From assembly GCF_008033135.1 (NCBI RefSeq), contig NZ_CP041335.1:1367925-1431924 (forward strand): a stretch of 64,000 nucleotides of DNA. The letters are read 5' to 3'. How positions within the stretch are numbered: the first letter of the stretch is position 1; each line of letters starts with the position of its first letter. The DNA comes from Chitinolyticbacter meiyuanensis. GTDB taxonomy: Bacteria > Pseudomonadota > Gammaproteobacteria > Burkholderiales > Chitinibacteraceae. Positions 1-64,000 of the stretch are shown here, piece after piece. The notes beneath the pieces were generated by a model. The model worked only from the letters and a program-made list of their open reading frames with translations, made no database searches and was not told where the DNA came from. The translations under genes and the position numbers were made by a program.

Positions 1-495
1 CACTGGTATCTGACTGCGGCAGAGCAGGGCTACGCGCTGGCCCAGTACAGCCTGGGACAGATCTACATCAATGCCCGAGGTGTGCCACGCGACTTCGCCG
101 AGGCTGCGCGTTGGCATCGCAAAGCTGCGGAACAGGGCAATGCCGCCGCGCAAATTGCCATCGGACGCCAGTATGCATATGGCTGGGGCGTGAGACATAA
201 CGGGAAAACGGCTCGGAACTGGTTCATCACTGCAGCGCAGCAGAAGCCTAAGCAGGCGTACGAAGAGCTGGCCACCTTGTACGAGCGGGGGAATGTCGTG
301 CCGAAGAATCTGGTGGTGGCCTACGCGCTACACAGCATCGTCGCAGAGGGTGGGGATGAACTTGCGAGAGACGCCATGAATGGCATCGAGCCTGCTTTGG
401 ACGAGAAGGCGTTTCATGCTGCGAAGCAGATGGCAGCAAGGCTGATCGAGAACCCCTCCTTCTTGCAAACCGAGCTGGAAGGAGTTGTCGAATAA
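1..495 (+). CDS. Sel1/TPR-like repeat protein, 5' end outside window
   Basis: Frame is open from base 1. Repeated 'AAEQGNAAAQ..LG..Y..G.GV..' Sel1-type motifs. Confidence 0.7.
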   Translation, partial: HWYLTAAEQGYALAQYSLGQIYINARGVPRDFAEAARWHRKAAEQGNAAAQIAIGRQYAYGWGVRHNGKTARNWFITAAQQKPKQAYEELATLYERGNVVPKNLVVAYALHSIVAEGGDELARDAMNGIEPALDEKAFHAAKQMAARLIENPSFLQTELEGVVE

Positions 496-623
496 GCGCC
501 GTTCACAAATCGCGGTGTAATGGCGCTGGCAAGGCTGTACGCAACGTCCAAAGGGGATCAATCGGCCCCCTTTGGCCACAATCTGGCCGTGGGCTGGACG
601 GCCTCATCGGCTTGCCTGCCGCA

Positions 624-4249
<3,626 letters not shown>

Positions 4250-4265
4250 GCGAGCGTTGATGCAA

Positions 4266-4296
4266 TAAAAAACCGGCCCAGAGGCCGGTTTTTTAT
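4266..4296. terminator. bidirectional rho-independent terminator between argS and the cysB-like gene
   Basis: ACCGGCC-caga-GGCCGGT stem flanked by an A-run and a T-run. Confidence 0.8.
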
Positions 4297-4312
4297 TGGT
4301 GCCGCAGAAGGC

Positions 4313-5260
4313 CTATTCGTCGTCTGCGTCGCTCGGCTCGCACAGCAGATTGTCGCGGATCACGTCGCGCGTGAGGTGCGGGGCGAACAGCTCGATGAAA
4401 TCGAAGGCGTAGCCGCGCAGATAGGCATCCTTGCGCACACCGATGTGGGTGGTCGATTTCTCGAACAGGTGGCCTGCGTCGATGCAGACCAGATCGCGGT
4501 CGTGATCGGGCTCGTAGGCCATGGCGGCGATCAGGCCGATGCCAAGGCCGAGCCGCACGTAAGTCTTGATCACGTCGGTATCGATGGCAGTGAGCACCAC
4601 GTTGGGCGTGAGCGCCAAGCGCTCGAAGGCCTGGTTGATCTTGCTGCGGCCGGTGAAGGCAAAGTCGTAGGTGATCAGCGGGTAGGCGGCGATGTCGGCC
4701 AGCGTGAGCGTGCGGCCAAGCGCCGCCAGCGGATGCGCATTGGGCACGACCACGCTGCGGTTCCAGTCGTAGCAGTCGAGCATGGCGAGCTCGGGGTAGT
4801 GATCGATGCCCTCGGTAGCGACGGCGAGATCCGCTTCGCCATCGACGACCATCTCGCTGATCTGCGTCGGGCTGCCCTGCTTGATCGAGAGCCGCACCTT
4901 GGGATAACGCTCGAGGAAGGCCTTCACGGTGGCGGGCAATGCGTAGCGGGCCTGGGTGTGGGTGGTGGCGATGGTCAAACTGCCTCCTTCCACGTTGACG
5001 AATTCTTCGCCGATGCGCTTGAGGTTCTGCGCCTGCAACAGGATGCGCTCGGAAATCTTCAGGATCTCGCGGCCCGGCGCGGTCACGTCGACCACGCGCT
5101 TGCCGTTGCGGATGAAGATCTGCACGCCGAGCTCGTCTTCCAGCAGGCGGATCTGCTTGGAAATCCCCGGCTGCGAGGTATGCAGTTTTTCTGCCGCTTC
5201 CGAGACATTCAGCCCCTGGCGCGCCACTTCGACCAGATAGCGCAGTTGCTGCAGCTTCAT
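4313..5260 (-). CDS. cysB: LysR-family transcriptional regulator, CysB-like
   Basis: N-terminus 'MKLQQLRYLVEVARQGLNVSEAAEKLHTSQPGISKQIRLLEDELG' closely resembles CysB. Divergent from cysH and a sulfite exporter. Confidence 0.8.
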   Translation of the reverse strand: MKLQQLRYLVEVARQGLNVSEAAEKLHTSQPGISKQIRLLEDELGVQIFIRNGKRVVDVTAPGREILKISERILLQAQNLKRIGEEFVNVEGGSLTIATTHTQARYALPATVKAFLERYPKVRLSIKQGSPTQISEMVVDGEADLAVATEGIDHYPELAMLDCYDWNRSVVVPNAHPLAALGRTLTLADIAAYPLITYDFAFTGRSKINQAFERLALTPNVVLTAIDTDVIKTYVRLGLGIGLIAAMAYEPDHDRDLVCIDAGHLFEKSTTHIGVRKDAYLRGYAFDFIELFAPHLTRDVIRDNLLCEPSDADDE

Positions 5261-5377
5261 GGCCTTTCCCCCAATTCAATCGTCAAAATAACCTGTGCTT
5301 CTAAAATCGTAACACATCAGTATAAGGACGAATATTCCCGCTGCTATCATCGCCGCTTCATTTAAGATCGGCGCAAC

Positions 5378-6157
5378 ATGGAAATCGGATTCATTGTTGC
5401 CGGCCTCGTGGTCGGCTTTATCGTGGGCATGACCGGTGTCGGCGGCGGGTCGCTGATGACCCCCATTCTGCTGTTCTTCGGGGTTAATCCGGCCACGGCC
5501 GTGGGCACCGATCTGCTGTATGCGTCGATCACCAAGGCGGGTGGGGTCTATGTCCACCAGAAGCAGCGCAATATCGACTGGAAGATCTGTGGCTGGCTGG
5601 CAGCCGGCAGCGTGCCCGCCGCCCTGCTGACCGTGCTGGCGCTGCACGCACTGCGCGCCGATACCGCCGTGGTGAATGCGGTGATCAAGCACTCGCTCGG
5701 CATTGCACTGCTGGTGACGGCAGTTGCCATCGTCTTCAAGCAGCAACTGCTGCGCTTTGCCCAGCACCACATCGGCGTCGGCGAGACGCTGTATGGCGGC
5801 CCACGTCGGCTGTGGGCCACCGTGGCCACCGGCGTGCTGCTCGGCGTGATTGTCACGCTGTCGTCGATCGGCGCCGGTGCCATCGGCACCATCGCGCTGT
5901 TCCTGCTGTTCCCGCTGCTGCCGACCGCGCGCCTCGTCGGCACCGAGATCGCCCATGCCGTGCCGCTGACGCTGGTTGCGGGCCTGGGCCACGCTGGGCT
6001 CGGCAATATCGACTGGCATCTGCTCGCCAACCTGCTGATCGGCTCGCTGCCCGGCATCTACGTGGGCAGCAAGCTTACCGGTCGCATGCCCGATCACATT
6101 CTGCGTCCGGTCCTGGCTGGCATGCTCGCCCTGATCGGTGCGAAACTGGTGTTTTGA
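5378..6157 (+). CDS. TauE/SafE family sulfite/anion exporter
   Basis: 259-aa polytopic membrane protein with the duplicated 'G.GGG..m.P.L' motif of the TauE/SafE family. Confidence 0.75.
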   Translation: MEIGFIVAGLVVGFIVGMTGVGGGSLMTPILLFFGVNPATAVGTDLLYASITKAGGVYVHQKQRNIDWKICGWLAAGSVPAALLTVLALHALRADTAVVNAVIKHSLGIALLVTAVAIVFKQQLLRFAQHHIGVGETLYGGPRRLWATVATGVLLGVIVTLSSIGAGAIGTIALFLLFPLLPTARLVGTEIAHAVPLTLVAGLGHAGLGNIDWHLLANLLIGSLPGIYVGSKLTGRMPDHILRPVLAGMLALIGAKLVF

Positions 6158-6181
6158 TCGCGCAGCGGTCTCCTGGAGCAC

Positions 6182-6868
6182 ATGATGGATCTGGAACAGA
6201 AGCTCGCCGAAACGCTGGCGGTGCTGCGACGCGTCGAGGCCGAGTTCAGCCCGGCGGTGTTTGCCAATTCGTTTGGCGCCGAGGACATGGTGATCACCGA
6301 CCTGATCGCCCGGCACCAGCTCAATATCGAGGTGTTCAGCCTCGATACCGGCCGGCTGCCGGCCGAAACCTACGACCTGATGGCCAAGGTGCGCGAAACC
6401 TATCCGGCGGCGCAGGTGGTCACTTTTTTCCCGAGCGCTGCCAGTGTCGAGCGCTACGTGAACCAGAACGGCATCAACGCCTTTTACGAATCGGTCGAAT
6501 TGCGCAAGGAATGCTGCCGCATTCGCAAGCTCGAACCGCTGGCCCGCGCGCTCGAAGGCAAGAAGGCCTGGATCACCGGCCTGCGTCGCGAGCAGTCGCC
6601 GACGCGCACCGACATGGCGCACCAGGAATGGGACGATGGCAACGGCCTTGCCAAGTTCAACCCCTTGCTGGAGTGGACCGAGAAGGACGTCTGGGCCTAC
6701 ATCAAGGGCAACGACGTGCCGTACAACAAGCTGCACGACCAGTTCTACCCGTCGATTGGCTGCGCACCCTGTACCCGGTCCGTCGCGATGGGCGAGGATG
6801 TTCGCGCCGGACGCTGGTGGTGGGAGAACCCCGAGTTCAAGGAGTGCGGGCTGCACGCCAAGCATTGA
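6182..6868 (+). CDS. cysH: phosphoadenosine phosphosulfate (or APS) reductase
   Basis: 228 aa. PAPS-reductase fold motifs and the C-terminal 'ECGLH' redox cysteine. Confidence 0.88.
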   Translation: MMDLEQKLAETLAVLRRVEAEFSPAVFANSFGAEDMVITDLIARHQLNIEVFSLDTGRLPAETYDLMAKVRETYPAAQVVTFFPSAASVERYVNQNGINAFYESVELRKECCRIRKLEPLARALEGKKAWITGLRREQSPTRTDMAHQEWDDGNGLAKFNPLLEWTEKDVWAYIKGNDVPYNKLHDQFYPSIGCAPCTRSVAMGEDVRAGRWWWENPEFKECGLHAKH

Positions 6869-6984
6869 ACCGCCCGGCAAAGCGAGCCGCCCCGAAGAGG
6901 GCGGCTTTTTTACGCACATGTTCTTTCGGGTGATATGCCGCTGACTTATATTCATGTCACTGCTGACATGAAAGGGAGCAAACC

Positions 6985-8214
6985 ATGAGTCGTGCCATAC
7001 GTACCGTGCTGTTGTTGTTTGCCCTGTGCCTGGGCATGCCCTGGGCACAGGCGGACGACGCCAAACCGTTCAAGCCCGAGCAGCTGGAACAGCTCGCCGC
7101 GCCGATCGCCCTGTATCCGGATGCCCTGGTGGCGCAGATCATGATGGCCGCGACCTACCCGCTGGAGGTGGTCGAGGCGGCGCGCTGGTCCAAGGCCAAC
7201 CCCAACGTCAAGGACAAGGCGCTGGAAGACGCGATGACCAAGCAAAGCTGGGACGCCAGCGTGAAATCGCTGGCTGCCTTCCCGCAAGTGCTGCAGATGA
7301 TGAACGACAAGCTCGACTGGACGCAGCAGCTGGGCGATGCGGTGCTGGCACAGCAGAAGGAGGTGATGGATGCGGTGCAGCGCTTGCGCGCCAAGGCACA
7401 GGCCGAAGGCAACCTGAAATCCGGCAAGGAGCAGAAGGTCACCACCGAGGCATCCTCCTCCGGCACCACAGTGATCAAGATCGAGCCGACGCAACCCGAG
7501 GTGGTCTATGTGCCCACCTACAATCCCACCGTGGTCTATGGGGCCTGGCCGTATCCGGCCTACACGCCGTATTACTGGTATCCGCCGGGCTACACCGCTG
7601 CTGCGAGCTTCTTTTCCTTCACGGTCGGCGTGGCCATTGGCTCGGCGCTGTGGGGCAACTGCAACTGGGGTGGCGGCGACATCGATATCGACGTGAACCG
7701 CTACAACAACTTCAACCGCACCAACATCAGCAACCGCGAGTGGAATCACGACAGCACGCACCGCAAGGGTGTGCAGTACCGCGATAACGCCACCCAGCAG
7801 AAGTTCAACCGCAGCGGCAAGCAGGGTGCGGACAGCCGTGAACAATTCCGCGGCCGGGCCGATGCCGAGCGCAAGAACCTGAATCAGGTCGATCGCGATG
7901 CCGTCGATCGCACCACTGCGCAGAGCCGCGAACGGGATCGCGCGCAAGGCGGTGATCGGGCACAGAGTGGTCAACGCCCGCAGAACCGTGATGGGCATAC
8001 CCGTGATGTCCAGTCGCGCGATACCCAGTCGCGAGATCGCCAGAGCGGTGCTGCATCGACCAATCGTGCCCCGCAGCGTGACCAGGCCTTCCAAGGCTCC
8101 GACCGGGGCGCCGATGCGACCCGTGCCGCCAGCAACCGTGGCCAGGCCAGCCGTTCCACCGCACAACGCCCCACCCGCTCCACCGGCGGTGGCGGCCGCG
8201 GCGGCCGTCGCTAA
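6985..8214 (+). CDS. DUF3300-family secreted protein with a low-complexity R/D/Q/S-rich C-terminus
   Basis: Signal peptide 'MSRAIRTVLLLFALCLGMPWAQA'. Conserved 'LAAPIALYPDALVAQIMMAATYPLEVVEAARW' DUF3300 core. Confidence 0.7.
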   Translation: MSRAIRTVLLLFALCLGMPWAQADDAKPFKPEQLEQLAAPIALYPDALVAQIMMAATYPLEVVEAARWSKANPNVKDKALEDAMTKQSWDASVKSLAAFPQVLQMMNDKLDWTQQLGDAVLAQQKEVMDAVQRLRAKAQAEGNLKSGKEQKVTTEASSSGTTVIKIEPTQPEVVYVPTYNPTVVYGAWPYPAYTPYYWYPPGYTAAASFFSFTVGVAIGSALWGNCNWGGGDIDIDVNRYNNFNRTNISNREWNHDSTHRKGVQYRDNATQQKFNRSGKQGADSREQFRGRADAERKNLNQVDRDAVDRTTAQSRERDRAQGGDRAQSGQRPQNRDGHTRDVQSRDTQSRDRQSGAASTNRAPQRDQAFQGSDRGADATRAASNRGQASRSTAQRPTRSTGGGGRGGRR

Positions 8215-8225
8215 GGAGGACCACC

Positions 8226-9173
8226 ATGACCCATACCATTCAAAACCTGCTGCCACGCGCCCTGACCGCCCTGACTCTGCTGCTGTCGCTGGCAGTGCCA
8301 CAGGCCCATGCTGCTGAGCGCCATTTCGCCACACCCGAGGAAGCAGTGGCCGCACTGCAAGCAGCACTGGAGCAGCATGACGAGAACGCACTGCTGGCAT
8401 TGTTCGGCGACGAGGCGCATACGCTGTTGGATTCCGGCGACGCTGTGGCTGATCAACAGGCGCGCGAGCGCTTCCTGACTGCGTTGAAGGCGGGGCAGAA
8501 GTTGAGCGAAACGGGGCCGGGCGCTCGCGTGCTGGAAGTGGGGGAGGACGGCTGGCCGTTCCCGATTCCGCTGAAGAACGCCTTCGGCACTTGGGCCTTC
8601 GATACTCCGGCTGGCGCTGAGGAGCTGATCAATCGCCGTATCGGTTTCAACGAGCTGTCGGCCATCCAGGTCAGCCTCGCGCTCGTTGATGCACAGCGCG
8701 AGTACTATCAGCGCAACCCGGACAATGCGAAGCTGCTGCACTACGCCCGTCGCATCGTCAGCAGCCCGGGCAAGCGGGATGGCCTTTATTGGTCGGACGC
8801 GGTGAAGGCGCCGGATGGGCAACCCAGCCCCTTGGGCGAGCTGGTGGCCGACGCGTTCCGCGAAGGCTATCGCAAGCGTGGCGAGGTGGCGACGCCGTAT
8901 CACGGCTACTACTATCGCTTGCTGACCCGCCAGGGCCCGGCAGCAGAGGGCGGCGCCTATGACTACGTCGCTAAGGGTTATCTGCTCGGTGGCTTCGCCG
9001 TGGTCGCCTGGCCGGCGGAATACGCGGTATCCGGGGTGAAGACCTTCATCGTCAACCACGAGGGCGTGGTGTACGAGCGTGACCTGGGCGAGCGTACGGC
9101 CGAGCTCGCACCTGCGCTGAATGCCTTCAATCCGGACGAAGGCTGGAGCCAGGCCGACGACACCTTGCATTGA
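8226..9173 (+). CDS. DUF2950-family secreted protein
   Basis: Signal peptide, then 'HFATPEEAVAALQAALEQHDENALLALFGDEA', a typical DUF2950 start. Follows the DUF3300 gene by 11 bp. Confidence 0.7.
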   Translation: MTHTIQNLLPRALTALTLLLSLAVPQAHAAERHFATPEEAVAALQAALEQHDENALLALFGDEAHTLLDSGDAVADQQARERFLTALKAGQKLSETGPGARVLEVGEDGWPFPIPLKNAFGTWAFDTPAGAEELINRRIGFNELSAIQVSLALVDAQREYYQRNPDNAKLLHYARRIVSSPGKRDGLYWSDAVKAPDGQPSPLGELVADAFREGYRKRGEVATPYHGYYYRLLTRQGPAAEGGAYDYVAKGYLLGGFAVVAWPAEYAVSGVKTFIVNHEGVVYERDLGERTAELAPALNAFNPDEGWSQADDTLH

Positions 9174-9258
9174 GCTACGGCCGCCTGCGGGATTTCCGCA
9201 GCGGCTCGGTTGCATCCGCTGCGGTTAGCATGGGGCATCGCCCTTGTCCGGTTGCCCC

Positions 9259-10498
9259 ATGCTGACCCGCTCCCACGCCCTTGCGCTCGACGCCCATGAT
9301 GAACTCGCGTCGCTGCGCAACGCCTTCGATCTCCCCCCTGGCATCTATCTCGATGGGAACTCGCTCGGCGCACTGCCGCATGCGGCCAAGGCACGGATCG
9401 CCGCGCTGATCGAGCACGAATGGGGGCAAGGGCTGATCGCCAGCTGGAACGCGGCCGGTTGGTACGCTGCGCCACGCCGCATTGGCGACCGGTTGGCACC
9501 GTGGATCGGCGCTGCGCCCGGTGAAGTGGTGGTCACCGATTCGATCTCGGTCAACCTGTTCAAGCTGCTGTCCGCTGCGCTCACGCTGCAACGCGAGCGC
9601 ACGCCGCGACGCCGGGTGATCGTGTCCGAGCGCAGCAACTTCCCCACCGATCTTTATATCGTGCAGGGCCTGATCGCCCAGCTCGATGCAGGTTACACGC
9701 TACGCCTGGTCGACGATGCGGCTGACCTGGCGAAGGCCATCGACGACGACGTCGCCGTCGTGTTGCTCACCCACGTCAACTATCGTACTGGTGCCATGCA
9801 CGATATGGCCGGCCTGACTATCCAATGCCACGCCCAGGGCGCGCTGGTGATCTGGGATCTGGCGCATTCGGCCGGGGCGGTGCCGGTCGATCTCAACGGC
9901 TGTGGAGCCGATTTCGCCGTCGGCTGCAGCTACAAATACCTGAATGCAGGCCCCGGCGCGCCGGCTTTCCTCTGGGTGCCCAAGCGGCACCAGCACCTGC
10001 CGCAGCCCTTGTCCGGCTGGTGGGGGCATGCCGATCCATTCGCGATGGCGCCACAATTTCAGGCGGCCGATGGTATTGCCCGCTTTCTCTCCGGCACGCC
10101 GTCGCCATTGGGCTCTGCGTTGCTGGGTGTTTCGCTGGATGTGTTCGAACACACCACCATGGCCATCTTGCGCGCCAAGTCGCTGGCGCTGACCGATCTC
10201 TTCATCGCGCTGGTCGAGGCGCAATGCCCGGCGCTGCAGCTGGTCACGCCGCGCGAGCACGCGGCGCGGGGCAGCCAGGTCAGCCTCTACCATGAACAGG
10301 GCTATGCCATGGTTCCAGGCACTGATCGCGCGCGGCATCGTCGGCGACTATCGCGAACCGGGCATCCTGCGCTTCGGCTTCACCCCGCTCTATACCCGCT
10401 TCGTCGACGTGTGGGATGCCGCCGCGGCGTTGACCGACGTGCTGGCGAGCCGGGCATGGGATAATCCGGCCTTCATGCAACGCGCCACGGTCACCTGA
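9259..10498 (+). pseudogene. kynU: kynureninase interrupted by a +1 frameshift near 10311-10316
   Basis: Main frame matches kynureninase to '...[10 protein letters not shown]', then runs into nonsense '[11 protein letters not shown]'. The conserved C-terminus '[34 protein letters not shown]' continues in the +1 frame (track ORF 10292..10498). Removing one base in 'atggttccaggc' restores a single frame. Confidence 0.8.
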
Positions 10499-11475
10499 TG
10501 ACTCATCCCTATGCCGCGCTCACGCCCGATTGCGTGCTCGATGCCCTCGATTGCATCGGCTATCGCACCAGCGGCAGCCAGTTCCCCCTCAACAGCTATG
10601 AGAACCGTGTCTACCAGGTTGGCATCGACGACGAGCCGCCAGTCATTGCCAAGTTCTATCGCCCGGGGCGCTGGAGCGAGGCGCAGATCCTCGAAGAACA
10701 TGCATTCGCCGCCGAACTGGTGGCACACGAGATTCCGGTGGTCGCGCCGCTGGCACAGGATGGCCGCACGTTGTTCGCGCATCAGGGTTTTTTGTTCGCG
10801 GTGTTTCCCCGCCGCGGCGGGCGGGCGCCGGAGCTCGACCAGCCGGACACGCTGGAATGGCTCGGCCGCTTTCTTGGCCGCATCCATGCCGTCGGCGCGG
10901 TACGGCCGTTTGCCGAACGCCCAGCGCTGACACCGCAGACCTTCGGCGCGGCGCCACGCGATCTATTGCTCGCCGGCAGCTTCGTGCCGGATGACCTGCT
11001 GCCGGCCTATCGCAGCGTGGTCGATCAGGCGCTGCAGGGGGTGGCGTATTGCTACGAGCGCGCCGGCACGGTGCCCGCGATCCGGCTGCATGGCGACGTG
11101 CACGGCGGCAACATGCTGTGGACGCCCGATGGCCCGCATTTCGTCGACCTGGATGATGCCCGCATGGGCCCGGCGGTGCAGGACTTGTGGATGCTGCTAT
11201 CCGGTGAGCGCGAGGACCGGGTGCGGCAACTGGCTGATGTGCTGGCGGGCTACGAGGATTTCTGCGAGTTCGATCCGCGCGAGCTTTACCTGATCGAAGC
11301 ACTGCGCACATTGCGGCTGATCCACTACGCCGGCTGGCTGGCCCAGCGCTGGGACGATCCGGCGTTCCCGCACGCCTTCCCCTGGTTCAACACCCAGCGC
11401 TATTGGCAGGATCACATCCTGGCGCTGCGCGAGCAGGTGGCAGCGATGGACGAGCCGCCACTGTGGCCGGTGTGA
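10498..11475 (+). CDS. srkA: stress response serine/threonine kinase SrkA (YihE/RdoA family)
   Basis: 325 aa. 'NSYENRVYQV' N-terminus and an APH-like kinase core; 'HGDVHGGNMLW' and 'FVDLDDARMGP' match the YihE family. Confidence 0.85.
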   Translation: MTHPYAALTPDCVLDALDCIGYRTSGSQFPLNSYENRVYQVGIDDEPPVIAKFYRPGRWSEAQILEEHAFAAELVAHEIPVVAPLAQDGRTLFAHQGFLFAVFPRRGGRAPELDQPDTLEWLGRFLGRIHAVGAVRPFAERPALTPQTFGAAPRDLLLAGSFVPDDLLPAYRSVVDQALQGVAYCYERAGTVPAIRLHGDVHGGNMLWTPDGPHFVDLDDARMGPAVQDLWMLLSGEREDRVRQLADVLAGYEDFCEFDPRELYLIEALRTLRLIHYAGWLAQRWDDPAFPHAFPWFNTQRYWQDHILALREQVAAMDEPPLWPV

Positions 11476-11485
11476 GCGCGCGGGC

Positions 11486-13705
11486 CTAGTGCCGCTGGCG
11501 CGCCGCCAGCCACTCCGTCAGTTCGTTCAGCGGCATCGGCTTGGCGTAGAAATAGCCCTGCGCCTCACCGCAGCCCAGTGCACGCAGGAAGCCCGCCTGT
11601 TCCGGCGTCTCGACGCCTTCGGCCACGATGCCGAGTCCCAGCTTCTTGGCCAGCGTGACAATGGTTTCGGCAAAGAGGCCGCCCTTGCCGTCGCGGATCT
11701 CGTCGACGAAGGCGCGGTCGATCTTCAGCCGGTCGATTGGCAGTGCGCGCAGCTGCGCCAGCGACGAGTAGCCGGTGCCGAAGTCGTCGATGGCGATGCT
11801 GATGCCGAGCATGCGCAGGCTTTCCAGCGCGGCCACCACCGTCTTCGGCTCATCCATGGCGATGCTCTCGGTGATCTCCAGCTCCAGCGCCGAGGGCGGC
11901 ACACGGCGGCTGCCGAGCAGGCTCGCCACGCGTTCGGTGAGATCGCCGGCGCGGAACTGCGGCATCGACACGTTCACGGCAATGCGCACCGGACGGTCCT
12001 GCACGGCGGCGAGCGCCAGATAGGCAGAACAGGCCTCGTGCAGCACCCAATCGCCGATTTCGACGATCAGGCCGGAGTATTCGGCCAGCGGGATGAACAC
12101 CGACGGTGGCTGGACGAAGCCGTTCTCGCCCGGCCAGCGCAGCAGCGCCTCGACACCGATCACCGCGCCGCTCTGGATTTCCACCTGCGGCTGGTACCAG
12201 ACGACGAGGCGTCCGGCATGGAAATCGTGCTTCAGCTGGCGGATCAGGTCGAGCCGCCAACGGGTGTGCTCCTCCATCTCGCTGCTGAAGTGGTCGAAAT
12301 CGCTGGAGACATGCTTCTTCGCCCGGTTGAGCGCGATGCTGGCACGCTTGAGCAGCATGAAGCCGGAGCCGCCGCCCTCGCGCAGCCGGCAGTAGCCGAG
12401 CTTGACCGAAACCGGTAGCAGGTGCTCGCCGACCTCGAACGGGATGTGGAACAGCGTCAGCAACTGCTGCGGCTGCAACTGGTCGGTCGGGCCAAGCACG
12501 CCGAACACATCGGCGCCGATGCGTGCCAGCCGGCAGGCCGGTGACAGGTTGGTCTCCAGCCGGGTGGCGACGGCCACCAAGAGTTCGTTGCCAACGTCAT
12601 GGCCTAGACCGTCGTTGATGTCGGCGAAGTGATCGATGTCGATCAGCAGCGCCACCTGGTCGCCGTTCCCATCACGCAATGCCTGTTCGAGCTGGACGAT
12701 GAAGCGCGACCGGTTGGACAGATGCGTGAGCGCATCGTGATAGGCGGCGAAATTCAGTTTCTCGACGTAATTGAGGTTGGAGAAACAGGCCGAGATATTG
12801 GCGGCGAACACCTCCACCAGCTGGCGATCGGCGTCGGACAGCGGCTGGCGGGTTTCGAGGAACACGGCACCTTCCTGCTCGGCGCCGCGCAGATAGAGCG
12901 TGGTGTGGTCGTCGGCGAACTGGTGCACACCGAACTGGATGGTCTGCTCGATGGCCTGCCGGACCCGGGCGTCATCCAGCGATTCGAGCGGGGCGGCGAT
13001 CAAGGGCGCAAGCCGCCCGGCTGCGCCGACGATGTAGAGTCGCTCGCGTTCCGAATCGTCGAACGGCGAGCCGCGCTGCGCGCAGACGATGCCGTCGAGC
13101 GGCAGCTTCAAGAGCGCGGTGAGCTGGGTCAGCACGCCTTCGGCGAACTGGGTCAGCGCGTGCTGTTCCATCAGGTCCGCCACCGCGCGCACGATCAGCT
13201 CCAGGCCGCGCCGGTTCTCGGCGATGGTGCGGATCTGGTCGTAGCTGCGCAGCGCCGCGGTGATGGCGGTGATCAGCCGGGTGTGGGTGAGCTCGGCCTT
13301 GGTGCGATAGTCGTTGATGTCGTAGTTGTTGAAGACGGTGAGCTCGGGCGCGTAGCCCGGTTGCCCGGTGCGCAGGATGATGCGGCACTCGGTGAGCTTG
13401 AGCACGTCGCGGATGTAGCCGACCAGGGTGAGGCCGGCATCGCCGGTTTCCATCACCACATCAAGCAGGATCACCGCGAAGTCTTGCCGCTGCGCGAGCA
13501 CTGTGCGGGCCTCGGCAGCGGAGCGGGCATGCACCAGCTCGAGCTCGCGGCCGAGGATGAGGTGATGCGACAAGGCGAAGCGGGTCGCGGCGTGGACTTC
13601 GTCGTCATCGTCGATCACCAGCACGGCCCAGCGCTCGTGCGGCACATGCGGTCTGGCGCCGTCTTCGGCGATCAGCTGCAGGTCATCGTCAGGATGATGG
13701 CTCAT
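11486..13705 (-). CDS. response regulator with REC, DUF3369-like, GGDEF and EAL domains
   Basis: REC ('VLVIDDDDEVH...LLDVVMETGDAG'), degenerate GGDEF region, and EAL ('EALLRW', 'EITESIAMDEP', 'DDFGTGYSSL'). Confidence 0.85.
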   Translation of the reverse strand: MSHHPDDDLQLIAEDGARPHVPHERWAVLVIDDDDEVHAATRFALSHHLILGRELELVHARSAAEARTVLAQRQDFAVILLDVVMETGDAGLTLVGYIRDVLKLTECRIILRTGQPGYAPELTVFNNYDINDYRTKAELTHTRLITAITAALRSYDQIRTIAENRRGLELIVRAVADLMEQHALTQFAEGVLTQLTALLKLPLDGIVCAQRGSPFDDSERERLYIVGAAGRLAPLIAAPLESLDDARVRQAIEQTIQFGVHQFADDHTTLYLRGAEQEGAVFLETRQPLSDADRQLVEVFAANISACFSNLNYVEKLNFAAYHDALTHLSNRSRFIVQLEQALRDGNGDQVALLIDIDHFADINDGLGHDVGNELLVAVATRLETNLSPACRLARIGADVFGVLGPTDQLQPQQLLTLFHIPFEVGEHLLPVSVKLGYCRLREGGGSGFMLLKRASIALNRAKKHVSSDFDHFSSEMEEHTRWRLDLIRQLKHDFHAGRLVVWYQPQVEIQSGAVIGVEALLRWPGENGFVQPPSVFIPLAEYSGLIVEIGDWVLHEACSAYLALAAVQDRPVRIAVNVSMPQFRAGDLTERVASLLGSRRVPPSALELEITESIAMDEPKTVVAALESLRMLGISIAIDDFGTGYSSLAQLRALPIDRLKIDRAFVDEIRDGKGGLFAETIVTLAKKLGLGIVAEGVETPEQAGFLRALGCGEAQGYFYAKPMPLNELTEWLAARQRH

Positions 13706-16304
13706 GGTCTTCCTGCGGTTGCGGAGCAGTCAACGGCAGCAGCACGGTGAAGCGGGCGCCACCGCCTGGCGCGTCGTCCAGGGCCAGCTTGCCGCCCAGT
13801 ACGCCATATATCAGGTTGTAGACGATATAGAGGCCGAGGCCGCTACCGCCCTGGCCGAGCCGGGTGGTGAAGAACGGGTCGAACACCCGCCGGCGCAGTG
13901 TTTCCGGAATGCCGCAGCCGTTGTCCTGATAAACCAACTGCACCGTGCGTTCGTCGGCCAACGCTGCACTGATGCGGATATGGCCGGGCCTCTCGGCCGA
14001 GAGGCCGTGCGCCAGCGAGTTGGTCACGAGGTTGGTCAGCACCTGTTCCAGCGGGCCGGGATAGCTCTCCAGCTGCACGCCGGGTGGCAGCGCCACGTCG
14101 ACCTGGTGCGGGGTGTGCTTGAACTGCGGGCGCAGCGTGGACATCACTTCGTCGACAGTCTGCTTGAGGTCGAACACCCGGCGGCGCGTACTGGCGGTAT
14201 CGACCGCCACCTGCTTGAAGTTGCTGATCAGCTCGCTGGCGCGCTGTGCACTTTTCTCGATCAGCAGTGCCGCCTCGGTGCTGGTCTCGATAAAGGCTTC
14301 CAGTTCCGAGCGCTTGAGCCGGTTTTCGTGCAGCAGCGTGCGGAACTCGGCGACCTTTTGCTTGAGCGTGGACGAGACAGTGACCGTATTGCCGAGCGGC
14401 GTGTTCAGCTCGTGGGCGATGCCGGCGACCAAATTGCCGAGCGAGGCGAGCTTTTCGGATTGCACCAGCTGGGCCATTGCCTGCTTGAGCTCGATATTGG
14501 CCGCCGACAGCTCGCCGGTGCGTTCTTGCACCAGGTCTTCCAGCCGGTCGCGCGTCTGGCGCAGCTCGTCTTCGTACTGCTTGCGCACGGTGATGTCGAC
14601 ATCCATGCAGACATAGGTCGGCGCGCCATTGGGCCGGGTGATCTGGAACTGCGTCGACAGCGTCCAGGCGGTGCTGCCGTCGCGCCGCGTCACCGGCCAT
14701 TCGGTCGGCTCAGTGGCCTCGCCGGTGTTGGCGATATGGTGCAGCACGCCGAGGAAGTTGTGATGGTCCACTTCGCTGAACATGAACTCCGAGGCCAGCC
14801 GGCCGACTGCCTCGTGCTCATGCCAACCGAACAGCTTCTCACTGGCGCGATTCCAGAACAGCACACGGCCTTCGGCATCGTAGCCCTGGATTGCCACGTT
14901 GGGAGTGTTGTCGACGATGGCGCGCAGCGTGGCGCTGGCCTCGGCCTGGGCGGCCTCGGCGGCCTTCTTTTCGCCGATGTCGAGCAGCACGCCGTCGATC
15001 ACCCGCTCGGTCCCCAGATGGATGCTGCGGCCCCGCTCGTATACCCAGCGTACCTCACCGTCGGGCGGCAACAACCGGTACTCGATCTCGTAGGTTTCCT
15101 CGCTGACGAGGGCATGGCGGATCTCATGCGCCACCAGCTGGCGATCAGCTGGATGGATCAGGTCGGCGAAGGTGAGGTCACGATTGTGGATCAGCGCATC
15201 GGGCGGCAGGCCGGTCAGCGAGGTGATGGCGGGGCTCAGGTAGAGCATGGTCCATTGTGCGTCCGCCCGGCAACGGAACACGGCGCCGGGCAATTGGTCG
15301 ACCAGCGTGCGGTAATGCCATTCGCTTTCCTCGAGCTGGCCGCGTGCCAGCTCCAGTGCCAGCTCACGGCGTTGGCTGCGCGCGTAGAGCTCGAGCAGCA
15401 CCAGCGTGCCCACGCCCAGCAGCAGGATGGTCAGCAGCCCGCCCCAGCGCACTGCATTGGCAAGCCAGTGGCCGTAGTCCTCGCCACCGAGCCCGCCGGC
15501 CGTGACGTCGCCCAGCCAGCGCCAGCGACTGTTGCTGCGCATGGTTTCCTGGTTGATGGTGAACAGCGTGCCCGGCGCCGCCCGTGCCTCACCGATCACG
15601 AACACGGGTGTGCGGCTGTCGCTGGCGACGGCCAGCCGCAGCTGCAGCCCAAAGCGGGGCAGGGCGGCAGCCAGGTCGTCGAAATCCACCCGGGTGAACA
15701 CCAGCGCGCGCCGGCCCTGGCGCGCCAGTGGGTAGGCGTAATAGGCCCAGGTCTCGCCACCGGCGGCCTGGACCACAGGGCCGAGCAGCACCTGCACGTT
15801 GCCGACCTGCGCTTGCGGCAGCAACCCGGTCAGCGCGGCATCGCGCGTGAGGTCCGCGCCGATCGGCGCATTGATGCCACGGGCGTTGTAGCGCAGCCGC
15901 AGCACCCCATGGGCATCCTCCTCGGCGTAGGCCAGGCCCACGGCACGGCCGCCTTCGGCTGCGGCCTGCAATACCGTGGCCGCGCGCGCGTATTCCTGTG
16001 CGGAAACGTCGTCGGAGGCGAGAAACAGTGCCGCCACGCCGCGCAGCGCCTGCTGGCGGACATCCAGCCAATGGTTGACCAAGGTGATGTTGCGCTGCAG
16101 ATCCTGCTCGGCACGAATGCGCAGGCTGTCACGGGCGTGATGCTCGAGCCGGCTTGCCAGCATGAAATCCAGCGCGATCACGCTCAGCGCCAAGGCGATG
16201 ACGGCAAGGCGCAGCAGGTGGTGGAGGCGGGGGCGCATCGGCATGACGGGCGAATCGCTCGGCGGGTTCCTACCTTGATAAGCCATTGGCCGTTCCCGCG
16301 CCAC
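13689..16304 (-). CDS. sensor histidine kinase with periplasmic CHASE-like domain and two PAS domains
   Basis: N-terminal TM, sensor domain and TM, then PAS repeats, HisKA ('IAHELNTPL') and HATPase ('GLGLYIV'). Overlaps the downstream response-regulator start by 17 bp. Exact start uncertain. Confidence 0.8.
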   Translation of the reverse strand: MARERPMAYQGRNPPSDSPVMPMRPRLHHLLRLAVIALALSVIALDFMLASRLEHHARDSLRIRAEQDLQRNITLVNHWLDVRQQALRGVAALFLASDDVSAQEYARAATVLQAAAEGGRAVGLAYAEEDAHGVLRLRYNARGINAPIGADLTRDAALTGLLPQAQVGNVQVLLGPVVQAAGGETWAYYAYPLARQGRRALVFTRVDFDDLAAALPRFGLQLRLAVASDSRTPVFVIGEARAAPGTLFTINQETMRSNSRWRWLGDVTAGGLGGEDYGHWLANAVRWGGLLTILLLGVGTLVLLELYARSQRRELALELARGQLEESEWHYRTLVDQLPGAVFRCRADAQWTMLYLSPAITSLTGLPPDALIHNRDLTFADLIHPADRQLVAHEIRHALVSEETYEIEYRLLPPDGEVRWVYERGRSIHLGTERVIDGVLLDIGEKKAAEAAQAEASATLRAIVDNTPNVAIQGYDAEGRVLFWNRASEKLFGWHEHEAVGRLASEFMFSEVDHHNFLGVLHHIANTGEATEPTEWPVTRRDGSTAWTLSTQFQITRPNGAPTYVCMDVDITVRKQYEDELRQTRDRLEDLVQERTGELSAANIELKQAMAQLVQSEKLASLGNLVAGIAHELNTPLGNTVTVSSTLKQKVAEFRTLLHENRLKRSELEAFIETSTEAALLIEKSAQRASELISNFKQVAVDTASTRRRVFDLKQTVDEVMSTLRPQFKHTPHQVDVALPPGVQLESYPGPLEQVLTNLVTNSLAHGLSAERPGHIRISAALADERTVQLVYQDNGCGIPETLRRRVFDPFFTTRLGQGGSGLGLYIVYNLIYGVLGGKLALDDAPGGGARFTVLLPLTAPQPQEDHEPSS

Positions 16305-16319
16305 GCGGCAACGGTAGGC

Positions 16320-17234
16320 TTATGGATTTTGCTGCTGTGGCGGGGTCGAGCGCTTGGTGAGTTCTGCCTCGAGCAGCAGCAGGTCGCGCCAGGCGCGGGC
16401 CTTGTCAGGCAGGTTGCGCAGCAGATAGGCCGGGTGATAGCCGACCACCACCGGGATGCCGTCGACTTCATGCACCTTGCCACGCAACGCGCCGACCGGT
16501 GCCTCGGTCTGCAGCAGCGTCTGGATGGCGAAGCGGCCGACGGCGAAGATCAACCGGGGCTGGACCAGCGCGATCTGGCGGGCAAGGAACGGCGCGCATT
16601 GCAGCACCTCCTCGGCCTGCGGGTTGCGGTTGCCCGGTGGGCGGCATTTGAGCACGTTGGCGATGAACACGCGTTCGCCGCGCTTCTCGCCGATGGCGGC
16701 GAGCATGTTGTCGAGCAGCTTGCCGGCGGCGCCGACAAAGGGCTCACCCAGGCGATCCTCCTCGGCACCCGGCGCTTCGCCCACCACCAAGAGCTCGGCC
16801 TGCGGGTTGCCGACGCCGAACACGGTCTGCGTACGGGTCTGGCACAGGCCACAGGCGGTACAGCTGGAGACTTCAGCCTGCAAGGCCTGCCAATCGAGCT
16901 GCGCAATGCGCATGGCGCGCTCGCCTTCTCCGACCGACAGCTTGGCATGCTGCACCGGTGCACCAGCCCGCTGTGCAGCCGACGGCACAGGTGTGGTCGC
17001 GGCGACAGGGGCAGGCACGGGCATGCGTGGCGCTGTCGGGGCTTCCGCCACCAATGCGGCACGCGCCTGCGCGGCACTAGTGGTCGCAGCCACAACGGGC
17101 GGGGAGGAGGTGGCGGATGTCGCGGCCTGCGGGGGGGGCGGAGCAGCTTCGACCGGGGCTGTCGAGATCAGCCTGGGGCGCACCCACAACGGCGTGAGCC
17201 CGAGTTCGGCGAGCACCAGGTCGCGGCGGCTCAT
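16320..17234 (-). CDS. uracil-DNA glycosylase family 4 with a ~130-aa Ala/Pro/Thr-rich N-terminal extension
   Basis: Fe-S cysteines 'CTACGLCQ', '[27 protein letters not shown]' and 'HPAYLLR' family-4 motifs. Start taken at 'MSRRDLV', which overlaps the rimI stop by 4 bp. Confidence 0.8.
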
Positions 17235-17698
17235 GCGAAGTGGCCTGCCAGCGTGAAGGCGTAGAGCCGCGCATCCTCGCGACCGCCACCCGGCTGCGGA
17301 TAGTAGTTGCGGCGCACGCCGGTCTCGCAACCACCGGCCGCCTCGTACAGCGCCTGCGCACGACCGTTGCCGGCGCGTACTTCAAGGAACAGGCTGGCGG
17401 TGCCGGCCTGTGACAGCTGCCGGAATATCTCGCCCAGCAGCGCCTTGCCGAGGCCTTGGCCCTGGCGGGCCGGATCGACGGCAATGGCAAGCAGCTCGGC
17501 TTCGTCCAGCACCCGGCTGGCGACGGCGAAGCCGATCAACTGCTCGCCATCGAACAGGCCCAGGCAGAGGTGCTGCGCCAGCGAATCACGCCAATTATCC
17601 GGATGCCACGAGTGGCTGTTGGTCGCCGCGTCGAGCAGCAGCAGTGCCGGCAGATCGCCGGCCCCGAGCACGCGGTAGTCCAACACCGGGCTGCTCAT
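17231..17698 (-). CDS. rimI: ribosomal-protein-alanine N-acetyltransferase
   Basis: GNAT fold with '[11 protein letters not shown]' acetyl-CoA motif. Classic tsaB-rimI linkage. Confidence 0.85.
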
Positions 17699-18375
17699 GC
17701 CTTGGCGCGCTCGTGCGTTTTCAGCGCGACCTTGTCGCGCAGATAGGTGAGCGGTGCATCCTCTGGCGCCAGCGCTTCGCCGCGGGCAAACACCGGCAAG
17801 GCCAGTGCCAGCAGATGGCGGGCGTGCGGGAATGGTTCGGGCCGCACGCCAGCGAGCGTATCGCCCAGCCGGGCGGCCAATGCGTCGCCATAGGCGCCGA
17901 AGCCGCTGCCCACACCGATCCAGTCCTGGCTGTCGGGCACGGCTACCGTATCGGGGTCGCAGACGACCGGGGCGATCGCTTCGCGCCAGCCTTCGCCGTC
18001 ACGCTGGTAGGCGGCGGCGTAGACCTGGTTCATCCGTGCATCGAGACAGGTGTAGACACGTTCGGCACCACAGCCTTCGGCCAGTGCCAGCAAGGTGGAT
18101 ACGCCGACCAGCTTGATGCCGAGGCCAAAGGCCAGTCCCTGGGCGATGCCGCAACCGATGCGCAGCCCGGTGAAGGAGCCCGGGCCCATGCCGTAGACGA
18201 TGCCTTCGAGATCGGCGCGGCCGATGCCGCCATCGGCGAGCAACGCTTCGATCTCCGGCAGCGTGCGTTCTGCGTGCTTCTGCCCAACCAGCCAATCGCG
18301 CGCTAGCACGCCGGCGGGCGTCGTCACGGCCAGCGAGAGGTGTTCGGTAGTGGTGTCGAGCGCAAGATAGGGCAT
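17695..18375 (-). CDS. tsaB: tRNA threonylcarbamoyladenosine biosynthesis protein TsaB
   Basis: 'MPYLALDTTTEHLSLAV' and 'GPGSFTGLRIG' motifs. Start taken at the internal M of the track ORF. Confidence 0.85.
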   Translation of the reverse strand: MPYLALDTTTEHLSLAVTTPAGVLARDWLVGQKHAERTLPEIEALLADGGIGRADLEGIVYGMGPGSFTGLRIGCGIAQGLAFGLGIKLVGVSTLLALAEGCGAERVYTCLDARMNQVYAAAYQRDGEGWREAIAPVVCDPDTVAVPDSQDWIGVGSGFGAYGDALAARLGDTLAGVRPEPFPHARHLLALALPVFARGEALAPEDAPLTYLRDKVALKTHERAKA

Positions 18376-18493
18376 GGAACGCGGGGCGGTGAAAACTCGC
18401 GCCGATTCTATCACGCGAGCTGGTTGGCGCCCCGGTGTTGCGGCAAGCGCGCGCCGTGTAGGGCACGAATCGACCCTGCCTCAAGTGCGAGCT

Positions 18494-20299
18494 ATGATGG
18501 GTCGCATGCTGCGCCTTGTGCCCATCCTGTTGCTGCTGAGCCTGTCGTTGTCGCCCGCTGCCCGGGCGGCACACGCTTTTGCGCTGGGTTATGCGCCCAA
18601 ATACCCCTCGGGATTCGCCCATTTCGACTATGTGAACCCGGATGCGCCCAAGGGCGGCGCCTTGACGTTACCCAACCCGGACCGACGCACCAGTTTCGAC
18701 AGCTTCAACCCCTTCCTGCTGAAGGGCACGTCGGCGGCGGGCCTGGGCAATCTGATGTTCGAAACCTTGCTGATCGGCAGCGACGATGAGCCTGCCACCA
18801 GCTATGGTCTGCTGGCCGAGGATGTCGACGTGGCGCCGGATGGGCTATCCGTCACCTTCAGGCTGCATGCCAAGGCGCGCTTCAACGACGGCAGCCCGGT
18901 GACAGCGGCCGACGTGAAGTACAGCTTCGATATCCTGAACAGTAAGCTGGTCTCGCCGCAGTTTCCGGCGCAATTGGTGGATGTGAAGAGCGCCCAGATA
19001 CTCAATGCGCGCGCCATCCGCTATGTATTCCGCCGCAAGAACCCCGAGTTGCCTATCGTGCTGGGCGGTTTGCCGGTGTTTTCCAAACGCTGGGGCGGGG
19101 GCAAGCTGTTTGACAAGATCGCGCTGGACAAGCCGATCACCAGCGGCCCGTATTTGATCGAGCAGTACCAGAATGGGCGCCAGCTCACCTATCGGCGCAA
19201 CCCGGACTACTGGGGCAAGGATTTGCCGACCCGCCGCGGTATGTTCAATTTCGACCGCATCACCTACCGCTATTACAAGGATGAGGTGGCGCGGCTGGAG
19301 GCGTTCAAGGCCGGTGAATTCGACTTCATCGTCGAATACAGCGCCAAGAACTGGGTGCGTCAGTACATCGGCGGCAAGTTCGCCACCGGCGAGCTCGTCA
19401 AGCGCGCCTTCCGCCACCACAACACGGCCGGCATGCAGGGCTTCATCCTCAATACCCGCAAGCCGCAGTTCGCCGATCTGCGGGTGCGACGAGCATTGGC
19501 GCTGGCACTCGACTTCGAGTGGATGAACCGGCAGTTCTTCTACAACCAGTACACCCGGCTCGACAGCTTCTGGTCCAACGGCGAGCTGGCTGCGCGTGGC
19601 CTGCCGGATACGGACGAACTCAAGCTGCTCAATCCGCTCAGGCGCAAGCTTGATCCGGCTGTGTTCGGCCCGGCACCGCAGCCGGCCACAACCACGCCGC
19701 CGGACAGCCTGCGCGACAACCTGCGCCAGGCCCGTGCGCTGTTTGCCGAAGCGGGCTGGACCTACCGCGACGGCGCCTTGCGCAATCAAAAGGGTCAGCC
19801 ATTCGAATTCGAGTTCCTCGACGATTCCGGCCCCATGCTGCGGGTGTTCCTCGCCTACGCGCGCAATCTGGAGAAGCTCGGCATCCAGGCACGGCCGCGC
19901 CAAGTGGACTACGCGCTGTACCAGCGCCGCATGGACAGCTTTGATTTCGATATGACCACGCTGCGCTTCCCCGACAGCCAGAGTCCGGGCAACGAGCTGT
20001 ACGACTATTACGGCAGCAAGGCGGCGACGACCAAGGGCAGCGGCAACTTCACCGGTGTGCGCGATCCGGCGGTGGATACGCTGATCGACGACGTGATTGC
20101 AAGCGAGACCCGGGCGCAGCGCATCACCGCCGTGCATGCGCTCGACCGGGTGTTGCGCCACGGCGCCTACGTGATCCCGCAGTGGTTCAGCGCCGAGCAC
20201 CGGGTTGCCTATACCCGGCGTATGTCGCCGCCAGCGCAATTGCCGCTGTATTACTCGCCCGAATCATGGATGGTGGCGACATGGTGGCTGCAGCGATGA
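18494..20299 (+). CDS. yejA: ABC transporter substrate-binding protein, YejA-like (family 5, peptide/microcin C type)
   Basis: Signal peptide 'MMGRMLRLVPILLLLSLSLSPAARA' and a ~600-aa SBP5 body. Followed by yejB and yejE homologs. Confidence 0.8.
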   Translation: MMGRMLRLVPILLLLSLSLSPAARAAHAFALGYAPKYPSGFAHFDYVNPDAPKGGALTLPNPDRRTSFDSFNPFLLKGTSAAGLGNLMFETLLIGSDDEPATSYGLLAEDVDVAPDGLSVTFRLHAKARFNDGSPVTAADVKYSFDILNSKLVSPQFPAQLVDVKSAQILNARAIRYVFRRKNPELPIVLGGLPVFSKRWGGGKLFDKIALDKPITSGPYLIEQYQNGRQLTYRRNPDYWGKDLPTRRGMFNFDRITYRYYKDEVARLEAFKAGEFDFIVEYSAKNWVRQYIGGKFATGELVKRAFRHHNTAGMQGFILNTRKPQFADLRVRRALALALDFEWMNRQFFYNQYTRLDSFWSNGELAARGLPDTDELKLLNPLRRKLDPAVFGPAPQPATTTPPDSLRDNLRQARALFAEAGWTYRDGALRNQKGQPFEFEFLDDSGPMLRVFLAYARNLEKLGIQARPRQVDYALYQRRMDSFDFDMTTLRFPDSQSPGNELYDYYGSKAATTKGSGNFTGVRDPAVDTLIDDVIASETRAQRITAVHALDRVLRHGAYVIPQWFSAEHRVAYTRRMSPPAQLPLYYSPESWMVATWWLQR

Positions 20300-20336
20300 A
20301 GCCGCGGCGCATCCACCGGCAAGGTAGGGACTGACC

Positions 20337-21398
20337 ATGTTCCACTACATCCTCAAGCGCCTGGCGCTGATGATTCCCACGCTGTTCGGCGTGATGCTGA
20401 TGTCGTTCGCCGTGGTGCAGTTCGTGCCCGGCGGGCCGGTAGAGCAACTGGTGTACGAGATGAAGGCCCACGGCGCAGGCGGCGGCGAAGCGTCGGGCGG
20501 TGGCCGTTCCAGCAGTCTCTACCAAGGCCAGCGTGGGCTGGACGAGGAGCAATTGGCTGAGATCCGCAAGATGTACGGCTTCGACAAACCGGCGATCGAG
20601 CGCTTCTGGGAGCTGGTCAAGCGCTGTGCCACCTTCGACCTGGGCGAAAGCTACTACCACCACGAAAGCGTATGGTCGCTGATGGTCTCTAAGCTGCCGG
20701 TGTCGGTCTCGCTCGGGTTGTGGACCTTCTTCCTCACTTATCTGATCTCGGTGCCGCTCGGCGTGGCCAAGGCAATGCGCAATGGCAGCCGCTTCGATTT
20801 CGTCACCACGGTGATGTTGATGGTGGGCTATGCGATTCCCGGCTTCGTCCTGGGCGTGGTGCTGCTGGTGCTGTTCGGCGGCGGCAGCTTCTGGCAGCTG
20901 TTTCCCTTGCGCGGCCTCACCTCAGACGACTGGGAGCAGCTCTCCTTCCTGGGCAAGGTCACCGACTACCTGTGGCACCTGGTGCTGCCCGTCACTGCCA
21001 TGGTGCTGGGCAGCTTCGCCACGGTGGCCATGCTGACCAAGAACAGCATGCTGGAAGAGATCCGCAAGCAATACGTGCTCACCGCTCGGGCCAAGGGGCT
21101 GGGCGAGCGGCAGATCCTGTACCGGCACGTGTTCCGCAACGCAGTGATTCCCATCGTCACCGGCTTCCCGGCCGCCTTCATCGGCGCCTTCTTCACTGGC
21201 AGCCTGCTGATCGAGACGCTGTTCTCGCTCGATGGTCTGGGCCTGTTGTCGTACGAATCGGTGGTGCGGCGCGATTACCCGGTAGTACTCGGCTCGCTCT
21301 ATCTGTTCGCGCTGCTGGGGCTGTTTACCCGGCTGGTGTCCGACCTGTGCTACGTGCTGGTCGATCCGCGCCTGCGCTTCGAGGGGGCTGGCCGATGA
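20337..21398 (+). CDS. yejB: ABC transporter permease YejB-like
   Basis: 'MFHYILKRLALMIPTLFGVMLMSFAVVQFVPGGPVEQ' N-terminus typical of YejB/OppB-type permeases. Confidence 0.85.
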   Translation: MFHYILKRLALMIPTLFGVMLMSFAVVQFVPGGPVEQLVYEMKAHGAGGGEASGGGRSSSLYQGQRGLDEEQLAEIRKMYGFDKPAIERFWELVKRCATFDLGESYYHHESVWSLMVSKLPVSVSLGLWTFFLTYLISVPLGVAKAMRNGSRFDFVTTVMLMVGYAIPGFVLGVVLLVLFGGGSFWQLFPLRGLTSDDWEQLSFLGKVTDYLWHLVLPVTAMVLGSFATVAMLTKNSMLEEIRKQYVLTARAKGLGERQILYRHVFRNAVIPIVTGFPAAFIGAFFTGSLLIETLFSLDGLGLLSYESVVRRDYPVVLGSLYLFALLGLFTRLVSDLCYVLVDPRLRFEGAGR

Positions 21399-22423
21399 GC
21401 AGCAATCCGCAAGGGCCGTGGCGGCGTGCCTGGGCGCGCTTCAAGCGCCAGCGGCTGGGTTACTACAGCCTGATCGTGTTCCTGGTGATGCTGGTGCTGA
21501 GCGGCGTGGCCGAACTGATTTCCAGCGACAAGCCCATCGTGGTGCGCTATCAGGGTCAGCTTTACTTCCCGCTGATCCATGATTATCCGGAAACCACGTT
21601 CGGTGGTGATTTCCCGACCCCGGCCGATTACCACGACCCTTACGTGCTGACGCGCATTACACAGGGAGGCAACTGGGCGTTGTTCACGCCCAACCGCTAT
21701 GGTCCGAACACGCTCAACTACTTTGCCAGCCAGCCCAATCCGGCGCCGCCCTCGCGTGAGAACTGGCTGGGTACCGACGAGAAAGGGCGCGATGTGCTGG
21801 CGCGGTTGATCTACGGCTTTAGAGTGTCGGCGCTGTTTGGCCTCGCGCTGACCTTCGTCGGCACGCTGCTCGGTATCTTCTTCGGCGCGCTGCAGGGCTA
21901 TTTCGCCGGCAAGGTCGATCTCGTCGGCCAGCGCCTGATTGAGGTGTGGGGCGCGTTGCCCGAGCTGTACCTGTTGCTGATCATCGTGTCGATGTTCGAG
22001 CCCAGCGTGTGGATCCTGTTCGTAGTGCTGTCGGTGTTTGGCTGGATGGGCTTATCCGACTATGTGCGCGCCGAGTTCCTGCGCAATCGCAACCTGGAAT
22101 ACGTGACTGCTGCACGCGCGATGGGTCTGTCGGACTGGCAGATCATCCACCGCCATCTCTTGCCCAATTCGCTGACCTCGGTGATCGCCTTCCTGCCATT
22201 CCGCAAGTCGGCCGCCGTGCTGGCGCTGACCGCGTTCGATTTCCTCGGCCTTGGCGTGCCGCCATCGACAGCGTCGCTCGGAGAACTGCTGGCGCAGGGC
22301 AAGGCCAACCTCGATGCGTGGTGGATCTCGCTGTCGACCTTTGCCGTGCTGGTGACCTTGCTGATGCTGCTGGTCTTCATCGGCGAAGCCGCCCGCGCGG
22401 CGCTGGACCCGCGCGCCGATTGA
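21395..22423 (+). CDS. yejE: ABC transporter permease YejE-like
   Basis: Start 'MSSNPQGPWRRAWARFKRQRLGYYSLIVF' overlaps the yejB stop as ATGA. OppC-type EAA loop present. Confidence 0.85.
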   Translation: MSSNPQGPWRRAWARFKRQRLGYYSLIVFLVMLVLSGVAELISSDKPIVVRYQGQLYFPLIHDYPETTFGGDFPTPADYHDPYVLTRITQGGNWALFTPNRYGPNTLNYFASQPNPAPPSRENWLGTDEKGRDVLARLIYGFRVSALFGLALTFVGTLLGIFFGALQGYFAGKVDLVGQRLIEVWGALPELYLLLIIVSMFEPSVWILFVVLSVFGWMGLSDYVRAEFLRNRNLEYVTAARAMGLSDWQIIHRHLLPNSLTSVIAFLPFRKSAAVLALTAFDFLGLGVPPSTASLGELLAQGKANLDAWWISLSTFAVLVTLLMLLVFIGEAARAALDPRAD

Positions 22424-22426
22424 ACG

Positions 22427-23188
22427 CTACTGCAGCTGGTGGCGTGCCTTGAACGCCTGCTCCATCCGCTGCAGATCGCCACTGGCTTTCAACGCGGCCA
22501 TGCCGGCATCGAAGCGGGTGCGTAGTCGTTCGGCTTCCGGATGTTTGAGCGAGAAGCCGAGAAAGAAGCGGGCACGGTTGACCTGGCCCACGCGCTTGAT
22601 CTTGCCGCGAAAGGCCGGCTCCTGCCGGATCAGGAGCTGCGCTGGCGTGGCGTTGAGCAACGCGTAATCGACCCGGCCGCTCAGCAGCTTGCGCAACTGC
22701 GCCTCGTCGCTGGGCGAGTTGTCCTTGAGGATGCCGGCATCGTTCATGATCACCGATGGGTAGGTGTAGCCATTGGTCAGCGCCACGGTCTTGCCGACGA
22801 GATCGCTGCTGCCAAGGTTCTGCCCGCGGCTGTCTGCCCGCGCATAGATGGCGAGATCTTCCTCGATCAGCGGCGTGCGGGGCCAGAGGAAGCGGTCGCG
22901 GTTATAGCCGGTGATCTCGATGTTGAAGCAGGCCACGCTGGCGCCCTGTTCCACCTCGCGCAGGCAGCGGGCAAAGGGCACCACGTTGTAGTGCACGGTG
23001 ATGCCTTGGCTGGCGAACGCTGCGCGCACGAGCTCGGTGGCGTAGCCCTGCGCCTGGTTGCGCGCGCCGCGCCAGGAAAAAGGCTTCCAGTCGTCCTCGG
23101 CATTGATGGTGATGGTTTCGGCACTGGCGAGCACACTGGTCAGCAACAGCGCGCCGCAGGCGATCCATCTCGTCAGGCCGTCCACCAT
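22427..23188 (-). CDS. periplasmic solute-binding protein, family 3 (amino-acid ABC type)
   Basis: Signal peptide 'MVDGLTRWIACGALLLTSVLASA' and an SBP_bac_3-like body. Convergent with yejE at a 3-bp gap. Confidence 0.65.
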   Translation of the reverse strand: MVDGLTRWIACGALLLTSVLASAETITINAEDDWKPFSWRGARNQAQGYATELVRAAFASQGITVHYNVVPFARCLREVEQGASVACFNIEITGYNRDRFLWPRTPLIEEDLAIYARADSRGQNLGSSDLVGKTVALTNGYTYPSVIMNDAGILKDNSPSDEAQLRKLLSGRVDYALLNATPAQLLIRQEPAFRGKIKRVGQVNRARFFLGFSLKHPEAERLRTRFDAGMAALKASGDLQRMEQAFKARHQLQ

Positions 23189-23290
23189 CGTGCTCCCTCG
23201 CGTCGCCACCGGAGAGGTCCGGTACTGGTACAACCTTACAACATATGGCCACGAGGTCGAAACCGGACAGCCCGGCGGCGCGCCGGCCGT

Positions 23291-23617
23291 TTAGAGGAAG
23301 AACGGCACGAAAATCATCACCAGGCAGGCGATCCAGGCGTAGCCCAACCCGCGTGTGAAATGGCACCAGTAGCGGTGTCGCGCACTCGGCAGCTCGGCGA
23401 TGTAGGCCGAGCGCAGCAGCGGTGGCATCACCGTGATCGCGCGAAATTCCTGGCCGATGTTGCTGTCCATGGCGCCGAGGATGTTGTCGACCAGTTGTGG
23501 GTAGTGGCGTTGGAACACGTCGTAAAGCCGCACGCATAGATATAGGTAAGCGATCGAACCCAGCAGTGTGCCGAGGATGCAATAGCCGACCACGTATTCG
23601 ACTAGGAACTCACGCAT
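23291..23617 (-). CDS. small hypothetical membrane protein (108 aa)
   Basis: Two predicted TM segments and high GC3 codon bias. Overlaps the upstream ORF by 8 bp. Confidence 0.4.
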   Translation of the reverse strand: MREFLVEYVVGYCILGTLLGSIAYLYLCVRLYDVFQRHYPQLVDNILGAMDSNIGQEFRAITVMPPLLRSAYIAELPSARHRYWCHFTRGLGYAWIACLVMIFVPFFL

Positions 23618-24023
23618 GTGCTGCCTCCTCGGCGGCTGGCATCACGGTATCGCCGATGTGGCGCGCCATATAGAGATAAAGCGCGACATACCAAGCCATG
23701 CCGAACAGCGTGAACATCGCGTCGGAACCGCGCTCTGCAGCGGGATGGATGGCTGCGAGCAGCGCAAAAAGTACGACGATGGCCACGATGCCGATCACCA
23801 GCACCATGATGAAATGCAGCATGGCGACGAAACCGATGCTCAGGTACTTGGCGAGAAACTGGGTGCCTTGTTTGCCACCGTTGGCGTTGAAGCACCACCA
23901 GGTGCCCCAGATCGGAATGGCGATATTGGTGGCGCTGTTCAGGTAGCGCCAGAAACCGCTGGTGTCATCGGGGGAATAGCCGATCAGCTCGACCGCCGCA
24001 GCGTTGAGCGCGACGAATATCAA
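23610..24023 (-). CDS. hypothetical Trp-rich membrane protein (137 aa, TTG start)
   Basis: Strong GC3 coding bias. The first in-frame start is TTG, immediately after a TAG. TM segments present. Confidence 0.4.
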   Translation of the reverse strand: MIFVALNAAAVELIGYSPDDTSGFWRYLNSATNIAIPIWGTWWCFNANGGKQGTQFLAKYLSIGFVAMLHFIMVLVIGIVAIVVLFALLAAIHPAAERGSDAMFTLFGMAWYVALYLYMARHIGDTVMPAAEEAAHA

Positions 24024-24134
24024 CTAAATAGAGAAACTGCTGGTACTCGGAAAGACCATGTGTACGCAGGTGCTGCTTCAGCGGTTGGAGTCGCCAGAAA
24101 TACATGGGGTGCCTCGTTGGGTCGGATGGCGTTG

Positions 24135-24725
24135 TCAGCCGCGTGCGCGTTCGAGCAACAGCAACATGGTCAGCGCCAGCGTGATGGCGCGTTCGGGCTC
24201 GTCGCCCAGTGGAACGTGGCGCTCCAGCACGTAGCGGCCTTCGAAGAAGGCGGCTTCCTTGCGCAGGCTCATCAGCACACGGCCGGTGTGGTCGCGCACG
24301 TCATACTGCGGATGCAGGAAGTACCCCGACAGCATCCCGACTACCGGAATCTCCTCGACGAGACCGTTGGCAAAGCGCACCCAAGGGTTGGCCTCGCTGA
24401 CCTCCAGCGTGCCGAGCCCCGGCAGCTCGATCTCGTAGCTGGCGCGCCACAGCGAGCGCATGCCGCGCCGGCGCAGCTGCGCCAACCGGCTGCCCGCCTG
24501 ATCGGAGACGCTATAGCTTGCCGAGAAATCGATGATGCGATCGGCATCGATGCGATAGAGCGGCCGGGTCTGTGCCTCGTCGGCAAACAGCGTGACCGAT
24601 TCCTTGAACTTGAACAGCTTTTGCTTGGCATGAAACAGCAGCGTGCCATCGGCATCGCGGGCGGACAGCTGCTGGGCGATCGCGAGAATCTTGAACGAAA
24701 ACTCGACGGGAAAGCGGGTGGGCAT
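24135..24725 (-). CDS. LURP-one-related / YxjI-family protein (tubby C-terminal-like, scramblase-like fold)
   Basis: 'FKILAIAQQL...LLFHAKQKLFKFKESVTLFADE' resembles B. subtilis YxjI ('KQKLFSWGDSFTIYDE'). C-terminal hydrophobic tail. 5 bp downstream of the giant ATPase gene. Confidence 0.6.
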   Translation of the reverse strand: MPTRFPVEFSFKILAIAQQLSARDADGTLLFHAKQKLFKFKESVTLFADEAQTRPLYRIDADRIIDFSASYSVSDQAGSRLAQLRRRGMRSLWRASYEIELPGLGTLEVSEANPWVRFANGLVEEIPVVGMLSGYFLHPQYDVRDHTGRVLMSLRKEAAFFEGRYVLERHVPLGDEPERAITLALTMLLLLERARG

Positions 24726-24730
24726 GGCTG

Positions 24731-27700
24731 TTACTCCGTGGTGTCGGCCTTGGCCGGCTTTCTGGTGGCGCGATTGAGCGTCGCATCCATGGTCTTGATC
24801 TGTTCGCCGATCAGTTTGACCTTGTCCCAGATGTCATGGTCGAGTCGGATCTTGTGCTGCATGGCGCTGATCACGGGGATCAAGGCGTTTTCATAGGCAT
24901 GACCCAGCGCCTGCAGCACTGACAGCAGCTCCGGCTGTGGCGGCACGGTGATCTGCGGCTGGCTGTCGCGCAGCGCCTGCTCCAGCGCAACGAGCCCGTC
25001 GCGCCAAGTGCGGGCCAGCAGCTTGCTGCTGGTTTCGCCGGTGGCCAAGTGCTTTTCGATCTGGCCGATGGCGGCGGCGATCTGCTGGCCGCTGTCCTGG
25101 TTGGCGAGCCGCGCGCTGATGTCGCCGAGCGCGCTGACGATATGCGAGACCTGCTGCGCCAGCTTGGTGGCACCGTCGGCGTCCGAGCCGCCCATGCGCT
25201 TGTGGTGCAGGAAATCGCGCTTGATCTGCGCCCAGCGCTCGGCCTCTTGAGCGGTGAGGACGCCTTGCAGCTCGGCCAGCTTCAACAGGTTTTCCTCGGC
25301 GCCGTGGGTGAGTGTCTGTGCTTCGCCGAGGTAGTGATCGCGCACCATGGCGGCAAGCTCGGTCTCGTTCATGATGGCGGAGACCTTGATCGCCAGCTTG
25401 GCCATGTTGCGATAGCTGCCCTGCAGCTTGAATGGTGGCTCCACACGGTAGGCATCGGCTTGCGCCGCCGAGGCGATATAGGCGGCGTTCACCTTCATCA
25501 GCACTTCGCGCACGGCGAACAATTTTTGCAGCACCGCCACGATCTCGCCCGCTTCGGCCGCGCTGTAGCCGTGCTTGAAGTCGGTGAGCGGCACGGCGTC
25601 GCCGCTGGCCTGGCGCAGGAACAGCTGGATGTCGGCCGGATCGCGGTGTGACAGCGGCGCAAGCACCGGATTGGCGGTGAGGCTGTTCTCGATGTACGAC
25701 AGCGCGAACAGTGCTTCCTTGCCGGAGAGCACATCGCCCAGGTTGTAGATGTCGGCGCGGTTGGCCAGCATGTCTGGGATACGGAAGGCTTCGCCAGTCT
25801 CGGTATACGGGTTGCCGGCCATCACCACGCAGAAGCGTTTGCCGCGCAGATCATAGCTCTTGGCTTCACCTTTCCAGATGCCCTCAATGCGACGGGTGCC
25901 GTCACACAGCGCGATGAAACGCTGCAGGAATTCGGGCGAGGTGTGCTGGATGTCGTCGACGTACAGCATCACGTTGTTGCCCATTGCCAGGCCAAAGTTC
26001 AGCCGCTCCAGCTCTTGGCGCGCCGCGCTGCTGTCGGCCTGGGCCGGATCGAGCGAGGTGACCTTATGGCCGAGTGCCGGGCCGTTCACGCGTACGAACA
26101 CCAGACCCAGCCGGTTGGCCACGTACTCCATCAGCGTGGTCTTGCCGTAACCCGGTGGCGAAATCAGCAGCAAGAGGCCCATCAGGTCGCCACGCCGCGA
26201 TTCGCCAGCGGTGCCGATCTGCTTGGCGAGATTGTCGCCGATCAGCGAGAGGTAGACCTCGTCGATCAGCCGGTTGCGCACGAAGCCTGAGAGCGGCTTG
26301 GCCTGATATTGCTCCAGCCGTAGCGTCCGGCGGGTGCTGTCGACGATGTCCTGACGCAGCGCCTGCAGCGTGGTGAAGGCGGGTACCACGGTGGCGTCGT
26401 AATCGGTCAGCCGCGCGCGGAATTCGTTGAGATCGAGCGCGAGCCCGCCATTGACGACGCGCGGATGCGCGCCGACGAGGCCGTCCACGGTGCCGGTCAG
26501 CGCCACGCTGAGCCGGTTGCGCGGCAGCTCCGTCAGCAGCAGCGCCGCGGCTTCCGGTGCGTAGCCCACGGGCAGGCCGTGGCTGCTCGCCAGCGCTTCG
26601 CACCAGTGCAGCGCCAGCGCCCAGCGCTCATGCAGGCTGCCGGTCTGCAGCCCGTCGCGCAGCACGCCGATCACGCCGCGCCGCTCCAGCTCGGTTTGCA
26701 GTGTGGACACCAAGTGCTGGGCATCGCCGCTGGCGAGCCATTCGGCGCTGCCACTGGTCAACTCGGCAATCAGGTAGTCGACCAACTGCTCGCGCGTTGC
26801 CGGCTCGAGCGTGAAGCCTTCACGCGCGCAGAACGCGTCGAGCTGGCCGGCAAGGTTGTCCACCAGTGCCTGCAACGCCTTGCCTTCACCGAACTCGGCA
26901 CGGATGCGGTGCGCGTTGTCGGCACGGGTACGCCAGCCCGCCTTGTCGTTCTCCCAGATGCCATGCGCCCAGAACAGCGCGGCAAGGCCACGCGGTAGCG
27001 GGCCGAAACGCAGCAGCCCGGCTTCGCGATCCATCGGTAGCAAGGCGGCGAGCAGGGCGGCAGCGTCCACATCGTGTACGCCCTTCTGGTAGCCCTCGTG
27101 ATAGCGGGTTGCAGCGAAGTCACGCACCAGCGGCGTGAGCCCGGTGTCCGACAATCGCGCCGCTTCCAGCGCGGCGGCATCGAGCTCGCCCGCATGCATG
27201 GCGGCGAGCATGCGCCAGGCCAGGTATTCGGCGCGGTAGACCAGGTCGTTCTCCGACACCAGCTGCTGCGGCCAATAGGGCCGGAGTGCCAGCAGGCGTT
27301 CGTCGGCGAGCGGTTCGAAGTAGTCGGTGCCGGTCAGGTGCAGCGCCAGCGCATCGTCGCGATGCACCAGCGTCAGATCGAACGGTTGGGTGGTAACGGC
27401 AAAGGTGTGGCGACCCAGGCGGATGCCGTCGGCGCTGAACAGCTCGCCCTTGTCGCGCTGAATGCGCACCGCGTTGTCGCGCAGCGAGGTGAGCCGGCCT
27501 TCCAGCGTATCGGCTTGCACCGTGTCGTTCAGTCGGCGCAGATCGCCGATCAGGCCGCGCAGCTTGTGCACCATCGGATCGGCGGCGAAGTAGCTGTGCA
27601 GCTCCTCGGGCGAGCTGAAGCGCGAAAGCCGCTTCTCGATGCTCTCGACGATGCGGCGGGCGGCGGCGGCCAGCGATTGGGCGCGTTGCTGGCGGGCATC

Positions 27701-29992
27701 GAGCAGCGTCTGCCGCCGGCTGGCGAAAGCGTCGTAGACGGCATCGCGCTTGGCGACGATGTCGGCGAGGAAGGTGTCCTGACCGCCGAAGCGGGTTTCC
27801 AGCTCTTCCAGCTGGGTCAACAGCTGCGTGAGCGCTTCGTCGCAGCGTTCCGGGCTGTCGGCCAGGTCGAGTGCGTTGGCTACGCTCTGGCCGAACAGCT
27901 TGAACTGCGCGCCAAATTCGGCACTGGCCTCGCGTACTGCGAGCTGGTCGCGCTGGGCCCGGGCGCGGGCGCGCACCTGGTTGAGTCGGGCATAGACCTC
28001 GCCGATATCATCGAGGATGCGGGTGCGCACGGTGGCATCGCCGCTGTCCAGTCCGGCCAACAGCTCGGTCAGCAGGTCGAGACCGCTGGCGGTGCCGTCG
28101 AGCGCGGTCAGTTGCGGCGTCAGCGCGGCCACGGTCGGGATGCCCGGCAGGGCCGTGGCGATCGCATCAAGCTCGCCGTGGTAGCCGGCGAAGGCCTGTG
28201 GCGCGCCGAGAAAGCGCACCGTCTCGTCGGACAGCCGCTTCTGTTCGGCGGCAAGGCCAGCGTCGATGGCCTGCAGCCGTGCCGCATCGATATAGCGCTG
28301 CTCGGAGAGGCCCAGCAGCTCGCCGCGCACGGCGCGCAAGCGGGCCAGTGCATCGACGAACTGCTGCGGCGCCTTCCAGATGGTGGCGGCGATGTCGGTG
28401 AGCAGCGCCTTGTTCTGCGCTTCCATCTTTGCCAGCGCGGTATCGGCAGCGTGGCGGATGGCGGTGACCTTGTCGAACTCGTCGAGCGTCAGCCGCGCGG
28501 TGTCGGCGATGGTCTTGAGCGCGCCGCCGAGCTGGCCGGCTTCGGCCTCGTCCAGCCAGAAGTAGCCATCCTGCAGCCGGGTGATGGCGCGGATCAGGTC
28601 CTCGTAGTGCAGCCGGCTCGGGCTCTGTTCGCGCGTGGCGCGGGCGATGGCATAGAGCTCGGACAGTCCACGCACCAGCTCCGGATTGCCGATACGGCCG
28701 AAGAAGCCGGGTGGTGGCGCCTTGGCGGCGTATTCGTCGCTGCAGAATGGTGTGGTCCACAGCTGCATCGCGTGATTGCGTGTCGCTTCCTCGCCTTCGG
28801 CGTTGAACAGCAGCACGCGGCCATCGTCGAAGCGGGCGTAGCCGTTGCTGAACAGCGGTGAGGACAGTGCCTTGTCGATCAGGTTGTAGGCCAGCAGCGC
28901 ATAGCGGCCGGCCTCGGCATCGTGGAACACGTACAGCACATCCTCGCCATTGGGCGAGCGCAGCATGCGCTTGAACCGCAGGCCGGTGACATCCTCGGTG
29001 AAGGTCTTGTATTCGCCGCTCTGCAGGTAGCAGCCACCGGGAAAGACGATGCCGTGATCCTCGGGCAACTGCACGCAGGAATCGCCGATGCCATCGATGC
29101 GTGTCACCGCCTGGGTACGGGTGTTGAACACCAAGTAGCGATACGCCGTTTCGCGATAGGGCAGGATCTTGAGCAGGATCAGCGCGCCCAGTCGGGCGTA
29201 GCTGATCTCGGCGTCGGTCAGCGACTGGCTGGCATCGTCCACCGGCTCGCTGTAGATGCCACGGCCGACATCGGTGTTGTTCTCGACCTTGATCGTCAGG
29301 TCGCCGTTGATGGTTTCGACGAACAGCGCATCAAGGATGTTGATATGCGGATGCTTGCCGTTGACATGCTGCTCGCGGCCGGTGGCGATCCATTCGAAAT
29401 CGTGCGACGGCGGCGGTGCGATATCCCGCTCGCCCCGGTTGTCGATGTATTGGGTGACGGCCCCATCGCGCCCAAGCTGCCAGCGGAACACCCGCAGGTC
29501 GCTGGCGCGGGCGCCGATCTGGAACGCGGCGAGCAGCTTGTCGCCAGTGACACGCAGCTGGCGCAGGCTGGCGTGCTTGTAATAGGCGTAGAGCTCGCGG
29601 AAGTCGGCAGCGAAGCGTGGGTCATCGAGAAAGGTGCCAGCCGTGGCGACGGCTTCCAGCTCGACCGCATCGTCATTGCCGGCAAGCCGGTACAGGCTGA
29701 ACACATCGTCGACGCGCGTTTCCTGGCGCAGGCCGATATAGACGTTGTAACCGAACAGCAGCAGCTCTCCGACCCGCACGATGTCGCGCGCTACGCAATT
29801 GTTCTCGGTGCGGGCACGGGTGCGTGCCAGCAGGCGCAGGTCGGCCCGGCCGAAGGCGGCGAGCCGCGCCTCGTTCAGCGTGCCGGCTGCGCCCAGCAGT
29901 ACCTCACCCTGCTGGGACAGGCGCTGCTTCAGCAACTCGTAGCCGCCGCTGGCGGCGATGTCCTGGTCGATTTCCGGAAAGGTGCTCATCAA
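24731..29992 (-). CDS. giant (1753 aa) alpha-helical protein with a single MoxR/dynein-like AAA+ module; families of this kind are sometimes annotated 'DNA repair ATPase'
   Basis: Walker A 'LLLISPPGYGKTTLMEY' encoded near 26150-26180. 'CVVMAGNPYTE...RADIYNLGDV' sensor/Arg-finger-like region. Long coiled-coil-like regions on either side. Confidence 0.6.
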   Translation of the reverse strand: MMSTFPEIDQDIAASGGYELLKQRLSQQGEVLLGAAGTLNEARLAAFGRADLRLLARTRARTENNCVARDIVRVGELLLFGYNVYIGLRQETRVDDVFSLYRLAGNDDAVELEAVATAGTFLDDPRFAADFRELYAYYKHASLRQLRVTGDKLLAAFQIGARASDLRVFRWQLGRDGAVTQYIDNRGERDIAPPPSHDFEWIATGREQHVNGKHPHINILDALFVETINGDLTIKVENNTDVGRGIYSEPVDDASQSLTDAEISYARLGALILLKILPYRETAYRYLVFNTRTQAVTRIDGIGDSCVQLPEDHGIVFPGGCYLQSGEYKTFTEDVTGLRFKRMLRSPNGEDVLYVFHDAEAGRYALLAYNLIDKALSSPLFSNGYARFDDGRVLLFNAEGEEATRNHAMQLWTTPFCSDEYAAKAPPPGFFGRIGNPELVRGLSELYAIARATREQSPSRLHYEDLIRAITRLQDGYFWLDEAEAGQLGGALKTIADTARLTLDEFDKVTAIRHAADTALAKMEAQNKALLTDIAATIWKAPQQFVDALARLRAVRGELLGLSEQRYIDAARLQAIDAGLAAEQKRLSDETVRFLGAPQAFAGYHGELDAIATALPGIPTVAALTPQLTALDGTASGLDLLTELLAGLDSGDATVRTRILDDIGEVYARLNQVRARARAQRDQLAVREASAEFGAQFKLFGQSVANALDLADSPERCDEALTQLLTQLEELETRFGGQDTFLADIVAKRDAVYDAFASRRQTLLDARQQRAQSLAAAARRIVESIEKRLSRFSSPEELHSYFAADPMVHKLRGLIGDLRRLNDTVQADTLEGRLTSLRDNAVRIQRDKGELFSADGIRLGRHTFAVTTQPFDLTLVHRDDALALHLTGTDYFEPLADERLLALRPYWPQQLVSENDLVYRAEYLAWRMLAAMHAGELDAAALEAARLSDTGLTPLVRDFAATRYHEGYQKGVHDVDAAALLAALLPMDREAGLLRFGPLPRGLAALFWAHGIWENDKAGWRTRADNAHRIRAEFGEGKALQALVDNLAGQLDAFCAREGFTLEPATREQLVDYLIAELTSGSAEWLASGDAQHLVSTLQTELERRGVIGVLRDGLQTGSLHERWALALHWCEALASSHGLPVGYAPEAAALLLTELPRNRLSVALTGTVDGLVGAHPRVVNGGLALDLNEFRARLTDYDATVVPAFTTLQALRQDIVDSTRRTLRLEQYQAKPLSGFVRNRLIDEVYLSLIGDNLAKQIGTAGESRRGDLMGLLLLISPPGYGKTTLMEYVANRLGLVFVRVNGPALGHKVTSLDPAQADSSAARQELERLNFGLAMGNNVMLYVDDIQHTSPEFLQRFIALCDGTRRIEGIWKGEAKSYDLRGKRFCVVMAGNPYTETGEAFRIPDMLANRADIYNLGDVLSGKEALFALSYIENSLTANPVLAPLSHRDPADIQLFLRQASGDAVPLTDFKHGYSAAEAGEIVAVLQKLFAVREVLMKVNAAYIASAAQADAYRVEPPFKLQGSYRNMAKLAIKVSAIMNETELAAMVRDHYLGEAQTLTHGAEENLLKLAELQGVLTAQEAERWAQIKRDFLHHKRMGGSDADGATKLAQQVSHIVSALGDISARLANQDSGQQIAAAIGQIEKHLATGETSSKLLARTWRDGLVALEQALRDSQPQITVPPQPELLSVLQALGHAYENALIPVISAMQHKIRLDHDIWDKVKLIGEQIKTMDATLNRATRKPAKADTTE

Positions 29993-30033
29993 CGATGGCC
30001 TTGTAGACGGGGCAGGGTGGGCAGGTGGCTGGA

Positions 30034-30582
30034 TCAGCCCAGCGTGGAATCGCTTGCCTGCAGGTAGGCCAGCAGCACAGCGCGCAGCGGGTGGCCGGCC
30101 AGCCAGGCGCGCACGCGCTGCGCCTCGGCGTAGTCGGCCTCACCCAGTCGGGCGCGCCAGGTGGCATCGAGCCGTTCGCGCGATTCGGTTTCACGTACCT
30201 CGCGCTGGCCGCGATCGCTGAGGATATGCAGCAGCGAGTGCGTCAAACCCTGGGCGCGCAGCGCCGGCCATTCCTCGCCATCGAGCCAGACCTTGCGGCA
30301 GGCGCTGCAGCGATCGAGCCTGAACTTGAGGTGCCCGGCAACACGGTACTTCTGCAGCAGCTGTGCGCAGTCTGGGCAGCGCAGCGCGCGCGGCGAGGTC
30401 TCCTCCAGCAGCTCGGCAGTGGCCGCCAGCGCCTCGGTAGCCTGCTGCGGCGCTTGTGCCACCCAGCGGCGATAGTCGTCGAGCGCGAGCCAGGTGCCTT
30501 GGCAGGTGGGGCATTGCTCGGCCATCAGGCCGGGCTCCAGCGATTCACGGCGGGTTTCGGTGTTGCAGCTGAGGCAATACAT
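30034..30582 (-). CDS. double zinc-ribbon protein (YdjG-like)
   Basis: Two CxxC...CxxC ribbons ('CLSCN...CPTCQGTWL' and 'CPDC...CSACRKVWLD'). Start lies 9 bp after the upstream ORF stop. Confidence 0.6.
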   Translation of the reverse strand: MYCLSCNTETRRESLEPGLMAEQCPTCQGTWLALDDYRRWVAQAPQQATEALAATAELLEETSPRALRCPDCAQLLQKYRVAGHLKFRLDRCSACRKVWLDGEEWPALRAQGLTHSLLHILSDRGQREVRETESRERLDATWRARLGEADYAEAQRVRAWLAGHPLRAVLLAYLQASDSTLG

Positions 30583-30591
30583 GGGTATGTC

Positions 30592-30909
30592 CTACCAGTA
30601 GACGAAGAAGTAGAGCAACAAGGCAGTGGCATTGCCGAGCATGGTGTAGCGCAGCAGGCGTACTCGCCGAAACAGGCGCCGCTCCAGTTCCGGAATCCGG
30701 CTCCAATCGGGATTGCTATCGGCGAACTCGTTGACGAGGCTCATGCTTTTGGCGATACCGCAGGCGGGATCAAAGTCAGCAGGCGGTGCCTTGTCATCTG
30801 CACTGAGCAGGTCCGGGCAACGGTGCAGGATCACCCGGTAAGCGCGGTTGCACTGATCCGAGTACAGGGCGAACAGCAGGAACAGGAGCGTGAACAGGGC
30901 AAGACCCAC
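30592..30909 (-). CDS. small two-TM membrane protein (GTG start preferred)
   Basis: The track ORF runs 60 bp into the flotillin gene. A GTG at 30909 preceded by GGAGAAG gives a ~105-aa protein with N- and C-terminal TM helices. Confidence 0.4.
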   Translation of the reverse strand: MGLALFTLLFLLFALYSDQCNRAYRVILHRCPDLLSADDKAPPADFDPACGIAKSMSLVNEFADSNPDWSRIPELERRLFRRVRLLRYTMLGNATALLLYFFVYW

Positions 30910-30964
30910 GGCGCTTCTCCGGTGATACCTGAGGCGGGGCACGCCATGGGCGGCCCCGCGTTGC

Positions 30965-33037
30965 TTATTTGCGACCCAGCGAGCCGAGCAGCTTGCCGAG
31001 TGCCTCCTGTGTTTCCGCGTTGCCATCCTTCATCACCCGATGCAGCAGTGCGGCGGCGGACAGGTTCTGCAGCTCGTCGGCGGACTGGCCGAGGCCGCCG
31101 AGCAATTTGCCGGCGTCGTCGATCAGGTTGCGCTCGCCGGCGCGATGCGGTGCGGTGGCGAGCTGCAGCGTTTCGCTCTTGCCGATGGCGCCGTCGATGG
31201 CCTTGCCGATGCCCAGCGCATTGACGAAGCGCTGGAAGTAGTCGCCCTCGCCGCCGACGATGTCGATACGCGCGTTGCCCAGCGCCTTGCCCAGCACCTC
31301 GGCCTGTTCCCGGGCAATGCTGGTGTTGGCGTCGATGGCCTTGAGCGTCTGCACATGGGCGTTGTCGAGGCGCATGCGGAATTCCTCGTGGGCACGGGTG
31401 TCCTCGCTCATTGCCTTCATTGCTTCGAACTTCGAATGCAAGCCCTTGGCTTCGGCGGCGAACTTGGCTTCGATCGCGTGCGCGTCGGCCGTCTTGACCG
31501 TGACGTCGGCGAGGCCCAGCTTCTCGCGGCCCGACGCTTCGGCTTCCAGCTTGAGGCGCAGCGCCTCGGCCTCCGCTTCGCCCATGCGGCTGACCGCGTC
31601 GGCGTCGGCCATCTTCACCTTGGCGGCGATCATGCCGTCCTTCTCCTTGGCATCGGCCGTTACCAGCATCACCTTGGCGTCCGCCAGGCCCGGGGCGGCG
31701 GACAATGCCTCGACGCCCTCAGCTTCACGCTTCTTGGCCTCGGCCTCCTTCTCGGCGACCTTGAGCTTGGCGTCGGCCAGCGTGGTTTCCTCGACGGCCT
31801 TGTGCTTGGCGCGGCGCTCCTCGGCTTCGGCGGCCTTCACTTCCAGCACCAGCTTTTCCTCGGCCTTGGCTTCGGCCGCAATCACCGTGGCCTTGCGGGT
31901 GCGATCGGCCTCGGCGACCACGCGCAGCTCCTTGATCGCCTCTTCCTGCTCGGCCACCGTGCGTTCCACCACGATGCGCTCACGGATCACGTCGGCGATG
32001 GCCTTCTTCTCGATCTCGATCGCCTTGTCGGCCTCGATGCCCTGCAGTGCCACTTCGCGCTCGCGGTCGACCACTTCCAGGTCGCGGGCACGGGTGACCT
32101 TTTCCTCTTCGATGGCGACGGCGCGCTTGCGGTTGTTCTCCGCCACTTCCTTCTCGCGCTGCATGTTCTCCTGCTGCACGGCGATCAGCTGCTCGGCCTG
32201 GATGCGCGCAACCTCGGCCTTGGCGTGTTCCTCGGCGGAGACGCGGTCGGCCTCGGCCTGCTCGCGGGCCCGTACGCTGGCAATCTCGCGCTGCTGGCGC
32301 GCCTCGGCGTCGGCCTGCTGGCGCTGCAGCTCGAGGATGGTCTCGGCGGTTTCGACATCCTTCTTCTTGATCTGCATTTCCTCGTTGCGCTGCAGTTCAT
32401 TGGTGGTGACGTGCTGCACCGCGGTGAGCTCAGTGATCTTGCGGATGCCCTGCGCGTCAAGGATGTTGTTGCGGTCGAGCTTGTCCATCGGTGTCTGCTC
32501 GAGGTAATCGATGGCCGCGTCTTCCAGCACGTAGCCGGAGAGGTTGTCACCGATCTGGCGGATGATCTCGTCGCGGAACTTGTCGCGCGCCATGTAGAGA
32601 TCCTCGAAATCCATCGCCTTGCCGACGGTCTTCAGCGCCTCGGCGAACTTGGCGGCGAACAGCTCTTCCAGCGTGTCCTGGCTGGAGGCACGCTCACAAC
32701 CGACGGTCTGCGCCACGCGCAGCACATCCTCGGCTGTCTTGTTCACGTGGACGAAGAAGGTCACTTCGATGTCGGCGCGGATGTTGTCACGACAGATCAG
32801 GCCGGCGTTGCCCGAGCGCTTGATGACGATGGTCTTGAGCGAGATGTCCATCAGCTCCATCTTGTGGATCACCGGGTAGACCATGCGACCGGTGAAGGTG
32901 ACTTCCGGCTCGCTGCGCAGCGTGTTCACGATCATGCCGCGGCCCTGTTCGACCTTGTGATAGAACTTCACGAACAACAGGAATGCGCTGAAGACGAAGA
33001 AGGCGATGATGGCAATCGCCGTGATGATGGCGGTCAT
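30965..33037 (-). CDS. yqiK: flotillin-family (SPFH/band 7) protein, YqiK-like
   Basis: N-terminal TM, then SPFH domain ('MVYPVIHKMELMDISLKTIVIKR') and a long A/E/K-rich coiled-coil tail. Confidence 0.85.
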   Translation of the reverse strand: MTAIITAIAIIAFFVFSAFLLFVKFYHKVEQGRGMIVNTLRSEPEVTFTGRMVYPVIHKMELMDISLKTIVIKRSGNAGLICRDNIRADIEVTFFVHVNKTAEDVLRVAQTVGCERASSQDTLEELFAAKFAEALKTVGKAMDFEDLYMARDKFRDEIIRQIGDNLSGYVLEDAAIDYLEQTPMDKLDRNNILDAQGIRKITELTAVQHVTTNELQRNEEMQIKKKDVETAETILELQRQQADAEARQQREIASVRAREQAEADRVSAEEHAKAEVARIQAEQLIAVQQENMQREKEVAENNRKRAVAIEEEKVTRARDLEVVDREREVALQGIEADKAIEIEKKAIADVIRERIVVERTVAEQEEAIKELRVVAEADRTRKATVIAAEAKAEEKLVLEVKAAEAEERRAKHKAVEETTLADAKLKVAEKEAEAKKREAEGVEALSAAPGLADAKVMLVTADAKEKDGMIAAKVKMADADAVSRMGEAEAEALRLKLEAEASGREKLGLADVTVKTADAHAIEAKFAAEAKGLHSKFEAMKAMSEDTRAHEEFRMRLDNAHVQTLKAIDANTSIAREQAEVLGKALGNARIDIVGGEGDYFQRFVNALGIGKAIDGAIGKSETLQLATAPHRAGERNLIDDAGKLLGGLGQSADELQNLSAAALLHRVMKDGNAETQEALGKLLGSLGRK

Positions 33038-33118
33038 GGTTGCTCCCTGATGAGAAGGCGATACGTCGCTGCGGGCCCGCGCGGGGCGGGTCTGTTGTAC
33101 GGGGTTGAAATTGCGGGA

Positions 33119-33733
33119 TCAGCTGTCGTCGAGTGCGGCGATGGTGTAGCTGCCGCTGGCCGCGTCGTAGTCGACGATGACGGCGCGCGTACCGCGGGTG
33201 AGGGTGTTGGGGGTGCTGGCGCGGACCCGCAGGTTGATGCTGGCGCCGGCTCCTGCCACCTCGGCCTGGCCGAAGCGCTCGGTCACTTTCAGCGTCAGTA
33301 CCTTGCACGCGCTGCCGACCAGTGCCGGATTGCGGATGGCGTTGTGGCTGACGAACAAGCCGCGCATCGGCCGCAGCACGGCGGCGGTGACCGGCAGGGC
33401 CACCGCGAAGCTGAGCAGCAGCAATGCTGCGCCGGCCAGGTAGTGCAGCCAGCCGGGCAGCCAGCCCACCAGATATTGATCGGCAAGGCAGGACACCAGC
33501 CATCCGGTTAGCGTGATCAGGCTGATGACGATGGAGAACGGCACGCCGCCCAAGCCCAGCGCCATCAGCTTGCCGGAAAGGTCGCCAAAGTCGCCGGCTT
33601 CCCCATCGACATCGAGCGCATCGATATCGACGAAACCGACCATGGCCGCGATCCAGTACAGCAGCACCACACCTAGCAACACCGTCCAGATGGCGGTGGG
33701 GAAGCGGCTGATGGTGTCGAGGAAACTGCTCAT
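33119..33733 (-). CDS. yqiJ: NfeD-like / YqiJ-family (DUF1449) membrane protein with C-terminal OB-fold
   Basis: Multi-TM N-terminus and a soluble C-terminal beta-rich domain. Sits upstream of flotillin, as in E. coli yqiJK. Confidence 0.7.
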   Translation of the reverse strand: MSSFLDTISRFPTAIWTVLLGVVLLYWIAAMVGFVDIDALDVDGEAGDFGDLSGKLMALGLGGVPFSIVISLITLTGWLVSCLADQYLVGWLPGWLHYLAGAALLLLSFAVALPVTAAVLRPMRGLFVSHNAIRNPALVGSACKVLTLKVTERFGQAEVAGAGASINLRVRASTPNTLTRGTRAVIVDYDAASGSYTIAALDDS

Positions 33734-34320
33734 GGCGTGGCTCCTTCTATTTGCCCGGCGCGGATCAGCCGTGGCGTACCTAGGTGCGACAGATAGAGCG
33801 TGCCGCGCAGGCCGCGCTGCGCATCGATTACGTCAACTTGCCAGCCGCTGTACCAGACATGGCGCAACGTATCTGGCTGCAGCACGAAAGCCGGGCCGCC
33901 GATCTGCTCCGGCGTGGCGTAGAGCGCTACCTTGTTGTTGCGCCCGATGGCGATCACGGTGTGCGCATACACCTGCCGTTGCGGCACGGCAGCGACCATG
34001 CCGGTCGGCGCCCAGAACGTGGCCGGCAGTTGCGCCACCGGCACATCCGCGAGGCTGACGCCAGAAAACGTAGGGTGCGTGTCGTCGGCGCTACCGAGCG
34101 AATAGCTGGCGACTGTTCCGGATTGGGTACCCGCCGGTTGCTGCAGTCGCGGCCACTGGTTGTAGGCCACCAATGCCAGCAGACCGGTGATGCCAGTGAG
34201 CACAAGCAGCGTGCGAGCGCGACGGCGCAATACCGGCAATCGATGGAGCCAGTCGGTAAACCAGGCGCTGCCCATGGCCAAGCCGGGGGGCAGCATGTCG
34301 CGTGATTCGCGTTGAGTCAT
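33730..34320 (-). CDS. membrane-anchored periplasmic protein, hypothetical
   Basis: Single N-terminal TM 'LLVLTGITGLLALVAY', then a ~150-aa soluble domain. Stop overlaps the yqiJ start as ATGA. Confidence 0.45.
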   Translation of the reverse strand: MTQRESRDMLPPGLAMGSAWFTDWLHRLPVLRRRARTLLVLTGITGLLALVAYNQWPRLQQPAGTQSGTVASYSLGSADDTHPTFSGVSLADVPVAQLPATFWAPTGMVAAVPQRQVYAHTVIAIGRNNKVALYATPEQIGGPAFVLQPDTLRHVWYSGWQVDVIDAQRGLRGTLYLSHLGTPRLIRAGQIEGATP

Positions 34321-34344
34321 CGGTGGGCCTTCGGGTTGATGAGG

Positions 34345-34680
34345 TCAGGTGTGCGGTGCTTGTTGTCGGGCGAATACCAGCAGTTCGCCCTGCACCCGCT
34401 CCTTGATTTCCAGCCGTTGTTCCGGGGCGAGCCCGAAGCGCGCGGCGAGTGCGATGTAATCGTCGTCCGACAGCGTGACGGTGAGCCTGGGGCGCTTGGG
34501 GCGGCTGGTGACCGGCAGGTCGAGCACCTTGCGGATCTGGTCCGAGTTGCTGAGGTTGTGCTCGAAGGCGGCGCGGCGCACGGCCTGCATCACTTCCTCT
34601 TCCACGTCGAAGGCCACCTGCACCGCGCGGATGGCGGGCGCCGAGCTCTCCCAGCGCGGTGGCAGCCTTTTGTTGCTCAT
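34345..34680 (-). CDS. small protein with two tandem ribbon-helix-helix-like repeats, putative DNA-binding
   Basis: 'IRAVQVAFDVEEEVMQAVRRAAFEHNLSNSDQIRKVL' and 'RLTVTLSDDDYIALAARFGL' each fit a beta-strand plus helix RHH pattern. Overlaps the PspA stop by 4 bp. Confidence 0.4.
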   Translation of the reverse strand: MSNKRLPPRWESSAPAIRAVQVAFDVEEEVMQAVRRAAFEHNLSNSDQIRKVLDLPVTSRPKRPRLTVTLSDDDYIALAARFGLAPEQRLEIKERVQGELLVFARQQAPHT

Positions 34681-35390
34681 TCGGCTTGCTCGCCGTGGCC
34701 GGCTTCACGTCGCGCCTTGAGGCGGGCGAGCACGGCCTCCTTGCGGTTGGCGTTGTCACCGATGCCGGCCGCGGCCAGTTTCTGTTCCAGCGCCTTGTTG
34801 CCGAACTCGGCATCGAGCTCCTCGGCGGCCTTCATCCGGTCCGCCATCTGCGTATGCCGCTCCTTGATCCGTTCCAGTGATTCGCGGGCATTGCCGAGCT
34901 TGGAGGCGCCGCTGCCCATGCTTTGCGAGATCGATTCGGTGGCGCGGTAGACGCTTTCGGTGGTCTTGGCGACGGCGAGTTCGCGCTCGTGCTCGCGCAC
35001 CCGGGTCTCGGCCTGCCGGATCAGATCCTTCAGGTTGGCAATGTGGCCGGCGAATTCACGTTGTGCCTGCTGCTGGGCGGCGCGCTCTGCCTCCAGCTCG
35101 GCAATGCGGCTGGCAACATCGACGGCGAGGTTTTCCTCGGCCTTGTCGAGCGCGGCCAGCGCGTGTTCCTCAAAGCGGGCGATCTCCTTGTCGAGTCGCT
35201 CGATCTCGCGGCCGGCGGCTTTTTCCTGCGCCATGACCAGCGTCAGGTCCTGCTTGGCGCGCACCAGCGCGGCCTTCGATTCGTGGATTTCCTGCTCGTA
35301 GATGCGGGTGGCATTGGCGTCCACCACACTCTCGCCGATTTCGCGTGCGCTGCCCTTGAGGGCGGTCAGGATCTTGCTGAAGACGGACAT
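34677..35390 (-). CDS. PspA/IM30-family protein (YjfJ-like)
   Basis: 'MSVFSKILTALKGSAREIGESVVDANATRIYEQEIHESKAAL' aligns with the PspA N-terminus. Coiled coil throughout. Confidence 0.85.
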   Translation of the reverse strand: MSVFSKILTALKGSAREIGESVVDANATRIYEQEIHESKAALVRAKQDLTLVMAQEKAAGREIERLDKEIARFEEHALAALDKAEENLAVDVASRIAELEAERAAQQQAQREFAGHIANLKDLIRQAETRVREHERELAVAKTTESVYRATESISQSMGSGASKLGNARESLERIKERHTQMADRMKAAEELDAEFGNKALEQKLAAAGIGDNANRKEAVLARLKARREAGHGEQAE

Positions 35391-35407
35391 GTTGGGCTCC
35401 TAGTCGA

Positions 35408-35821
35408 TCAGTGCAGGTAGTCGGCCATGGCTTCGAGGGCATCGACTGCGTTGTCGCTCAGCGCCAGCAGATCCTGGGCGAGATCGTCGGCACCGGCATC
35501 GCGGGCCAGTGCGCCGTACAGCAGGTACTTGTCGCCGATGCGGCCGAACGAGGACAGTGGAATGGCCACATTGAGGTCGAGCATGGCTTCGAGCAGGGCG
35601 GTACGGCGGGCTGGGGCAATGTCGTGCTCGGTCCAAAGGTAACAGATGCACAACAGCTGGCTGTCAGCTTCCGTGATGAAGATCGGCAGCTCTTCCCGGC
35701 CGCTGACCGCGACCTTGTACACCACGACCTCGCCAGGAATGCGCTCGACGTCAAATGCGCCCAGCTGGCTGGCAAGTCGTTGTCCTGCCTCGGAAATGCG
35801 CTGTTGCAATGCGTGGTCCAT
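35408..35821 (-). CDS. DUF2170-family protein (YjfI-like)
   Basis: Start at 'MDHALQQRI' with a GAGGAG RBS. Paired with the PspA homolog, as in E. coli yjfIJ. Confidence 0.7.
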   Translation of the reverse strand: MDHALQQRISEAGQRLASQLGAFDVERIPGEVVVYKVAVSGREELPIFITEADSQLLCICYLWTEHDIAPARRTALLEAMLDLNVAIPLSSFGRIGDKYLLYGALARDAGADDLAQDLLALSDNAVDALEAMADYLH

Positions 35822-35847
35822 GGCGACTCCTCGTGATGGATGCATTC

Positions 35848-35890
35848 AACATAATCGGCTTGACATATGATGTCAAGACATTTTATGTCT
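35848..35890 (-). promoter_or_regulatory. sigma70-like promoter (TTGACA-17-TATGTT) for the yjfI/pspA-like operon, overlapped by two GACAT-N3-ATGTC palindromes
   Basis: Minus-strand -35 at 35876..35871, -10 at 35853..35848. Palindromes at 35859-35877 (CTTGACATatgATGTCAAG) and 35876-35890 (AGACATtttATGTCT). Confidence 0.55.
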
Positions 35891-36056
35891 TGGTGGTGCG
35901 TGAAACCCGACACGGTGACAGCCTGCGTAGACTGGCTTGCGCTAGGTTGATGTGTAAGTTTTTAAGAGAGTAGCTTGCGTCAGGCTGCGATGGTGCAGCC
36001 TGTCTTTCGGTCGATGCAAGCAGCGTGACGGAGACGGGTGTGGTTGCAACAGGCGG

Positions 36057-36830
36057 TCAACGGCGGCGCGAGCGGAAGTAGCTGTGATTCGCGTAAAAGC
36101 TGGCGTCTTGCTGCGGCCACCAGCCCGGGATGCCGAGGTAGGGCAGCGGCGGCAATTGGCGCGGTGTGGTCAGCCAGCCCGCGGAGAGGGATGTGCAAAC
36201 CTGGCTATCCAGCTGTGCCATGCGCGCAGCCAGCGGCAAGGCGAAGAAGGCAGGCTCGACCTGCACCGGCCAGCATTTGCCGGTGAGGCCGGTGAATGGC
36301 GCCAACAGGTTCTCGAAGGTGGCGTGGCCGAATACCAGTGCATCGATATGGCGACCCCAGTCGTCACGGCGGTCGACGAACAGTGTGGACCATTCATGCC
36401 CGACCAGCAGCTCCAGCAGGGCCGGATCGCTGTAGGGCACGATCAGCCCGCATTCGTCGAACAGCGTGGCGGCATCGCGCACCGGCCCACGCGGCCCTTG
36501 GCCGGTATCCGGCAGCAGTCGATAGTGCAACGCATTGAGCGCGGCCTTGCTGCGGGGGTAGCTGTGCCAGACCAGCGCGTTGAAGCAGTCGTGCCAATCA
36601 TCGCGCGTAGCAATGCGGCCCAGCTCGTAGATCTCCGCCTCGTAGTAACGACTGAGGCTGGATGGATCGACGCACTGCAGTGGCAGGCCGGACTGGGTGT
36701 GGACCGGTGGCAGGCGTTGCCAGTCGGCGAGCGCTGGCACGCGTGGCAGCTGCGCCGTGAGCGGCGCGAGCAAAGCAAAGGCCGGATGCGCCAGCGCATC
36801 CGGCCAGTGTTGCCCTGCGATTCCCGGCAT
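36057..36830 (-). CDS. DUF3025-family protein
   Basis: 257 aa. 'WHDCFNALVWHSYPRSKAALNALHY' conserved DUF3025 block. Confidence 0.65.
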   Translation of the reverse strand: MPGIAGQHWPDALAHPAFALLAPLTAQLPRVPALADWQRLPPVHTQSGLPLQCVDPSSLSRYYEAEIYELGRIATRDDWHDCFNALVWHSYPRSKAALNALHYRLLPDTGQGPRGPVRDAATLFDECGLIVPYSDPALLELLVGHEWSTLFVDRRDDWGRHIDALVFGHATFENLLAPFTGLTGKCWPVQVEPAFFALPLAARMAQLDSQVCTSLSAGWLTTPRQLPPLPYLGIPGWWPQQDASFYANHSYFRSRRR

Positions 36831-37307
36831 TTACAGCTTGCCGAGTTCCAGCCGGCCCTCGCCAAGTACCGGGGCGCCAGCGTTGGCGTCATCGAGCGCC
36901 TTTACGGTCAGGAAATAGGCCTTGCCCGGGGTGCAGGGCGGCAGGTAGTTGCCGTCGCCGCCTTGCGGGCCGGAAACCAGCGAAAAGCCACCGGGCAGCT
37001 TGCCCTGCGCCTGCACGCTGGGTACCTGCGCGCTGGCGACGCCCTTGTTCACCGCGAACAGCAGCTTGCCATTGCTGCCTCCGCCGCGCTCGTTGAATTC
37101 CAGCAGGATGGCACCGGTGCCGGGGGGCAGGTCGAACACATTGAGGGCCGGCGTCGAGCCTTGGCCGCCGAGCTTGGCGCATTGCTGGCCGGGTGGCACG
37201 GCCACGCCGTTCCAGGCCGGGTTGGCGAAGCGCACCGTCAGTCTGGGGCCGGCCAGGGCGGGCAGCGCGGTGAGGGCGAGCAGGGCACAGAGCAGAGGGC
37301 GTTTCAT
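36831..37307 (-). CDS. secreted hypothetical protein
   Basis: Signal peptide 'MKRPLLCALLALTALPALA'; Gly-rich beta-type body. Directly abuts the DUF3025 start. Confidence 0.45.
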   Translation of the reverse strand: MKRPLLCALLALTALPALAGPRLTVRFANPAWNGVAVPPGQQCAKLGGQGSTPALNVFDLPPGTGAILLEFNERGGGSNGKLLFAVNKGVASAQVPSVQAQGKLPGGFSLVSGPQGGDGNYLPPCTPGKAYFLTVKALDDANAGAPVLGEGRLELGKL

Positions 37308-37430
37308 GGTCCGTTCATTCCATATGACGACAGGGGCATACCCTTTACGCGAATTGTAACGGATATGCCCCTGCCGTAACGGTGATCGGGTCAACAGCGT
37401 TGACGACTCACCGTGTGAAAACGCACGCGA

Positions 37431-37931
37431 TCAGGAGAGCGCGGCGAGCGCGGTGCCGTAATTCGGCTCGTTCTTGATCTCGGCGACAAGTTCGCTGTGC
37501 AGCACCTTGTCGTTCTCGTCGAGCACCACCACGGCACGAGCAGCCACGCCGGTGAGCGGACCCGAGGCGATATCGACGCCGTAATCGTTCAGAAACTGGC
37601 GACCGCGCATGGTCGACAGCGTCACCACGTTGGCGAGGCCTTCCGCGCCGCAGAAGCGGTTCTGGGCGAACGGCAGGTCGGCCGAGATGCACAGCACCAC
37701 GGTGTTGCTGAGCTGGCTGGCGGCTTCGTTGAAGCGGCGCACCGAGGTGGCGCAGGTGGGGGTGTCGATGCTCGGGAAAATATTCAGTACCTTGCGCTTG
37801 CCAGCAAAGCTGGCAAGGGTGACATCGGCGAGGTCCTTGCCGACCAGGGCGAAGGGTTTGCCGGTGTCGCCGGCCTTGGGGAACTGGCCATTGACCGTGA
37901 CGGCGTTGCCGCCGAGGGTGACTTCAGACAT
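37431..37931 (-). CDS. tpx: thiol peroxidase
   Basis: '[12 protein letters not shown]' peroxidatic cysteine and the resolving Cys in 'NRFCGAEG'. Confidence 0.9.
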
Positions 37932-38021
37932 CGTTTTCTCCAGTGGGCTTGAAACGGGGGTGAACAAAAGGCCCTGCCTCCAGATGGGGGCAAGGCCCAT
38001 GATGACAAGCGGGAATGACGA

Positions 38022-38558
38022 TCAGGCTTCGGTCTCTTCCTCGACCACCGGTTCGGGTGGGAACAGCGCCTGCAGCATCAGGTCGTAAAGCGGTTCGCTG
38101 TTGATGTCCGCAACCAGTTCCGCATAGCGCACGTTGTCGTCGGTATCGAGCGCGATCAGCGCGGTGGCCATCAGTCCGGACAGCGGCACGTCGGTGATCA
38201 TCACGCCGTAGTCCTTGTGGAAATCCCGGCCACGCAGCGTGGAGAGCAGCTGCAGCCGGTGCAACCCTTCCTGTTGCGCCACGCGCGCCAATGCATACGG
38301 CGTATCGACCGACACCACCAGCACCACGGTGTTGTCGAGCTGTGCTGCGACGGCATCAAGCCGCTTGGCGATGGCAAGGCCGATCGCGGCATCGATGCTG
38401 GGCACCACCGCGATCACCTTGCGTCGGCCCCAGAACTTGGAAAGCGGTACGTCCTGCAGTTGCATGTCGACCAGCATGAAGCTGTGCGCGGTTTCGCCGA
38501 CATGCGGGAAACGACCGCCGACGCTGATCGGGGTACCGTTGAGCATCACGGTGGCCAT
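38022..38558 (-). CDS. Tpx-like paralog lacking both catalytic cysteines
   Basis: Colinear with Tpx, but 'VVPSIDAAIGLA' replaces '[10 protein letters not shown]' and 'ARVAQQEG' replaces 'NRFCGAEG'. Start ATG at 38558 inside the longer track ORF. Confidence 0.65.
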   Translation of the reverse strand: MATVMLNGTPISVGGRFPHVGETAHSFMLVDMQLQDVPLSKFWGRRKVIAVVPSIDAAIGLAIAKRLDAVAAQLDNTVVLVVSVDTPYALARVAQQEGLHRLQLLSTLRGRDFHKDYGVMITDVPLSGLMATALIALDTDDNVRYAELVADINSEPLYDLMLQALFPPEPVVEEETEA

Positions 38559-38626
38559 GCTGTGGTCCTCGTTGTCCGGTTGACGTTCCAGTATCGCCAG
38601 CACCCCCGTCGAATACAAGGCGGGGC

Positions 38627-39739
38627 TTACGGGTAGAACCAGTAGATGGTGTAGCCGGTGGACGACAGGTCGCCTACATCGATCTGCAGCATGGCATGCA
38701 GCTCGTCGTTCGAGCCCAGCTCGCCGCGGCCCTTCTCGCTGTTCACGAGGTATTCGGCGGGCGGAAAGCGCTTCTTGGCGACCACTTCCTCGCGGGCATT
38801 GGTCAGCGTCAGCTCCAGTGTCGGCAGTGCCTGGGCATACGGCGCCAGATTGCGCACCGAGGCCGACAGCTGGATCAAGTTGTTGTGATCGGGCAGGTAG
38901 GTCAGCTCGGAATAGTCCGAGCGCAACAGCTCGGCATTGCGTGGCAACGGCATGGCGCAGCCCAGCTGGGCGCAGGCGGCGACCAGTGGCGGACGCAGCC
39001 AGGGGAAATCGGTGGCCAGCTGGTTGCGGAAATAGAGGCCGGCCTGGGCGATCAGGGCCAGGGTCAGCAACAGGCACAGCGGGATGGCCAGCCAGCGCCA
39101 GCGTGATGGCGGCTCGGGGGGCGTGAGCAGCGCCTCGTCTTCCAGCGAGCGGATCGGCCGATACACCGAGTTGAGCGTGAGCGGTGATTCCTTCAGTGCT
39201 GCCTTCAGCGCTTCCTGGTCGCGTGGATCGGCTTTGGGCTTCTCGCTGATCGGCGATGGCACCGGCACCGGTATCGGGGCGGGTACGGCTTCGGTGCGCG
39301 CTTCCTCCTGTTCGCTGGCCGCTTGCGCGGCCACGGCCTTGGCAGCCAGTCGAGCTTTGCGGGCAGCAATCACCATCTCGGCGACGCTGGGCTCCGGTGC
39401 CTGTGCGCCTTCGGCTGGCGCATGGGCTACCGCAGCAGGTTCGTCGGCCACTGGTGGCTCGACAGGTGCCGGCGCGGGTGGGGTGGATGCGATCGGTTCG
39501 GGCAGCGCTATGGGCGGTGCAGGGACAGCGGCAGGCGTCGCAACGGGGGCGGGCGCTGGCTCGACGGCCACCTGCTGCGGGACCGGCTCTGGCTCGGCCA
39601 GCGTTTCCTCCAGGCAGGCGCGGGCGTTGAACACGAAGCTGCACTTGCCGCAACGCACCTTGCCGCCGTGGGCAGCGAGCTGGGACTCGCTCACCTTGAA
39701 GGCGGTCTGGCAGTTGGGGCAGCGCGTCACATGGTTCAT
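38627..39739 (-). CDS. DUF3426-family protein with N-terminal zinc ribbon, Pro/Ala-rich linker, one TM and a C-terminal domain
   Basis: 'MNHVTRCPNCQTAFKV...KVRCGKCSFVFNA' MJ0042-type ribbon, and a C-terminal DUF3426-like domain after the TM 'WLAIPLCLLLTLALIAQAGL'. Confidence 0.65.
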   Translation of the reverse strand: MNHVTRCPNCQTAFKVSESQLAAHGGKVRCGKCSFVFNARACLEETLAEPEPVPQQVAVEPAPAPVATPAAVPAPPIALPEPIASTPPAPAPVEPPVADEPAAVAHAPAEGAQAPEPSVAEMVIAARKARLAAKAVAAQAASEQEEARTEAVPAPIPVPVPSPISEKPKADPRDQEALKAALKESPLTLNSVYRPIRSLEDEALLTPPEPPSRWRWLAIPLCLLLTLALIAQAGLYFRNQLATDFPWLRPPLVAACAQLGCAMPLPRNAELLRSDYSELTYLPDHNNLIQLSASVRNLAPYAQALPTLELTLTNAREEVVAKKRFPPAEYLVNSEKGRGELGSNDELHAMLQIDVGDLSSTGYTIYWFYP

Positions 39740-39808
39740 GGGGCTCGATTGTAGCGGCCTTGCGGGCCAGCGCAATCGTCGCGGCGTAGAAAACGCGTCG
39801 CTGTGGTA

Positions 39809-40696
39809 TCAGCGCTTGCTGCCGGACAGGCAGACCCAGCCTTCCTCGATCACCGGCGGGTTCAAGTCGAACCAGGCGGCGTAGATCGCGGTGACGTCAT
39901 CGGCCTGCTCGGCGAGGATGCCCGAGAGCGCAATGCGTCCACCGGCGCGCACCCGGCTCGCCAGCATCGGTGCCAGTGCCTTCAGCGGGTTGGTGAGGAT
40001 GTTGGCGATCACCACGTCGTATTCGCCCTCAGGCGCCTCATCCGGCAGGAAGAAGGCGATGTCGACGCCATTTTGCTCGGCGTTCTGCCTGCTGGCGATC
40101 ATCGCTTGCGGATCGATGTCGACGCCATGGGTCTGACCGGCGCCGACTTTCTTCGCCGCGATGGCGAGAATGCCGGAGCCGCAGCCGTAGTCGAGTACGG
40201 TCTCGTTCGCCTGGATATGCGCATCCAGCCAGCGCAGGCACAGCCGGGTGGTCGGATGGCTGCCGGTGCCGAAGGCGAGGCCTGGATCGAGCGCAATGTT
40301 GATCGCATCGGCGTCAGGTGCCTCGTGCCAGGTCGGGGTGATCCACAGCCGAGCGGAAATCGGGATGGGATCGAACTGCGACTGGGTCAGCCGTACCCAG
40401 TCCTGATCCTCGACCGACACGGTCTCGAACGCCGGCGGCGCAATGCCAAGCTGATTGGCCGCCGCTGTCACCGTCAGTGCCGGGTCCATCTCGTCGCCCA
40501 GGTGGGCGACCACCACGCTGTGGTCCCACATCTGATCCACGGGTTCGCCCGGCTCGCCGAAGATCGGTTTTTCCTCGTCGGTGCCGGCCGCGGCGTCCTC
40601 GATGCTGACCGACAACGCGCCCAGGTCGAACAATGCGTCGGACAGCGCCTCGGCATGCTTGGAATCGGTGGTAATGCGCAGTTCGGTCCAGGGCAT
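39809..40696 (-). CDS. prmA: ribosomal protein L11 methyltransferase
   Basis: 'MPWTELRITT' N-terminus and 'DYGCGSGILAIAA' SAM motif. Confidence 0.9.
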   Translation of the reverse strand: MPWTELRITTDSKHAEALSDALFDLGALSVSIEDAAAGTDEEKPIFGEPGEPVDQMWDHSVVVAHLGDEMDPALTVTAAANQLGIAPPAFETVSVEDQDWVRLTQSQFDPIPISARLWITPTWHEAPDADAINIALDPGLAFGTGSHPTTRLCLRWLDAHIQANETVLDYGCGSGILAIAAKKVGAGQTHGVDIDPQAMIASRQNAEQNGVDIAFFLPDEAPEGEYDVVIANILTNPLKALAPMLASRVRAGGRIALSGILAEQADDVTAIYAAWFDLNPPVIEEGWVCLSGSKR

Positions 40697-40771
40697 GGCA
40701 ATACTCGAAAACGGGAGGGTAGAAACGCAGAGTGAGGCTTGCGCCTCACTCTGTCACCTGATTGGATGGAC

Positions 40772-42136
40772 TCAGTTGCCTTCCAGGATGGCCCGGATCG
40801 CCGGCATCTGGTGTTCCAGGTAGTGGATGCTGGTACCGCCCTTGGCGAACTCGGCATCCAGCAGCAGCTGCTGGTGCAGCGGGATGTTGGTGTGGATGCC
40901 CTGCACCACCATTTCCGACAGCGCGATGCGCATCCGGGCCATGGCCTGGGCGCGGGTGTCGCCGTAGGTGATGATCTTGCCGATCATGCTGTCGTAGTTG
41001 GGCGGCACGAAATAGCCCTGGTAGACGTGCGAATCGACGCGCACGCCCGGGCCGCCCGGCGTATGCCAAGTGGTGATGCGGCCAGGGCTGGGCACGAACT
41101 TGAGCGGGTCTTCGGCGTTGATCCGGCACTCGATGGCGTGGCCCTTCAGCTTCACGTCCTTCTGCGTAAATTGCAGCGGCAGGCCGGCGGCGATGCGGAT
41201 CTGCTCCTGCACGATATCGATGCCGGTGATCAGCTCGGTGACCGGATGCTCGACCTGCACGCGGGTGTTCATTTCAATGAAATAGAACTCGCCGTTCTCG
41301 TACAGGAATTCGAAGGTGCCGGCACCGCGGTAGCCGATCTCGCGGCAGGCCTTGGCGCAGGCTTCGCCGATCTTCTTGCGCTGTGCATCGGTAATGCCGG
41401 GTGCCGGCGCTTCCTCGATCACCTTCTGGTGGCGGCGCTGCATCGAGCAGTCGCGTTCGCCCAGGTAGATGGCGTTGCCATGCTCGTCGGCCAGGATCTG
41501 GATTTCGACGTGGCGCGGGGTCTGCAGGAATTTCTCCATGTAGACCACCGGGTTGCCGAAGGCGGTTTGCGCCTCGCTCTGTGTCATCTCGACCGAGCGC
41601 AGCAGCTCTTCCTCGGCGTGCACTACACGCATGCCGCGACCGCCGCCGCCGCCGGCGGCCTTGATGATGACCGGGTAGCCCACCTTCTTGCCGAGCGCGA
41701 TGATTTCCTTCGGGTCTTCCGGCATGGCGCCGTCCGAACCCGGCACGCAGGGCACGCCGGCCTTCTTCATCGCATCCTTGGCCGATACCTTGTCGCCCAT
41801 CAGGCGGATCGATTCCGGGCGCGGGCCGATGAAGACGAAGCCCGATTCCTCGACGCGTTGCGCGAAATCGGCATTTTCCGAAAGAAAGCCGTAGCCGGGG
41901 TGGATGGCCTGGGCACCGGTGACCTCGGCAGCCGAGATGATGGCGGCCATGTTGAGGTAGCTCTGCGGCGACGGGTTGGGGCCGATGCAGACCGATTCGT
42001 CGGCGAGCTTCACATACTTGGCTTCGCGGTCGATCTCGGAATGGACGACCACGGTCTTGATGCCCATCTCGCGGCAGGCGCGCAGCACCCGCAGCGCGAT
42101 TTCGCCGCGGTTGGCGATAAGGACTTTTTCAAACAT
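40772..42136 (-). CDS. accC: acetyl-CoA carboxylase biotin carboxylase subunit
   Basis: '[26 protein letters not shown]' and an ATP-grasp core. Confidence 0.95.
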
Positions 42137-42266
42137 CTGGTTTTCCCGGGAAGAGGGAAGAGGGAAGTGGGAAAGGGGCTGGACGGACAGCCGGCGGGCG
42201 TTCGATCACGCCTGCCCGCGGTGGTTCCACTTCCCCGATACCCTGGGCTTCATCCTCTCCGAAGGA

Positions 42267-42722
42267 TTAGCCAATCACGAACAGCGGCTCGCCGTATTCG
42301 ACCGGCTGGCCGTTCTCGACCAGGATGGCCTTGATCACGCCGGCGTGATCCGCTTCGATCTCGTTGAGGAGCTTCATCGCCTCGATGATGCACAGCGTAT
42401 CGCCGACGTTCACCGACTGGCCGACTTCGGCGAAGGCCTTGGCGCCCGGCGAAGCCGAGCGGTAGAAGGTGCCGACCATCGGCGACTTCACGACAAAGCC
42501 TTCCGGCAGGCCGCTGGCGGCAGGCGCGGCTTCGGCTGCAGCGGCCACGGGCGCGGCAGCGGGGGCTGCCTGGTATTGCACCGGTGCCTGCGCGTAAACC
42601 GGCGCGGCGTTCTGATTGACGCGGGTGATGCGAACCTTTTCCTCGCCCTCGGTCACTTCGAGCTCGGCGATGCCGGACTCTTCGACGAGGTCGATCAGTT
42701 TTTTCAGTTTGCGCAGATCCAT
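42267..42722 (-). CDS. accB: acetyl-CoA carboxylase biotin carboxyl carrier protein
   Basis: '[17 protein letters not shown]' biotinyl-lysine motif. Confidence 0.93.
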
Positions 42723-42761
42723 ACGGCAACCCTTCTTAGATGTATATGGAATTGCGTCCGT

Positions 42762-43220
42762 TCAGGACGCTTGTGGTATCGGATACTCGAGCGCGAAGGC
42801 GAGGGCATATTCATAGCCCTTGGCACCCAGCCCGCAGATCACGCCCACGGCGAGATCGGAGAAGAACGAGTGGTGACGGAATGCCTCGCGGGCATGCACG
42901 TTCGACAGGTGCACCTCGACAAACGGCTTCTTCACCCCCGAGATCGCATCGCGCAGCGCAACGCTGGTATGCGTGAACGCGGCCGGATTGATCACGATCA
43001 CATCGGTGCCGTCATTCAGCGTGGCGTGGATGCGCTCGATCAATTCGTATTCGCGGTTCGACTGGAAGGTGTCGACCTTTGCGCCGGCAGCCTGGCCTTG
43101 AGCGACCAGTCGGGCATTGATCGTGGCGAGTGTGTCCGCGCCATAATGCTGCGGTTCACGTACGCCCAGAAGGTTGAGATTGGGACCGTGCAATACCAGT
43201 ACCTTGCGGTCGTTGGGCAT
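42762..43220 (-). CDS. aroQ: type II 3-dehydroquinate dehydratase
   Basis: '[17 protein letters not shown]' and 'AFTHTS' motifs. Start at the internal ATG 43220. Confidence 0.9.
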
Positions 43221-43440
43221 GGCCACCTCGTGTTGTTCTGTACTCCTGAGATGGGGCGGAGTTTGCCGAGCCGATTTCGCGTTGTCCAGCCATTTCGACG
43301 AAATTCCCAGCAAATTGCAGTCAAAACACTCGTTTGATTTTGCGATATGGCCAGCGTTGGTGCGGGCTGCCGACAGGTTATGCTGTTACAATTCGCCCCC
43401 TGTTTACGGCTGATCGGCACGCTGCCGGCTCTCTTTTTCG

Positions 43441-44481
43441 ATGCAAGTTTCCGATTTCGACTACCACCTGCCCGAACACCTGATCGCGCAGTTTCCTCCC
43501 ACTGAACGCGGCGCCAGTCGGTTGCTGCATGTCGATGGGACGCAGCTGGATGACGGCTGGTTCCGCGAGTTGCCTCGCTTGTTGCGCGCCGGCGATGTGC
43601 TGGTGTTCAACGACACCAAGGTGATCAAGGCCCGACTGTTCGGCCACAAGGCCTCGGGTGGGGCGATCGAGGCGCTTGTCGAGCGCGTGCTCGATACCCG
43701 CTGCGCGCTCGCGCATGTGCGGGCCTCCAAGGCGCCCAAGCCGGGAGCGACGCTGTTGTTCGACGGTGGTTTTGCAGCGGAGATGGTCGAGCGGCGCGGT
43801 GATCTGTTTTTGCTGAAGTTCGCCGGCGATGTCAGCGTGCTCGACATGCTCGACGCCGCCGGGCGGCTGCCGCTACCGCCCTACATCACGCACACGCCGG
43901 ATGATGAGGACGCGCGTCGTTACCAGACCGTGTACGCGCGCGATCCCGGCGCCGTTGCCGCACCCACTGCCGGCCTGCATTTCACTGATGCGCTGCTTGA
44001 GCAGTTGCGTGCCATGGGCGTATCGACGCATTTCCTCACGCTGCATGTCGGTGCCGGCACTTTCCAGCCGGTACGGGTCGACAATATTGCCGACCACACC
44101 ATGCACCATGAACGCTACGCCATTCCGTCGTCGACCATCGAGGCGATCCGGGCGGCCAAGGCGAGCGGCGGCCGGGTGATCGCGGTGGGCACCACCAGCC
44201 TGCGCGCGCTGGAGGCCGCCTCGCAGCACGGCCTGCTGGCCGAACCGGAAGGTGATACCGATATCTTCATCACGCCGGGCTACCAGTTCCGCGTGGTCGA
44301 CCGGCTGATCACCAATTTCCACCTGCCGAAGTCGACGCTGTTGATGCTGGTGTCGGCCTTTGCCGGCTTCGAGACGATGAAGGCTGCGTATGCGCATGCC
44401 GTCGCCGCCGAATACCGCTTCTTCAGCTATGGCGATGCCATGCTGCTGGAGCGTGCCGCAGGCGCTGGGCAGCCGGGCTGA
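43441..44481 (+). CDS. queA: S-adenosylmethionine:tRNA ribosyltransferase-isomerase
   Basis: '[19 protein letters not shown]' N-terminus, 346 aa. Confidence 0.93.
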
Positions 44482-44577
44482 ACGCGCGTTTGCCCTGGAT
44501 CAAGCCGCTGTCATTTACCGACGGCAAGCCTGGCTGAGAGGTGCAGAATCGGCCTGTTTCCATCGTGGCGATGGTCG

Positions 44578-44880
44578 ATGCGCATCTTGCTGTGTTGCCT
44601 GATCTGGACGCTTGCCGTGCTGGCTTGGCCTGCGGGCGCACGGGTCGTTGCATGTCACGAATCGGCGCAAACGGTCGTTGCCGCGCCTGCCCATGCGCCT
44701 GTGCACAATGTCGATTGCAAGGCCGCCACGCGTTGTTGCTTGGCACCAGTGCCGCTTGCTGCGTTGCCCGTGCTTATCGTGCCAGCAGGTTTTTCGGCGG
44801 TGCGCCTTACCCATGAGCCGGCTGGCCGCACGCTGGAGCCGGTCGCGCCGCCGCTACCACCGCCGCGCTTGCTCGCCTGA
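44578..44880 (+). CDS. small Cys-containing secreted hypothetical protein
   Basis: Signal peptide 'MRILLCCLIWTLAVLAWPAGA'; Pro-rich tail. Confidence 0.35.
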   Translation: MRILLCCLIWTLAVLAWPAGARVVACHESAQTVVAAPAHAPVHNVDCKAATRCCLAPVPLAALPVLIVPAGFSAVRLTHEPAGRTLEPVAPPLPPPRLLA

Positions 44881-44951
44881 TTGTGTTTGCCCGCCGCCTG
44901 CCGCGGCGGATTGCGCCGCATGGCGCTCACGATCATTGCGAGACTTGAATC

Positions 44952-45446
44952 ATGGACATGACGCATTACATGGCGCTGCTGGCCGCCAACCAGCCGTGGA
45001 ACCTACTGATCTTTATGGCGGTGCCGGTGATCCTGGCTGAAACCGTGGCGATCACGGAACTCTTCATCCTGCTGCGACGCCAGATGGCGGGTACGCTGCG
45101 CCGCATCAACCGCGCTGCCAGCATCGCCGCCGGCGTGTATTTCAGCGGGGTATTCGTGTACCTGCTGTTCACCGCAGTGATCCCGCTGACACGCGACGGG
45201 TTGTGGCGCGGACCGGCGGACTGGATTGCGGTGGGGTTCTACCTGGCCGGCGTGATCCCGCTCGGTGGCTTGGCCTTGCTGGATCTGGGCTTGATCTATC
45301 GCCAGGCCGATGCCGAGCGGCGCATGGCGGTGCATGCCGCGCTGGTGGCGGTGTTCCTGGTGGTGGCCCATGTCGCGATGGTATTCGGCATGCTCGATCC
45401 CACCGTGCTTGGCGCGCCGTCGCTCGCCATGCACGCCGGGCACTGA
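44952..45446 (+). CDS. hypothetical polytopic membrane protein (164 aa)
   Basis: Four or five predicted TM helices; good codon bias. Confidence 0.45.
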   Translation: MDMTHYMALLAANQPWNLLIFMAVPVILAETVAITELFILLRRQMAGTLRRINRAASIAAGVYFSGVFVYLLFTAVIPLTRDGLWRGPADWIAVGFYLAGVIPLGGLALLDLGLIYRQADAERRMAVHAALVAVFLVVAHVAMVFGMLDPTVLGAPSLAMHAGH

Positions 45447-45477
45447 GACCCGGCGGTGATGTGTTGGCGGGCCTGGC

Positions 45478-46071
45478 TCAGTACGGGTTCTGACCAACGT
45501 AGTTGCCCGCGGGGAGGTAGTTGCAGACCCAGACCTCCCCCTGGGCGCAGCGGGCGCGGCCGCAGCCGACGGCTGTCGTGGTCTTCCAGACGATTTGCGT
45601 GTAGTGTCCGCACGCCTTGCCGGCCGCACAGCTCTTGGTGGCGAAGTCGTAATCGGCTTTCTCGCCGGACCAGGAGGCAATGACGTCGGTAGCGCTCCAG
45701 CGGTAGCCGCTGTAGGCCGACGAGACCCATCCGGCGAACAGGTTTTCGCCGGTGGTCGTGCCACCCAGCTGGCGTTCGCTGCCGCTGCGGTGCGTCAGGC
45801 CGCAGTTGTTGTCGTTGGCCAGATGATTGGCCCAGGTCTGGGCGAAGGCCGCGAGCTCGTTCGACCAGGTGAGGTCGGGCAGCCCGGCATGCTCGGCACG
45901 ACGCACGCTGTTGTGCTGATCGAGCAGGTTGCTGGCGAGCGTATCCACCGGCGTGGGCGTCGGTGCAGTGGCGACTGGCGTGGGTGTCGGCGTGGCCGCG
46001 GTGTCCTCACCGCCGCCCCCACCGCCGCAGGCGGTGAGGAACAGGCACAGCAGCATGCTAGGCAAACGCAT
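45478..46071 (-). CDS. CAP/SCP/PR-1 domain lipoprotein
   Basis: Lipobox 'LFLTAC', Gly/Thr/Pro linker, and CAP motifs 'HNSVRR' and 'GHYTQIVWKTTTAVGCG'. Confidence 0.7.
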   Translation of the reverse strand: MRLPSMLLCLFLTACGGGGGGEDTAATPTPTPVATAPTPTPVDTLASNLLDQHNSVRRAEHAGLPDLTWSNELAAFAQTWANHLANDNNCGLTHRSGSERQLGGTTTGENLFAGWVSSAYSGYRWSATDVIASWSGEKADYDFATKSCAAGKACGHYTQIVWKTTTAVGCGRARCAQGEVWVCNYLPAGNYVGQNPY

Positions 46072-46202
46072 TGGTTGATCCTTTGGGGGAGAAACCACAG
46101 GTTTTCAAAGCCGCACAGGGTGCGGCAAGCGTGGATTGCCTCAGTGGCGATCTGCGTGGTGTGAATGGCGCCGGACTGTTTTCCGGTGGCGACATGGAGT
46201 GA

Positions 46203-47336
<1,134 letters not shown>

Positions 47337-47491
47337 TGCGACGATAGGCAGTCAGTTTCAAGCTGACTGGCATGACAGTGGGAACCGAATGCGGGTATTA
47401 GCGGTCGGTGTGCGGGTGGATTTAGCCACCCGCGCGGGCTAGAATGTCCCGCTTTGTTCAGACCCTCATAGACAATAAAAGGTAGTTCCGA

Positions 47492-47821
47492 ATGTTCCTC
47501 ATCGAACCTGCATACGCTCAGGCGGCGCCCGCTGGCGCGGAAATGGGCTTCATGTCCTTCCTGCCGATGATCGTGATCTTCGTGCTGTTCTGGTTCCTGA
47601 TGATCCGGCCGCAGCAAAAGCGCATGAAGGAAATGAAGGCGATGATCGACGCGCTGCAAAAGGGCGACGAAGTCGTGACCAATGGCGGCGTGCTTGGCAA
47701 GGTGGCCAAGGCTGGCGATCAGTTCCTGACGCTGGAAATCGCCGATGGCGTCGAAATTGTCGTGCAGCGTTCCGCAGTCTCCCAGCGCCTGGAAAAAGGC
47801 ACCATCAAGAACAACAAATAA
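47492..47821 (+). CDS. yajC: preprotein translocase subunit YajC
   Basis: 109 aa, single TM. Upstream of secDF. Confidence 0.9.
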   Translation: MFLIEPAYAQAAPAGAEMGFMSFLPMIVIFVLFWFLMIRPQQKRMKEMKAMIDALQKGDEVVTNGGVLGKVAKAGDQFLTLEIADGVEIVVQRSAVSQRLEKGTIKNNK

Positions 47822-47867
47822 CGATGGAAAGGCGGTATGACCGCCTTTCTTTCATGGATGCCCCACC

Positions 47868-49730
47868 ATGAACCGCTACCCGTTCTGGAAATACCTGCTG
47901 ATCGCCGTTTCGCTGATCGCAGCCTTGCTCTACACCCTGCCCAACTTCTTCGGCGAAAGCCCGGCCGTGCAGATTTCGCCGGCCCGCTCGACCGCCAAGG
48001 TCGATCAATCCACGCATGAGAAGGTGATGGCCGCGCTCAAGGGCGCAGGTATCACGCCGGATGAGGATATCCCGGACGTCGCTTCCTTCAAGCTGCGCTT
48101 TCGCGATGCCGAAACCCAGCTCAAGGCCAAGGATGTGATCCAGACTGCGCTCGGCGATGACTACATCGTCGCGCTCAACCTGCTGCCGCAAACGCCGTCC
48201 TGGCTGGCCAGCATCGGTGGCAAGCCGATGTTCCTGGGCCTTGACCTGCGCGGTGGCGTGCATTTCCTGCTGGAAGTGGACATGAAGGCTGCGGTCGACA
48301 AGCAGCTGGAAAAGGTCGCCGGCGATATCCGCCGTGAACTGAAGGACCAGAAGATTCGCTACGGCCGTGTGACCCGCGAACGCGACAGTGTTTCGGTCGG
48401 CTTGCGCGACGAGGACACGCTGGCCAAGGCTGCCGGCGCCGTGCGCCGTGTGCTGCCCGACCTCAAGATCGAGGAAAGCCGCAACCCGGGCGACTATCGC
48501 CTGACGGTGCGCTTCTCGCCCGAGGCACAGGCCAAGCTGCAGAACGATGCAGTGGCGCAGAACATCACCACGCTGCACAACCGGGTGAACGAGCTTGGCG
48601 TGGCTGAACCCATCATCCAGCAGCAGGGCCAGGGCCGGATCGTGGTGCAGCTGCCGGGCGTGCAGGACACCGCCAAGGCCAAGGACATTCTCGGCCGTAC
48701 CGCCACGCTGCAGATCCGCATGGTCGAGGACGACCAGCAGAAGCTGGCCGATGCCATGGCCGGCAAAGTGGCACCGGGGCTGGAACTGGTGCCAGTGGCT
48801 GGCGTACGTGCCGGTCAGCCGGGAGCCGAACTGCTGAAGACCGAGGTTGAACTCACCGGTGACAACATCACCAAGGCCGAGCCGACCTACGACCAGAACA
48901 ACAACCCGGTGATCGGCCTCGGCCTCGACTCCACTGGCGCTTCGATCTTCCGCGCGCTGACCCGCGAGAACATCGGCAAGCGCATGGCCATCGTGCTGGT
49001 CGAGAAGGGCAAGGGCCAGGTCATCACCGCGCCGCGCATCAATGCCGAGCTCGGTGGCAGCTTCGTGATCGAAGGCGGCGGCATGACCGTGCAGGAAGCG
49101 AATGACATCTCGCTACTGGTGCGTGCAGGCTCGCTGGCCGCGCCGATGAACATCGTCGAGGAACGCACCATCGGCCCGTCGCTCGGCAAGGAGAACATCG
49201 AGAAGGGCTTCCACTCGACCCTGTGGGGCTTCATCGCCATCGCCATCTTCATGATCCTGTACTACCGCATCTTCGGCGTGGTGTCGGCGATCGCGCTGTC
49301 GGCCAACGTGCTGTTCCTGCTGGCGCTGCTGTCGGCCATCGGTATCACGCTCACGCTGCCGGGCATTGCCGCCATCGCGCTGGCGCTGGGGATGGCGATC
49401 GACTCCAACGTGCTGATCAACGAGCGGATCCGTGAGGAACTACGTAATGGCATGAGTCCGCAGATGGCGATCCAGAACGGTTACGGCCACGCCTGGGCGA
49501 CCATCCTGGATTCCAACATCACCACGCTGATCGCTGGTATCGCGCTGTTCATCTTCGGCTCGGGCGCGGTACGTGGCTTTGCCGTGGTGCACTGCCTGGG
49601 CATCCTCACCTCAATGTTCAGCGCGGTGATGGTGTCGCGCGCGATGATCAACCTGATTTACGGCTACCGCCGCCGCCTGACCGGTCTGTCGATCGGCCAG
49701 GTGTGGGTGCCGCAACAAAAGCAAGCATAA
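47868..49730 (+). CDS. secD: protein translocase subunit SecD
   Basis: 620 aa; conserved SecD periplasmic and TM domains. Confidence 0.95.
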   Translation: MNRYPFWKYLLIAVSLIAALLYTLPNFFGESPAVQISPARSTAKVDQSTHEKVMAALKGAGITPDEDIPDVASFKLRFRDAETQLKAKDVIQTALGDDYIVALNLLPQTPSWLASIGGKPMFLGLDLRGGVHFLLEVDMKAAVDKQLEKVAGDIRRELKDQKIRYGRVTRERDSVSVGLRDEDTLAKAAGAVRRVLPDLKIEESRNPGDYRLTVRFSPEAQAKLQNDAVAQNITTLHNRVNELGVAEPIIQQQGQGRIVVQLPGVQDTAKAKDILGRTATLQIRMVEDDQQKLADAMAGKVAPGLELVPVAGVRAGQPGAELLKTEVELTGDNITKAEPTYDQNNNPVIGLGLDSTGASIFRALTRENIGKRMAIVLVEKGKGQVITAPRINAELGGSFVIEGGGMTVQEANDISLLVRAGSLAAPMNIVEERTIGPSLGKENIEKGFHSTLWGFIAIAIFMILYYRIFGVVSAIALSANVLFLLALLSAIGITLTLPGIAAIALALGMAIDSNVLINERIREELRNGMSPQMAIQNGYGHAWATILDSNITTLIAGIALFIFGSGAVRGFAVVHCLGILTSMFSAVMVSRAMINLIYGYRRRLTGLSIGQVWVPQQKQA

Positions 49731-49743
49731 AAGGGGCGCCGAC

Positions 49744-50679
49744 ATGGAGTTCTTCCGCATCAAGCAGGACATCCCGTTCATGAGCTACGGCAAGCTCACG
49801 ACGGCGATCTCGTTGCTCACCTTCATCGCTGCCGTGTTCTTCCTGATGACCAAGAGCCTCAACTTCGGCGTCGAGTTCACCGGTGGCACGGTGCTGGAGC
49901 TGCGTTACGCGCAGCCTGCCGATCTGAACCAGGTACGCAGCGCCGTCGACAACCTGAAGTACGGCGAATCGCAGGTGCAGGCGCTCGGCACCACGCGCGA
50001 CGTGATGGTCCGGTTGCCCAACATCAAGACCAAGTCCAGCGCTCAGCTGTCGAACGAAGTGCTGACCGTGCTCAAGCAGCAGCGCAGCGACGTCGAGCTG
50101 CGCAAGGTCGAATTCATCGGCCCGTCGGTGGGCGAGGAGCTGGTCAGCCATGGCCTGCTGGCACTGGCGCTGGTGTGCGTCGGCATCATCGCCTACCTCG
50201 CCATCCGCTTCGAATGGCGCTTCGCGGTCTCCGCCGTGATTGCCAACATGCACGATGTGGTGATCATCCTGGGCTGCTTTGCGCTGTTCCAGTGGGAATT
50301 CTCGCTGACCGTGCTCGCCGGTATCCTCGCCGTGCTCGGCTATTCGGTGAACGAATCGGTGGTGGTGTTCGACCGGATCCGCGAAAATTTCCGCAAGCCC
50401 AATCTGCGCGGCAAGACCGTGCCGCAGGTGATCGACAATGCGATCACCGCGACGATGAGCCGGACCATCATCACCCACGGCTCGACCGAGGCGATGGTGC
50501 TGTCGATGCTGCTGTTCGGCGGCCCGGCACTGCATGGTTTCGCCATGGCACTGACCATCGGCATCGTGTTCGGCATCTATTCGTCGGTGCTGGTCGCGTC
50601 GCCCTTGCTGCTGATGTTCGGCGTCACCCGCGAGAACATGGTGAAGCCGGTGACGGTGAAGGAAGAAGCCGTCGTCTGA
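49744..50679 (+). CDS. secF: protein translocase subunit SecF
   Basis: 311 aa, 14 bp after secD. Confidence 0.95.
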   Translation: MEFFRIKQDIPFMSYGKLTTAISLLTFIAAVFFLMTKSLNFGVEFTGGTVLELRYAQPADLNQVRSAVDNLKYGESQVQALGTTRDVMVRLPNIKTKSSAQLSNEVLTVLKQQRSDVELRKVEFIGPSVGEELVSHGLLALALVCVGIIAYLAIRFEWRFAVSAVIANMHDVVIILGCFALFQWEFSLTVLAGILAVLGYSVNESVVVFDRIRENFRKPNLRGKTVPQVIDNAITATMSRTIITHGSTEAMVLSMLLFGGPALHGFAMALTIGIVFGIYSSVLVASPLLLMFGVTRENMVKPVTVKEEAVV

Positions 50680-50706
50680 TCGCCCGGTGGGCGGTCAATC
50701 CGGCAG

Positions 50707-50732
50707 ACCGGCGGCTGAGCCGCCGGTTTTTG
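50707..50732 (+). terminator. rho-independent terminator after secF
   Basis: ACCGGCGGC-tga-GCCGCCGGT followed by TTTTTG. Confidence 0.7.
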
Positions 50733-50795
50733 CTTGTGTCTGACCGTCATCGCCAACCATTAAGCTGCAACCTCCACTGCACCTGAGCCCAAGCC

Positions 50796-51437
50796 ATGGA
50801 TTTCAACCCGATTGATCTGTTCCTGCATCTCGACACCTACCTGGAAACCTTCGTGCGCGAGTACGGGGTCTGGGCCTATGCCGTGCTGTTCGCCGTGATC
50901 TTCTGTGAGACCGGCCTGGTGGTGATGCCGCTGCTGCCCGGTGATTCGCTGCTGTTCGTGGCCGGCATGCTGGCGGGGGGCGGGCTCTTCAACGTACACC
51001 TGCTGTGCCTGTTGCTGTTCATCGCTGCCGTCGCCGGGGATGCGCTCAACTACACGATTGGCCGCTATTTCGGCCACAAGCTGTTCGCCAATCCGAATTC
51101 CAAGGTGTTCCGCCGCGACCATCTGGAAAAGACCCATGCCTTCTACGAGAAGCATGGCGGCAAGACCATCATCATTGCCCGCTTCGTGCCCATCGTGCGC
51201 ACCTTCGCGCCCTTCGTTGCCGGCATGGCCGAGATGAGCTACGCCAAGTTCTTCACTTTCAACGTGGTCGGCGCCTTCGTCTGGGTGTATTCGCTGACCT
51301 TCGCCGGCTACCTGCTCGGTGGCATTTCCTTCATCAAGGACAACCTGACGCTGATCATCCTCGGCATCATCTTTGTCTCCATCCTGCCGGGCCTGATCGA
51401 AGTGGCACGCCACAAGCTGCGCCGCGCTCCGGCCTGA
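50796..51437 (+). CDS. DedA-family (SNARE-associated) membrane protein
   Basis: '[16 protein letters not shown]' and 'GRYFGHKLF' DedA motifs. Confidence 0.85.
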
Positions 51438-51452
51438 GTCCTGTTCCGCTGC

Positions 51453-52352
51453 ATGTCCGAATCGTTCTATACCGACAAGGCCGCGATGCGTGCGGCCTTC
51501 GACAAAGCGGCTACCGGCTACGATGCCGCAGCCGTGCTGCAACGCGAGGTGGCCGATCGCATGGCCGAGCGCCTCGACTACATCAAGCTGGTGCCAGGCC
51601 GGGTACTCGATGCCGGCTGTGGCACGGGGTATGCCAGCCCCATGCTGCGCGCCCGCTACCCGGAAGCCCAGCTCGTCGAACTCGACCTCGCGCCCGGCAT
51701 GCTGCAGGTGGCGCGGCAGAAAGGGCAGGGCGGCATGTTGCAGCGCTGGTTGCACCTGTTCGAGCGCAATCGCGTGCTGCAGGTGTGTGGCGACGTCGAG
51801 CGCCTGCCGATGGCCAATGCCTCGGTCGAGCTGATCTGGTCCAATCTCACGCTGCAATGGTGCAACACGCCCGATGCTGCGTTTGCCGAATTCTTCCGCG
51901 TGCTGAAGCCGGGCGGCCTATTGATGTTCTCGACGCTGGGCCCGGACACGCTGAAGGAATTGCGCACCGCGTTCGACGGCATCGACGGCCATAGCCACGT
52001 GAACCGCTTCATCGACATGCACGACTTGGGCGATGCGCTGGTGAAGGCCGGCATGGCCACGCCGGTGATGGATATGGAACAGATCACGCTGACCTATCCC
52101 GATGCCAAGGCGGTGATGCGCGACCTCAAATCGATCGGTGCGCATAACGTTACCGAGGGCCGTGGCCGTGGCCTGATGGGCAAGGCGGCCTGGCAACAGG
52201 TGGTGGCGCAATACGAGCGCTTCCGCCACGCCGGTGAGCTGCCGTGCAGCTATGAAGTGGTCTACGGCCATGCCTGGAAGCCCGAGCCACGCCCCGGCCA
52301 ACTGGCCGATGGCAGCCAGGTGATCGAATTCAGGCCGCGCCCGCGCGGCTGA
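51453..52352 (+). CDS. bioC: malonyl-[ACP] O-methyltransferase
   Basis: 'VLDAGCGTGY' SAM motif and 'VELIWSNLTLQWCN' BioC signature. bioD follows. Confidence 0.8.
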   Translation: MSESFYTDKAAMRAAFDKAATGYDAAAVLQREVADRMAERLDYIKLVPGRVLDAGCGTGYASPMLRARYPEAQLVELDLAPGMLQVARQKGQGGMLQRWLHLFERNRVLQVCGDVERLPMANASVELIWSNLTLQWCNTPDAAFAEFFRVLKPGGLLMFSTLGPDTLKELRTAFDGIDGHSHVNRFIDMHDLGDALVKAGMATPVMDMEQITLTYPDAKAVMRDLKSIGAHNVTEGRGRGLMGKAAWQQVVAQYERFRHAGELPCSYEVVYGHAWKPEPRPGQLADGSQVIEFRPRPRG

Positions 52353-52575
52353 GGCGAGGGCCGGTGTTGAACGTCACATCCAACTTCGACAACGCGCGCC
52401 ACGCGGTGGGGTTCGTGTGTTTCGATGCGACCATCGCCGAGTCGCCGACGCTGCCCGATGTGGACGCAGCGTGCTGCGCTGCTTCCATAAGTGGGCGTGT
52501 CTTGGCATCGCACTGCGAATCCGGCCGCAGCGACGATTTCACCCGCCCGGCGCTGAGCATCCATTCGGTGCGCGC

Positions 52576-53253
52576 GTGAGTATCCGCTACTTCATCACTG
52601 GCACCGACACTGAAGTCGGCAAGACTGTGGTCACCTGCCAGTTGCTGCGGGCCTTTGCCGCGCACAGCTTGCGGACAGTGGCGATGAAGCCGGTGGCCTC
52701 CGGTTGCGAGCTGGTTGCTGGCGATCTGGTCAATGCCGATGTGGTGGCGCATGCCGCTGCCGGCAACGTCGACGCGCCGCTGGCCTGGCGCAGCCCCTAT
52801 CGCTTCGCCCCGCCGATCTCGCCGCACTTGGCGGCGCGCGAGGCCGGTGTCACTGTCAGCCTCGATCACCTGGCCGATTGCGCGGATCGGCTCGGATGCC
52901 TGGCCGACGTAGTACTGGTCGAAGGGGCCGGGGGCTGGTATGCGCCACTGACCGAACATGAGACGATGGCGGACCTCGCGGTGCACCTTGCCGCACCGGT
53001 CATCCTGGTGGTGGGGATGCGGCTTGGCTGCATCAACCACGCTTTGCTGACAGCGGAGTCGATCGCCGCACGAGGTGTGCGGCTGGCCGGCTGGATCGCC
53101 AATGCGGTCGATCCCGGCATGGCGCGATATGCTGACAACGTGGCAGCGCTGCAACAGCGCATCACCGCACCGCTGCTGGCCGAGGTGGGCCACTCGTCAG
53201 ATGCAGAACGGGGCAGCCTTCCGTCGCCTGCCGTGGTAACCTTGCTGCCCTGA
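52576..53253 (+). CDS. bioD: ATP-dependent dethiobiotin synthetase (GTG start)
   Basis: '(V)SIRYFITGTDTEVGKT' canonical BioD N-terminus. Only GTG is available at this position; the track ORF extension upstream is non-homologous. Confidence 0.85.
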   Translation: MSIRYFITGTDTEVGKTVVTCQLLRAFAAHSLRTVAMKPVASGCELVAGDLVNADVVAHAAAGNVDAPLAWRSPYRFAPPISPHLAAREAGVTVSLDHLADCADRLGCLADVVLVEGAGGWYAPLTEHETMADLAVHLAAPVILVVGMRLGCINHALLTAESIAARGVRLAGWIANAVDPGMARYADNVAALQQRITAPLLAEVGHSSDAERGSLPSPAVVTLLP

Positions 53254-53329
53254 ATGCTTGCGTCAGCTAAGTGCCGGGCGCACACTTGCCGATAATAGAT
53301 ATCAGTCATCGCTTATAGAGCATGCAACC

Positions 53330-53908
53330 ATGATTGTCCGTTTGTTGCGCCTGCTGGTGTTGGTGGCCGCCATCGTGGCGCTGGCCGCCTGCTCGCGCCC
53401 GCCGTTCAAGGGCAGCGACCTGACCGGCGCCAATTTCGGCGGTGATTTCCAGCTGGTCGACCATACCGGCAAGGCCCGGCTGCTTTCCGACTACCGCGGC
53501 AAGGTGATTGCGCTGTTCTTCGGCTACACCCATTGCCCGGATGTCTGCCCCACCACCATGGCCGAGTTGTCGGCTGCGATGAAGCAGCTCGGCGACAAGG
53601 CTGGCGAGGTGCAGGTGCTGTTCGTTTCGGTCGATCCCAAGCGGGATACGCCGGCGCTGCTTTCGCAGTACGTGCCCGCCTTCAACAAGCGCTTCGTCGG
53701 CCTGACCGGTACCGAGGCGCAGGTCAGCGCAGTGGCCAAACAGTACAAGGTGGTTTACCAACGTCAGGATCAAGCTGACAGCTATACGGTCGACCATACT
53801 GCAGGCACCTATCTGCTCGATCGCAAGGGGCGGCTGCGCGTGCTGGAGAACTACGGCGCCGGCCCGGACGTGCTGGCCCATGATCTGGCGTTGCTGGTCG
53901 AGGAATGA
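53330..53908 (+). CDS. SCO1/SenC-family copper chaperone / thiol-disulfide protein
   Basis: 'FFGYTHCPDVCPTT' CxxxC motif. Single N-terminal TM/lipoprotein-like anchor. Confidence 0.85.
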   Translation: MIVRLLRLLVLVAAIVALAACSRPPFKGSDLTGANFGGDFQLVDHTGKARLLSDYRGKVIALFFGYTHCPDVCPTTMAELSAAMKQLGDKAGEVQVLFVSVDPKRDTPALLSQYVPAFNKRFVGLTGTEAQVSAVAKQYKVVYQRQDQADSYTVDHTAGTYLLDRKGRLRVLENYGAGPDVLAHDLALLVEE

Positions 53909-54669
53909 GACCGACCATGGAAGACGAACGCACTCTCGCACAGTTGCCGGACGATCCCGATCTCGAACGGTACCGCATGGTGAATCCGCTCGAGATCGGT
54001 GCCGTGTTGCGGCAGCTGCTGTCCCGCGGCGACTTTGTCACCGTGCATTTCGGTCGCGGCCAGATGATGATCACCCGCATCCTGCAGGTGGACGTCGCCT
54101 CGCGCAGCTTCTGTTTCGACTGGGCCGGGCAGGAAGAGTTGAATCGAGCGTTGCTCGCTTCCGAGCGCAATATCTGCGTGGCGGCGCCCGATGGCGTGCG
54201 CGTGCAGTTCGTGCTGCCCCGGCCGCGCGAGGCGAGGGTGGATGGCCGCCCGGCGTTTATCGTTGCCTTCCCGCCGGATCTCATCAAGCTGCAGCGCCGC
54301 GAGTTCTTTCGCATCGAAACGCCGCTGGCCCATCCCTTTGTCTGCCGCTTCGGCCTCGCCGAAGGCGCGCGGATGACATTGTCGCTGCATGATCTGTCGC
54401 TTGGCGGCATCGGGCTGTGGGCGACGCAGGATGATGCGCAACGGCTGGAGCGCGGCCTGCTGCTCCACGATGCGGTGATCGAGCTCGGTGCGGCAGGCAC
54501 CGTGCAGACCGACCTCGAAATCCGCTCGCTGCGCCCGATGACCTCGCGCACCGGCGAGGTTCGCATCCATGTCGGTTGCCGCTTCCTCAACCTGACCCGT
54601 GGTGCCGAGGCGAGCGTGCAACGGTTGATGGCGCAGCTGGAGCGCGAGCGCAAGGCGCTCACCGGCTAG
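53905..54669 (+). CDS. ycgR: flagellar brake / YcgR-like PilZ-domain c-di-GMP receptor
   Basis: YcgR N-domain, then PilZ motifs 'RREFFR' and 'DLSLGGIG'. The alternative start 53917 cannot be excluded. Confidence 0.75.
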   Translation: MRPTMEDERTLAQLPDDPDLERYRMVNPLEIGAVLRQLLSRGDFVTVHFGRGQMMITRILQVDVASRSFCFDWAGQEELNRALLASERNICVAAPDGVRVQFVLPRPREARVDGRPAFIVAFPPDLIKLQRREFFRIETPLAHPFVCRFGLAEGARMTLSLHDLSLGGIGLWATQDDAQRLERGLLLHDAVIELGAAGTVQTDLEIRSLRPMTSRTGEVRIHVGCRFLNLTRGAEASVQRLMAQLERERKALTG

Positions 54670-54680
54670 GATGCCCATGC

Positions 54681-54712
54681 AAAAAGCCGCTCCATCGAGC
54701 GGCTTTTTTTTT
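54681..54712. terminator. bidirectional rho-independent terminator between ycgR and the adh gene
   Basis: GCCGCTC-catc-GAGCGGC flanked by AAAAA and T9. Confidence 0.85.
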
Positions 54713-54720
54713 GCGGCTCG

Positions 54721-55746
54721 CTATTGCAGGTCCAGCACCACCCGGCCCAGCAACTCACCGCGTTCCATCTTGGCGAACACGTCGTTGATGTCGGCCAGCT
54801 TGGCGAGCGTGTAGTGCGCCTTCACCTTGCCGGCGGCGGCGAACGCCAGGGCTTCCTTCAGATCCTGGCGGGTGCCGACGATGGAGCCGCGGATGGTCTT
54901 GCGGGCGAGCACGATGTCGAAGATCGGTGTCTTGAAATCTCCCGGTGGCAAGCCGACCAGCGACATGGTGCCGCCACGGCGCAGTAGCGCGATGCCCTGG
55001 TCGAACGCGGCGGGCGATACGGCGGTGACCAGCACGCCATGCACGCCGCCGACATCGCGTTGCACTTCGGCCGCGACATCGCCCTGCGTGTAGTCGTAGG
55101 CAAGATCGGCGCCTAGCTCCTTGGCCAGTTGCAGCTTGTCGGCGCCACGATCGATCGCGATCACGTTGAAGCCCATGGCTTTGGCATACTGCACGGCCAC
55201 ATGGCCCAGGCCACCAACGCCGGAAATAGCCACCCACTGACCTGGTCGGGCATCAGTTTCGATCAAGCCCTTGTAGGTAGTGACACCGGCGCACAGGATG
55301 GGCGCCGCATCGAACGGATCGAGCCCCTTGGGGATGACGCCCACGTAATCGGCCGCCGCCAGGCTGTATTGCGAGAAGCCGCCGTTCACCGAATAGCCGG
55401 TGTTGTGCTGTTCGGCGCAGAGCGTTTCCCAGCCGGTGGTGCAGGGCGTGCAGTGCCCGCATGCGTCATGCAGCCATGGCACGCCGACAATGTCGCCGAC
55501 CTTGATGCGGCTGACGCCAGCGCCGAGCTTCACCACTTCGCCTACGCCCTCGTGGCCCGGGATGAATGGTGGCGCTGGTTTCACCGGCCAATCGCCGTGC
55601 GCCGCGTGCAGATCGGTGTGGCAGACGCCGCAGGCGATGTTGCGGATCAGAACCTGGCCGGGGCCAGGATCGGGGATGTTTACCTGGGTGACGTCGAGCG
55701 GTTGCTTGAATTCGCGCACCAGCGCGGCGAGGGAGGCAGTGGACAT
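54721..55746 (-). CDS. zinc-dependent alcohol dehydrogenase (AdhP-like)
   Basis: 'CGVCHTDLH', 'GHEGVG' and 'GVGGLGH' motifs. Start ATG 55746 with an AAGGAG RBS. Confidence 0.88.
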   Translation of the reverse strand: MSTASLAALVREFKQPLDVTQVNIPDPGPGQVLIRNIACGVCHTDLHAAHGDWPVKPAPPFIPGHEGVGEVVKLGAGVSRIKVGDIVGVPWLHDACGHCTPCTTGWETLCAEQHNTGYSVNGGFSQYSLAAADYVGVIPKGLDPFDAAPILCAGVTTYKGLIETDARPGQWVAISGVGGLGHVAVQYAKAMGFNVIAIDRGADKLQLAKELGADLAYDYTQGDVAAEVQRDVGGVHGVLVTAVSPAAFDQGIALLRRGGTMSLVGLPPGDFKTPIFDIVLARKTIRGSIVGTRQDLKEALAFAAAGKVKAHYTLAKLADINDVFAKMERGELLGRVVLDLQ

Positions 55747-55847
55747 GACAGGCTCCTTGGAATCCGCCGTGGCTTGTCGGCACACGACGGCTGGACTGGT
55801 CGAAGCGCCGGGATCACCGGCTTGCCCGATCAGTCTAGTCGCTGGAC

Positions 55848-56774
55848 CTATCTTTTCCTTTGATTTGCCGCAAGCTCGGCGTGTGCGGCAAAAAAGTCGT
55901 CGACCGTGGCGTAGCGCAGCCGCATGCCTAGCTCGACCTTGAGCCGATGGTTGATCATCCGCCGCGATTCGTTCAGATACGACAACATGGCCGGACTGAG
56001 CCGCGTTTGCGCCTCGCTGCGGCTGACGCGCGGTGGCCGCGCCAGCCCGGCTGCATCGGCCACCCGGTCGAACCAGTCGGCCATTGGCTGCGGTGCGTCG
56101 TCGCTGGCGTGGTAGCACCGCAACGGGCGGGCGCGGAACAGCGCCAGGCTGACAATGCGGGCGAGGTCATCGGCGTGGATGTGGTTGCTGTAGCTGTCCT
56201 CGGCGGCATGCAGCACCACGTCGCCGCGCGCCACGCGATCCACCGGCAGCCGGTTGGTGGCATAAATGCCCGGTGCGCGTAATAGGCCGAGCTCCACATG
56301 CCGACGGCGGGCCCATCGTCGCAGTTGCTGTTCCGCGTCCAGCCGGCGCCAAGCCCTGTCGTTGTTGGGGCGGGCCGGCCGGGTTTCAGGTAGCCACGCA
56401 CCGGCGCAGTCGCCATAGATGCCGCTGGTGCCGATGTAGACGGCGCGGCGGGGTGCTAGAATCGGGCCATTGCCGCGCGGGCGCGCTAGTGCTGCCAGCA
56501 GCCGGCGGGTTCGGCGGTCGGTTCGGCCGGTCGCTGCAGGCGGCGCGCTGTGGATCAGCGCATTGGCGATGCCGGCCAGTCGAGCCAGGCTGGCGCGCCG
56601 GTCGAGATCGGCCGGAACTGGTACCACGCCGAGCGCGCGCAGGCGCGCTGCTGCTTCGGCGGTACGCGCGGTGGCGTAGAGCCGGAAGCGCCGTTCCAGC
56701 CAGGGCAGCGCGCGTTCGAGCACATCGCCACAGCCGATCAGCAACAGGCGTCGCGCAGCCCTTCGTTTTTGCAT
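55848..56774 (-). CDS. NAD-dependent epimerase/dehydratase-family (SDR) protein
   Basis: 'LLLIGCGDVLERAL' Rossmann start and atypical SDR features. Arg-rich. Confidence 0.6.
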   Translation of the reverse strand: MQKRRAARRLLLIGCGDVLERALPWLERRFRLYATARTAEAAARLRALGVVPVPADLDRRASLARLAGIANALIHSAPPAATGRTDRRTRRLLAALARPRGNGPILAPRRAVYIGTSGIYGDCAGAWLPETRPARPNNDRAWRRLDAEQQLRRWARRRHVELGLLRAPGIYATNRLPVDRVARGDVVLHAAEDSYSNHIHADDLARIVSLALFRARPLRCYHASDDAPQPMADWFDRVADAAGLARPPRVSRSEAQTRLSPAMLSYLNESRRMINHRLKVELGMRLRYATVDDFFAAHAELAANQRKR

Positions 56775-56794
56775 TGCAATCCTAAGATTCCAGA

Positions 56795-57823
56795 ATGACC
56801 AAGCAACTTACCATCCAGCCCTCGGGCCAGCAAATCACCGCGGACGACGACGAAACCATCCTCGCCGCGGCCCTGCGCGCCGGTTTCAACATGCCCTACG
56901 GCTGCAAGAACGGCGCCTGTGGTGCTTGCAAGGGGCAGGTGCTGTCGGGCGAAGTCATGCATGGCGACCACGCGGAATCCGCGTTGTCGCACACCGAGAT
57001 GAGCCGGGGCGTGGCGCTGTTTTGCTGTGCCAAGCCGGTGGGCGACGTGGTGATCGAATGCAAGGAAATCTCGGCGACCAAGGATATCCAGATCAAGACG
57101 CTGCCGTGCCGGGTGGAGGCCATCGATAAGGTCTCGCACGATGTGGCGGTGCTCAAGCTCAAGTTGCCCACCACCGAGCGGCTGCAGTTCCTCGCCGGCC
57201 AGTACATCGATATCCATGCCAAGGGCGGCAAGAAGCGCAGCTTCTCGATCGCTAACGCGCCGCACGAGGACGATCACATCCAGCTACACATCCGCCATGT
57301 GCCGGGCGGCGAGTTCTCCGAATACGTATGGAGCACCATGCAGTTGAAGGAGATCTTCCGCTTCACCGGGCCGCTGGGGTCGTTCTTCCTGCGCGAGGAC
57401 AGCGACAAGCCCATCCTGTTCATTGCCACCGGCACCGGCTTTGCGCCGATCAAGGGCATGCTGCAGTACGCCTTCCAGAAGGGCATCGAGCGCGAGATGG
57501 TGCTGTACTGGGGGGCTCGCACGCTGGCCGATCTCTATATGCCGGAGCTGCCCAGCGAATGGCAGCAGCAGCATCCCAACTTCACCTTCATCCCGGTGCT
57601 GTCCGAACCCAAGCCCGAGGACAACTGGCCGGGCCGGATCGGCTTCGTGCACGAAGCGGCGCTGGAGGATTTCGGCAGCCTCGCCGGTTACCAGGTCTAT
57701 GCCTGTGGCGCGCCGGTGATGGTGGAGGCCGCGTACAAGCACTTCGTAGCGCGCAAGCTGCCCGAGGACGAGTTCTTCTCGGACGCCTTCTTCACCACCA
57801 AAGACCTCGCGACCAAGTTGTGA
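56795..57823 (+). CDS. 2Fe-2S ferredoxin / FAD / NAD(P)-binding oxidoreductase (CDP-6-deoxy-delta-3,4-glucoseen reductase-like)
   Basis: 'CKNGACGACKGQVLSG...LFCCA' plant-type ferredoxin cysteines, then 'RSFSIAN' FAD and 'ATGTGFAP' NAD motifs. Confidence 0.8.
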   Translation: MTKQLTIQPSGQQITADDDETILAAALRAGFNMPYGCKNGACGACKGQVLSGEVMHGDHAESALSHTEMSRGVALFCCAKPVGDVVIECKEISATKDIQIKTLPCRVEAIDKVSHDVAVLKLKLPTTERLQFLAGQYIDIHAKGGKKRSFSIANAPHEDDHIQLHIRHVPGGEFSEYVWSTMQLKEIFRFTGPLGSFFLREDSDKPILFIATGTGFAPIKGMLQYAFQKGIEREMVLYWGARTLADLYMPELPSEWQQQHPNFTFIPVLSEPKPEDNWPGRIGFVHEAALEDFGSLAGYQVYACGAPVMVEAAYKHFVARKLPEDEFFSDAFFTTKDLATKL

Positions 57824-57829
57824 GCGGCG

Positions 57830-58519
57830 ATGGCGATGCACATCCTGATCGTCGAAGACGACGCCGACATCGCCGCCAACCTGCATGACTATCTCTCCGC
57901 GCGCGGCCATCAGGTCGACGCCGCGCCCGGTGGACTGGTCGCGCTGCATCTGGCGGCCAGCACGCCGTTCGACGCCATCGTGCTCGATCTCGGCCTGCCG
58001 GGCGTCGATGGCCTGACGGTGGCGCAACGGCTGCGGCAGGATGCGCGCCTCGCCACGCCCATCCTGATGCTGACTGCGCGTGACACGCTCGACGACAAGC
58101 TCGACGGTTTCGCGGCCGGTGCCGACGACTACCTCGTCAAGCCATTCGCGCTCAAGGAAGTGGAAGTGCGGCTGGCCGCGCTGGTGAAACGGGCACAGGG
58201 CCGGGTGGTCGATGGCAGCTTGCATCTGGGAGCGCTCGACTACGATCCGGTCAGCGGCGTCGCCTGCTGGCACGGCGATGAACTCGCGTTGCCTCCCAAG
58301 GCGCTGCAACTGCTGGTGATCTTGCTGGGGCGTCCCGGCCAATTGTTCAGCCGCAGCACGCTGGAACTGGCGATCTGGGGAGAGGAGCAGGAGACCAGCG
58401 ATGCATTGCGCACCCAGCTGTCGGTATTGCGCCGGGCGCTGACGGCGCCAGCATGGGCCTGCCCGCTGATCACCGTGCATGGCCGCGGCTACAAGCTGGT
58501 CGACCCTGATGCGGCCTGA
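57830..58519 (+). CDS. OmpR-family response regulator (PmrA/BasR-like)
   Basis: REC 'ILIVEDDADIAANL...DAIVLDLGLPGVDG' and a winged-helix C-terminus. Confidence 0.85.
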   Translation: MAMHILIVEDDADIAANLHDYLSARGHQVDAAPGGLVALHLAASTPFDAIVLDLGLPGVDGLTVAQRLRQDARLATPILMLTARDTLDDKLDGFAAGADDYLVKPFALKEVEVRLAALVKRAQGRVVDGSLHLGALDYDPVSGVACWHGDELALPPKALQLLVILLGRPGQLFSRSTLELAIWGEEQETSDALRTQLSVLRRALTAPAWACPLITVHGRGYKLVDPDAA

Positions 58520-59780
58520 ACGCCAGACTCGCCGACGCAGCCTGCGCTGGCGACTCGCCCTTGCCTTTGCGCTGCTGACCACGCTGGCGCTGGTGGCGCA
58601 GGCCGTGGCGCTGTTCGTTGCCAGCGAGGAGCAGGAAGAGGATCTGATCGACGAGGTGGTGAACACGGCGCTCGATGGCGTGATCGCCGCCCGGGCGCGG
58701 GGCGAGCAGCCGACGCTGGCGGCCCACCTCACCACCTTCGACGCGCCTGCAGGAGCCTGGCCGCCCGGCCTGCCCGAGCCGCTGCGCGCCTTCCCGGTCG
58801 GCAACCACGAGTGGTACGCCGGCGAGACGGAGTTCCATGTCGGGGTGCGTGATACGGCAGGGCGACGTTTCTACGTGCTGTACGACACGGCGGCGCACGA
58901 AGCCCGGCTGGACATGCTGCTGGTGGCACTGGCAGCCGGCGTGGTGGTGCTGGCGCTGCTTGCGTTGTGGCTGGGCATCTGGCTGTCTGGCGCGCTGCTG
59001 CGGCAACTCGGTGAGTTGGCGCAGCGGGTAACGGCCGATGCGGCAGAGCCATTGGCCCGACCGGATCAGGATCTGGAAGTGGCAAGCCTGGCAATGGCAC
59101 TCGACGAGTATCGGCAGCGCAATGCCGAGTTGATCGCGCGTGAGCGCGAATTCACCGCCAATGTCAGTCATGAACTGCGCACGCCGCTGACCCGGATCCG
59201 GACCGGCGCGGAGCTGCTGGCGGAGCAGGGCGATGCGCGGGCACAGCGGGTGATGTCGGCGGTCGATGAGCTGGAGCGGCGCTTGCGCGGGCTGCTGTTC
59301 CTCGCGCGGGCCGAGGCCGAACCGCGCCCCGAACCGGTGTGGTTGCACACGTTCGTGGCCGAGGTGCTGGCGAACCACGCAAAGCCTGCGGAGGCCAAGG
59401 GCCTGGCATTGCACAATCGGGTTGCCACTGATGTCGTGCTCGAGGCTGATCCGGCACTGCTCGGGTTGGCGCTCGACAACCTGGTCGGCAACGCGGTGCG
59501 CTATACCATGGTGGGTTCGGTCAGCCTCGATTTCGCTGCCGGCTGGTTGAGCGTCACCGATACCGGGATTGGCATTGCCAGCGAACGCCAGCAAGCGGTA
59601 TTCGAGCGCCATGTGCGCCTGACCGATGCGGGCGACGGCATGGGCTTGGGGCTGGCCATCGTGCGGCAAGCGGCTGATCGCTGCGGCTGGGCATGCCGGC
59701 TCGACAGCGCGCCGGGGCAGGGCAGCGTTTTTGCGTTGCGGCTGGCGAGCCTCACGGAATCCTCATACAACCCCGTGTAA
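58509..59780 (+). CDS. sensor histidine kinase (PmrB/BasS-like)
   Basis: Two TM, HAMP, HisKA 'NVSHELRTPL' and HATPase 'GMGLGLAIV'. Overlaps the response-regulator stop by 11 bp. Confidence 0.85.
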   Translation: MRPERQTRRRSLRWRLALAFALLTTLALVAQAVALFVASEEQEEDLIDEVVNTALDGVIAARARGEQPTLAAHLTTFDAPAGAWPPGLPEPLRAFPVGNHEWYAGETEFHVGVRDTAGRRFYVLYDTAAHEARLDMLLVALAAGVVVLALLALWLGIWLSGALLRQLGELAQRVTADAAEPLARPDQDLEVASLAMALDEYRQRNAELIAREREFTANVSHELRTPLTRIRTGAELLAEQGDARAQRVMSAVDELERRLRGLLFLARAEAEPRPEPVWLHTFVAEVLANHAKPAEAKGLALHNRVATDVVLEADPALLGLALDNLVGNAVRYTMVGSVSLDFAAGWLSVTDTGIGIASERQQAVFERHVRLTDAGDGMGLGLAIVRQAADRCGWACRLDSAPGQGSVFALRLASLTESSYNPV

Positions 59781-59799
59781 AGTACGCGGCCCACCTCAC

Positions 59800-60310
59800 T
59801 ATCGTGGCGGCTGTCTTAATCTGGGCGTGCTGCCGGCCTGGCTGGTGTGGCGTGTACCGCTGGCATGGTGCCCGCTGCCCACTGCGCCGGGAGCCTGTCT
59901 TCAAACTGGCGTTGATCTGTGGCTCGCTGTTGCTGATCCTGCTGACCGCGCTGCTCTACTACCAGATCTTTGCCTCGGTGGTACGCAACCATCGCGAGTT
60001 GCGCTGGCTGCTGACGCCGACCAACTATCTCCAGGCGGCCGACAGTTATGTACGCCAGCGTCTGAGGCGACCGCGCCAGCTCGTGCCGATCACGCCCGAT
60101 GCCTGCCGCGCTGCAGTATGAACTACGCATGCGCGCAAATCGCTGACGGTGATCGTGGTGGGCGAGACCGCACGGGCAGATCACTTCGACCTCAATGGCT
60201 ACCCACTCGACACCACGCCGCAGCTGGCGGGCACTGCCGGTCTGATCAATTACGACATCTTCTGGTCCTGCGGTACTGAAATCGCAGTCTCGGTGCGAGC
60301 ATGTTCTTGG
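59800..60310 (+). pseudogene. eptA: remnant of a phosphoethanolamine transferase gene (eptA/pmrC-like)
   Basis: Frame-2 translation 'LLYYQIFASVVRNHRELRWLLTPTNYL...' resembles EptA residues ~150-210. After an in-frame TGA at 60119, 'IVVGETARADHFDLNGY...SCGTEIAVSV' resembles the start of the sulfatase domain. N-terminal TM region and C-terminal ~250 aa are absent. Confidence 0.65.
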
Positions 60311-60603
60311 GGCTGGGGCGGGAGCCTCGGGCGGCTTTGCCTTGCTGGCATTCTATTTCGCGCTGCGCGAGCGCAAACCCCGCTGTGCCTATGCTGCCGG
60401 TGCCGCTGCACTGATGCTGGGTGGGGTCATGGTGGGGGCAGGCCATGCGTGGCGCGCACGTCCTGTCGCATGCGCTGTGGTCTGCCCGGTGGGTCTGGAT
60501 GGTGTTGCTAGGCCTCTACATCGCGTATCCACCACTTGATTATCCATAAATAATGGATTACTAATATTAAAGTGTAGCGCATGCTGCACTCCTTTCGAAT
60601 TCA

Positions 60604-60630
60604 CCCCGCGAGCAGTCGCGGGGTTTTTTT
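60604..60630 (+). terminator. rho-independent terminator
   Basis: CCCCGCGA-gcag-TCGCGGGG followed by T7. Confidence 0.85.
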
Positions 60631-60827
60631 ATGCGCTGCGTCCGTTGACACGGTATGACCCCCTCTCTAAATTGGCATCTCGGTCGCCGTGTGCGGCGAC
60701 CAGAAGAACAAGGCATGCCGTGCCTTGGCCGACCATGTGCGGGCAAAGCGACGGCAAGTGGTATGGGAACAGCTGGCAAGTGGTCTGCCCGGAAAGCGGA
60801 TGGACCCACGAATCGAGGGAGTGCGGC

Positions 60828-61709
60828 ATGAGCAATATCGAATATCTGATCGGCGTGGACGGCGGCGGTACCGGGACCCGGATCTGCATTGCCGATCTAT
60901 CCGGTAAGGAGCTGGTACGCGCCGATGGCGGCGCCTCTGCGCTGGGGCAAGGTATCGACAAGGCGTGGACCAACATCACGCTGGCGATCCGCGCAGGTTT
61001 CGAGAAGCTGGGCGTCGAGCGCCCCGATTTCAGCCGCTGCGCCGCAGGCTTTGGTTTGTCCGGCGTCACCGTGAAGGCTTGGGCGCAGGAGTTCGAGAAC
61101 AAGAATCCGGGCTTTGCTCGCATCGTGGTCGAGACGGATGGTTTTTCCACGCTGCTGGGCGCACACAACGGCGCGCACGGCGGCATCATCGCCATTGGTA
61201 CGGGTTCGATCGGCGAAGCATGGCTGCCGGACGGCAAGCGACTGGAAGTCGGCGGCTGGGGTTTCCCGACCTCGGACGAAGGCTCGGGCGCCTATCTGGG
61301 CCTCAAGGCCATCAACCTGGTGCAGCGTGTGGTTGATGGCCGTGCGCCGCATACCCCGTTCACCCGCAAGCTGACGAGCGTGACCGGTGACAGCCGCGAA
61401 ACCGTGTTCGAGTGGATGGCCGGCATGAAGCAGGGCGAGTGTGCTTCGCTGTCGCCCATCGTCGTCGAGTTCGGCCAGTCGGACGAAACCGCGCGCCATT
61501 TCCTGCACGAAGCCGGGCGCGAGATCGAGATCATCGGCCAAGCACTGCGTGCCGATGCGCCGTCGCTGCCAATCGCCTTGTGTGGCGGCGGGCTGTCGCA
61601 AGCGATCCGGCCTTATATCCCGGCCGCATTCCTTGCATCCACCACGTTGCCGGTCAAGGATTCCTGCGCCGGTGCGCTGATACTGATCCATCGCGCTGTC
61701 TCGGCTTGA
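60828..61709 (+). CDS. BadF/BadG/BcrA/BcrD-type ATPase, N-acetylglucosamine kinase-like
   Basis: 'YLIGVDGGGTGTRICIAD' and 'GTGSIG' ASKHA motifs. Start 'MSNIEY' with a GAGGGA RBS. Confidence 0.75.
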   Translation: MSNIEYLIGVDGGGTGTRICIADLSGKELVRADGGASALGQGIDKAWTNITLAIRAGFEKLGVERPDFSRCAAGFGLSGVTVKAWAQEFENKNPGFARIVVETDGFSTLLGAHNGAHGGIIAIGTGSIGEAWLPDGKRLEVGGWGFPTSDEGSGAYLGLKAINLVQRVVDGRAPHTPFTRKLTSVTGDSRETVFEWMAGMKQGECASLSPIVVEFGQSDETARHFLHEAGREIEIIGQALRADAPSLPIALCGGGLSQAIRPYIPAAFLASTTLPVKDSCAGALILIHRAVSA

Positions 61710-61725
61710 TCGAGAGGAAGCCGCC

Positions 61726-62466
61726 ATGCTGGCCCAGCAGAAACTGCTCGTCCTGAAACCCGACCCGGATAGTGCAACGCCGCTGTACCTGCAACTGGGC
61801 CACAAGCTGGCGGCGGCGATCAATGCCGGATTCTGGAAGGCGGATGAGCCACTGCCTTCCGAACGGACCTTCTGCGAGTTGCTCGGTGTTTCGCGGGTGA
61901 CTGCACGCAAGGCACTCGACCTGCTGTTCGAGCAGGGCATGATCCTGCGTCGCCAGGGCTCGGGGACCTATATCACGCCCAAGCTGGAGCAACCGCTGGA
62001 GCGGCTGACCAACCTGTCCGAGATGCTGAAGCTGCGGGGGTTCACGCCAGGCTCGCGCTGGCTCAAGCGTGAAGTGGCGACGGCATCGAGCGAGGAATTG
62101 CTCAAGCTCAACCTCGCGCCCAACAGCCGTGTCAGCCGCTTGCAACGTGTGCGTCTGGCCAACGACACCGTGATGGCAGTCGAAGAAACCGCGCTACCCT
62201 ATCACTTGGTGCCGGACCCACTGGTGATCGGCGATTCGCTCTATGAATACATGCGCAACGCCAAGCTCACTGTTGTACGCGCGATACAAAATATCGGTGC
62301 AGTCAACGCCAGTCCGGAGCTTGCCGCGCTCGCCGGAATCCCTGTGGGCGAGGCGATGTTGCACCTTGTTCGGGTCGGATATCTGGAAAACGGCCTGGCG
62401 GTTGAACTCACACATTCATGGTTTCGCAGCGATTACTACGATTTCACGGTTGAGTTGCATCGATAA
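61726..62466 (+). CDS. GntR-family (HutC/UTRA subfamily) transcriptional regulator
   Basis: 'LPSERTFCELLGVSRVTARKALDLL' wHTH and a C-terminal UTRA domain. Confidence 0.85.
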   Translation: MLAQQKLLVLKPDPDSATPLYLQLGHKLAAAINAGFWKADEPLPSERTFCELLGVSRVTARKALDLLFEQGMILRRQGSGTYITPKLEQPLERLTNLSEMLKLRGFTPGSRWLKREVATASSEELLKLNLAPNSRVSRLQRVRLANDTVMAVEETALPYHLVPDPLVIGDSLYEYMRNAKLTVVRAIQNIGAVNASPELAALAGIPVGEAMLHLVRVGYLENGLAVELTHSWFRSDYYDFTVELHR

Positions 62467-62503
62467 ATTGCTGTTGTAACTAGGGTTTTTACTTATCCAC
62501 TGC

Positions 62504-62561
62504 GGCGGTTTTGTAGTTGTCCTGCGCTTGTGCGAAAACGGGGCTACAAAACCGCCGTTTT
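62504..62561 (+). promoter_or_regulatory. long hairpin with alternative pairings downstream of the GntR gene (terminator/attenuator-like)
   Basis: 13-bp perfect inverted repeat GGCGGTTTTGTAG (62504-16) / CTACAAAACCGCC (62544-56), followed by GTTTTGG. An overlapping alternative stem AAAACGG / CCGTTTT is possible. Confidence 0.5.
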
Positions 62562-62922
62562 GGTGCGTGCCGCACCAGGATGGATGGGGTGTGTGGTTAT
62601 TGCGTTGCATCATGTTTTGCTTGCGGTATCGGTATTCACCCGTACGGGCAGTTGTTGTAACCTGCTTCGGCGTCGAATTCCGTCGGACAGTCGGCAGAAC
62701 CGTTGACGCGAAACGCGCGACGGCCGGGCGGTCAAGGGGAGCGCCCGGCTCGCCGGCATATCCGACGTGGTAGATAAAGAGGCGATGCGTGGCCATGCCG
62801 CGCGGGAAGTCGTCCAGATTGCGAGAGTGGTTTTCGACTGTTTGACGGTCGTTGTTGCAGCAGGCCCTGCTGGGCAGGGGCGCAACACGACGTTCACAAA
62901 ACAAGGAAATTCTGGAGTCGAT

Positions 62923-64000
62923 ATGAAATTGAAGCCGTTTCTCGCCATCGCCGCTGCGCTGTTCGCAGCATCCACCGCTCATGCTGCTGACAAGGTGAAG
63001 GTGGAGTATTGGTCCAACAGTCTGTCGCCGAAGTTCGACGCTGTGATGAAGGATCTGACCGCCAAGTTCAACAAGTCGCAGACCGGCATCGAAGCAGTCT
63101 GGGTCGATGTGCCTTGGGATGCCTTCCAGGCACGCGTGGTGTCGTCGGTGGCCGCCGGTAACGTGCCGGGCCTCGTGAACCTGCCGAAGCCCTGGATGGA
63201 CCAGTTTGCCCAACAGAAGATCATCCAGCCGATCACCAAGCAGGTGGGCGGCTTCAAGAATGTCTATACCAACGGCGCCCTGAAGGACGTGACCTACGAA
63301 GGCGAGATCTATGGCCTGCCGTGGTATCAGGTCACTGCCGTGCTGTTCTTCAACAAGGAATTGCTCGCCAAGGCCGGCGTGAAGGAAGCGCCGAAGTCGT
63401 TCGACGAGCTGCTGAAGACTGCACGCGTCGTCAAGGAAAAGACCGGCGTGGCCGGTTTCGCGCCGAAGCTGAACGACGGTTTCGCCGGCTGGTTCCTCTA
63501 TGACGGCCTGCCCGTGGTGCAGAACGGCAAGGCCGTGTTCAACAGCCCGGCTCACGTCAAGCTGGTTGAGGAATTCAAGAAGGCCTACGCCGATGGCGTG
63601 ATCCCGAAGGATGCCTTCAAGATGCAATTCGAAGAGCAGATCGCTGCCTTCGGTAGTGCCAAGGTCGCCATGTTCGGCGAAGGTGCGCACGCACTGAAGC
63701 GCACCCAGACTGATTCGCCCAAGGTGTACGCCCAGACTGGCGTGGCTGGTTTCCCGGAAGGCAAGGGCAATACCCCGTTCGGTGGCTTCCTGTTCCTGTG
63801 GTCGGTGCCCAAGGGCTTCAAGAACGTCGATGCAGCTGTGAAGGTCGGTCAATTCATCTCGAACGATGAGTCACAGCTCGCCTTTGCCAAAGCCTCGGCC
63901 ACCTTCCCGTCGACCAACAAGGCGCTGGACGATGCGTTCTTCCAGGCCGGCGCCAAGTCCAAGGATCCGGTGGAGCAGGCGACTGCCGTAGCCGCTTCGG
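62923..64000 (+). CDS. ABC transporter extracellular solute-binding protein, family 1 (sugar type), 3' end outside window
   Basis: Signal peptide 'MKLKPFLAIAAALFAASTAHA' with a GGAG RBS. The frame stays open to the window end. Sits next to the GlcNAc-kinase-like and GntR genes. Confidence 0.75.
   Translation, partial: MKLKPFLAIAAALFAASTAHAADKVKVEYWSNSLSPKFDAVMKDLTAKFNKSQTGIEAVWVDVPWDAFQARVVSSVAAGNVPGLVNLPKPWMDQFAQQKIIQPITKQVGGFKNVYTNGALKDVTYEGEIYGLPWYQVTAVLFFNKELLAKAGVKEAPKSFDELLKTARVVKEKTGVAGFAPKLNDGFAGWFLYDGLPVVQNGKAVFNSPAHVKLVEEFKKAYADGVIPKDAFKMQFEEQIAAFGSAKVAMFGEGAHALKRTQTDSPKVYAQTGVAGFPEGKGNTPFGGFLFLWSVPKGFKNVDAAVKVGQFISNDESQLAFAKASATFPSTNKALDDAFFQAGAKSKDPVEQATAVAAS

Follow-up and report, generated by a model that had tools for sequence, protein, structure and literature searches.

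The twelve co-directional minus-strand open reading frames (g01 to g12) located at positions 23291-35821 in Chitinolyticbacter meiyuanensis are the copy, in this species, of a known and widespread operon, and do not form a new kind of system. All positions refer to the window, i.e., the whole 64-kb stretch of DNA that was analyzed. The preliminary description had suggested that the combined locus may be uncharacterized, which it is not, given that its class is described in PMC11237479 and that the bacABCDEF operon of Pseudomonas aeruginosa has been studied by RT-PCR and proteomics (PMC10948618). The cluster is real, is probably served by a single promoter, and is dedicated to the maintenance of the inner membrane, and we are fairly confident in reading it as a widespread maintenance operon made up of two ancient modules, in which g03 would act as the repressor, the zinc ribbon is placed between the flotillin and the ATPase, and the giant ATPase would act on polymers. 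The features of the locus are presented in Table 1.

Table 1. Genes and regulatory sites of the C. meiyuanensis cluster, in the order of transcription.
Feature	Identity	Length	Position	Strand	Remarks
Promoter	Sigma-70-like, TTGACA-17-TATGTT		35848..35876	-	10/12 positions match; directly 5' of g01
Operator-like sites	Two palindromes, GACAT-N3-ATGTC		35862-35874 and 35877-35889	.	Overlap the -35 box; 15 bp centre to centre
g01	DUF2170/YjfI-like, CesT/Tir-like chaperone fold	137 aa	35408..35821	-	Pfam DUF2170 1.3e-24
g02	PspA/IM30 family, YjfJ subtype	237 aa	34677..35390	-	Pfam PspA_IM30 1.1e-35
g03	Putative DNA-binding regulator, RHH-like	111 aa	34345..34680	-	Co-occurs with the operator motif
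g04	Single-TM ORFan	196 aa	33730..34320	-	Hydrophobic segment 35-53
g05	YqiJ-like (DUF1449/NfeD-like) 3-TM protein	204 aa	33119..33733	-	Family profile vs E. coli YqiJ, hhalign 95%, E 2.5e-8
g06	Flotillin-family SPFH protein (YqiK-like)	690 aa	30965..33037	-	Band_7 7.7e-11, residues 1-215, above cut-off
g07	Single-TM ORFan	~105 aa	30592..30909	-	Called as 105 aa independently
g08	Double zinc-ribbon protein, C-terminal helical domain	182 aa	30034..30582	-	Pfam Zn_ribbon_TFIIB 8.6e-11, two stretches
g09	Soluble AAA+ ATPase	1752 aa	24731..29989	-	DUF3686 (35-478), DUF7902 (599-682), one AAA+ (about 1262-1420)
g10	LURP-one/YxjI family, tubby-like barrel	196 aa	24135..24725	-	Lineage-specific addition
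g11	Hydrophobic ORFan	137 aa	23610..24023	-	Hydrophobic segment 71-89
g12	Two-TM protein	108 aa	23291..23617	-	Two hydrophobic segments

The successive gaps from g01 to g12 are 17, -4, 24, -4, 81, ~55, 9, 44, 5, 111, and -8 bp, where the value of ~55 bp between g06 and g07 was obtained with the 105-aa start of g07, and the g02/g03 and g04/g05 junctions are 4-bp overlaps. The promoter upstream of g01 is the sole sigma-70-like site within positions 22300-37500, and its TTGACAT core is unchanged across four genera, while no suitably placed sigma-54 site (GG-N10-GC), as proposed for bacA, was found. The arrangement first proposed for this region, with one promoter and twelve co-directional, closely spaced reading frames, is thus borne out, most of the gaps being short, and internal promoters could lie within the gaps of 81 and 111 bp. 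As the genes flanking the cluster on either side are also encoded on the minus strand, co-directionality alone is insufficient to delimit it, and its boundaries were set by the promoter and the comparative data. No Rfam families were found in positions 20000-40000, and the window contains no tRNAs.

The start of g01 was placed at the ATG at 35821 and not at 35845, given that the -10 box ends at 35848, that a GAGGAG Shine-Dalgarno sequence lies 5' of 35821, and that independent gene calls also return 137 aa. Similarly, g07 probably begins at the GTG at 30909 (105 aa) rather than having 144 aa, and g09 begins at an ATG one codon inside a TTG reading frame. Third-position GC favors the minus-strand coding frame for the ORFans g04 (where it is highest in the frame of the gene, which is also called in independent assemblies), g07, and g11.

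The first module would be formed by g01, a DUF2170 protein that may be a CesT-like chaperone or regulator, and by the YjfJ-type PspA encoded directly after it by g02, beyond a gap of 17 bp. The matches of g01 include the "DUF2170 family protein" of PDB 8q8o (6.5e-7) and E. coli YjfI (3e-8). Against the NCBIfam BacA equivalog NF050185, a model of 206 positions that includes an N-terminal extension and has a cut-off of 300 bits, g01 scored 35.3 bits over model positions 83-202 only, and it is not a BacA ortholog, given the distance between 35 bits and the cut-off. The product of g02 matches E. coli YjfJ over its full length (1e-20) and E. coli PspA at only 0.029, and its assignment to the canonical PspA family (TIGR02977) was rejected at 16.8 bits against a cut-off of 243 bits. 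In scans with Pfam and NCBIfam, domains of PspB, PspC, or PspF were absent from the cluster.

The second module would bring together the YqiJ-like three-TM protein (g05), the flotillin (g06), and the giant soluble DUF3686 AAA+ ATPase (g09). The full-length sequences of g05 and g06 returned no Pfam or NCBIfam matches, probably due to composition filtering, and for this reason their identities were demonstrated through a scan of the N-terminal 215 residues and comparison with YqiK and YqiJ of E. coli. In the case of g05, three hydrophobic segments were found, similarity to the soluble domain of YuaF (2k14) was weak (E 0.62), and no member of its family alignment matched the Pfam NfeD model. The flotillin has an N-terminal TM segment at residues 4-22, aligns with E. 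coli YqiK in BLASTP at 1e-33 (27% identity over 451 aa), and gave a C-terminal Flot match of 0.016, which is below the cut-off, while a PDB sequence search returned nothing. The zinc-ribbon protein encoded by g08, whose homologs lie between the flotillin and the ATPase in most of the 19 loci that have them, contains two CxxC...CxxC ribbons and zero hydrophobic segments, which means that the comparison with YdjG made at the outset is valid for the ribbons and fails for the TM segment. The remaining domain assignments of that first reading also hold, i.e., DUF2170, PspA/IM30 (of the YjfJ type), the YqiJ/flotillin pair, the double zinc ribbon, the single AAA+ domain, and the LURP-one/tubby fold.

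The ATPase itself belongs to a large family, with more than 5600 homologs, and is present in at least 558 GTDB species. In Pfam, it matches DUF3686 at 8.7e-194, as well as AAA (1.3e-6) and AAA_22 (1.5e-6), each exceeding its cut-off, while its PDB matches are confined to the P-loop region of AAA+ proteins, and no TM segment was found. Its recognizable motifs are a Walker A (SPPGYGKTT), a Walker B (hhhhDDIQH), an AGN sensor-1, and a DMLANR arginine motif. The Walker motifs are identical or nearly so in all 83 of the loci that were compared, DMLANR is found in 82 of them, and AGN, by pattern, in 63, although this invariance is partly built in, since the loci were gathered with the patterns GYGKTTLM and NVMLY[LV]DD. 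In all 83 loci, the Walker B has the form hhhhDD, the usual catalytic Glu being replaced by Asp, and the hydrolysis of ATP may, judging from this substitution, be slow or switch-like.

The 83 ATPase loci (80 from a genome scan and three from sister genera) span the Beta-, Gamma-, and Zetaproteobacteria, Myxococcota, Actinomycetota, and Clostridia, and the presence of each gene was established by targeted HMM searches, since shadow ORFs within the GC-rich ATPase gene overwhelmed an all-against-all clustering of the reading frames. If A denotes DUF2170, B PspA, R the regulator, N the YqiJ-like protein, F the flotillin, Z the zinc ribbon, and X the ATPase, the conserved part consists of seven genes in the fixed order A-B-(R)-N-F-(Z)-X. 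The flotillin precedes the ATPase, either directly or via the zinc-ribbon gene, in all 79 of the loci with upstream DNA. A flotillin gene was found in 76 of the 80 loci from the genome scan, and the other four are contigs that end at the ATPase. Among the 83 loci, the YqiJ-like gene was found in 74, DUF2170 in 40, PspA in a similar number, the zinc ribbon in 19, and the regulator in 16, the main patterns being NFX (31 loci), ABNFX (20), and ABRNF(Z)X (about 13). The expectation that the giant ATPase would be enriched beside flotillin and YqiJ-like genes, and often PspA, is very strongly supported by these counts. In the sister genera, the flanking genes differ and the cluster is intact.

This distribution also bears on the principal alternative, which is that two or three independent units happen to be adjacent here, i.e., a yjfIJ-like unit that contains PspA and its regulator, a yqiJK-like unit in which the flotillin is joined by the ATPase, and downstream genes unrelated to either, each with separate regulation and no joint mechanism. 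Such an arrangement would be consistent with NFX being the commonest architecture that lacks A-B, with the existence of A-B without NFX in E. coli, with two loci (L069 and L079) in which the DUF2170-PspA-R unit is divergent from NFX, with plasmid pQBR103, where six other genes separate A-B from NFX, and with the 81-bp gap 5' of the flotillin gene. Given the 31 NFX loci without PspA and the two divergent A-B-R units, the two modules can indeed work and be regulated apart. Where both are present, however, they lie side by side, with an unchanged order, in some 40 loci from many families, and in C. meiyuanensis the cluster has a single promoter-like site and 4-bp overlaps at two of its junctions, while in P. 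aeruginosa RT-PCR has spanned all the junctions and the proteins respond together (PMC10948618). Taken together, this evidence makes fully independent units improbable, and the reading of the locus as one operon composed of two modules is preferred.

The control of this betaproteobacterial variant of the operon would most likely involve the repression of transcription by g03 through the pair of GACAT-N3-ATGTC palindromes overlapping the -35 box. This motif has exactly two matches in the window, where approximately 0.03 would be expected, and both of the sites are invariant in four genera, while their flanks diverge. The motif lies 5' of the first gene in 15 of the 16 loci with a g03 homolog, against one of the 67 loci without one (Fisher p = 2e-14). 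The identity of g03 itself as a tandem-RHH protein is plausible. Pfam returned no match for g03, and none of its homologs, which number at least 1125, has a Pfam domain, while weak matches among 25 relatives amounted to four to FitA-like_RHH (the best at 2e-4), one to RHH_1 (0.027, in the N-terminal unit), and one to NikA-like. The AF2 model is helical (pLDDT 82.5) and has no strands, and a Foldseek search with it gave nothing significant, the best matches being AvtR (TM 0.37-0.41) and, from the relaxosome of the F plasmid, several chains (TM 0.31-0.35), all with E > 4. Both AvtR and the relaxosome chains (TraY) are tandem-RHH proteins. Neither an internal repeat in hhalign nor a significant hit in a PDB profile search was found for g03. 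As the fold and family matches are not significant, it is solely the co-occurrence with the palindromes that points to the binding of DNA by this protein. In addition, the regulator gene and the 50-aa N-terminal extension of the BacA-type proteins are mutually exclusive. The possibility that this extension is a homolog of g03 was rejected, given that it has zero similarity to g03, and it has no Pfam match either.

The downstream gene g10 and the small membrane ORFs g04, g07, g11, and g12 are recent lineage-specific accretions outside the conserved machine. The Pfam LOR match of g10 (0.0077) reaches 16.3 bits and is below the cut-off of 24.5 bits, while PF04525 is annotated on all of its listed homologs, of which there are at least 120. 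Its AF2 model (pLDDT 79) has 12 strands and a central, hydrophobic helix at residues 174-194, and the best PDB match of the model is the tubby domain of TULP1 (E 2.3e-4, probability 1.00, TM 0.53). As for the smaller genes, g04 has no Pfam or NCBIfam match and no homolog across the 83 loci, sister genera included, g07 has no family match and no homolog in the relatives, g11 has no homolog in the relatives examined, and a homolog of g12 was found only in Chitiniphilus eburneus. It is also possible that g11 is frameshifted, since an upstream ATG reading frame at 24105, which could be its N-terminal part, is out of frame. In Chitiniphilus, an unrelated gene of 89 aa occupies the place of g07.

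It has also been considered that all twelve genes, including the tubby-like LOR gene and the small membrane proteins, could form one new integrated machine for membrane repair or defense against phages. The start of g10 only 5 bp past the ATPase stop, the retention of its place in C. eburneus and C. shinanonensis, and its predicted tubby-like barrel, which encloses a hydrophobic helix and belongs to a lipid-binding fold of eukaryotes, would all fit such a machine. On the other hand, g10 adjoins the ATPase only in Chitinolyticbacter and Chitiniphilus. An LOR HMM built from 120 homologs found the gene in none of the 80 diverse ATPase loci and in one of the three sister-genus loci, i.e., in one of 83 overall, and it is absent from the HSL-7 and Andreprevotia loci. 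Three LOR homologs located elsewhere have unrelated neighbors, and the predicted enrichment of LURP-one genes beside flotillin, pspA, and nfeD loci therefore failed. The next-closest listed relatives of g10 (~55% identity) stem from metagenomes of the Gemmatimonadota- and Acidobacteriota-like kind, an origin suggestive of horizontal acquisition, and g04, g07, and g11 lack homologs in the related loci, as described above. A role in defense was likewise not borne out, since PADLOC gave only weak coiled-coil and P-loop matches on the cluster (E >= 0.0014), and matches on mobile elements were found in none of 50,697 phage records and in 13 of 72,556 plasmid records. A single machine of twelve genes is, given this, very unlikely.

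Finally, the NCBI and Pfam names of the giant protein ("DNA repair ATPase" and "ATPase involved in DNA repair") and weak RuvB matches in the P-loop region might suggest a function in DNA repair, with an incidental adjacency to membrane genes. This reading is barely credible, given that the RuvB and CDC48 matches span only ~40-50 residues surrounding the P-loop, with scores far short of the family cut-offs, that no DNA-repair genes were recognized among its conserved neighbors, where flotillin and YqiJ-like genes are nearly universal, and that no paper on DUF3686 was found in the full-text literature. PA3728 occurs in the text of eight papers and in none of their titles or abstracts.

The preferred reading, that of a two-module operon for inner-membrane maintenance, may be outlined as follows. 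PspA is an ESCRT-III-like membrane-binding polymer, and both PspA and the flotillins are central to the integrity of bacterial membranes. Envelope stress would lift the repression of the operon. The flotillin and the YqiJ-like protein would form SPFH scaffolds at the inner membrane, with PspA, controlled by its DUF2170 partner, polymerizing where the membrane is damaged. The giant ATPase may dock through its N-terminal DUF3686 region and use ATP to drive the assembly, remodeling, or recycling of the polymers, in a manner analogous to that of Vps4 on ESCRT-III, or of FtsH inside the HflK/C cages. Its almost invariable position after the flotillin, in at least 558 species, makes the giant ATPase the obvious candidate for the disassembly or renewal of PspA and flotillin assemblies in the absence of a Vps4-like enzyme.

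A broader and rather speculative scenario would be that the YqiJ-like protein, the flotillin, and the DUF3686 ATPase form an ancient multi-phylum machine that remodels or recycles SPFH (and PspA) assemblies, as a bacterial counterpart of Vps4, that Chitinolyticbacter and Chitiniphilus recruited to it a horizontally gained tubby-like lipid-binding protein, and that an RHH-like repressor switches the operon, a role that the N-terminal extension of BacA would take in the pseudomonads. Databases call this flotillin-linked enzyme a "DNA repair ATPase", and it deserves biochemical work. With its sigma-70-like promoter and a clear candidate repressor and operator, the compact variant found here would be simple to induce in experiments, and the locus shows which genes form the core and which are local additions.

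Among the known systems, Vps4/ESCRT-III and FtsH-HflK/C provide a functional analogy only, in that an AAA+ ATPase is here genetically coupled to a PspA polymer and an SPFH scaffold. The homology of g09 to Vps4 and FtsH is limited to the generic AAA+ core, and g09 has no MIT or protease domain, while it carries DUF3686 in its N-terminal region and has a Walker B of the DD type. The pspA-ydjGHI operon of B. subtilis also combines PspA, a double zinc ribbon, and SPFH in one operon, although it has no AAA+ ATPase, and no YdjH/TPM homolog is found here. YdjG is described by Ravi et al. (PMC11237479) as having an NTF2-like domain and a TM segment, a description that sets it apart from g08, with its helical C-terminal domain and no TM. 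In E. coli, the homologs of g01/g02 (YjfI/YjfJ; 3e-8 and 1e-20) and of g05/g06 (YqiJ/YqiK) are encoded by pairs located ~1.2 Mb apart, where yjfIJ is followed by polyamine-related genes, in yjfIJKLMC, and no giant ATPase follows yqiK.

The bacABCDEF operon of P. aeruginosa encodes DUF2170 (BacA), a PspA-like protein (BacB), a YqiJ-like protein (BacC), and a flotillin (BacD), followed by the giant ATPase. This operon corresponds to PA3732-PA3729 and downstream genes (Mace et al. 2008, as cited in Wallart et al. 2024, PMC10948618), and it is co-transcribed, all its junctions having been amplified by RT-PCR, while the Bac proteins increase 6- to 13-fold in a bacA mutant, and dependence on sigma-54 has been proposed (PMC10948618). 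Most likely, bacE is the giant ATPase, given that the forward primer of PA14_16190/200 translates to IKVMDR, which matches the C-terminus LPLIKVMHKK of the pseudomonad ATPases. The pseudomonad loci in our set reach 348 and 345 bits with the NCBIfam BacA equivalog, above its cut-off of 300, and BacA-type proteins have the conserved 50-aa N-terminal extension, which g01 lacks. The bac operon has no separate RHH gene, whereas C. meiyuanensis has g03 and a sigma-70-like promoter, and the pseudomonad loci from species other than P. aeruginosa contain a small reading frame of the TerB/EF-hand-like type as well as a PLD-like gene, the LOR gene being absent.

Also among the closest known systems is the class of operons presented in section 19 of Ravi et al. 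(2024, mSystems, PMC11237479), in which DUF2170 and PspA are found with a band-7/flotillin protein, a YqiJ/YuaF-like TM protein, and a novel AAA+ ATPase. The same source describes shortened operons of flotillin and YqiJ/YuaF, with or without the ATPase, as more widespread, and reports that some proteobacteria add a PLD/HKD gene; such a gene lies 3' of the ATPase in ~12 of the loci examined here. This class shares its five core genes and their order with the ~40 loci that have both modules, while the C. meiyuanensis copy lacks the PLD gene and has, in addition, the RHH-like regulator with its operator, the zinc ribbon, three ORFan membrane genes, and the LOR gene. The relevant passages of PMC11237479 give no pairing of a regulator with an operator, and mention an RHH gene solely in connection with another class of operons. 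This pairing, together with the mutual exclusion of the regulator and the BacA extension, may be new.

The twelve minus-strand ORFs of the cluster (g01 to g12 in transcription order) are separated mostly by short gaps, of 17, -4, 24, -4, 81, ~55, 9, 44, 5, 111 and -8 bp in order, and lie behind a single sigma-70-like site, which confirms the layout first reported for this region of the window (GC ~64%). The start codon of g01 is placed at 35821, not at 35845, by the position of this promoter, by a ribosome-binding site (GAGGAG) and by gene calls made independently. No suitably placed sigma-54-type GG-N10-GC element was found in the search relative to the cluster, no Rfam family was detected in 20000-40000, and tRNAs were absent from the whole window. 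A perfect 8-bp hairpin without a T-run (CAGGCTGC-N6-GCAGCCTG), located in the stretch that separates the DUF3025 gene from the cluster promoter, could insulate the cluster against upstream transcription.

The first gene, g01, encodes a DUF2170 protein (1.3e-24) related to E. coli YjfI (3e-8) and to the solved structure 8q8o, entitled "DUF2170 family protein", while g02 is a PspA/IM30 protein (1.1e-35) of the YjfJ subtype, with a full-length match to YjfJ at 1e-20 versus 0.029 for E. coli PspA. The Pfam search with g05, which has three hydrophobic segments, returned no match, and the profile of its family (21 homologs) was aligned by hhalign to E. coli YqiJ (95%, E 2.5e-8). The full-length g06 query was also without a match; its residues 1-215 match Band_7 (7.7e-11), and its alignment with E. 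coli YqiK (1e-33) begins at residue 1. Two TFIIB-type zinc ribbons and no TM segment are found in g08.

The giant ATPase, g09, combines DUF3686 (8.7e-194), DUF7902 and a single AAA+ domain, and also lacks a TM segment. Its sequence shows 100% identity to an NCBI protein from Chitinolyticbacter meiyuanensis (Chitinibacteraceae, Betaproteobacteria), the species to which the window corresponds. The motifs SPPGYGKTT, hhhhDDIQH, AGN and DMLANR are kept across the 83 loci compared (the AGN pattern was matched in 63/83), two of the four having doubled as patterns for the retrieval of the loci. The Walker B motif (residues 1340-1349) reads hhhhDDIQH in all 83 loci, which were partly chosen by this same motif, and presents an Asp at the position of the catalytic Glu of most AAA+ proteins, a replacement which could result in slow or switch-like hydrolysis.

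A GTDB scan of one genome per species found relatives of this ATPase in at least 558 species, and 80 loci were retained, to which three sister genera (83 loci) and later Chitiniphilus shinanonensis were added. The identities, order and conservation of the genes can be read directly from these loci, where HMM and phmmer mapping revealed an invariant order of DUF2170 (A), PspA (B), g03-like (R), YqiJ-like (N), flotillin (F), zinc ribbon (Z) and ATPase (X), with NFX in 31 of the 83, ABNFX in 20 and ABRNF(Z)X in ~13. The loci span the Beta-, Gamma- and Zetaproteobacteria, Myxococcota, Actinomycetota and Clostridia. The claims of the preliminary description that the cluster is coherent and includes the ATPase are upheld by this fixed order and by the position of flotillin ahead of the ATPase in 76 of the 80 genome-scan loci; the other four are contigs that end at the ATPase. 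In Chitinolyticbacter, Chitiniphilus, strain HSL-7 and Andreprevotia, the cluster is intact but the flanking genes are dissimilar, and it therefore behaves as a cohesive unit.

Other arrangements were also observed. On the megaplasmid pQBR103, an E. coli-type yjfIJKLMC set, YjfI-PspA-(rhomboid)-DUF2491-DUF350-DUF1190-glutathionylspermidine-synthase, directly adjoins the YqiJ-like/SPFH/ATPase triad (NFX), a junction that highlights the modular way in which the PspA unit and the flotillin-ATPase unit are connected. In pseudomonad and Lysobacter-type loci, the flotillin and ATPase genes are separated by a conserved ORF of ~80 aa that gives TerB/EF-hand-like matches below threshold (E 0.004-0.006) and has no counterpart in the window. 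A phage-sheath-like gene set (contractile tail or tailocin) is found ~5 kb past the cluster in both Chitiniphilus genomes, with no equivalent at the corresponding window position.

Coordinates of the features discussed, in the window or in comparison loci (L-numbers)
Feature	Sequence	Position	Strand	Remark
Gene cluster	window	35821-23291	minus	twelve ORFs
Sigma-70-like promoter, TTGACA-17-TATGTT	window	35876-35848	minus	sole such site within 22300-37500
GACAT-N3-ATGTC palindromes (motif also 5' of the DUF2170 gene among loci L002-L083)	window	35862-35889		
Hairpin	window	35975-36010		
Giant ATPase, g09	window	24731-29989	minus	
Region before g11	window	24023-24105	minus	ATG of ORF at 24105; TTG of g11 at 24023
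Cys-rich protein at g04 position	L082; L083	6394-6657; 6056-6322		HSL-7 and Andreprevotia
PLD/HKD-like gene	L005	15088-15831		example
ORF of ~80 aa	L009; L015; L029; L031; L066	9589-9840; 9590-9883; 9563-9829; 9435-9824; 9475-9858		
yjfIJKLMC-NFX locus	L091 (pQBR103, NC_009444.1)	84437-97641		
Phage-sheath-like gene set	L081; L087	20824-25241; 15288-20591		Chitiniphilus
DUF2170 ORFs with N-terminal extension	L008, L009, L014-L016, L019, L024, L025, L027-L031, L038, L044, L047, L051, L052, L055, L056, L061, L066			

Two palindromes, GACATAAAATGTC and GACATCATATGTC, lie 15 bp apart with the -35 box embedded within, and the pair is unchanged across the four genera despite the divergence of the surrounding sequence. 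The motif has these two matches in the window and none further (~0.03 expected), and 26 occurrences in the 83 loci (1.82 Mb) against ~0.8 expected. Among the loci with a g03 homolog, 15 of 16 have the motif 5' of the first gene, compared with 1 of 67 among those without (p = 2e-14), a co-occurrence that suggests a regulator-operator pair and makes g03 a probable autorepressor, acting via the palindromes. Relatives of g03 give weak matches to RHH profiles; its confident structure model contains helices and no strands and has no significant structural matches, and hhalign detected no internal repeat. This pairing is possibly new; no description of it was found in the literature consulted on the operon class.

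The loci without g03 are marked by a conserved N-terminal extension of ~50 aa on their DUF2170 proteins (22/24, versus 0/16 with g03; p = 2e-9), which reads SSAHYQRxFRQRLREQGLVKKEVWILPEHA...ERKLRQP in the BacA-type proteins. No Pfam family matched this extension, nor could any similarity to g03 be detected; it might form the regulatory portion of BacA.

The genes for the tubby-like and the small membrane proteins, initially included in the same machine, do not belong to its conserved part, given that the LURP-one (LOR) gene is present in 1/83 loci and g04, g07 and g11 have no detectable homologs, even in the sister genera. The LOR gene, g10, is of the LURP-one/YxjI family (PF04525 in 120/120 homologs among the matches listed), and the TULP1 tubby domain is the top match (E 2.3e-4, TM 0.53) for its predicted structure (pLDDT 79). 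Among the 83 loci, an HMM of these 120 homologs matches only Chitiniphilus eburneus; in C. shinanonensis a LOR gene lies directly 3' of the ATPase, and it is absent from the ATPase loci of HSL-7 and Andreprevotia. Outside the Chitinolyticbacter/Chitiniphilus clade, the closest relatives among the matches listed have ~55% identity, those named being metagenome-assembled genomes labelled Gemmatimonadaceae, Pyrinomonadaceae and Longimicrobiaceae, and the three LOR genes examined there have unrelated neighbours. The small hydrophobic proteins g04, g07, g11 and g12 have no family matches, and g12 has a homolog only in C. eburneus among the related loci examined. To judge by third-position GC and by independently made gene calls, g04 (196 aa) and g07 appear to be genuine genes; HSL-7 and Andreprevotia encode at the g04 position an unrelated protein of 87-88 aa with one TM segment, rich in Cys (CxxC…CxxC). 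The hydrophobic g11 ORF begins with TTG right past a stop codon and is in a different frame from a minus-strand ATG ORF (MYFWRLQPLKQHLRTHGLSEYQQFLYLV...); a frameshift in the gene or an error of sequencing may account for this.

The combination had been presented as uncharacterised, which is incorrect: the operon class is described in section 19 of Ravi et al. 2024 (PMC11237479), according to which certain members carry an additional PLD gene and abbreviated flotillin-YqiJ(-ATPase) forms are commoner, and the bac operon has been studied in Pseudomonas aeruginosa PA14, where Wallart et al. 2024 (PMC10948618) demonstrated by RT-PCR that bacA-bacF are co-transcribed as one operon, and where a bacA mutant has 6- to 13-fold more of the downstream proteins (PMC10948618). 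The pseudomonad DUF2170 ORFs score above the NCBIfam BacA equivalog cut-off, and the pseudomonad loci of our set are therefore bac operons. The published forward primer of the PA14_16190/16200 junction translates to IKVMDR, a match to the C-terminal region of pseudomonad ATPases, and a PLD/HKD-like gene (…HMHHKFALFD…) lies 3' of the ATPase in ~12 loci, in agreement with its mention by Ravi et al. (PMC11237479). From the primer match and the position of this gene, we infer that bacE encodes the giant ATPase and bacF the PLD-like protein; unlike these loci, the window has no PLD/HKD gene. Neither a DNA-repair role of the ATPase nor a phage-defence role of the cluster had any support, and the defence reading advanced earlier is likewise unsupported.

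Finally, the remaining interest lies in the repressor-operator pair and in the giant ATPase, as yet unstudied. In the mechanism proposed, g03 would repress the operon at the operator palindromes, the flotillin and the YqiJ-like protein would build membrane scaffolds, and the DUF2170 partner would control the polymerisation of PspA, while the soluble ATPase may dock and spend ATP in the assembly or recycling of these scaffolds or polymers, by analogy with Vps4/ESCRT-III and FtsH-HflK/C.

What the first reader, a model, noticed from the sequence alone, without database searches (positions are those of the whole stretch)
24731..29992. Giant 1753-aa protein with one MoxR/dynein-like AAA+ module embedded in ~1200 aa of helical sequence
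Only one nucleotide-binding module is visible: Walker A 'SPPGYGKTT' encoded near 26150-26180, then 'VVMAGNPYTE' and 'RADIYNLGDV'. It sits about two-thirds of the way along the protein and is flanked by long Ala/Leu/Glu/Arg-rich, probably coiled-coil, regions. I did not see any DNA-repair motif, such as nuclease, helicase or SMC signatures. This architecture, one MoxR-type AAA+ module in a very large helical scaffold, recalls midasin- or dynein-like mechanochemical proteins rather than repair enzymes. I am not aware of functional characterisation of proteins with this architecture.
Basis: partly seen in the sequence, partly recalled or inferred. Interest (0 to 1): 0.75.

Follow-up and report, generated by a model that had tools for sequence, protein, structure and literature searches.

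The report
Giant flotillin-linked MoxR-type AAA+ ATPase (BacE)
This 1,752-residue protein is a real but biochemically untested ATP-driven machine that is always encoded next to a membrane-scaffold (flotillin/NfeD) pair; it is mislabelled "DNA repair ATPase", and both the family and its operon have already been described in the literature.

Summary
The ORF is real. It is identical to the Chitinolyticbacter meiyuanensis protein annotated "DNA repair ATPase".

The protein is not all helical. Its layout is beta domain, spectrin-like rods, helical linker, AAA+ module, variable tail.

In 75 of 75 related loci with upstream sequence, from at least four phyla, a divergent flotillin gene lies directly upstream. 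An NfeD/YqiJ-like gene precedes it in 69. PspA and YjfI (DUF2170) are added in about 40%.

This is the P. aeruginosa bacABCDEF operon, and the giant is the BacE (PA3728) ortholog. Popp et al. [quoted passage not shown]

No experiment has addressed its function. The best inference is an ATP-driven remodeller of the flotillin/NfeD scaffold in an envelope-stress response. It is not a repair enzyme.

It is a new member of a known, uncharacterised kind, of moderate interest.

The parts
24731..29992 (-). Giant gene, the BacE/PA3728 ortholog annotated 'DNA repair ATPase'. 1752 aa from the ATG at 29989. Soluble, with no predicted TM segment.
28559..29890 (-). Pfam DUF3686 match (aa 35-478). Its core, aa ~50-415, is beta-rich: about 27 strands in roughly seven groups of four. 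The literature calls these beta-propeller repeats; that was not confirmed here. Probable partner-binding domain.
27440..28558 (-). Spectrin-repeat-like helical rods (aa ~479-851). They include Pfam DUF7902 (aa 599-682, nt 27947-28198).
26243..27439 (-). Small beta unit plus helical linker domain (aa ~852-1250). This is the least conserved internal region.
25730..26209 (-). AAA+ alpha/beta core (aa ~1262-1421). Features:
- Walker A GYGKTT (K1284, nt 26135-26161)
- Walker B hhhhDD (D1346/D1347, nt 25952-25957)
- pre-sensor-1 beta-hairpin (aa 1368-1381)
- sensor-1 N1394
- arginine finger R1412
25193..25729 (-). AAA+ lid and helical domain (aa ~1422-1600). It holds the invariant 'QGSYRNM' motif (R1528), a candidate sensor 2. 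There are about 110 residues between beta5 and R1528, which is compatible with a pre-sensor-2 insertion.
   Evidence: The sensor-2 assignment is an inference.
24734..25192 (-). Poorly conserved helical C-terminal tail (aa ~1601-1753).
   Evidence: Conservation is 0.17-0.29 and pLDDT is lower.
30965..33037 (-). Divergent flotillin/SPFH protein, 690 aa, BacD/PaFlo3-like. It has one N-terminal TM segment and a long coiled coil. It is the invariant upstream partner of the giant gene.
   Evidence: NCBI name 'flotillin family protein'. Upstream in 75 of 75 informative loci. Pfam Band_7 is detectable in only 1 of 13 orthologs. TM prediction. PMC13086221.
33119..33733 (-). NfeD/YqiJ/YuaF-like membrane protein, 204 aa with about 3 TM segments, BacC-like. 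The NCBI label is 'ubiquinone biosynthesis protein'.
   Evidence: Present in 69 loci. Best PDB hit is YuaF but weak, E 0.56. TM prediction.. PMC11237479.
34677..35390 (-). PspA/IM30 (ESCRT-III-like) protein, BacB/YjfJ-like.
   Evidence: Pfam E 1e-35. Present in 31 of 80 loci.
35408..35821 (-). DUF2170/YjfI (CesT-like) protein, BacA-like, and first gene of the operon. The likely start is the ATG at 35821, preceded by GAGGAG.
   Evidence: Present in 28 of 80 loci.
35848..35876 (-). Sigma-70-like promoter TTGACA-17-TATGTT, overlapped by the palindrome CTTGACATCATATGTCAAG. This is the candidate operon promoter and operator.
   Evidence: It is the only promoter-like hit in 22000-38500. Sequence.
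30034..30582 (-). Double zinc-ribbon protein, 182 aa, between the flotillin gene and the giant gene. A lineage-specific insert.
   Evidence: Pfam. Homologs in 12 of 80 loci; where they sit between the flotillin and giant genes, the locus is betaproteobacterial.
33730..34680 (-). Two small operon genes with no family assignment: a 111-aa protein (34345-34680, homologs in 13 loci) and a 196-aa protein with one TM segment (33730-34320).
24135..24725 (-). Downstream 196-aa gene, 5 nt after the giant's stop codon. It is not conserved elsewhere. It gives a weak hit to the LURP-one/tubby-like family.

Best explanation
**Identity.** The gene encodes the BacE-type giant AAA+ ATPase.

**Anatomy.** It is a soluble cytoplasmic protein. 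From the N terminus it has a beta-rich DUF3686 head, spectrin-like helical rods, a helical linker, one MoxR-class AAA+ module and a variable tail.

**Context.** It is the third gene of an almost invariant module: an NfeD/YqiJ-like membrane protein, a divergent flotillin (SPFH), then this ATPase. In many Proteobacteria, including this window, the module is extended upstream by YjfI (CesT-like) and PspA. Together these form an operon of about 11.7 kb that corresponds to P. aeruginosa bacABCDEF.

**Proposed mechanism (inferred).**
- The AAA+ modules assemble into a ring, probably a hexamer as in MoxR proteins. The invariant arginine finger R1412 points to catalysis between subunits.
- The DUF3686 heads, held on the helical rods, dock onto the cytoplasmic flotillin/NfeD assembly.
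- ATP turnover remodels that scaffold. It could assemble it, open it, disassemble it or extract clients from it. PspA polymers may be a further substrate where PspA is present.
- The setting is envelope stress: osmotic shock, biofilm growth, phage infection.

**Shown here:** domain anatomy, motif conservation, MoxR-like fold, synteny, orthology to bacE.

**Taken from the literature:** co-transcription, co-regulation and stress induction in P. aeruginosa.

**Inferred only:** ring formation, direct binding to flotillin/NfeD, and the remodelling activity.
For: **Fold**

**Motifs**
- Walker A, Walker B (DD), sensor-1 N1394, R1412 and the 'GSYR' motif are invariant across phyla.
- The 381-aa AAA+ module has no indel in 17 sequences from several phyla and 71% mean column identity.

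**Synteny**
- A flotillin homolog lies directly upstream in 75 of 80 loci. The other five loci start at a contig edge.
- An NfeD-like gene is present in 69 loci, PspA in 31 and DUF2170 in 28.
- The taxa include Beta-, Gamma- and Zetaproteobacteria, Myxococcota, Actinomycetota and Acidobacteriota, plus Deinococcota and Bacteroidota on plasmid records.

**Topology**
- The giant has no TM segment. The flotillin has one N-terminal TM segment followed by basic residues, so its bulk should face the cytoplasm.

**Orthology to bacE**
- The published PA14 bacD-bacE RT-PCR primers map to the flotillin gene and to the conserved 'TENNCIA' codons of the giant gene in Pseudomonas loci. The predicted amplicon is 546 bp against 557 bp published.

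**Literature**
- bacA to bacF are co-transcribed. BacB to BacF rise 6- to 13-fold in a bacA mutant (PMC10948618).
- PA3728-PA3732 are up-regulated in all phage-infected samples (PMC12041424).
- PA3731 is induced by osmotic shock and needed for biofilm formation and virulence (PMC2587700).
- The same operon architecture was noted by comparative genomics (PMC11237479).

**Other support**
- Downstream genes vary but are membrane-related: rhomboid, PLD-like, MscK-like.
- One contig encodes an NfeD1b_N domain fused to DUF3686.
Against: - No experiment shows binding between this ATPase and flotillin or NfeD. ATPase activity and oligomeric state are also untested.
- MoxR ATPases normally work with a VWA-domain partner. 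None was seen in the window or in the annotated loci.
- Walker B is an invariant DD rather than DE, so hydrolysis may be slow or switch-like.
- Flotillin/NfeD pairs without this ATPase are widespread (PMC11237479), so the scaffold does not in general need it.
- The 690-aa partner is so divergent that Pfam Band_7 detects only 1 of 13 orthologs. Its SPFH identity therefore rests on database names and on PMC13086221.
- The DUF3686 fold is unassigned.
Confidence: 0.5

Rival explanations
1. It is a Vps4-like remodeller whose real substrate is the PspA/IM30 (ESCRT-III-type) polymer encoded in the same operon. Flotillin/NfeD would serve only as the membrane anchor.
For: PspA and its CesT-like partner sit in the same operon here and in 31 of 80 loci. 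PMC11237479 draws the analogy between PspA-linked AAA+ ATPases and Vps4/ESCRT-III. PA3728-PA3732 are co-induced (PMC12041424).
Confidence: 0.15
2. It is a conventional MoxR-type maturation chaperone. It would insert a cofactor into, or activate, a specific client enzyme, as CbbQ/CbbO, NorQ/NorD and RavA/ViaA do. The flotillin linkage would reflect only localisation.
For: The closest structures are CbbQ and NorQ. AAA_5 matches the core.
Against: No VWA/MIDAS partner and no recurrent client enzyme appear in the window or in related loci. The 1250-aa N-terminal extension has no counterpart in known MoxR proteins.
Confidence: 0.1
3. It is part of an anti-phage or abortive-infection system that acts at the membrane.
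For: PA3728-PA3732 are up-regulated on infection by two virulent phages (PMC12041424). Copies occur on megaplasmids such as pQBR103. Some loci carry a PLD-like gene with a weak EAD1 hit.
Against: PADLOC gives only marginal Walker-A-level hits. About 50% identity over 1700 aa across phyla, together with stable synteny, is unlike fast-evolving, patchily distributed defence genes. The flanking genes in the window do not form a defence island.
Confidence: 0.07
4. It is a DNA repair ATPase, as annotated.
For: Only the label supports this: the Pfam DUF3686 description 'ATPase involved in DNA repair' and the NCBI name. There are weak matches to the RuvB P-loop segment.
Against: The RuvB, p97 and similar matches cover only about 35-50 residues around Walker A. 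No nuclease, helicase, SMC or DNA-binding domain was found. The conserved context is entirely membrane-related. No paper ties the family to repair.
Confidence: 0.02

Closest known systems
P. aeruginosa BacE (PA14_16190 / PA3728) of the bacABCDEF operon
   Same: Ortholog by synteny: YjfI/DUF2170, PspA, NfeD, flotillin, then the giant gene. Primer mapping agrees. It is co-transcribed and co-regulated with bacA-D and bacF (PMC10948618).
   Different: This window has extra genes: a 111-aa gene, a 196-aa gene, a possible 105-aa ORF and a zinc-ribbon gene. Its downstream gene differs, with no rhomboid. It has a sigma-70-like promoter rather than the proposed sigma-54 promoter. BacE itself has never been analysed for domains or activity.
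[quoted passage not shown]
   Same: Same protein family and same operon, including the optional PLD (HKD) gene and the abbreviated flotillin + YqiJ/YuaF + ATPase form.
MoxR-family AAA+ ATPases (CbbQ, NorQ, RavA; Pfam AAA_5)
   Different: MoxR proteins are about 250-500 aa and pair with a VWA protein. This one is 1752 aa, has no VWA partner, has Walker B DD, and scores just under the AAA_5 threshold (21.8 against 22).
Dynein and midasin (Rea1/Mdn1)
   Different: Dynein and midasin carry six concatenated AAA modules in one chain. This protein has one module with an intact arginine finger, so any ring must be homo-oligomeric.
SPFH-AAA+ pairs: HflK/C with FtsH, and prohibitins with the m-AAA protease
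   Same: An SPFH scaffold is functionally coupled to an AAA+ machine at the membrane. The HflKC-FtsH relation is summarised in PMC13086221.
   Different: FtsH is a membrane-anchored classical-AAA protease. Its gene is not adjacent to hflKC in the way seen here. BacE is soluble, MoxR-class and has no protease domain.
Vps4 / ESCRT-III
   Same: An AAA+ ATPase is encoded together with an ESCRT-III-superfamily protein (PspA). A plausible role is recycling a membrane-bound polymer.
   Different: Vps4 is a classical AAA protein with an MIT domain. Here no MIT domain was found, the fold is MoxR-like, and PspA is an optional neighbour.

Membership tests
AAA+ superfamily | Walker A GxxxxGK[T/S] | tested here: met
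   GYGKTT with K1284 is invariant in 102 sequences.
AAA+ superfamily | Walker B hhhhDE | tested here: met
   The motif is VMLYVDD. D1346 and D1347 are invariant, but the usual catalytic Glu is Asp in every member.
AAA+ superfamily | Sensor-1 polar residue at the end of beta4, and an arginine finger before beta5 | tested here: met
   N1394 and R1412 are invariant. Their positions relative to the strands come from the DSSP assignment on the model.
AAA+ superfamily | Alpha/beta core plus helical lid fold | tested here: met
   [not shown]
MoxR family (AAA_5; pre-sensor-2-insert clade) | Closest structural neighbours are MoxR proteins | tested here: met
   [not shown]
MoxR family (AAA_5; pre-sensor-2-insert clade) | Pfam AAA_5 match above the gathering score | tested here: inconclusive
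   This protein scores 21.8 bits against a cutoff of 22, over profile positions 2-125 of 139. Homologs pass, at 27.7 and 25.2 bits, and PF07728 is precomputed for many members.
MoxR family (AAA_5; pre-sensor-2-insert clade) | Pre-sensor-1 beta-hairpin | tested here: met
   Two strands at aa 1368-1381 lie between alpha3 and beta4 in the model.
MoxR family (AAA_5; pre-sensor-2-insert clade) | Helix-2 insert beta-hairpin | tested here: inconclusive
   The region between beta2 and alpha2 (aa ~1304-1321) is a conserved 18-residue loop. DSSP does not assign it as a hairpin.
MoxR family (AAA_5; pre-sensor-2-insert clade) | Sensor-2 arginine preceded by an inserted helix | tested here: inconclusive
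   The invariant 'QGSYRNM' motif (R1528) lies about 110 residues after beta5, with five helices in between. No coordinates were available to check the geometry.
MoxR family (AAA_5; pre-sensor-2-insert clade) | Genomic pairing with a VWA/MIDAS-domain partner | tested here: not met
   No VWA domain was found in the window neighbours, in two annotated loci or in ten downstream genes. Not every ORF of the 80 loci was scanned.
DUF3686-AAA+ giant ATPase family ('DNA repair ATPase' / BacE) | DUF3686, DUF7902 and a single C-terminal AAA+ module in a protein of about 1600-2100 aa | tested here: met
   Pfam E-values are 9e-194 and 5e-28. The same architecture is seen in all listed full-length homologs. 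Nearly all the apparently complete representatives are about 1550-2040 aa.
DUF3686-AAA+ giant ATPase family ('DNA repair ATPase' / BacE) | Encoded directly downstream of a flotillin gene preceded by an NfeD/YqiJ-like gene | tested here: met
   True in the window. Flotillin is upstream in 75 of 75 informative loci and NfeD is present in 69.
Dynein / midasin | Six concatenated AAA modules in one polypeptide | tested here: not met
   There is one P-loop module only.
Classical AAA (Vps4, p97, FtsH) | Second region of homology with two arginines, no sensor-2 arginine, and sequence similarity across the core | tested here: not met
   [not shown]
DNA repair ATPases (SMC/RecN/RecF, RuvB, helicases) | ABC/SMC signature or helicase motifs, a DNA-binding or nuclease domain, and a repair-gene context | tested here: not met
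   None was found in Pfam, NCBIfam or PADLOC. RuvB equivalog scores are 18-22 bits against cutoffs of 282-299. The context is membrane-related.
Beta-propeller (for the DUF3686 domain) | Closed ring of 4-stranded blades with structural matches to known propellers | tested here: inconclusive
   [not shown]

The most novel reading that the evidence does not exclude
The NfeD-flotillin-BacE triad may be a dedicated, ATP-driven machine for remodelling bacterial membrane microdomains. In this reading a MoxR-class ring, carrying DUF3686 heads on spectrin-like arms, docks onto the cytoplasmic cap of an SPFH cage. The DUF3686 head would be a beta fold with no solved relative. The ring would then open, disassemble or unload the cage. 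That would be a cytoplasmic counterpart of FtsH-HflK/C and of Vps4-ESCRT-III. It would give bacterial flotillins their first defined enzymatic partner.
Probability: 0.3. Interest if true: 0.75.

Novelty: new member of a known kind. Interest (0 to 1): 0.42.

Why it matters
What bacterial flotillins do is still argued over. In P. aeruginosa, single and multiple SPFH deletions gave little phenotype (PMC13086221).

An ATPase that is obligately linked to one flotillin subfamily, and very strongly conserved, offers a concrete experimental handle. The AAA+ module has no indel across phyla. Walker A and arginine-finger mutants, pull-downs and cryo-EM of the triad would test directly whether SPFH scaffolds are actively remodelled.

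The work also corrects a widely propagated annotation, 'DNA repair ATPase', which has no support. It connects three literatures that do not cite each other on this gene: the bac operon, PSP comparative genomics, and the Pfam DUF3686 entry.

For this particular window, however, the gene is an ordinary ortholog of an already noticed family.

Tried and rejected
- **AAA+ clade from sequence.** I tried a single sequence and a 17-sequence profile against PDB sequences. Only the Walker A stretch matched (p97, NVL, Rix7, RuvB), so this was uninformative.
- **Sigma-54 promoter, as proposed for P. aeruginosa bacA.** The TGGCAC-N5-TTGCW scan gave 39 matches against 43 expected by chance, and none was convincing upstream of the operon. 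A sigma-70-like site was found instead.
- **Rfam scan of 22000-38500.** No matches.
- **Literature.** 'DUF3686' and 'PF12458' occur in no paper. No paper combines 'DNA repair ATPase' with flotillin or NfeD.
- **Pfam Band_7 on the flotillin partner.** No hit for this protein, and a hit for only 1 of 13 orthologs. A profile against the PDB found nothing.
- **Conservation of the downstream 196-aa gene.** No homolog in any of the 80 loci.
- **An AAA-less 1040-aa relative (P0334).** It stands alone without a flotillin gene and was not pursued further.
Full report
**1. The observation**

The ORF at 24731..29992 on the minus strand is real. It has the codon-position GC pattern of genuine genes in this 64% GC window, 0.70/0.44/0.85. 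Apart from the first codon it is identical to a 1752-aa protein of Chitinolyticbacter meiyuanensis annotated 'DNA repair ATPase'. The true start is therefore the ATG at 29989.

'SPPGYGKTT' is encoded at 26135-26161. 'VVMAGNPYTE' and 'RADIYNLGDV' lie within 25730-25960.

Pfam finds DUF3686 (aa 35-478, E 9e-194) and DUF7902 (aa 599-682). It also gives weak AAA, AAA_22 and AAA_5 hits around aa 1272-1397. NCBIfam and PADLOC give only marginal matches at the Walker A level. No nuclease, helicase or SMC domain was found.

**2. Anatomy**

Two AlphaFold2 models were built on a 102-sequence alignment spanning several phyla. One covers aa 2-900 and the other aa 880-1753. Both reached a mean pLDDT of 88. 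The layout is as follows.

- A long N-terminal helix.
- A beta-rich domain at aa ~50-415, with about 27 strands in roughly seven groups of four.
- A small beta unit and a helical linker, to about aa 1250.
- One AAA+ module, aa ~1250-1600.
- A poorly conserved helical tail.

It misses a 400-residue beta domain that is one of the best conserved parts of the protein.

The protein has no predicted transmembrane segment.

**3. The AAA+ module**

*Conservation.* This is the most conserved region. In 17 sequences from several phyla, a 381-residue stretch aligns without a single indel, at 71% mean column identity.

*Invariant residues.*
- Walker A lysine K1284.
- A Walker B that reads hhhhDD (D1346, D1347) rather than hhhhDE.
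- Sensor-1 N1394.
- R1412, at the position of the arginine finger.
- A 'QGSYRNM' motif (R1528), which I take to be sensor 2.

*Secondary structure.* The model shows a beta-hairpin between alpha3 and beta4, that is, a pre-sensor-1 hairpin.

*Clade by sequence.* Sequence methods cannot place the module. Both the single sequence and a family profile match p97, NVL, Rix7 and RuvB only over the Walker A stretch.

- NVL 12.1, dynein 11.8, ClpA 11.6, midasin 11.3.

*Pfam AAA_5.* This protein is just under the threshold, at 21.8 bits against 22. Homologs are above it.

The protein still departs from canonical MoxR in three ways:
- it is three to seven times larger;
- it has no VWA partner nearby;
- it has Walker B DD.

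Unlike dynein and midasin, it has a single module with an intact arginine finger. This implies a homo-oligomeric ring.

**4. Context in the window**

The gene sits in a tightly packed minus-strand cluster running from 35821 to 24135. The order is:

1. DUF2170/YjfI
2. PspA/IM30
3. a 111-aa protein
4. a 196-aa protein with one TM segment
5. a 204-aa NfeD/YqiJ-like protein with about three TM segments
6. a 690-aa protein that NCBI names 'flotillin family protein', with one N-terminal TM segment and a long coiled coil
7. a possible 105-aa ORF with two TM segments
8. a double zinc-ribbon protein
9. the giant gene
10. a 196-aa protein

This order rests.

The only sigma-70-like promoter hit in 16.5 kb lies just upstream of the first gene (35876-35848). 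It is overlapped by a perfect palindrome.

The flotillin is very divergent. Pfam Band_7 detects only 1 of 13 orthologs.

**5. Context elsewhere**

The DUF3686 domain occurs in 708 clusters at 50% identity. Nearly all the apparently complete members among the listed hits are about 1550-2040 aa.

A scan of one genome per species returned 80 loci. They come from Beta-, Gamma- and Zetaproteobacteria, Myxococcota, Actinomycetota and Acidobacteriota. tblastn with the window's proteins gave these counts.

| Neighbour of the giant gene | Loci out of 80 |
|---|---|
| Flotillin directly upstream | 75 (the other five start at a contig edge) |
| NfeD-like gene | 69 |
| PspA | 31 |
| DUF2170 | 28 |
| 111-aa gene | 13 |
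| Zinc-ribbon gene | 12 (betaproteobacterial wherever it lies between the flotillin and giant genes) |

Plasmid records add Deinococcota and Bacteroidota. The triad arrangement was read in the Deinococcus record. They also show a pQBR103 locus that merges a yjfIJKLMC-like set of genes with the SPFH gene and the ATPase gene.

Downstream genes vary but are membrane-related: a rhomboid protease, a PLD-like hydrolase and an MscK-like channel.

The conserved core is therefore NfeD-like, flotillin and the giant ATPase.

**6. What is already known**

Three literatures bear on this gene.

*PSP comparative genomics.* Popp et al. (mSystems 2024, PMC11237479; preprint 2020) describe operons that combine four elements:
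- CesT/Tir(YjfI)-PspA;
[quoted passage not shown] - a YqiJ/YuaF-type 3TM protein.

A PLD gene is sometimes present. They also describe abbreviated forms that lack PspA.

*The P. aeruginosa bac locus.*
- PA3729-PA3732 is the 'biofilm-associated cluster'. A mutant in PA3731, the PspA-like gene, is defective in biofilm, swarming, rhamnolipids and virulence. PA3731 is induced by osmotic shock (PMC2587700).
- The operon was later extended to bacABCDEF by RT-PCR. BacB to BacF rise 6- to 13-fold in a bacA mutant (PMC10948618).
- I verified that bacE is the ortholog of this gene. The published bacD-bacE forward primer matches the flotillin gene of a Pseudomonas-group locus exactly. The reverse primer matches the 'TENNCIA' codons of the giant gene, giving a 546-bp amplicon against 557 bp published.
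- PA3728 is listed as an 'ATPase' recurrently mutated in cystic-fibrosis isolates (PMC8190622).
- PA3728-PA3732 are up-regulated in all phage-infected samples (PMC12041424).
- PaFlo3 (PA14_16180) and its short NfeD partner are catalogued in PMC13086221.

*The DUF3686 label.* No paper mentions DUF3686 or PF12458. None reports a domain analysis or any biochemistry of BacE.

**7. Mechanism**

The established facts are these:
- the protein is soluble and has a MoxR-class ATPase with an intact arginine finger;
- it carries a conserved beta-rich head on long helical rods;
- it is strictly linked to a membrane-anchored flotillin/NfeD pair whose bulk should be cytoplasmic;
- it is co-expressed with the rest of the operon under envelope-related stress.

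From these I infer a ring-forming remodeller. It would dock on the flotillin/NfeD scaffold through its N-terminal head. It would use ATP to assemble the scaffold, open it, disassemble it or unload clients from it.

HflK/C-FtsH and prohibitin-m-AAA are precedents for coupling between an SPFH scaffold and an AAA+ machine. Vps4-ESCRT-III is the obvious analogue where PspA is present.

One low-coverage contig encodes an NfeD1b_N domain fused to DUF3686. The AAA+ part is in the next gene, and a 693-aa gene with no Pfam hit, the size of the flotillin partner, lies directly upstream. This is suggestive but may be an assembly artefact.

I give this mechanism a confidence of about 0.5. The rivals are:
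- a PspA-specific Vps4 analogue (0.15), which fits poorly with PspA being absent from about 60% of loci;
- a conventional MoxR maturation chaperone (0.1), for which no VWA partner or client was found;
- a defence system (0.07), which fits poorly with the conservation pattern and the lack of PADLOC support;
- DNA repair (0.02), supported by the label alone.

**8. Verdict**

The architecture was incompletely read and the novelty was overstated.

This is an ordinary ortholog of a widespread family that has already been noticed but remains biochemically uncharacterised. The 'DNA repair ATPase' name is unsupported. The family itself is a worthwhile experimental target, because it may be the enzymatic partner of a bacterial flotillin.

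Noticed in passing
window 35848-35877 (-): The only sigma-70-like promoter hit in 16.5 kb is TTGACA-17-TATGTT. It is overlapped by the perfect palindrome CTTGACATCATATGTCAAG, a candidate operator. No convincing sigma-54 site was found, unlike the proposal for P. aeruginosa bacA.
   Followed up: partly
window 30592-30909 (-): The 382-nt gap between the flotillin and zinc-ribbon genes holds a plausible 105-aa ORF. It starts with GTG after GGAGAAG, has hydrophobic N- and C-terminal ends, and has GC3 of 0.76. No homolog occurs in the 80 related loci.
   Followed up: partly
window 33119-33733 (-): The NfeD/YqiJ-like membrane protein carries the NCBI name 'ubiquinone biosynthesis protein'. That looks like a misannotation. 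Its best PDB hit is YuaF, though weak, and it occupies the BacC position.
   Followed up: partly
window 25952-25957 (-), aa D1346-D1347: Walker B is an invariant DD instead of DE across the whole family. From memory, this resembles the 'DDIQF' motif of DnaA. It may indicate slow or switch-like hydrolysis.
   Followed up: no
window 25193-26335 (-), aa 1219-1599: The 381-residue AAA+ region aligns without a single indel in 17 sequences from several phyla, at 71% mean column identity. Such rigidity is unusual for so large a family.
   Followed up: partly
[not shown]
   Followed up: partly
L081 (pQBR103, NC_009444.1 83419-102909): A P. fluorescens megaplasmid carries one merged gene run. In order it encodes YjfI, PspA, rhomboid, DUF2491, DUF350, DUF1190, a glutathionylspermidine-synthase-like protein, a hypothetical protein, SPFH and 'DNA repair ATPase'. 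This joins the two PspA operon classes that are described separately in PMC11237479.
   Followed up: no
L084 6001-13100: This contig has an unusual arrangement. A 693-aa gene with no Pfam hit, the size of the flotillin partner, comes first. It is followed by a 1345-aa ORF with NfeD1b_N fused to DUF3686 and DUF7902. A separate 982-aa AAA gene comes next. This is either a Rosetta-stone fusion and split or a frameshift artefact of a 5x long-read contig.
   Followed up: partly
P0264 and P0261: Two cluster representatives join flotillin sequence to giant-ATPase sequence in one ORF. They may be real fusions, in-frame deletions or assembly chimeras.
   Followed up: no
L083 8001-11123 (P0334): A 1040-aa relative has DUF3686 and DUF7902 but no AAA+ module. 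It has no flotillin neighbour and lies among genes for proteins with Por-secretion-tail domains.
   Followed up: partly
L014 15205-15756; L001 15156-15872; L052 15566-19012: The gene after the giant varies by lineage. It is a rhomboid protease in Pseudomonas-type loci, overlapping the giant's stop codon, and is probably BacF. It is a PLD-like hydrolase in some Burkholderiales and an MscK-like mechanosensitive channel in Comamonas. All three are membrane-related.
   Followed up: partly
window 24135-24725 (-): The downstream 196-aa protein is restricted to Chitinolyticbacter. It gives a weak hit (E 0.008) to the LURP-one-related (tubby-like) family.
   Followed up: no

Follow-up and report, generated by a model that had tools for sequence, protein, structure and literature searches.

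Among the closest known systems to the one analysed here are single-chain proteins with tandem ribbon-helix-helix (RHH) units, namely TraY of the F plasmid, AvtR of the lipothrixvirus AFV6 and the engineered single-chain Arc. At the level of the operator, MetJ on its met boxes and omega of pSM19035 on its heptads are RHH repressors that bind cooperatively to 7-8 bp repeats, direct or inverted, and occlude the promoter. CopG/Arc-type autorepressors of plasmids and toxin-antitoxin systems likewise consist of a small RHH protein acting on its own operon through a palindrome that lies over the -35/-10 region. With regard to the genes under control, DUF2170-headed PspA/IM30-flotillin-AAA+ clusters are widespread in Proteobacteria, and the bac operon of Pseudomonas aeruginosa has been linked to biofilm formation and virulence. 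The regulated genes of both the classical psp system (PspF/sigma-54/PspA) and bacABCDEF include a PspA/IM30 protein, as they do here, and bacABCDEF is the counterpart of the present cluster, with the same gene order and with BacA exerting negative control on its own operon (PMC10948618).

A computational study by Ravi et al. 2024 described an operon class in which a CesT/Tir protein and PspA stand together with a band-7/flotillin protein, a novel AAA+ ATPase and a YqiJ/YuaF-type protein, and it noted that some spermine-synthase-type operons end with a gene for an RHH transcription factor (PMC11237479). The parts of that paper considered here mention no RHH gene for the flotillin/AAA+ class and describe no operator or promoter, and within the literature covered to that extent we found no description of an operator, a promoter or a role of the 111-aa protein family in this class. 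Regulation by a small RHH protein that represses its own operon through palindromes over a sigma-70 promoter is thus of a kind already known, and it had not been described for this system before; since occlusion of such a promoter by an RHH autorepressor is textbook regulation, the conceptual surprise is limited. The analysis defines a conserved promoter-operator precisely, names a candidate repressor and adds natural operator variants, which make the regulation directly testable.

In the window, that is, the whole 64-kb stretch of Chitinolyticbacter meiyuanensis DNA that was analysed, the corresponding cluster consists of eight genes, all on the minus strand, given here from first to last:

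35408-35821, minus strand: first gene, DUF2170/YjfI-like protein with a CesT/Tir-like chaperone fold, 137 aa (PF09938, E=1.1e-24)
34677-35390, minus strand: PspA/IM30 family protein, YjfJ-like, 237 aa (PF04012, E=1.1e-35)
34345-34680, minus strand: 111-aa candidate repressor, WP_148714818.1 (an ORF named hypothetical protein by NCBI)
33730-34320, minus strand: 196-aa ORF, a lineage-specific insert or orphan gene with no relatives in other loci
33119-33733, minus strand: 204-aa membrane protein, counterpart of the YqiJ/YuaF type (synteny and the class description in PMC11237479; no Pfam match)
30965-33037, minus strand: 690-aa band-7/flotillin-like coiled-coil membrane protein (synteny and PMC11237479; no Pfam match)
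30034-30582, minus strand: 182-aa double zinc-ribbon protein (PF13453, E=8.6e-11)
24731-29992, minus strand: last gene, 1753-aa DUF3686/DUF7902 AAA+ ATPase (Pfam)

This cluster belongs to the CesT/Tir(DUF2170)-PspA-band-7/flotillin-AAA+ operon class of PMC11237479, an assignment that uses Pfam for DUF2170, PspA_IM30 and DUF3686/AAA and, for the flotillin-like and YqiJ-like proteins, synteny together with the published description (PMC11237479). The gene order is kept in about 60 related loci, and the solved relative of the DUF2170 protein is BacA (PDB 8q8o). The 111-aa ORF, which the earlier note had located within the cluster, does exist there on the minus strand; it starts within the stop codon of PspA (the two share ATGA), and the gene is translationally coupled to PspA. 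In the loci analysed here the RHH gene is internal, as the third or fourth gene, whereas in the spermine-synthase-type operons mentioned in the considered parts of PMC11237479 it comes last. The 196-aa ORF gave no tblastn match in 80 related loci and no Pfam match, and an exact-sequence cluster look-up returned only the C. meiyuanensis protein and one Logan copy. For the Zn-ribbon gene, tblastn finds no counterpart in roughly every second locus that bears the operator.

Upstream of the DUF2170 gene, where the minus-strand intergenic sequence reads ...CAAGACATAAAATGTCTTGACATCATATGTCAAGCCGATTATGTTGAATGCATCCATCACGAGGAGTCGCCATG, the following elements are found:

35876-35871, minus strand: -35 hexamer TTGACA (promoter scan, and read from the sequence)
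35853-35848, minus strand: -10 hexamer TATGTT after a 17-nt spacer (promoter scan, and read from the sequence)
35832-35827, minus strand: ribosome-binding site GAGGAG, with 5 nt between it and the ATG (read from the sequence)
35859-35877, no strand: O1, proximal operator CTTGACATatgATGTCAAG, perfect 8-3-8 palindrome with its core at 35862-35874 (sequence)
35874-35892, no strand: O2, distal operator CAAGACATtttATGTCTTG, perfect 8-3-8 palindrome with its core GACAT-N3-ATGTC at 35877-35889 (sequence)

The near-consensus promoter TTGACA-17-TATGTT proposed in the earlier note is present on the minus strand when the sequence is read directly, with 10 of 12 positions matching, and it was the only sigma-70-like site found in a scan of 29000-38500. 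Its position before the yjfI-like start codon also stands, 26 nt upstream of the ATG at 35821-35819, although that codon had been placed one base off, since translation from 35822 contains stop codons. The predicted transcription start lies near 35841. The perfect 8-3-8 palindrome over the -35 element is likewise there to be read, and it extends over the -35 hexamer and 9 nt into the spacer, at about -33 to -21 from the predicted start. The second palindrome, given as a 6-3-6 repeat at 35876-35890, is real, but these bases are the core of a larger perfect 8-3-8 palindrome, O2, which lies at about -48 to -36. Nor do the two lie 14 bp away from each other: their centres, at 35868 and 35883, are 15 bp apart and the palindromes overlap by 4 nt. 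Together O1 and O2 form four 5-bp half-sites of alternating orientation between about -48 and -21, and their centres, 8, 7 and 8 bp apart over the -35 element, resemble the 8-bp arrays of MetJ and the 7-bp arrays of omega. MetJ needs S-adenosylmethionine as corepressor, whereas no ligand is known for the 111-aa protein, and the half-site here is GACAT.

Two exact copies of GACATNNNATGTC occur in the window, both at O1/O2, compared with 0 of 100 dinucleotide shuffles, and a relaxed search of the window with 1 or 2 mismatches returned nothing else of note. Unlike the classical psp system, there is no sigma-54 promoter and no PspF here. Matches to TGGCAC-N5-TTGCW with up to 3 mismatches occurred at chance level (336 against 339 expected), and the two sigma-54-type matches in the intergenic region 35822-36056 both lack the GG; on these grounds a sigma-54 promoter was rejected.

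To follow the promoter across species, we fetched 80 genome loci of Beta- and Gammaproteobacteria via relatives of the 111-aa protein, as 12-kb loci amounting to 860 kb in total, of which 76 have sequence upstream of DUF2170. The earlier note had considered that the motif might be absent from orthologous clusters, and the opposite is seen: it lies upstream of DUF2170 in 74 of the 76 loci, as an exact copy in 66, and the pair of sites is spaced by exactly 15 bp in 45. One of the two exceptions is N-masked, while the other has about 180 nt of upstream sequence near a contig start, with no site. The 860 kb contain 100 exact copies, all of which fall within 200 nt upstream of a DUF2170 start, and none is found off the DUF2170 upstream regions, compared with 0.3 expected from composition. 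The search for the motif elsewhere, which had been proposed as a check, thus finds it neither beyond O1/O2 in the window nor away from DUF2170 promoters in the related loci.

When 68 unique promoters were aligned on the proximal site (with one mismatch allowed in the anchoring search), 9 of the 10 core positions of O1 were invariant and the tenth was kept in 66 of 68. Positions that did not serve as anchor are also conserved, with TT before GACAT, completing TTGACA, in 66 promoters and T at +7 in 62, so that TTGACA is kept in 66-68 of the 68. At the fixed 17-nt spacing, the T, A and T of the -10 element TAnnnT are found in 57, 59 and 63 promoters, respectively, and the consensus is gacAtaaaAtgtcTTGACAT.tTATGTCg...c.ccTA...T. 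The distal site is conserved in this alignment as well, while the flanks carry zero information. O2 is absent or displaced in loci of the Comamonadaceae and Sphaerotilaceae type, and in Aeromonadales the RHH gene sits beside DUF2170-PspA in a three-gene cluster where only one degenerate site was seen. The pattern is a phylogenetic footprint of the classical type, as expected for a promoter and its operators, and the pairing of promoter and operators suggested for the window is borne out by the conserved motif and its fixed register to the -35 and -10 elements before orthologous DUF2170 genes. We regard the promoter and its operators as almost certainly real, and the two palindromes appear to form a site for a repressor, with deep conservation, at the promoter of a PspA/flotillin membrane-stress cluster.

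A search in the reverse direction, in which metagenomes were queried with the double operator GACATN3ATGTCTTGACATN3ATGTC, returned 79 contigs. In 67 of them the operator is followed, 19-166 nt downstream and on the correct strand, by a DUF2170 gene, and a homologue of the 111-aa protein was found in all 30 contigs with at least 2.6 kb of downstream sequence. Many contigs, from low-GC marine bacteria, carry a second architecture of DUF2170-PspA-DUF4178-like-RHH followed by a K+ channel, DUF350 or spermidine synthase gene. On one contig the double operator stands before a YqiJ-like gene with the RHH gene 3.2 kb upstream, and six contigs, or about twelve if short ones are counted, bear the double operator with no RHH or DUF2170 gene visible in the available sequence.

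Clusters that lack the 111-aa gene provide the complementary comparison. E. coli yjfIJKLMC contains DUF2170 and PspA genes and no RHH gene, and the motif is absent upstream of yjfI even at two mismatches. The bacA-type clusters of P. aeruginosa, Thauera and Lysobacter, retrieved with the BacA sequence from PDB 8q8o, have the same order as here (DUF2170-PspA-YqiJ-like-flotillin-DUF3686). In contrast to the present cluster, they have no RHH gene in an HMM search and no GACAT-N3-ATGTC, which is wholly lacking in two of the three, while the two 1-mismatch matches in Lysobacter belong to the other palindrome of these clusters; all three instead carry this different palindrome, TCACATGTGA, their promoters having two T(C/T)ACATGTGA palindromes, and BacA has an N-terminal extension. 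This extension is conserved and basic among the BacA-type DUF2170 proteins, and profile searches assigned it no fold. Since clusters without the 111-aa gene also lack the motif, the motif tracks this gene and not those for DUF2170, PspA, flotillin or the ATPase. The 111-aa gene is the only gene whose presence does so, in accordance with the proposal of the earlier note that its product is the candidate autoregulator.

More than 1100 close relatives of the 111-aa protein were found, and it keeps about 60-70% identity across two classes, which is unusually conserved for a simple local repressor, so that another, structural role is possible. No Pfam family was matched by the whole protein or its halves even at E up to 10, NCBIfam gave nothing significant (an aCcr1 RHH family at E=0.11), and PDB profile searches with the protein and its halves were also without significant match, the sole one for the N-terminal half being Arc (pArc) at E=1.8. 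There is no sequence similarity to MetJ or omega, and some homologues carry the UniRef name 'Ribbon-helix-helix protein CopG domain-containing'. AlphaFold model 2 (pLDDT 89.1) has an extended segment at residues 19-27 followed by helices at 28-40 and 45-52, and a second unit with an extended segment at 53-71 and helices at 72-82 and 89-107; the RHH pattern of a strand and two helices over about 45 residues is thus found twice, as two predicted RHH-like units at residues ~19-52 and 63-107. In model 1, which was built from a shallow alignment, residues 14-40 form one helix, and its structural matches, aligned over 61-66 residues, are TraY, single-chain Arc and AvtR, all of them chains with two RHH units. 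A paired beta-ribbon is not seen, as DSSP calls no strand in either monomer model.

Invariant residues fall on the two predicted strands (A19, Q21, A23, F24 and D25 on one, K62-R63-P64-R65-L66-T67-V68 on the other). The strand motif (K)R-L-T-V/I-T-L-S, which reads KRPRLTVTLS in the second strand, closely resembles the CopG strand, KRLTITLS. The statement that the two halves each fit the RHH pattern holds for the two units of model 2, while there is no significant RHH match by sequence and the halves are dissimilar: hhalign found no mutual similarity between their profiles (probability 0.4%), and an internal duplication is not supported. An RHH fold is likely, with moderate support from the models, and a single-chain RHH pseudo-dimer is plausible. 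MetJ and omega are homodimers of single-RHH chains, whereas here one chain appears to carry both units. The candidate also differs from CopG/Arc-type autorepressors in its tandem architecture, in being encoded by the third gene and not the first, and in residing in a conserved chromosomal membrane-stress cluster and not on a mobile element.

Divergent members of the family allow protein and operator to be compared. A profile search of 1.8 billion representatives returned only 177 clusters, and the divergent members sit in the second cluster type, behind palindromes of the same frame. The residues at predicted strand positions and the half-sites compare as follows:

Window and most loci (P0001): residues 19, 21, 23 = A, Q, A; residues 65, 67, 69 = R, T, T; half-site GACAT
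L166 (P0317): residues 19, 21, 23 = K, Q, H; residues 65, 67, 69 = R, S, S; half-site GACAT
L173 (P0335): residues 19, 21, 23 = K, Q, H; residues 65, 67, 69 = R, G, S; half-site GACAT
L164 (P0334): residues 19, 21, 23 = K, Q, H; residues 65, 67, 69 = R, S, H; half-site GTCAT
L170 (P0321): residues 19, 21, 23 = K, Q, N; residues 65, 67, 69 = R, G, S; half-site GGCAT
L172 (P0307): residues 19, 21, 23 = K, Q, H; residues 65, 67, 69 = R, A, N; half-site GCCAT

The variant operators GTCAT-N3-ATGAC, GGCAT-N3-ATGCC and GCCAT-N3-ATGGC differ from GACAT in the second base. In each locus no other palindromes of this type occur, and those present lie in or adjoin the spacer of the DUF2170 promoter; each variant pairs with an unusual residue at a predicted DNA-facing position (H69, N23 and A67/N69, respectively). 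A code in which Gly67 sets the second base, as GGCAT in L170 would predict, was rejected, since L173 has R-G-S and yet GACAT. P0312, considered for the same test, lies on a contig without the promoter, and the contigs of P0342, P0355 and P0326 are too short or without the cluster. Due to the failure of the Gly67 prediction in L173, the residue-to-base covariation is anecdotal and can be taken as suggestive only.

These observations can be assembled into a mechanism, in which 35848-35892 would be the sigma-70 promoter of the eight-gene membrane-stress cluster with two adjacent operators laid over it. One 111-aa chain would form an asymmetric RHH pseudo-dimer that reads one half-site, a stoichiometry we put forward with little confidence, and two (or four) chains would fill the operator cooperatively, in the manner of MetJ on its 8-bp and omega on its 7-bp repeats. 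The bound protein would occlude the -35 element and repress the operon, and since the 111-aa gene lies inside that operon, this would be negative autoregulation. We consider it likely that the 111-aa protein is the binder and the repressor, and on balance a cluster-encoded tandem-RHH autorepressor that occludes its sigma-70 promoter, with DNA binding inferred, is a rather probable account of the locus. As to the inducing signal, our guess is that the repressor could be titrated under membrane stress by a partner from the cluster, for instance the chaperone-like DUF2170 protein or PspA, and we attach little weight to it.

The main competitor accepts the operators as genuine and assigns them to another factor, encoded elsewhere in the genome or being DUF2170 or the Zn-ribbon protein, which would leave the 111-aa protein as a structural or adaptor partner of PspA/DUF2170. 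That the protein has no significant match to any DNA-binding family, is as conserved as structural genes and occurs fused to a DUF4178-like domain would all suit such a role, as would the persistence of its gene beside DUF2170-PspA in the three-gene Aeromonadales cluster with its degenerate motif, and the few double operators on contigs with no visible RHH gene. DUF2170 and PspA, however, are both present in the motif-less E. coli and bacA-type clusters, and the Zn-ribbon protein was rejected as the binder because its gene is missing in the second cluster type and in many operator-bearing loci. A global regulator is disfavoured since the motif occurs nowhere else in the window or in the 860 kb of flanking DNA. 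Structural searches, moreover, point to RHH DNA-binding proteins, and the operator changes where the RHH protein diverges. Binding by a different factor is for these reasons unlikely.

A regulatory protein at these sites might alternatively activate the operon, or do both, activating from O2 and repressing from O1. O2 is centred about 42 bp upstream of the predicted start, a class II position; some RHH proteins can activate, and many stress operons depend on an activator, the classical psp operon using PspF. Yet a promoter with a perfect TTGACA, a 17-nt spacer and a usable -10 element, conserved in 68 promoters, should need no activator, and O2 is dispensable in many lineages while O1, the universal site, occupies -33 to -21, a position at which RNA polymerase is blocked by bound protein. 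The palindrome of the second cluster type lies within the spacer or downstream of the -10 element. We therefore argue for repression over activation because of the near-consensus promoter, the universal site over the -35 element and these spacer and post -10 sites, and an activator, or a dual regulator, seems quite improbable. Less probable again, to the point of being very hard to sustain, is that the palindromes are hairpins in RNA or DNA, as the terminator of the upstream DUF3025 gene or as a structure in a read-through transcript. A terminator scan does flag 35859-35877 on the plus strand, its predicted folding is somewhat more favourable than that of shuffled sequence (z = -2.1 for the region), and symmetric changes in the variant operators would preserve a hairpin too. 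But there is no gene on the plus strand to terminate, the stems are AT-rich and of 5-8 bp in a GC-rich genome, and transcription is predicted to start downstream of both sites. The stem bases are invariant and do not covary across the 68 sequences, and the upstream gene is not syntenic elsewhere whereas the motif always keeps its register to the DUF2170 promoter; synteny and stem invariance led us to reject the terminator reading. There was also no Rfam match, which led us to discard the idea that the leader contains a riboswitch or another known RNA.

Returning to the tandem-RHH autorepressor, natural fusions in which a DUF4178-like domain, a linker and an RHH module form one protein, together with the basic N-terminal extension of BacA-type proteins whose clusters have their own palindromes, suggest, as speculation, that the RHH module is coupled to a cluster partner. 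A tentative joint reading, which we hold as possible and rather doubtful, is an undescribed, compact family of single-chain tandem-RHH repressors that are partner-switched by DUF2170 or a DUF4178-like protein. If it were true, the family, which counts 177 clusters at 50% identity and is covered by no Pfam model, would be the missing switch of YjfI/YjfJ-type PspA systems, the negative control of the bac operon by BacA would be direct DNA binding at the TCACATGTGA operators, and GACAT, GTCAT, GGCAT and GCCAT would constitute a natural specificity series for an asymmetric RHH ribbon.

Finally, in the metagenomic loci L097 and L147 the operator stands before genes for RDD-family membrane proteins, with no RHH gene in the available sequence. 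Operators before other genes, such as these, may mark further members of the regulon.

The link between the GACAT-N3-ATGTC operator and DUF2170 is not absolute, because in one of the retrieved contigs, L115, the double operator stands in front of a YqiJ-like gene. On two low-GC contigs, L097 and L147, a perfect double operator accompanied by a TATAAT-like −10 element lies before the gene of an RDD-family membrane protein. The features concerned are as follows.

L115 62-376, RHH gene, the first of a lipoprotein/DUF350-like membrane gene set
L115 3250-3277, double operator before the YqiJ-like gene, 3 kb downstream of the RHH gene
L097 7207-7234, perfect double operator before the RDD-family gene
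L147 3666-3693, perfect double operator before the RDD-family gene

Other double operators precede unrelated or unidentified genes (L100, L107 and L096, the last with three operator sites within 1842-1915). Neither a DUF2170 gene nor an RHH gene was found in the available sequence of L097, L147, L096, L100 or L107, and the genes behind these double operators may be additional members of the regulon.

The placement of the palindromes also varies in front of DUF2170 itself. In the spermidine-synthase-type clusters, which carry divergent RHH homologues, the palindromes are displaced into the spacer of the promoter, and the second copy is found 29-31 bp downstream rather than 15 bp upstream.

L164 4119-4160, palindrome region
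L170 4152-4164, palindrome region
L172 3945-3990, palindrome region
L173 3122-3165, palindrome region

The DUF2170 promoter of these clusters lies within a longer row of genes, with those for AdoMet decarboxylase, DUF350 and spermine synthase upstream of it. A different arrangement is seen in Oceanimonas, Zobellella and Oceanisphaera (L032, L058, L060, L064, L072 and L074), where the cluster is reduced to three genes, encoding DUF2170, a 207-aa PspA-like protein and RHH, and the flotillin and ATPase genes are missing. Here a single degenerate site, GACTTATTATGTC, lies about 20-27 nt upstream of the DUF2170 start, adjoining the ribosome-binding site and downstream of a TAGTCT-like −10.

The bacA-type clusters have an otherwise identical gene order from which the RHH gene is missing.

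L161 8890-9010, promoter region, P. aeruginosa
L162 8900-9010, promoter region, Thauera butanivorans
L163 8940-9010, promoter region, Lysobacter firmicutimachus

In all three, a TTGCAG-like −35 is flanked by two T(C/T)ACATGTGA palindromes, and the −10 (TAGTGT, TAGAGT or TAATGT) is separated by only 7 nt from the annotated ATG, a distance that suggests a leaderless mRNA. The published proposal for the bac operon is a sigma-54 promoter. The BacA proteins of these clusters carry a conserved, basic N-terminal extension of ∼60 aa (SSAHYQRxxRxRLRExGLVKKEVWILPE), which the 146-aa chain of PDB 8q8o lacks. This extension may be a fused DNA-binding module, which would account for the finding that the bac operon is reportedly derepressed when bacA is mutated (PMC10948618).

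Natural fusions of the RHH module itself also occur (P0339, P0343 and P0351, of 450-506 aa, as well as P0337 and P0346). From the N- to the C-terminus, they consist of a DUF4178-like domain, a long linker rich in Pro, Ala, Lys and Glu, and one copy of the tandem-RHH module. The DUF4178-like domain is similar to the gene that, in the second cluster type, stands just before the one for RHH.

Several further features belong to the window.

30965-33037, minus strand, 690-aa flotillin-like protein
33119-33733, minus strand, 204-aa YqiJ-like protein
33730-34320, minus strand, 196-aa ORF between the RHH and YqiJ-like genes
35975-35998, GC-rich hairpin, CAGGCTGC-loop-GCAGCCTG
36057-36830, minus strand, DUF3025 gene, the upstream neighbour

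The 196-aa ORF gave no tblastn match across the 80 related loci and no match in a Pfam search, an exact-sequence look-up returned only a C. meiyuanensis hypothetical protein and one Logan copy, and C. albus has a gap of merely 335 bp at this position; the ORF is either a lineage-specific insertion or spurious in GC-rich DNA. The flotillin-like and YqiJ-like proteins are highly conserved across loci and had no Pfam or NCBIfam match at E up to 10. Between the flotillin-like and Zn-ribbon genes of the otherwise tightly packed cluster lies a 382-nt gap (30583-30964). The hairpin, which lies about 60 nt past the DUF3025 stop and has no clear U-tract on the DUF3025 (minus) strand, may act as a terminator and so insulate the promoter of DUF2170.

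Follow-up and report, generated by a model that had tools for sequence, protein, structure and literature searches.

A cysteine-free homologue of thiol peroxidase under purifying selection in Chitinibacteraceae

Introduction

The peroxidatic cysteine is the defining residue of peroxiredoxins. Structures of the thiol peroxidase (Tpx) subfamily supply the closest described counterparts of the protein reported here. In the A-type dimer of Yersinia Tpx, R110 bonds the carbonyls of G125, P126 and A128, and D57 pairs with R93 (PMC3288085). The cleft of S. aureus Tpx is lined by F6, K7, P10, V52 and P53 together with L34, F87 and R108 of the partner chain, and its base is formed by T57, C60 and R128 (preprint 10.64898/2025.12.11.693838). 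Outside the peroxiredoxins, the PDI-family protein PDILT lacks catalytic cysteines and is presumed to act by binding (PMC4894388). In a literature search, we found no description of a Cys-less or inactive member of the Tpx subfamily. Here, we analyze such a homologue from Chitinolyticbacter meiyuanensis.

Results

A Tpx homologue without its catalytic residues

The window analyzed is a 64,000-nucleotide stretch of contig NZ_CP041335.1. Two Tpx-family genes lie side by side on its minus strand, at 38022-38558 and 37431-37931, exactly where a preliminary description of this DNA had placed them. The locus is laid out as follows:

36057..36830, minus strand: DUF3025 protein, which consistently bounds the slot downstream
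36831..37307, minus strand: secreted protein (~158 aa; signal-like sequence at the N-terminus), encoded between the genes for TpxA and DUF3025
37431..37931, minus strand: canonical E. coli-like thiol peroxidase, TpxA, 166 aa (NF001808, 247.4 bits), with peroxidatic Cys60 (Cp), resolving Cys94 (Cr), Thr57 and Arg132
37961..37998, minus strand: terminator-like hairpin GGGCCTTGCC..GGCAGGGCCT (-22 kcal/mol) followed by TTTGTTCA, within the 90-nt spacer from the stop of the Cys-free gene to the tpxA start
38022..38558, minus strand: Cys-free Tpx homologue, 178 aa (sequence and motif comparison, homologue loci, dN/dS and predicted fold)
38627..39739, minus strand: zinc-ribbon and DUF3426 membrane protein (Pfam PF11906, PF13719; synteny), 68 nt upstream of the Cys-free gene
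39809..40696, minus strand: prmA (ribosomal protein L11 methyltransferase; synteny), which opens the conserved run prmA-DUF3426-(Cys-free tpx)

The DUF3426 gene, whose start we reset on ORF inspection to the ATG that begins MNHVTRCPNCQ, is the constant upstream neighbor at every locus examined. The gene for the secreted protein is found in only a subset of loci with the Cys-free gene, and a Pfam search with its product returned zero family matches. The Cys-free gene itself has an intact frame from ATG to TGA, a ribosome-binding site (GAGGA) 6 nt before the start, and a GC3 of 0.81, against 0.79–0.87 in neighboring genes. Its frame is open upstream as far as 39653, giving a 543-codon ORF; because all homologues begin MAT.., the true start is 38558.

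The Cys-free protein is colinear with Tpx, as the preliminary description had proposed, with 165 residues aligned at 45% identity and zero gaps (E 5e-51). Both strings quoted there were also exact: SIDAAIGLA stands in place of SIDTPTCAT, and ARVAQQEG in place of NRFCGAEG. Translation revealed zero Cys in all 178 residues, while the adjacent TpxA has Cys60, Cys81 and Cys94. In the window protein the catalytic Thr is replaced by Ala57, Cp by Gly60, Cr by Ala94 and the catalytic Arg by Thr132, and the segment PSIDAAIG departs from the Tpx peroxidatic motif P-x-x-x-T-x-x-C. Two of these losses go beyond those described before, namely that of the catalytic Thr (T57 to A) and that of the catalytic Arg, where GVAARAVV has become GLMATALI (R to T).

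The protein is nonetheless readily assigned to the Tpx subfamily. It is similar in length to E. coli and Yersinia Tpx (PDB 3HVV, 2XPD) and 41–48% identical to them, differing in the absence of Cp, Cr, catalytic Thr and catalytic Arg. It passes the NCBIfam model NF001808 ‘thiol peroxidase’ (cut-off 123) with 162.5 bits, as does TpxA with 247.4 bits, and the Pfam Redoxin (54.7 bits) and AhpC-TSA profiles match it as well.

The same replacements recur among its relatives. Of the 120 best-matching 90%-identity clusters, 100 carry Gly at Cp and Thr, Ser or Ala in place of the Arg, and their Cr residue varies. In an alignment of 126 clade members, Gly60 is invariant (100%), Thr57 has become Ala in 69%, and the Arg site (E. 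coli R133) is Thr in 91% and Ser in 7%. The Cr position (E. coli C95, helix α2) is unconstrained, its commonest residue reaching 22%, and the pattern of the Cp helix has changed to DAAIGLxIARRLE. Cysteines at shifted positions that could restore the active site were rejected, since Cys is absent altogether from the window protein and from most clade members. For a protein without Cys, thioredoxin-dependent hydroperoxide reduction would be chemically implausible.

Elsewhere in the sequence, a Cys occurs at position 106 in 15% of the clade.

Intact copies and purifying selection

All 46 genomic copies, from Chitinibacteraceae and allies, are intact, encoding 169–194 aa with no frameshift or stop. 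Across 28 pairs (NG86), dN/dS of the Cys-free gene ranged from 0.02 to 0.24 with a median of ~0.08; the active Tpx next to it, compared over those 28 pairs, gave 0 to 0.28 with a median of ~0.07. The earlier judgment that the gene is not an obvious pseudogene is thus upheld, and the dN/dS comparison it had called for reveals purifying selection at about the level of the active neighbor. Averaged across genera, clade members are 68% identical, some blocks are 100% conserved, and the clade-specific residues N7, G60, I63, T86, Y88, T122, M130 and T132 are fixed at 91–100%. The clade has been passed on vertically within Chitinibacteraceae. An acidic tail (EEETEA) was rejected as a family feature, since the C-terminal tail varies in sequence and in length (2–29 aa) and is net negative in only 65%.

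Jeongeupia and Silvimonas (P0189) have kept the active Tpx and lost the Cys-free gene, which is therefore dispensable in some lineages. The preliminary description had counted absence from close relatives against a retained function; such absence holds for these two genera only. Together with the derivation of the gene from a glycine-cleavage (gcv) operon that is gone from its locus (below), these losses would fit a functionless, unrecognized pseudogene decaying since the operon broke up. Yet 46 of 46 copies are intact, dN/dS equals that of the active neighbor, the clade retains its overall identity and its invariant blocks, the gene retains a ribosome-binding site and native GC3, and in a more diverged branch the slot is still occupied by a Cys-free relative. 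A decaying relic is therefore extremely unlikely, and a pseudogene was rejected as contradicted by the selection data.

Descent from a glycine-cleavage-operon lineage

The Cys-free clade and the Tpx of gcv operons split from the neighbor type in 300 of 300 bootstraps, and a grouping of the Cys-free clade with the neighbor type appeared in 0 of 300. Recent tandem duplication was accordingly rejected: the two genes of the window are never sister in trees, and their products are 42–45% identical. The Cys-free gene descends from the gcv-operon Tpx lineage, not from the adjacent Tpx.

We use the name TpxB for this active, uncharacterized lineage (Thiobacillaceae, Hydrogenophilales, Sulfuricellaceae and Leeia), whose members are the closest active relatives at 55–60% identity. 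gcv genes surround tpx in 35 of 35 of their loci, and the complete loci read gcvT-gcvH-gcvPA-tpx-gcvPB. TpxB and the Cys-free clade have in common the signature residues H25, S26, M28, D31, S40, D112, H114, K115, D116, M120, D123 and S127; the positions of the signatures DFHKD (α3) and HSFMLVD (β3) are 92–100% conserved in both. TpxB differs in keeping Thr, Cp, Cr and Arg, and in its setting, next to gcvH in Leeia or between gcvPA and gcvPB in the 35 loci.

In Leeia, the slot of the Cys-free gene, bounded by DUF3426 (with gcvH) and DUF3025, is occupied by an active Tpx of the TpxB lineage. Near the Cys-free gene, no match to gcvT, gcvH or gcvP was found in the 64-kb window or within 6 kb at 45 loci with the gene. 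In a search for the glycine-cleavage system at other places in the genome, with GcvH from the Jeongeupia locus as the query, the best 120 matches included close orthologues only in Jeongeupia. A literature search for tpx in gcv operons found nothing relevant; a paper on Neisseria gcvT-NGFG_01513-gcvH proved unrelated.

Relation to the adjacent tpxA

An active Tpx lies adjacent to the Cys-free gene and co-oriented with it at 41 of 46 loci, and is absent from that position at the other 5. TpxA shares 76–88% identity with Tpx proteins from other Chitinibacteraceae and from Rhodocyclales. In Rhodocyclales, Tpx of this neighbor type occurs in unrelated gene contexts, and its adjacency to the Cys-free gene is therefore secondary.

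We searched the spacers for a hairpin followed by a T-run, with shuffled spacers and upstream spacers as controls. A terminator-like hairpin separates the Cys-free gene from tpx at 31 of 41 loci, compared with 11 of 205 shuffled spacers (5%) and with only 7 of 46 of the ~90-nt spacers upstream of the Cys-free gene. The standard terminator scan missed the hairpin owing to its loop limit of 8 nt. A standard scan for sigma-70-like promoters found none. This arrangement suggests that transcription of the Cys-free gene probably accompanies or follows that of prmA-DUF3426 and is separate from that of tpx.

The preliminary description had suggested that the Cys-free copy could serve its active paralog as a substrate-binding or chaperone-like partner or as a regulatory subunit. 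In such a model the two proteins would heterodimerize, or the Cys-free one would otherwise regulate or assist the adjacent Tpx, as a regulatory or substrate-presenting subunit. Their frequent co-oriented adjacency (41 of 46 loci) speaks for this, as does the core of the A-type interface (R109/R110, D56/D57, R92/R93 and the P-L-x-G loop), which is identical in both proteins; the first domain of a natural two-domain Tpx fusion found elsewhere (P0367) carries Gly at Cp, so that a dead-plus-active pairing is possible in principle. The two proteins nevertheless belong to separate lineages, 42–45% identical and never sister in 300 bootstraps, and differ along the dimer-contact helix α3, where D112, H114, K115, D116, M120, D123 and S127 of the Cys-free and gcv types face E, L, a variable residue, A, A, S and A in the neighbor type. 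Each gene also occurs without the other: the Cys-free gene lacks an adjacent Tpx at 5 loci, no Tpx-family gene flanks two loci of a related Cys-free form (3KEB-like, below), and Jeongeupia and Silvimonas have the active Tpx alone. Along with the hairpin at 31 of 41 loci and the secondary nature of the adjacency, this lends the partnership little support, and we regard it as improbable. Of the original proposal, the redox-dead homologue retained by selection stands, upheld by intact copies, dN/dS, fold and dimer-interface residues; the tandem paralogue working with its neighbor is not supported, given the trees, the separate occurrence and the hairpin.

Predicted fold, dimer interface and cleft

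AlphaFold2 (AF2) modeled the window protein as a Tpx fold with a pLDDT of 94.9, including the Tpx-specific N-terminal β-hairpin (strands at residues 2–6 and 9–14). All of its best PDB matches are Tpx, and the best Foldseek matches are reduced forms (TM 0.88–0.98, rmsd 0.8–1.0 Å), with oxidized forms at ~2.3 Å. For E. coli and Yersinia Tpx (PDB 3HVV, 2XPD) the agreement (TM 0.9–0.98, rmsd 0.8 Å) extends to the N-terminal β-hairpin. The window protein is thus predicted to be a fully folded, reduced-like Tpx.

By alignment, the equivalents of the Yersinia dimer residues, R109, P125, G128, D56 and R92, are 100% conserved in the Cys-free clade; residue 124 (Yersinia G125), where the contact is made through the main chain, is variable. 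Otherwise, the residues named for the A-type interface of Yersinia Tpx are all kept. A strongly conserved inter-subunit surface is predicted from the β3 strand ‘SFMLVD’ and the α3 block ‘STLRGRDFHKDYGVMITDxPLSG’. Mapped by alignment to the published residue lists, from which and not from model coordinates their spatial clustering is deduced, the clade-specific N7, A57, G60, Y88 and T132 fall on S. aureus cleft sites, and T86 adjoins one. The cleft base would accordingly be small and hydrophobic (Ala57, Gly60, Leu61, Ile63, Thr132), with hydroxyls gained at or beside the rim (Thr86, Tyr88) and Asn7 as a clade-specific rim residue.

Such a cleft invites the idea of an ATP-independent holdase or chaperone, a role described for some peroxiredoxins and independent there of the peroxidatic Cys. 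Several typical 2-Cys peroxiredoxins have chaperone activity; it goes with decamers or high-molecular-weight forms of the Prx1/AhpC class and is not known to go with dimeric Tpx. Among the precedents is Anabaena 2-Cys-Prx (PMC4349727). The hydrophobic cleft and the low-confidence, Pro-rich or acidic tail would suit this role, but the tail is not conserved (2–29 aa, variable) and the gene neighborhood gives no hint of proteostasis, so that a chaperone seems very unlikely.

A more diverged Cys-free branch

PDB 3KEB is a structural-genomics entry for a ‘probable thiol peroxidase’ of Chromobacterium violaceum and the nearest solved structure to a more diverged Cys-free form found at two further loci. 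P0393 matches it at 2e-66, and the aligned part of 3KEB is without Cys. The genes for P0393 and P0388, both 3KEB-like, directly follow prmA-DUF3426, in the same slot as the Cys-free gene, and no Tpx-family gene was found in the flanks of these two loci. 3KEB-type proteins grouped with the Cys-free clade in 200 of 200 neighbor-joining (NJ) bootstraps, a figure that long-branch attraction could inflate.

The window protein and 3KEB are 39% identical. Both lack Cys in the aligned region, have Gly aligned to the Cp position, and carry the blocks ‘PSFMLVD’ (β3) and ‘LLSTLRGRDFHK.YGV.IT.YPLSG’ (α3, nearly identical). 3KEB differs in a 2-residue insertion with acidic and His residues at the former Cp (DEDEHAG), in Pro at the Arg site where the window protein has Thr, in Ser for both Thr86 and Tyr88, and in a long charged C-terminal helix. 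Its branch evolves faster: clustering at 50% identity leaves at least four representatives of it but a single one of the window clade. The difference at the cleft base, hydrophobic in the window clade and DEDEHAG in 3KEB, argues against one common small-molecule ligand, and the dimer interface may be the only feature conserved across both Cys-free branches. A literature search found no paper on 3KEB.

These differences also bear on whether the remodeled cleft has acquired a new, non-thiol catalysis, for instance through Tyr88, Thr86, Asn7, Asp56, Arg92 and His25. The clade-specific changes are fixed at 91–100%, unlike random decay, and several put hydroxyl or amide groups at the cleft. No catalytic motif is recognizable, however, Pfam and NCBIfam match only Redoxin, AhpC-TSA and Tpx models, and the 3KEB branch has Ser86, Ser88, Pro at the Arg site and the acidic Cp insertion, so that the two Cys-free branches have no catalytic constellation in common; we consider a new enzyme decidedly improbable.

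Discussion

The gene has both marks of a pseudoenzyme: homology to an enzyme family with the essential residues lost, and intact copies under purifying selection. That it is a selected pseudoenzyme is highly likely. A binding, non-catalytic role in general appears to be the most reasonable reading of the protein, and its more specific assignment as a homodimeric binding protein, which draws on the sequence of the interface, is tentative. Our best explanation as a whole, to which we give slightly less than even weight, is a pseudo-peroxiredoxin that has the Tpx fold, performs no thiol peroxidase chemistry, and is kept by purifying selection as a binding homodimer.

As a homodimer acting by binding instead of catalysis, the protein would use the conserved inter-subunit surface (β3 strand and α3 block) and the former alkyl-hydroperoxide cleft. 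This non-catalytic role would probably have been present already in the ancestral enzyme and continued by the Cys-free protein once the catalytic role had been taken over by the E. coli-like Tpx next door or by other peroxidases. The α3 signature is common to the active gcv-type Tpx, and so it may reflect ordinary dimer stability and not a special function. The likeness to PDILT and other redox-inactive thioredoxin-fold proteins, a comparison drawn partly from general background, is that of a scaffold under selection after loss of the catalytic Cys, with a presumed binding role; PDILT belongs to another family and has another domain architecture.

In the sources that name them, the Cys-free proteins are called ‘thiol peroxidase’, as is PDB 3KEB, and the window protein passes the NCBIfam equivalog. 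This database label as an enzyme is wrong, and antioxidant gene counts for such bacteria are consequently overestimated.

In a lineage without the residue that defines peroxiredoxins, the Tpx scaffold is kept for a job other than peroxide reduction. The lineage offers a clean system for finding non-peroxide activity of Tpx without redox interference. In many Betaproteobacteria an active Tpx is consistently encoded between gcvPA and gcvPB, which suggests a possible functional link of this peroxidase to the lipoyl-dependent glycine-cleavage system. A further idea, speculative and on the unlikely side, is that an old Cys-free Tpx branch, comprising the Chitinibacteraceae proteins and the 3KEB-like form, kept a non-redox function from the gcv-operon Tpx, in which the inter-subunit cleft would bind, for example, an amphipathic ligand or a conserved partner protein. 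If this holds, the Tpx fold would have a second, peroxide-independent activity, and its active, gcv-embedded relatives may be an unrecognized peroxidase system coupled to the lipoyl protein GcvH.

A cysteine-free homologue beside an active thiol peroxidase

Two genes of the thiol peroxidase (Tpx) family lie side by side in the window:

37431-37931, minus strand: active, E. coli-like Tpx, 166 aa, with Cys60, Cys81 and Cys94
38022-38558, minus strand: Cys-free Tpx homologue, 178 aa, zero cysteines; 100% identical to P0001 of Chitinolyticbacter meiyuanensis

The two proteins align without gaps over their full length at 45% identity, and both score above the 123-bit cut-off of the NCBIfam equivalog model NF001808 ('thiol peroxidase'), the Cys-free protein at 162.5 bits. 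The motif strings quoted for both copies in the preliminary description match our translations exactly, and the loss of catalytic cysteines that it reported in the upstream copy is borne out and extends further: Thr57 is replaced by Ala, and the Arg of GVAARAVV by Thr in GLMATALI. Judged on these residues, the protein cannot be a thiol peroxidase; it is very probably a pseudoenzyme. Without the three features that define the enzyme, the peroxidatic Cys (Cp), the resolving Cys (Cr) and the Arg, it should not be filed as one, despite its placement by the sequence model, and in its way of working it may be likened to redox-dead thioredoxin-fold proteins. Where names are given, NCBI, UniRef and JGI list its clade (the window protein and representatives P0001-P0100) as 'thiol peroxidase' or 'thioredoxin-dependent peroxiredoxin'; function is over-predicted here.

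The gene starts with ATG and is preceded by a GAGGA ribosome-binding site; its GC3 of 0.81 is similar to that of neighbouring genes. A 543-codon frame (38022-39653, minus strand) running across the upstream DUF3426 gene was rejected as an artefact of high G+C (64.5%), as were long antisense ORFs overlapping real genes at 36084-37379 and 39803-40735 (both plus strand).

Conservation and selection

The Cys-free gene represents a conserved family and is no one-off. With the protein as query, 100 of the 120 top-ranking 90%-identity clusters had Gly at the Cp position; these come from Chitinolyticbacter, Chitiniphilus, Deefgea, Andreprevotia, Chitinilyticum, Chitinibacter, Chitinimonas, Iodobacter, Chitinivorax, Formivibrio and many metagenomes. 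Scanning one genome per species yielded 45 additional genomic copies of 169-194 aa. Absence or disruption in close relatives had been named as grounds against a retained gene; the gene is missing from Jeongeupia and Silvimonas, while every copy found is intact. Calculated by the Nei-Gojobori method for 28 genome pairs, dN/dS is 0.02-0.24 (median ~0.08), against 0-0.28 (median ~0.07) for the adjacent active Tpx in the same pairs. The gene is thus under purifying selection, and it is most improbable that it is a functionless relic. Compared by eye, the clade tree roughly matches that of the neighbouring Tpx, which suggests vertical inheritance.

Transcription context

Between the Cys-free gene and tpx (median spacer 131 nt), a GC-rich hairpin followed by a T-run is present at 31/41 loci, the window included, compared with 11/205 shuffled spacers; its sequence changes between genera while the feature stays. 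The spacer between DUF3426 and the Cys-free gene (median ~90 nt) carries such an element at 7/46 loci. The hairpin being frequent 3' of the gene and rare 5' of it, tpx is probably transcribed separately, and the Cys-free gene is predicted to end the prmA-DUF3426 transcription unit or to have its own promoter. Two further features lie nearby:

37961-37998: hairpin and T-run of the window spacer, -22 kcal/mol
36831-37307, minus strand: secreted-looking protein, ~158 aa, with signal-like N-terminus MKRPLLCALLALTALPALAG

The latter has no Pfam match. With tpx on one side and the DUF3025 gene on the other, it is conserved in Chitinolyticbacter, Chitiniphilus, Andreprevotia, Formivibrio and strain HSL-7, and Jeongeupia has a similar-sized protein at this position.

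Relationship to the Tpx of glycine-cleavage operons

The Cys-free gene had been described as a tandem copy of its neighbour, a view that neighbour-joining trees contradict. They never group the two; the clade, monophyletic in 100/100 and 300/300 bootstraps, joins a different lineage, the active Tpx of glycine-cleavage (gcv) operons, in 300/300 replicates. Its mean identity is 55% to this lineage and 43% to the neighbour type; the two active types share 63% with each other. Both the block RGRDFHKDYGVMIxD and the HSFMLVD strand are common to the clade and gcv-operon Tpx and missing from the neighbour type; since the active enzyme has both, they were rejected as hallmarks of the Cys-free clade.

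In the closest active relatives (loci L046-L080; Thiobacillaceae, Hydrogenophilales, Sulfuricella and related MAGs), glycine-cleavage genes surround tpx in 35/35 loci, an arrangement suggesting that this lineage is functionally linked to the lipoyl-dependent glycine-cleavage system. Complete loci read gcvT-gcvH-gcvPA-tpx-gcvPB (for example L059:2852-8074), many preceded by prmA-DUF3426. Gene order is prmA-DUF3426-gcvH-active tpx-DUF3025 in two Leeia species and prmA-DUF3426-Cys-free tpx-DUF3025 in the earliest-branching loci of the clade (Chitinivorax-like L038, L041, L045). By position, then, the Cys-free gene corresponds to the active enzyme of Leeia. E. coli-like Tpx occurs in unrelated gene contexts in Rhodocyclales, and its adjacency to the Cys-free gene, seen in most Chitinibacteraceae, is secondary.

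L081:6457-6834, L087:5473-5853, L083:6485-6862: lone gcvH, 125-126 aa, between DUF3426 and tpx, in two Leeia species and Jeongeupia

This lone gcvH occupies the exact position of the Cys-free gene in other genera, and the two were seen together at no locus. Outside Jeongeupia, the best 120 matches of Jeongeupia GcvH included no orthologue above 65% identity.

Structure of the Cys-free protein

An AlphaFold2 model, computed from an 82-sequence alignment, shows a folded protein (pLDDT 94.9). In Foldseek it comes closest to Tpx in the reduced, fully folded state (rmsd 0.8-1.0 Å, TM up to 0.98), and its fit to oxidised, locally unfolded forms is poorer (rmsd ~2.3 Å). In the Yersinia Tpx dimer, R110 contacts the carbonyls of G125, P126 and A128, and D57 pairs with R93 (PMC3288085). 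The alignment shows these putative dimer-interface residues to be kept: R109, P125, G128, D56 and R92 are invariant across the clade, and only residue 124, equivalent to G125 and a main-chain contact, varies. At position 106 (Ser106 in the window protein, within LLSTLRG), Cys replaces Ser in 15% of members, including Iodobacter and Andreprevotia, as a candidate new, lineage-specific thiol at the dimer interface, adjoining Arg109.

The Cp helix carries a new conserved pattern, D-A-x-I-G-L-x-I-A-R-x-L-E, which is fixed and does not look like random decay. In S. aureus Tpx, F6, K7, P10, V52 and P53, together with L34, F87 and R108 from the partner chain, line the substrate cleft, and T57, C60 and R128 form its base (preprint 10.64898/2025.12.11.693838). 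Clade-specific N7, A57, G60, Y88 and T132 align with these residues, and T86 adjoins one. We consider a new catalytic activity rather unlikely. Around the former Cr, constraint is gone, and the C-terminal tail varies in length and sequence; a role as a chaperone is improbable.

A second, older Cys-free branch and a possible binding role

When 1.84 billion cluster representatives were searched, the entire clade collapsed into a single one (P0018). Among the 150 best 50%-identity representatives, about 12 have no Cys at Cp, and four of these (P0388, P0393, P0451, P0397) retain the alpha3 and beta3 signature. P0393 matches PDB 3KEB (2e-66), annotated as a 'probable thiol peroxidase' of Chromobacterium violaceum. 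Over 195 aligned residues, 3KEB has SVDEDEHAGLLLLRE, an acidic/His insertion, at the Cp site, Pro at the Arg site and zero cysteines; lacking these, it appears to be mis-named. Our literature search found no paper mentioning 3KEB and none describing a Tpx lineage without Cys; what comes closest to one is this unpublished structural-genomics entry. The genes of P0393 and P0388 lie directly 3' of aroQ-accB-accC-prmA-DUF3426, the slot that the Cys-free gene fills in the window, with no Tpx-family gene in their flanks; the P0397 locus has the gpsA-SecB-Grx downstream boundary in common.

L088:6001-6648: 3KEB-like locus
L089:6001-6564: 3KEB-like locus

The 3KEB-like proteins and the window family form one clade in 200/200 neighbour-joining bootstraps. 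It is plausible that the catalytic residues were lost once, in an ancient event, with Leeia staying active; possible explanations also include two losses and a grouping produced by long-branch attraction. Other Cp-less representatives (P0367, P0371, P0379, P0395, P0412, P0474 and P0492, the last at L092:5001-5498) occur in unrelated contexts, which suggests that Cp-less homologues arose several times. P0367 (385 aa) fuses two Tpx domains, with Gly at Cp in the first and Cys kept in the second.

Despite 39% overall identity between the window protein and 3KEB, the alpha3 block with its next loop and the beta3 strand are near-invariant in both branches; they would make up the surface between the subunits and the rim of what was the substrate cleft. 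At its base this cleft is hydrophobic in the window clade and acidic in 3KEB, which makes a single shared small ligand less likely and favours a conserved role in protein-protein contacts or one that depends on the dimer. Systematic differences from the adjacent Tpx in the alpha3 residues argue for homodimers over heterodimers with it; the proposal that the protein is a partner of that enzyme is unlikely. Of the readings considered, the likeliest, though tentative, is that the Cys-free protein acts as a homodimer that works by binding.

Specialists would find a conserved peroxiredoxin without cysteine moderately surprising, and the origin of the gene from a glycine-cleavage-operon Tpx raises a testable question, that of a peroxidase with a link to the lipoyl protein GcvH.
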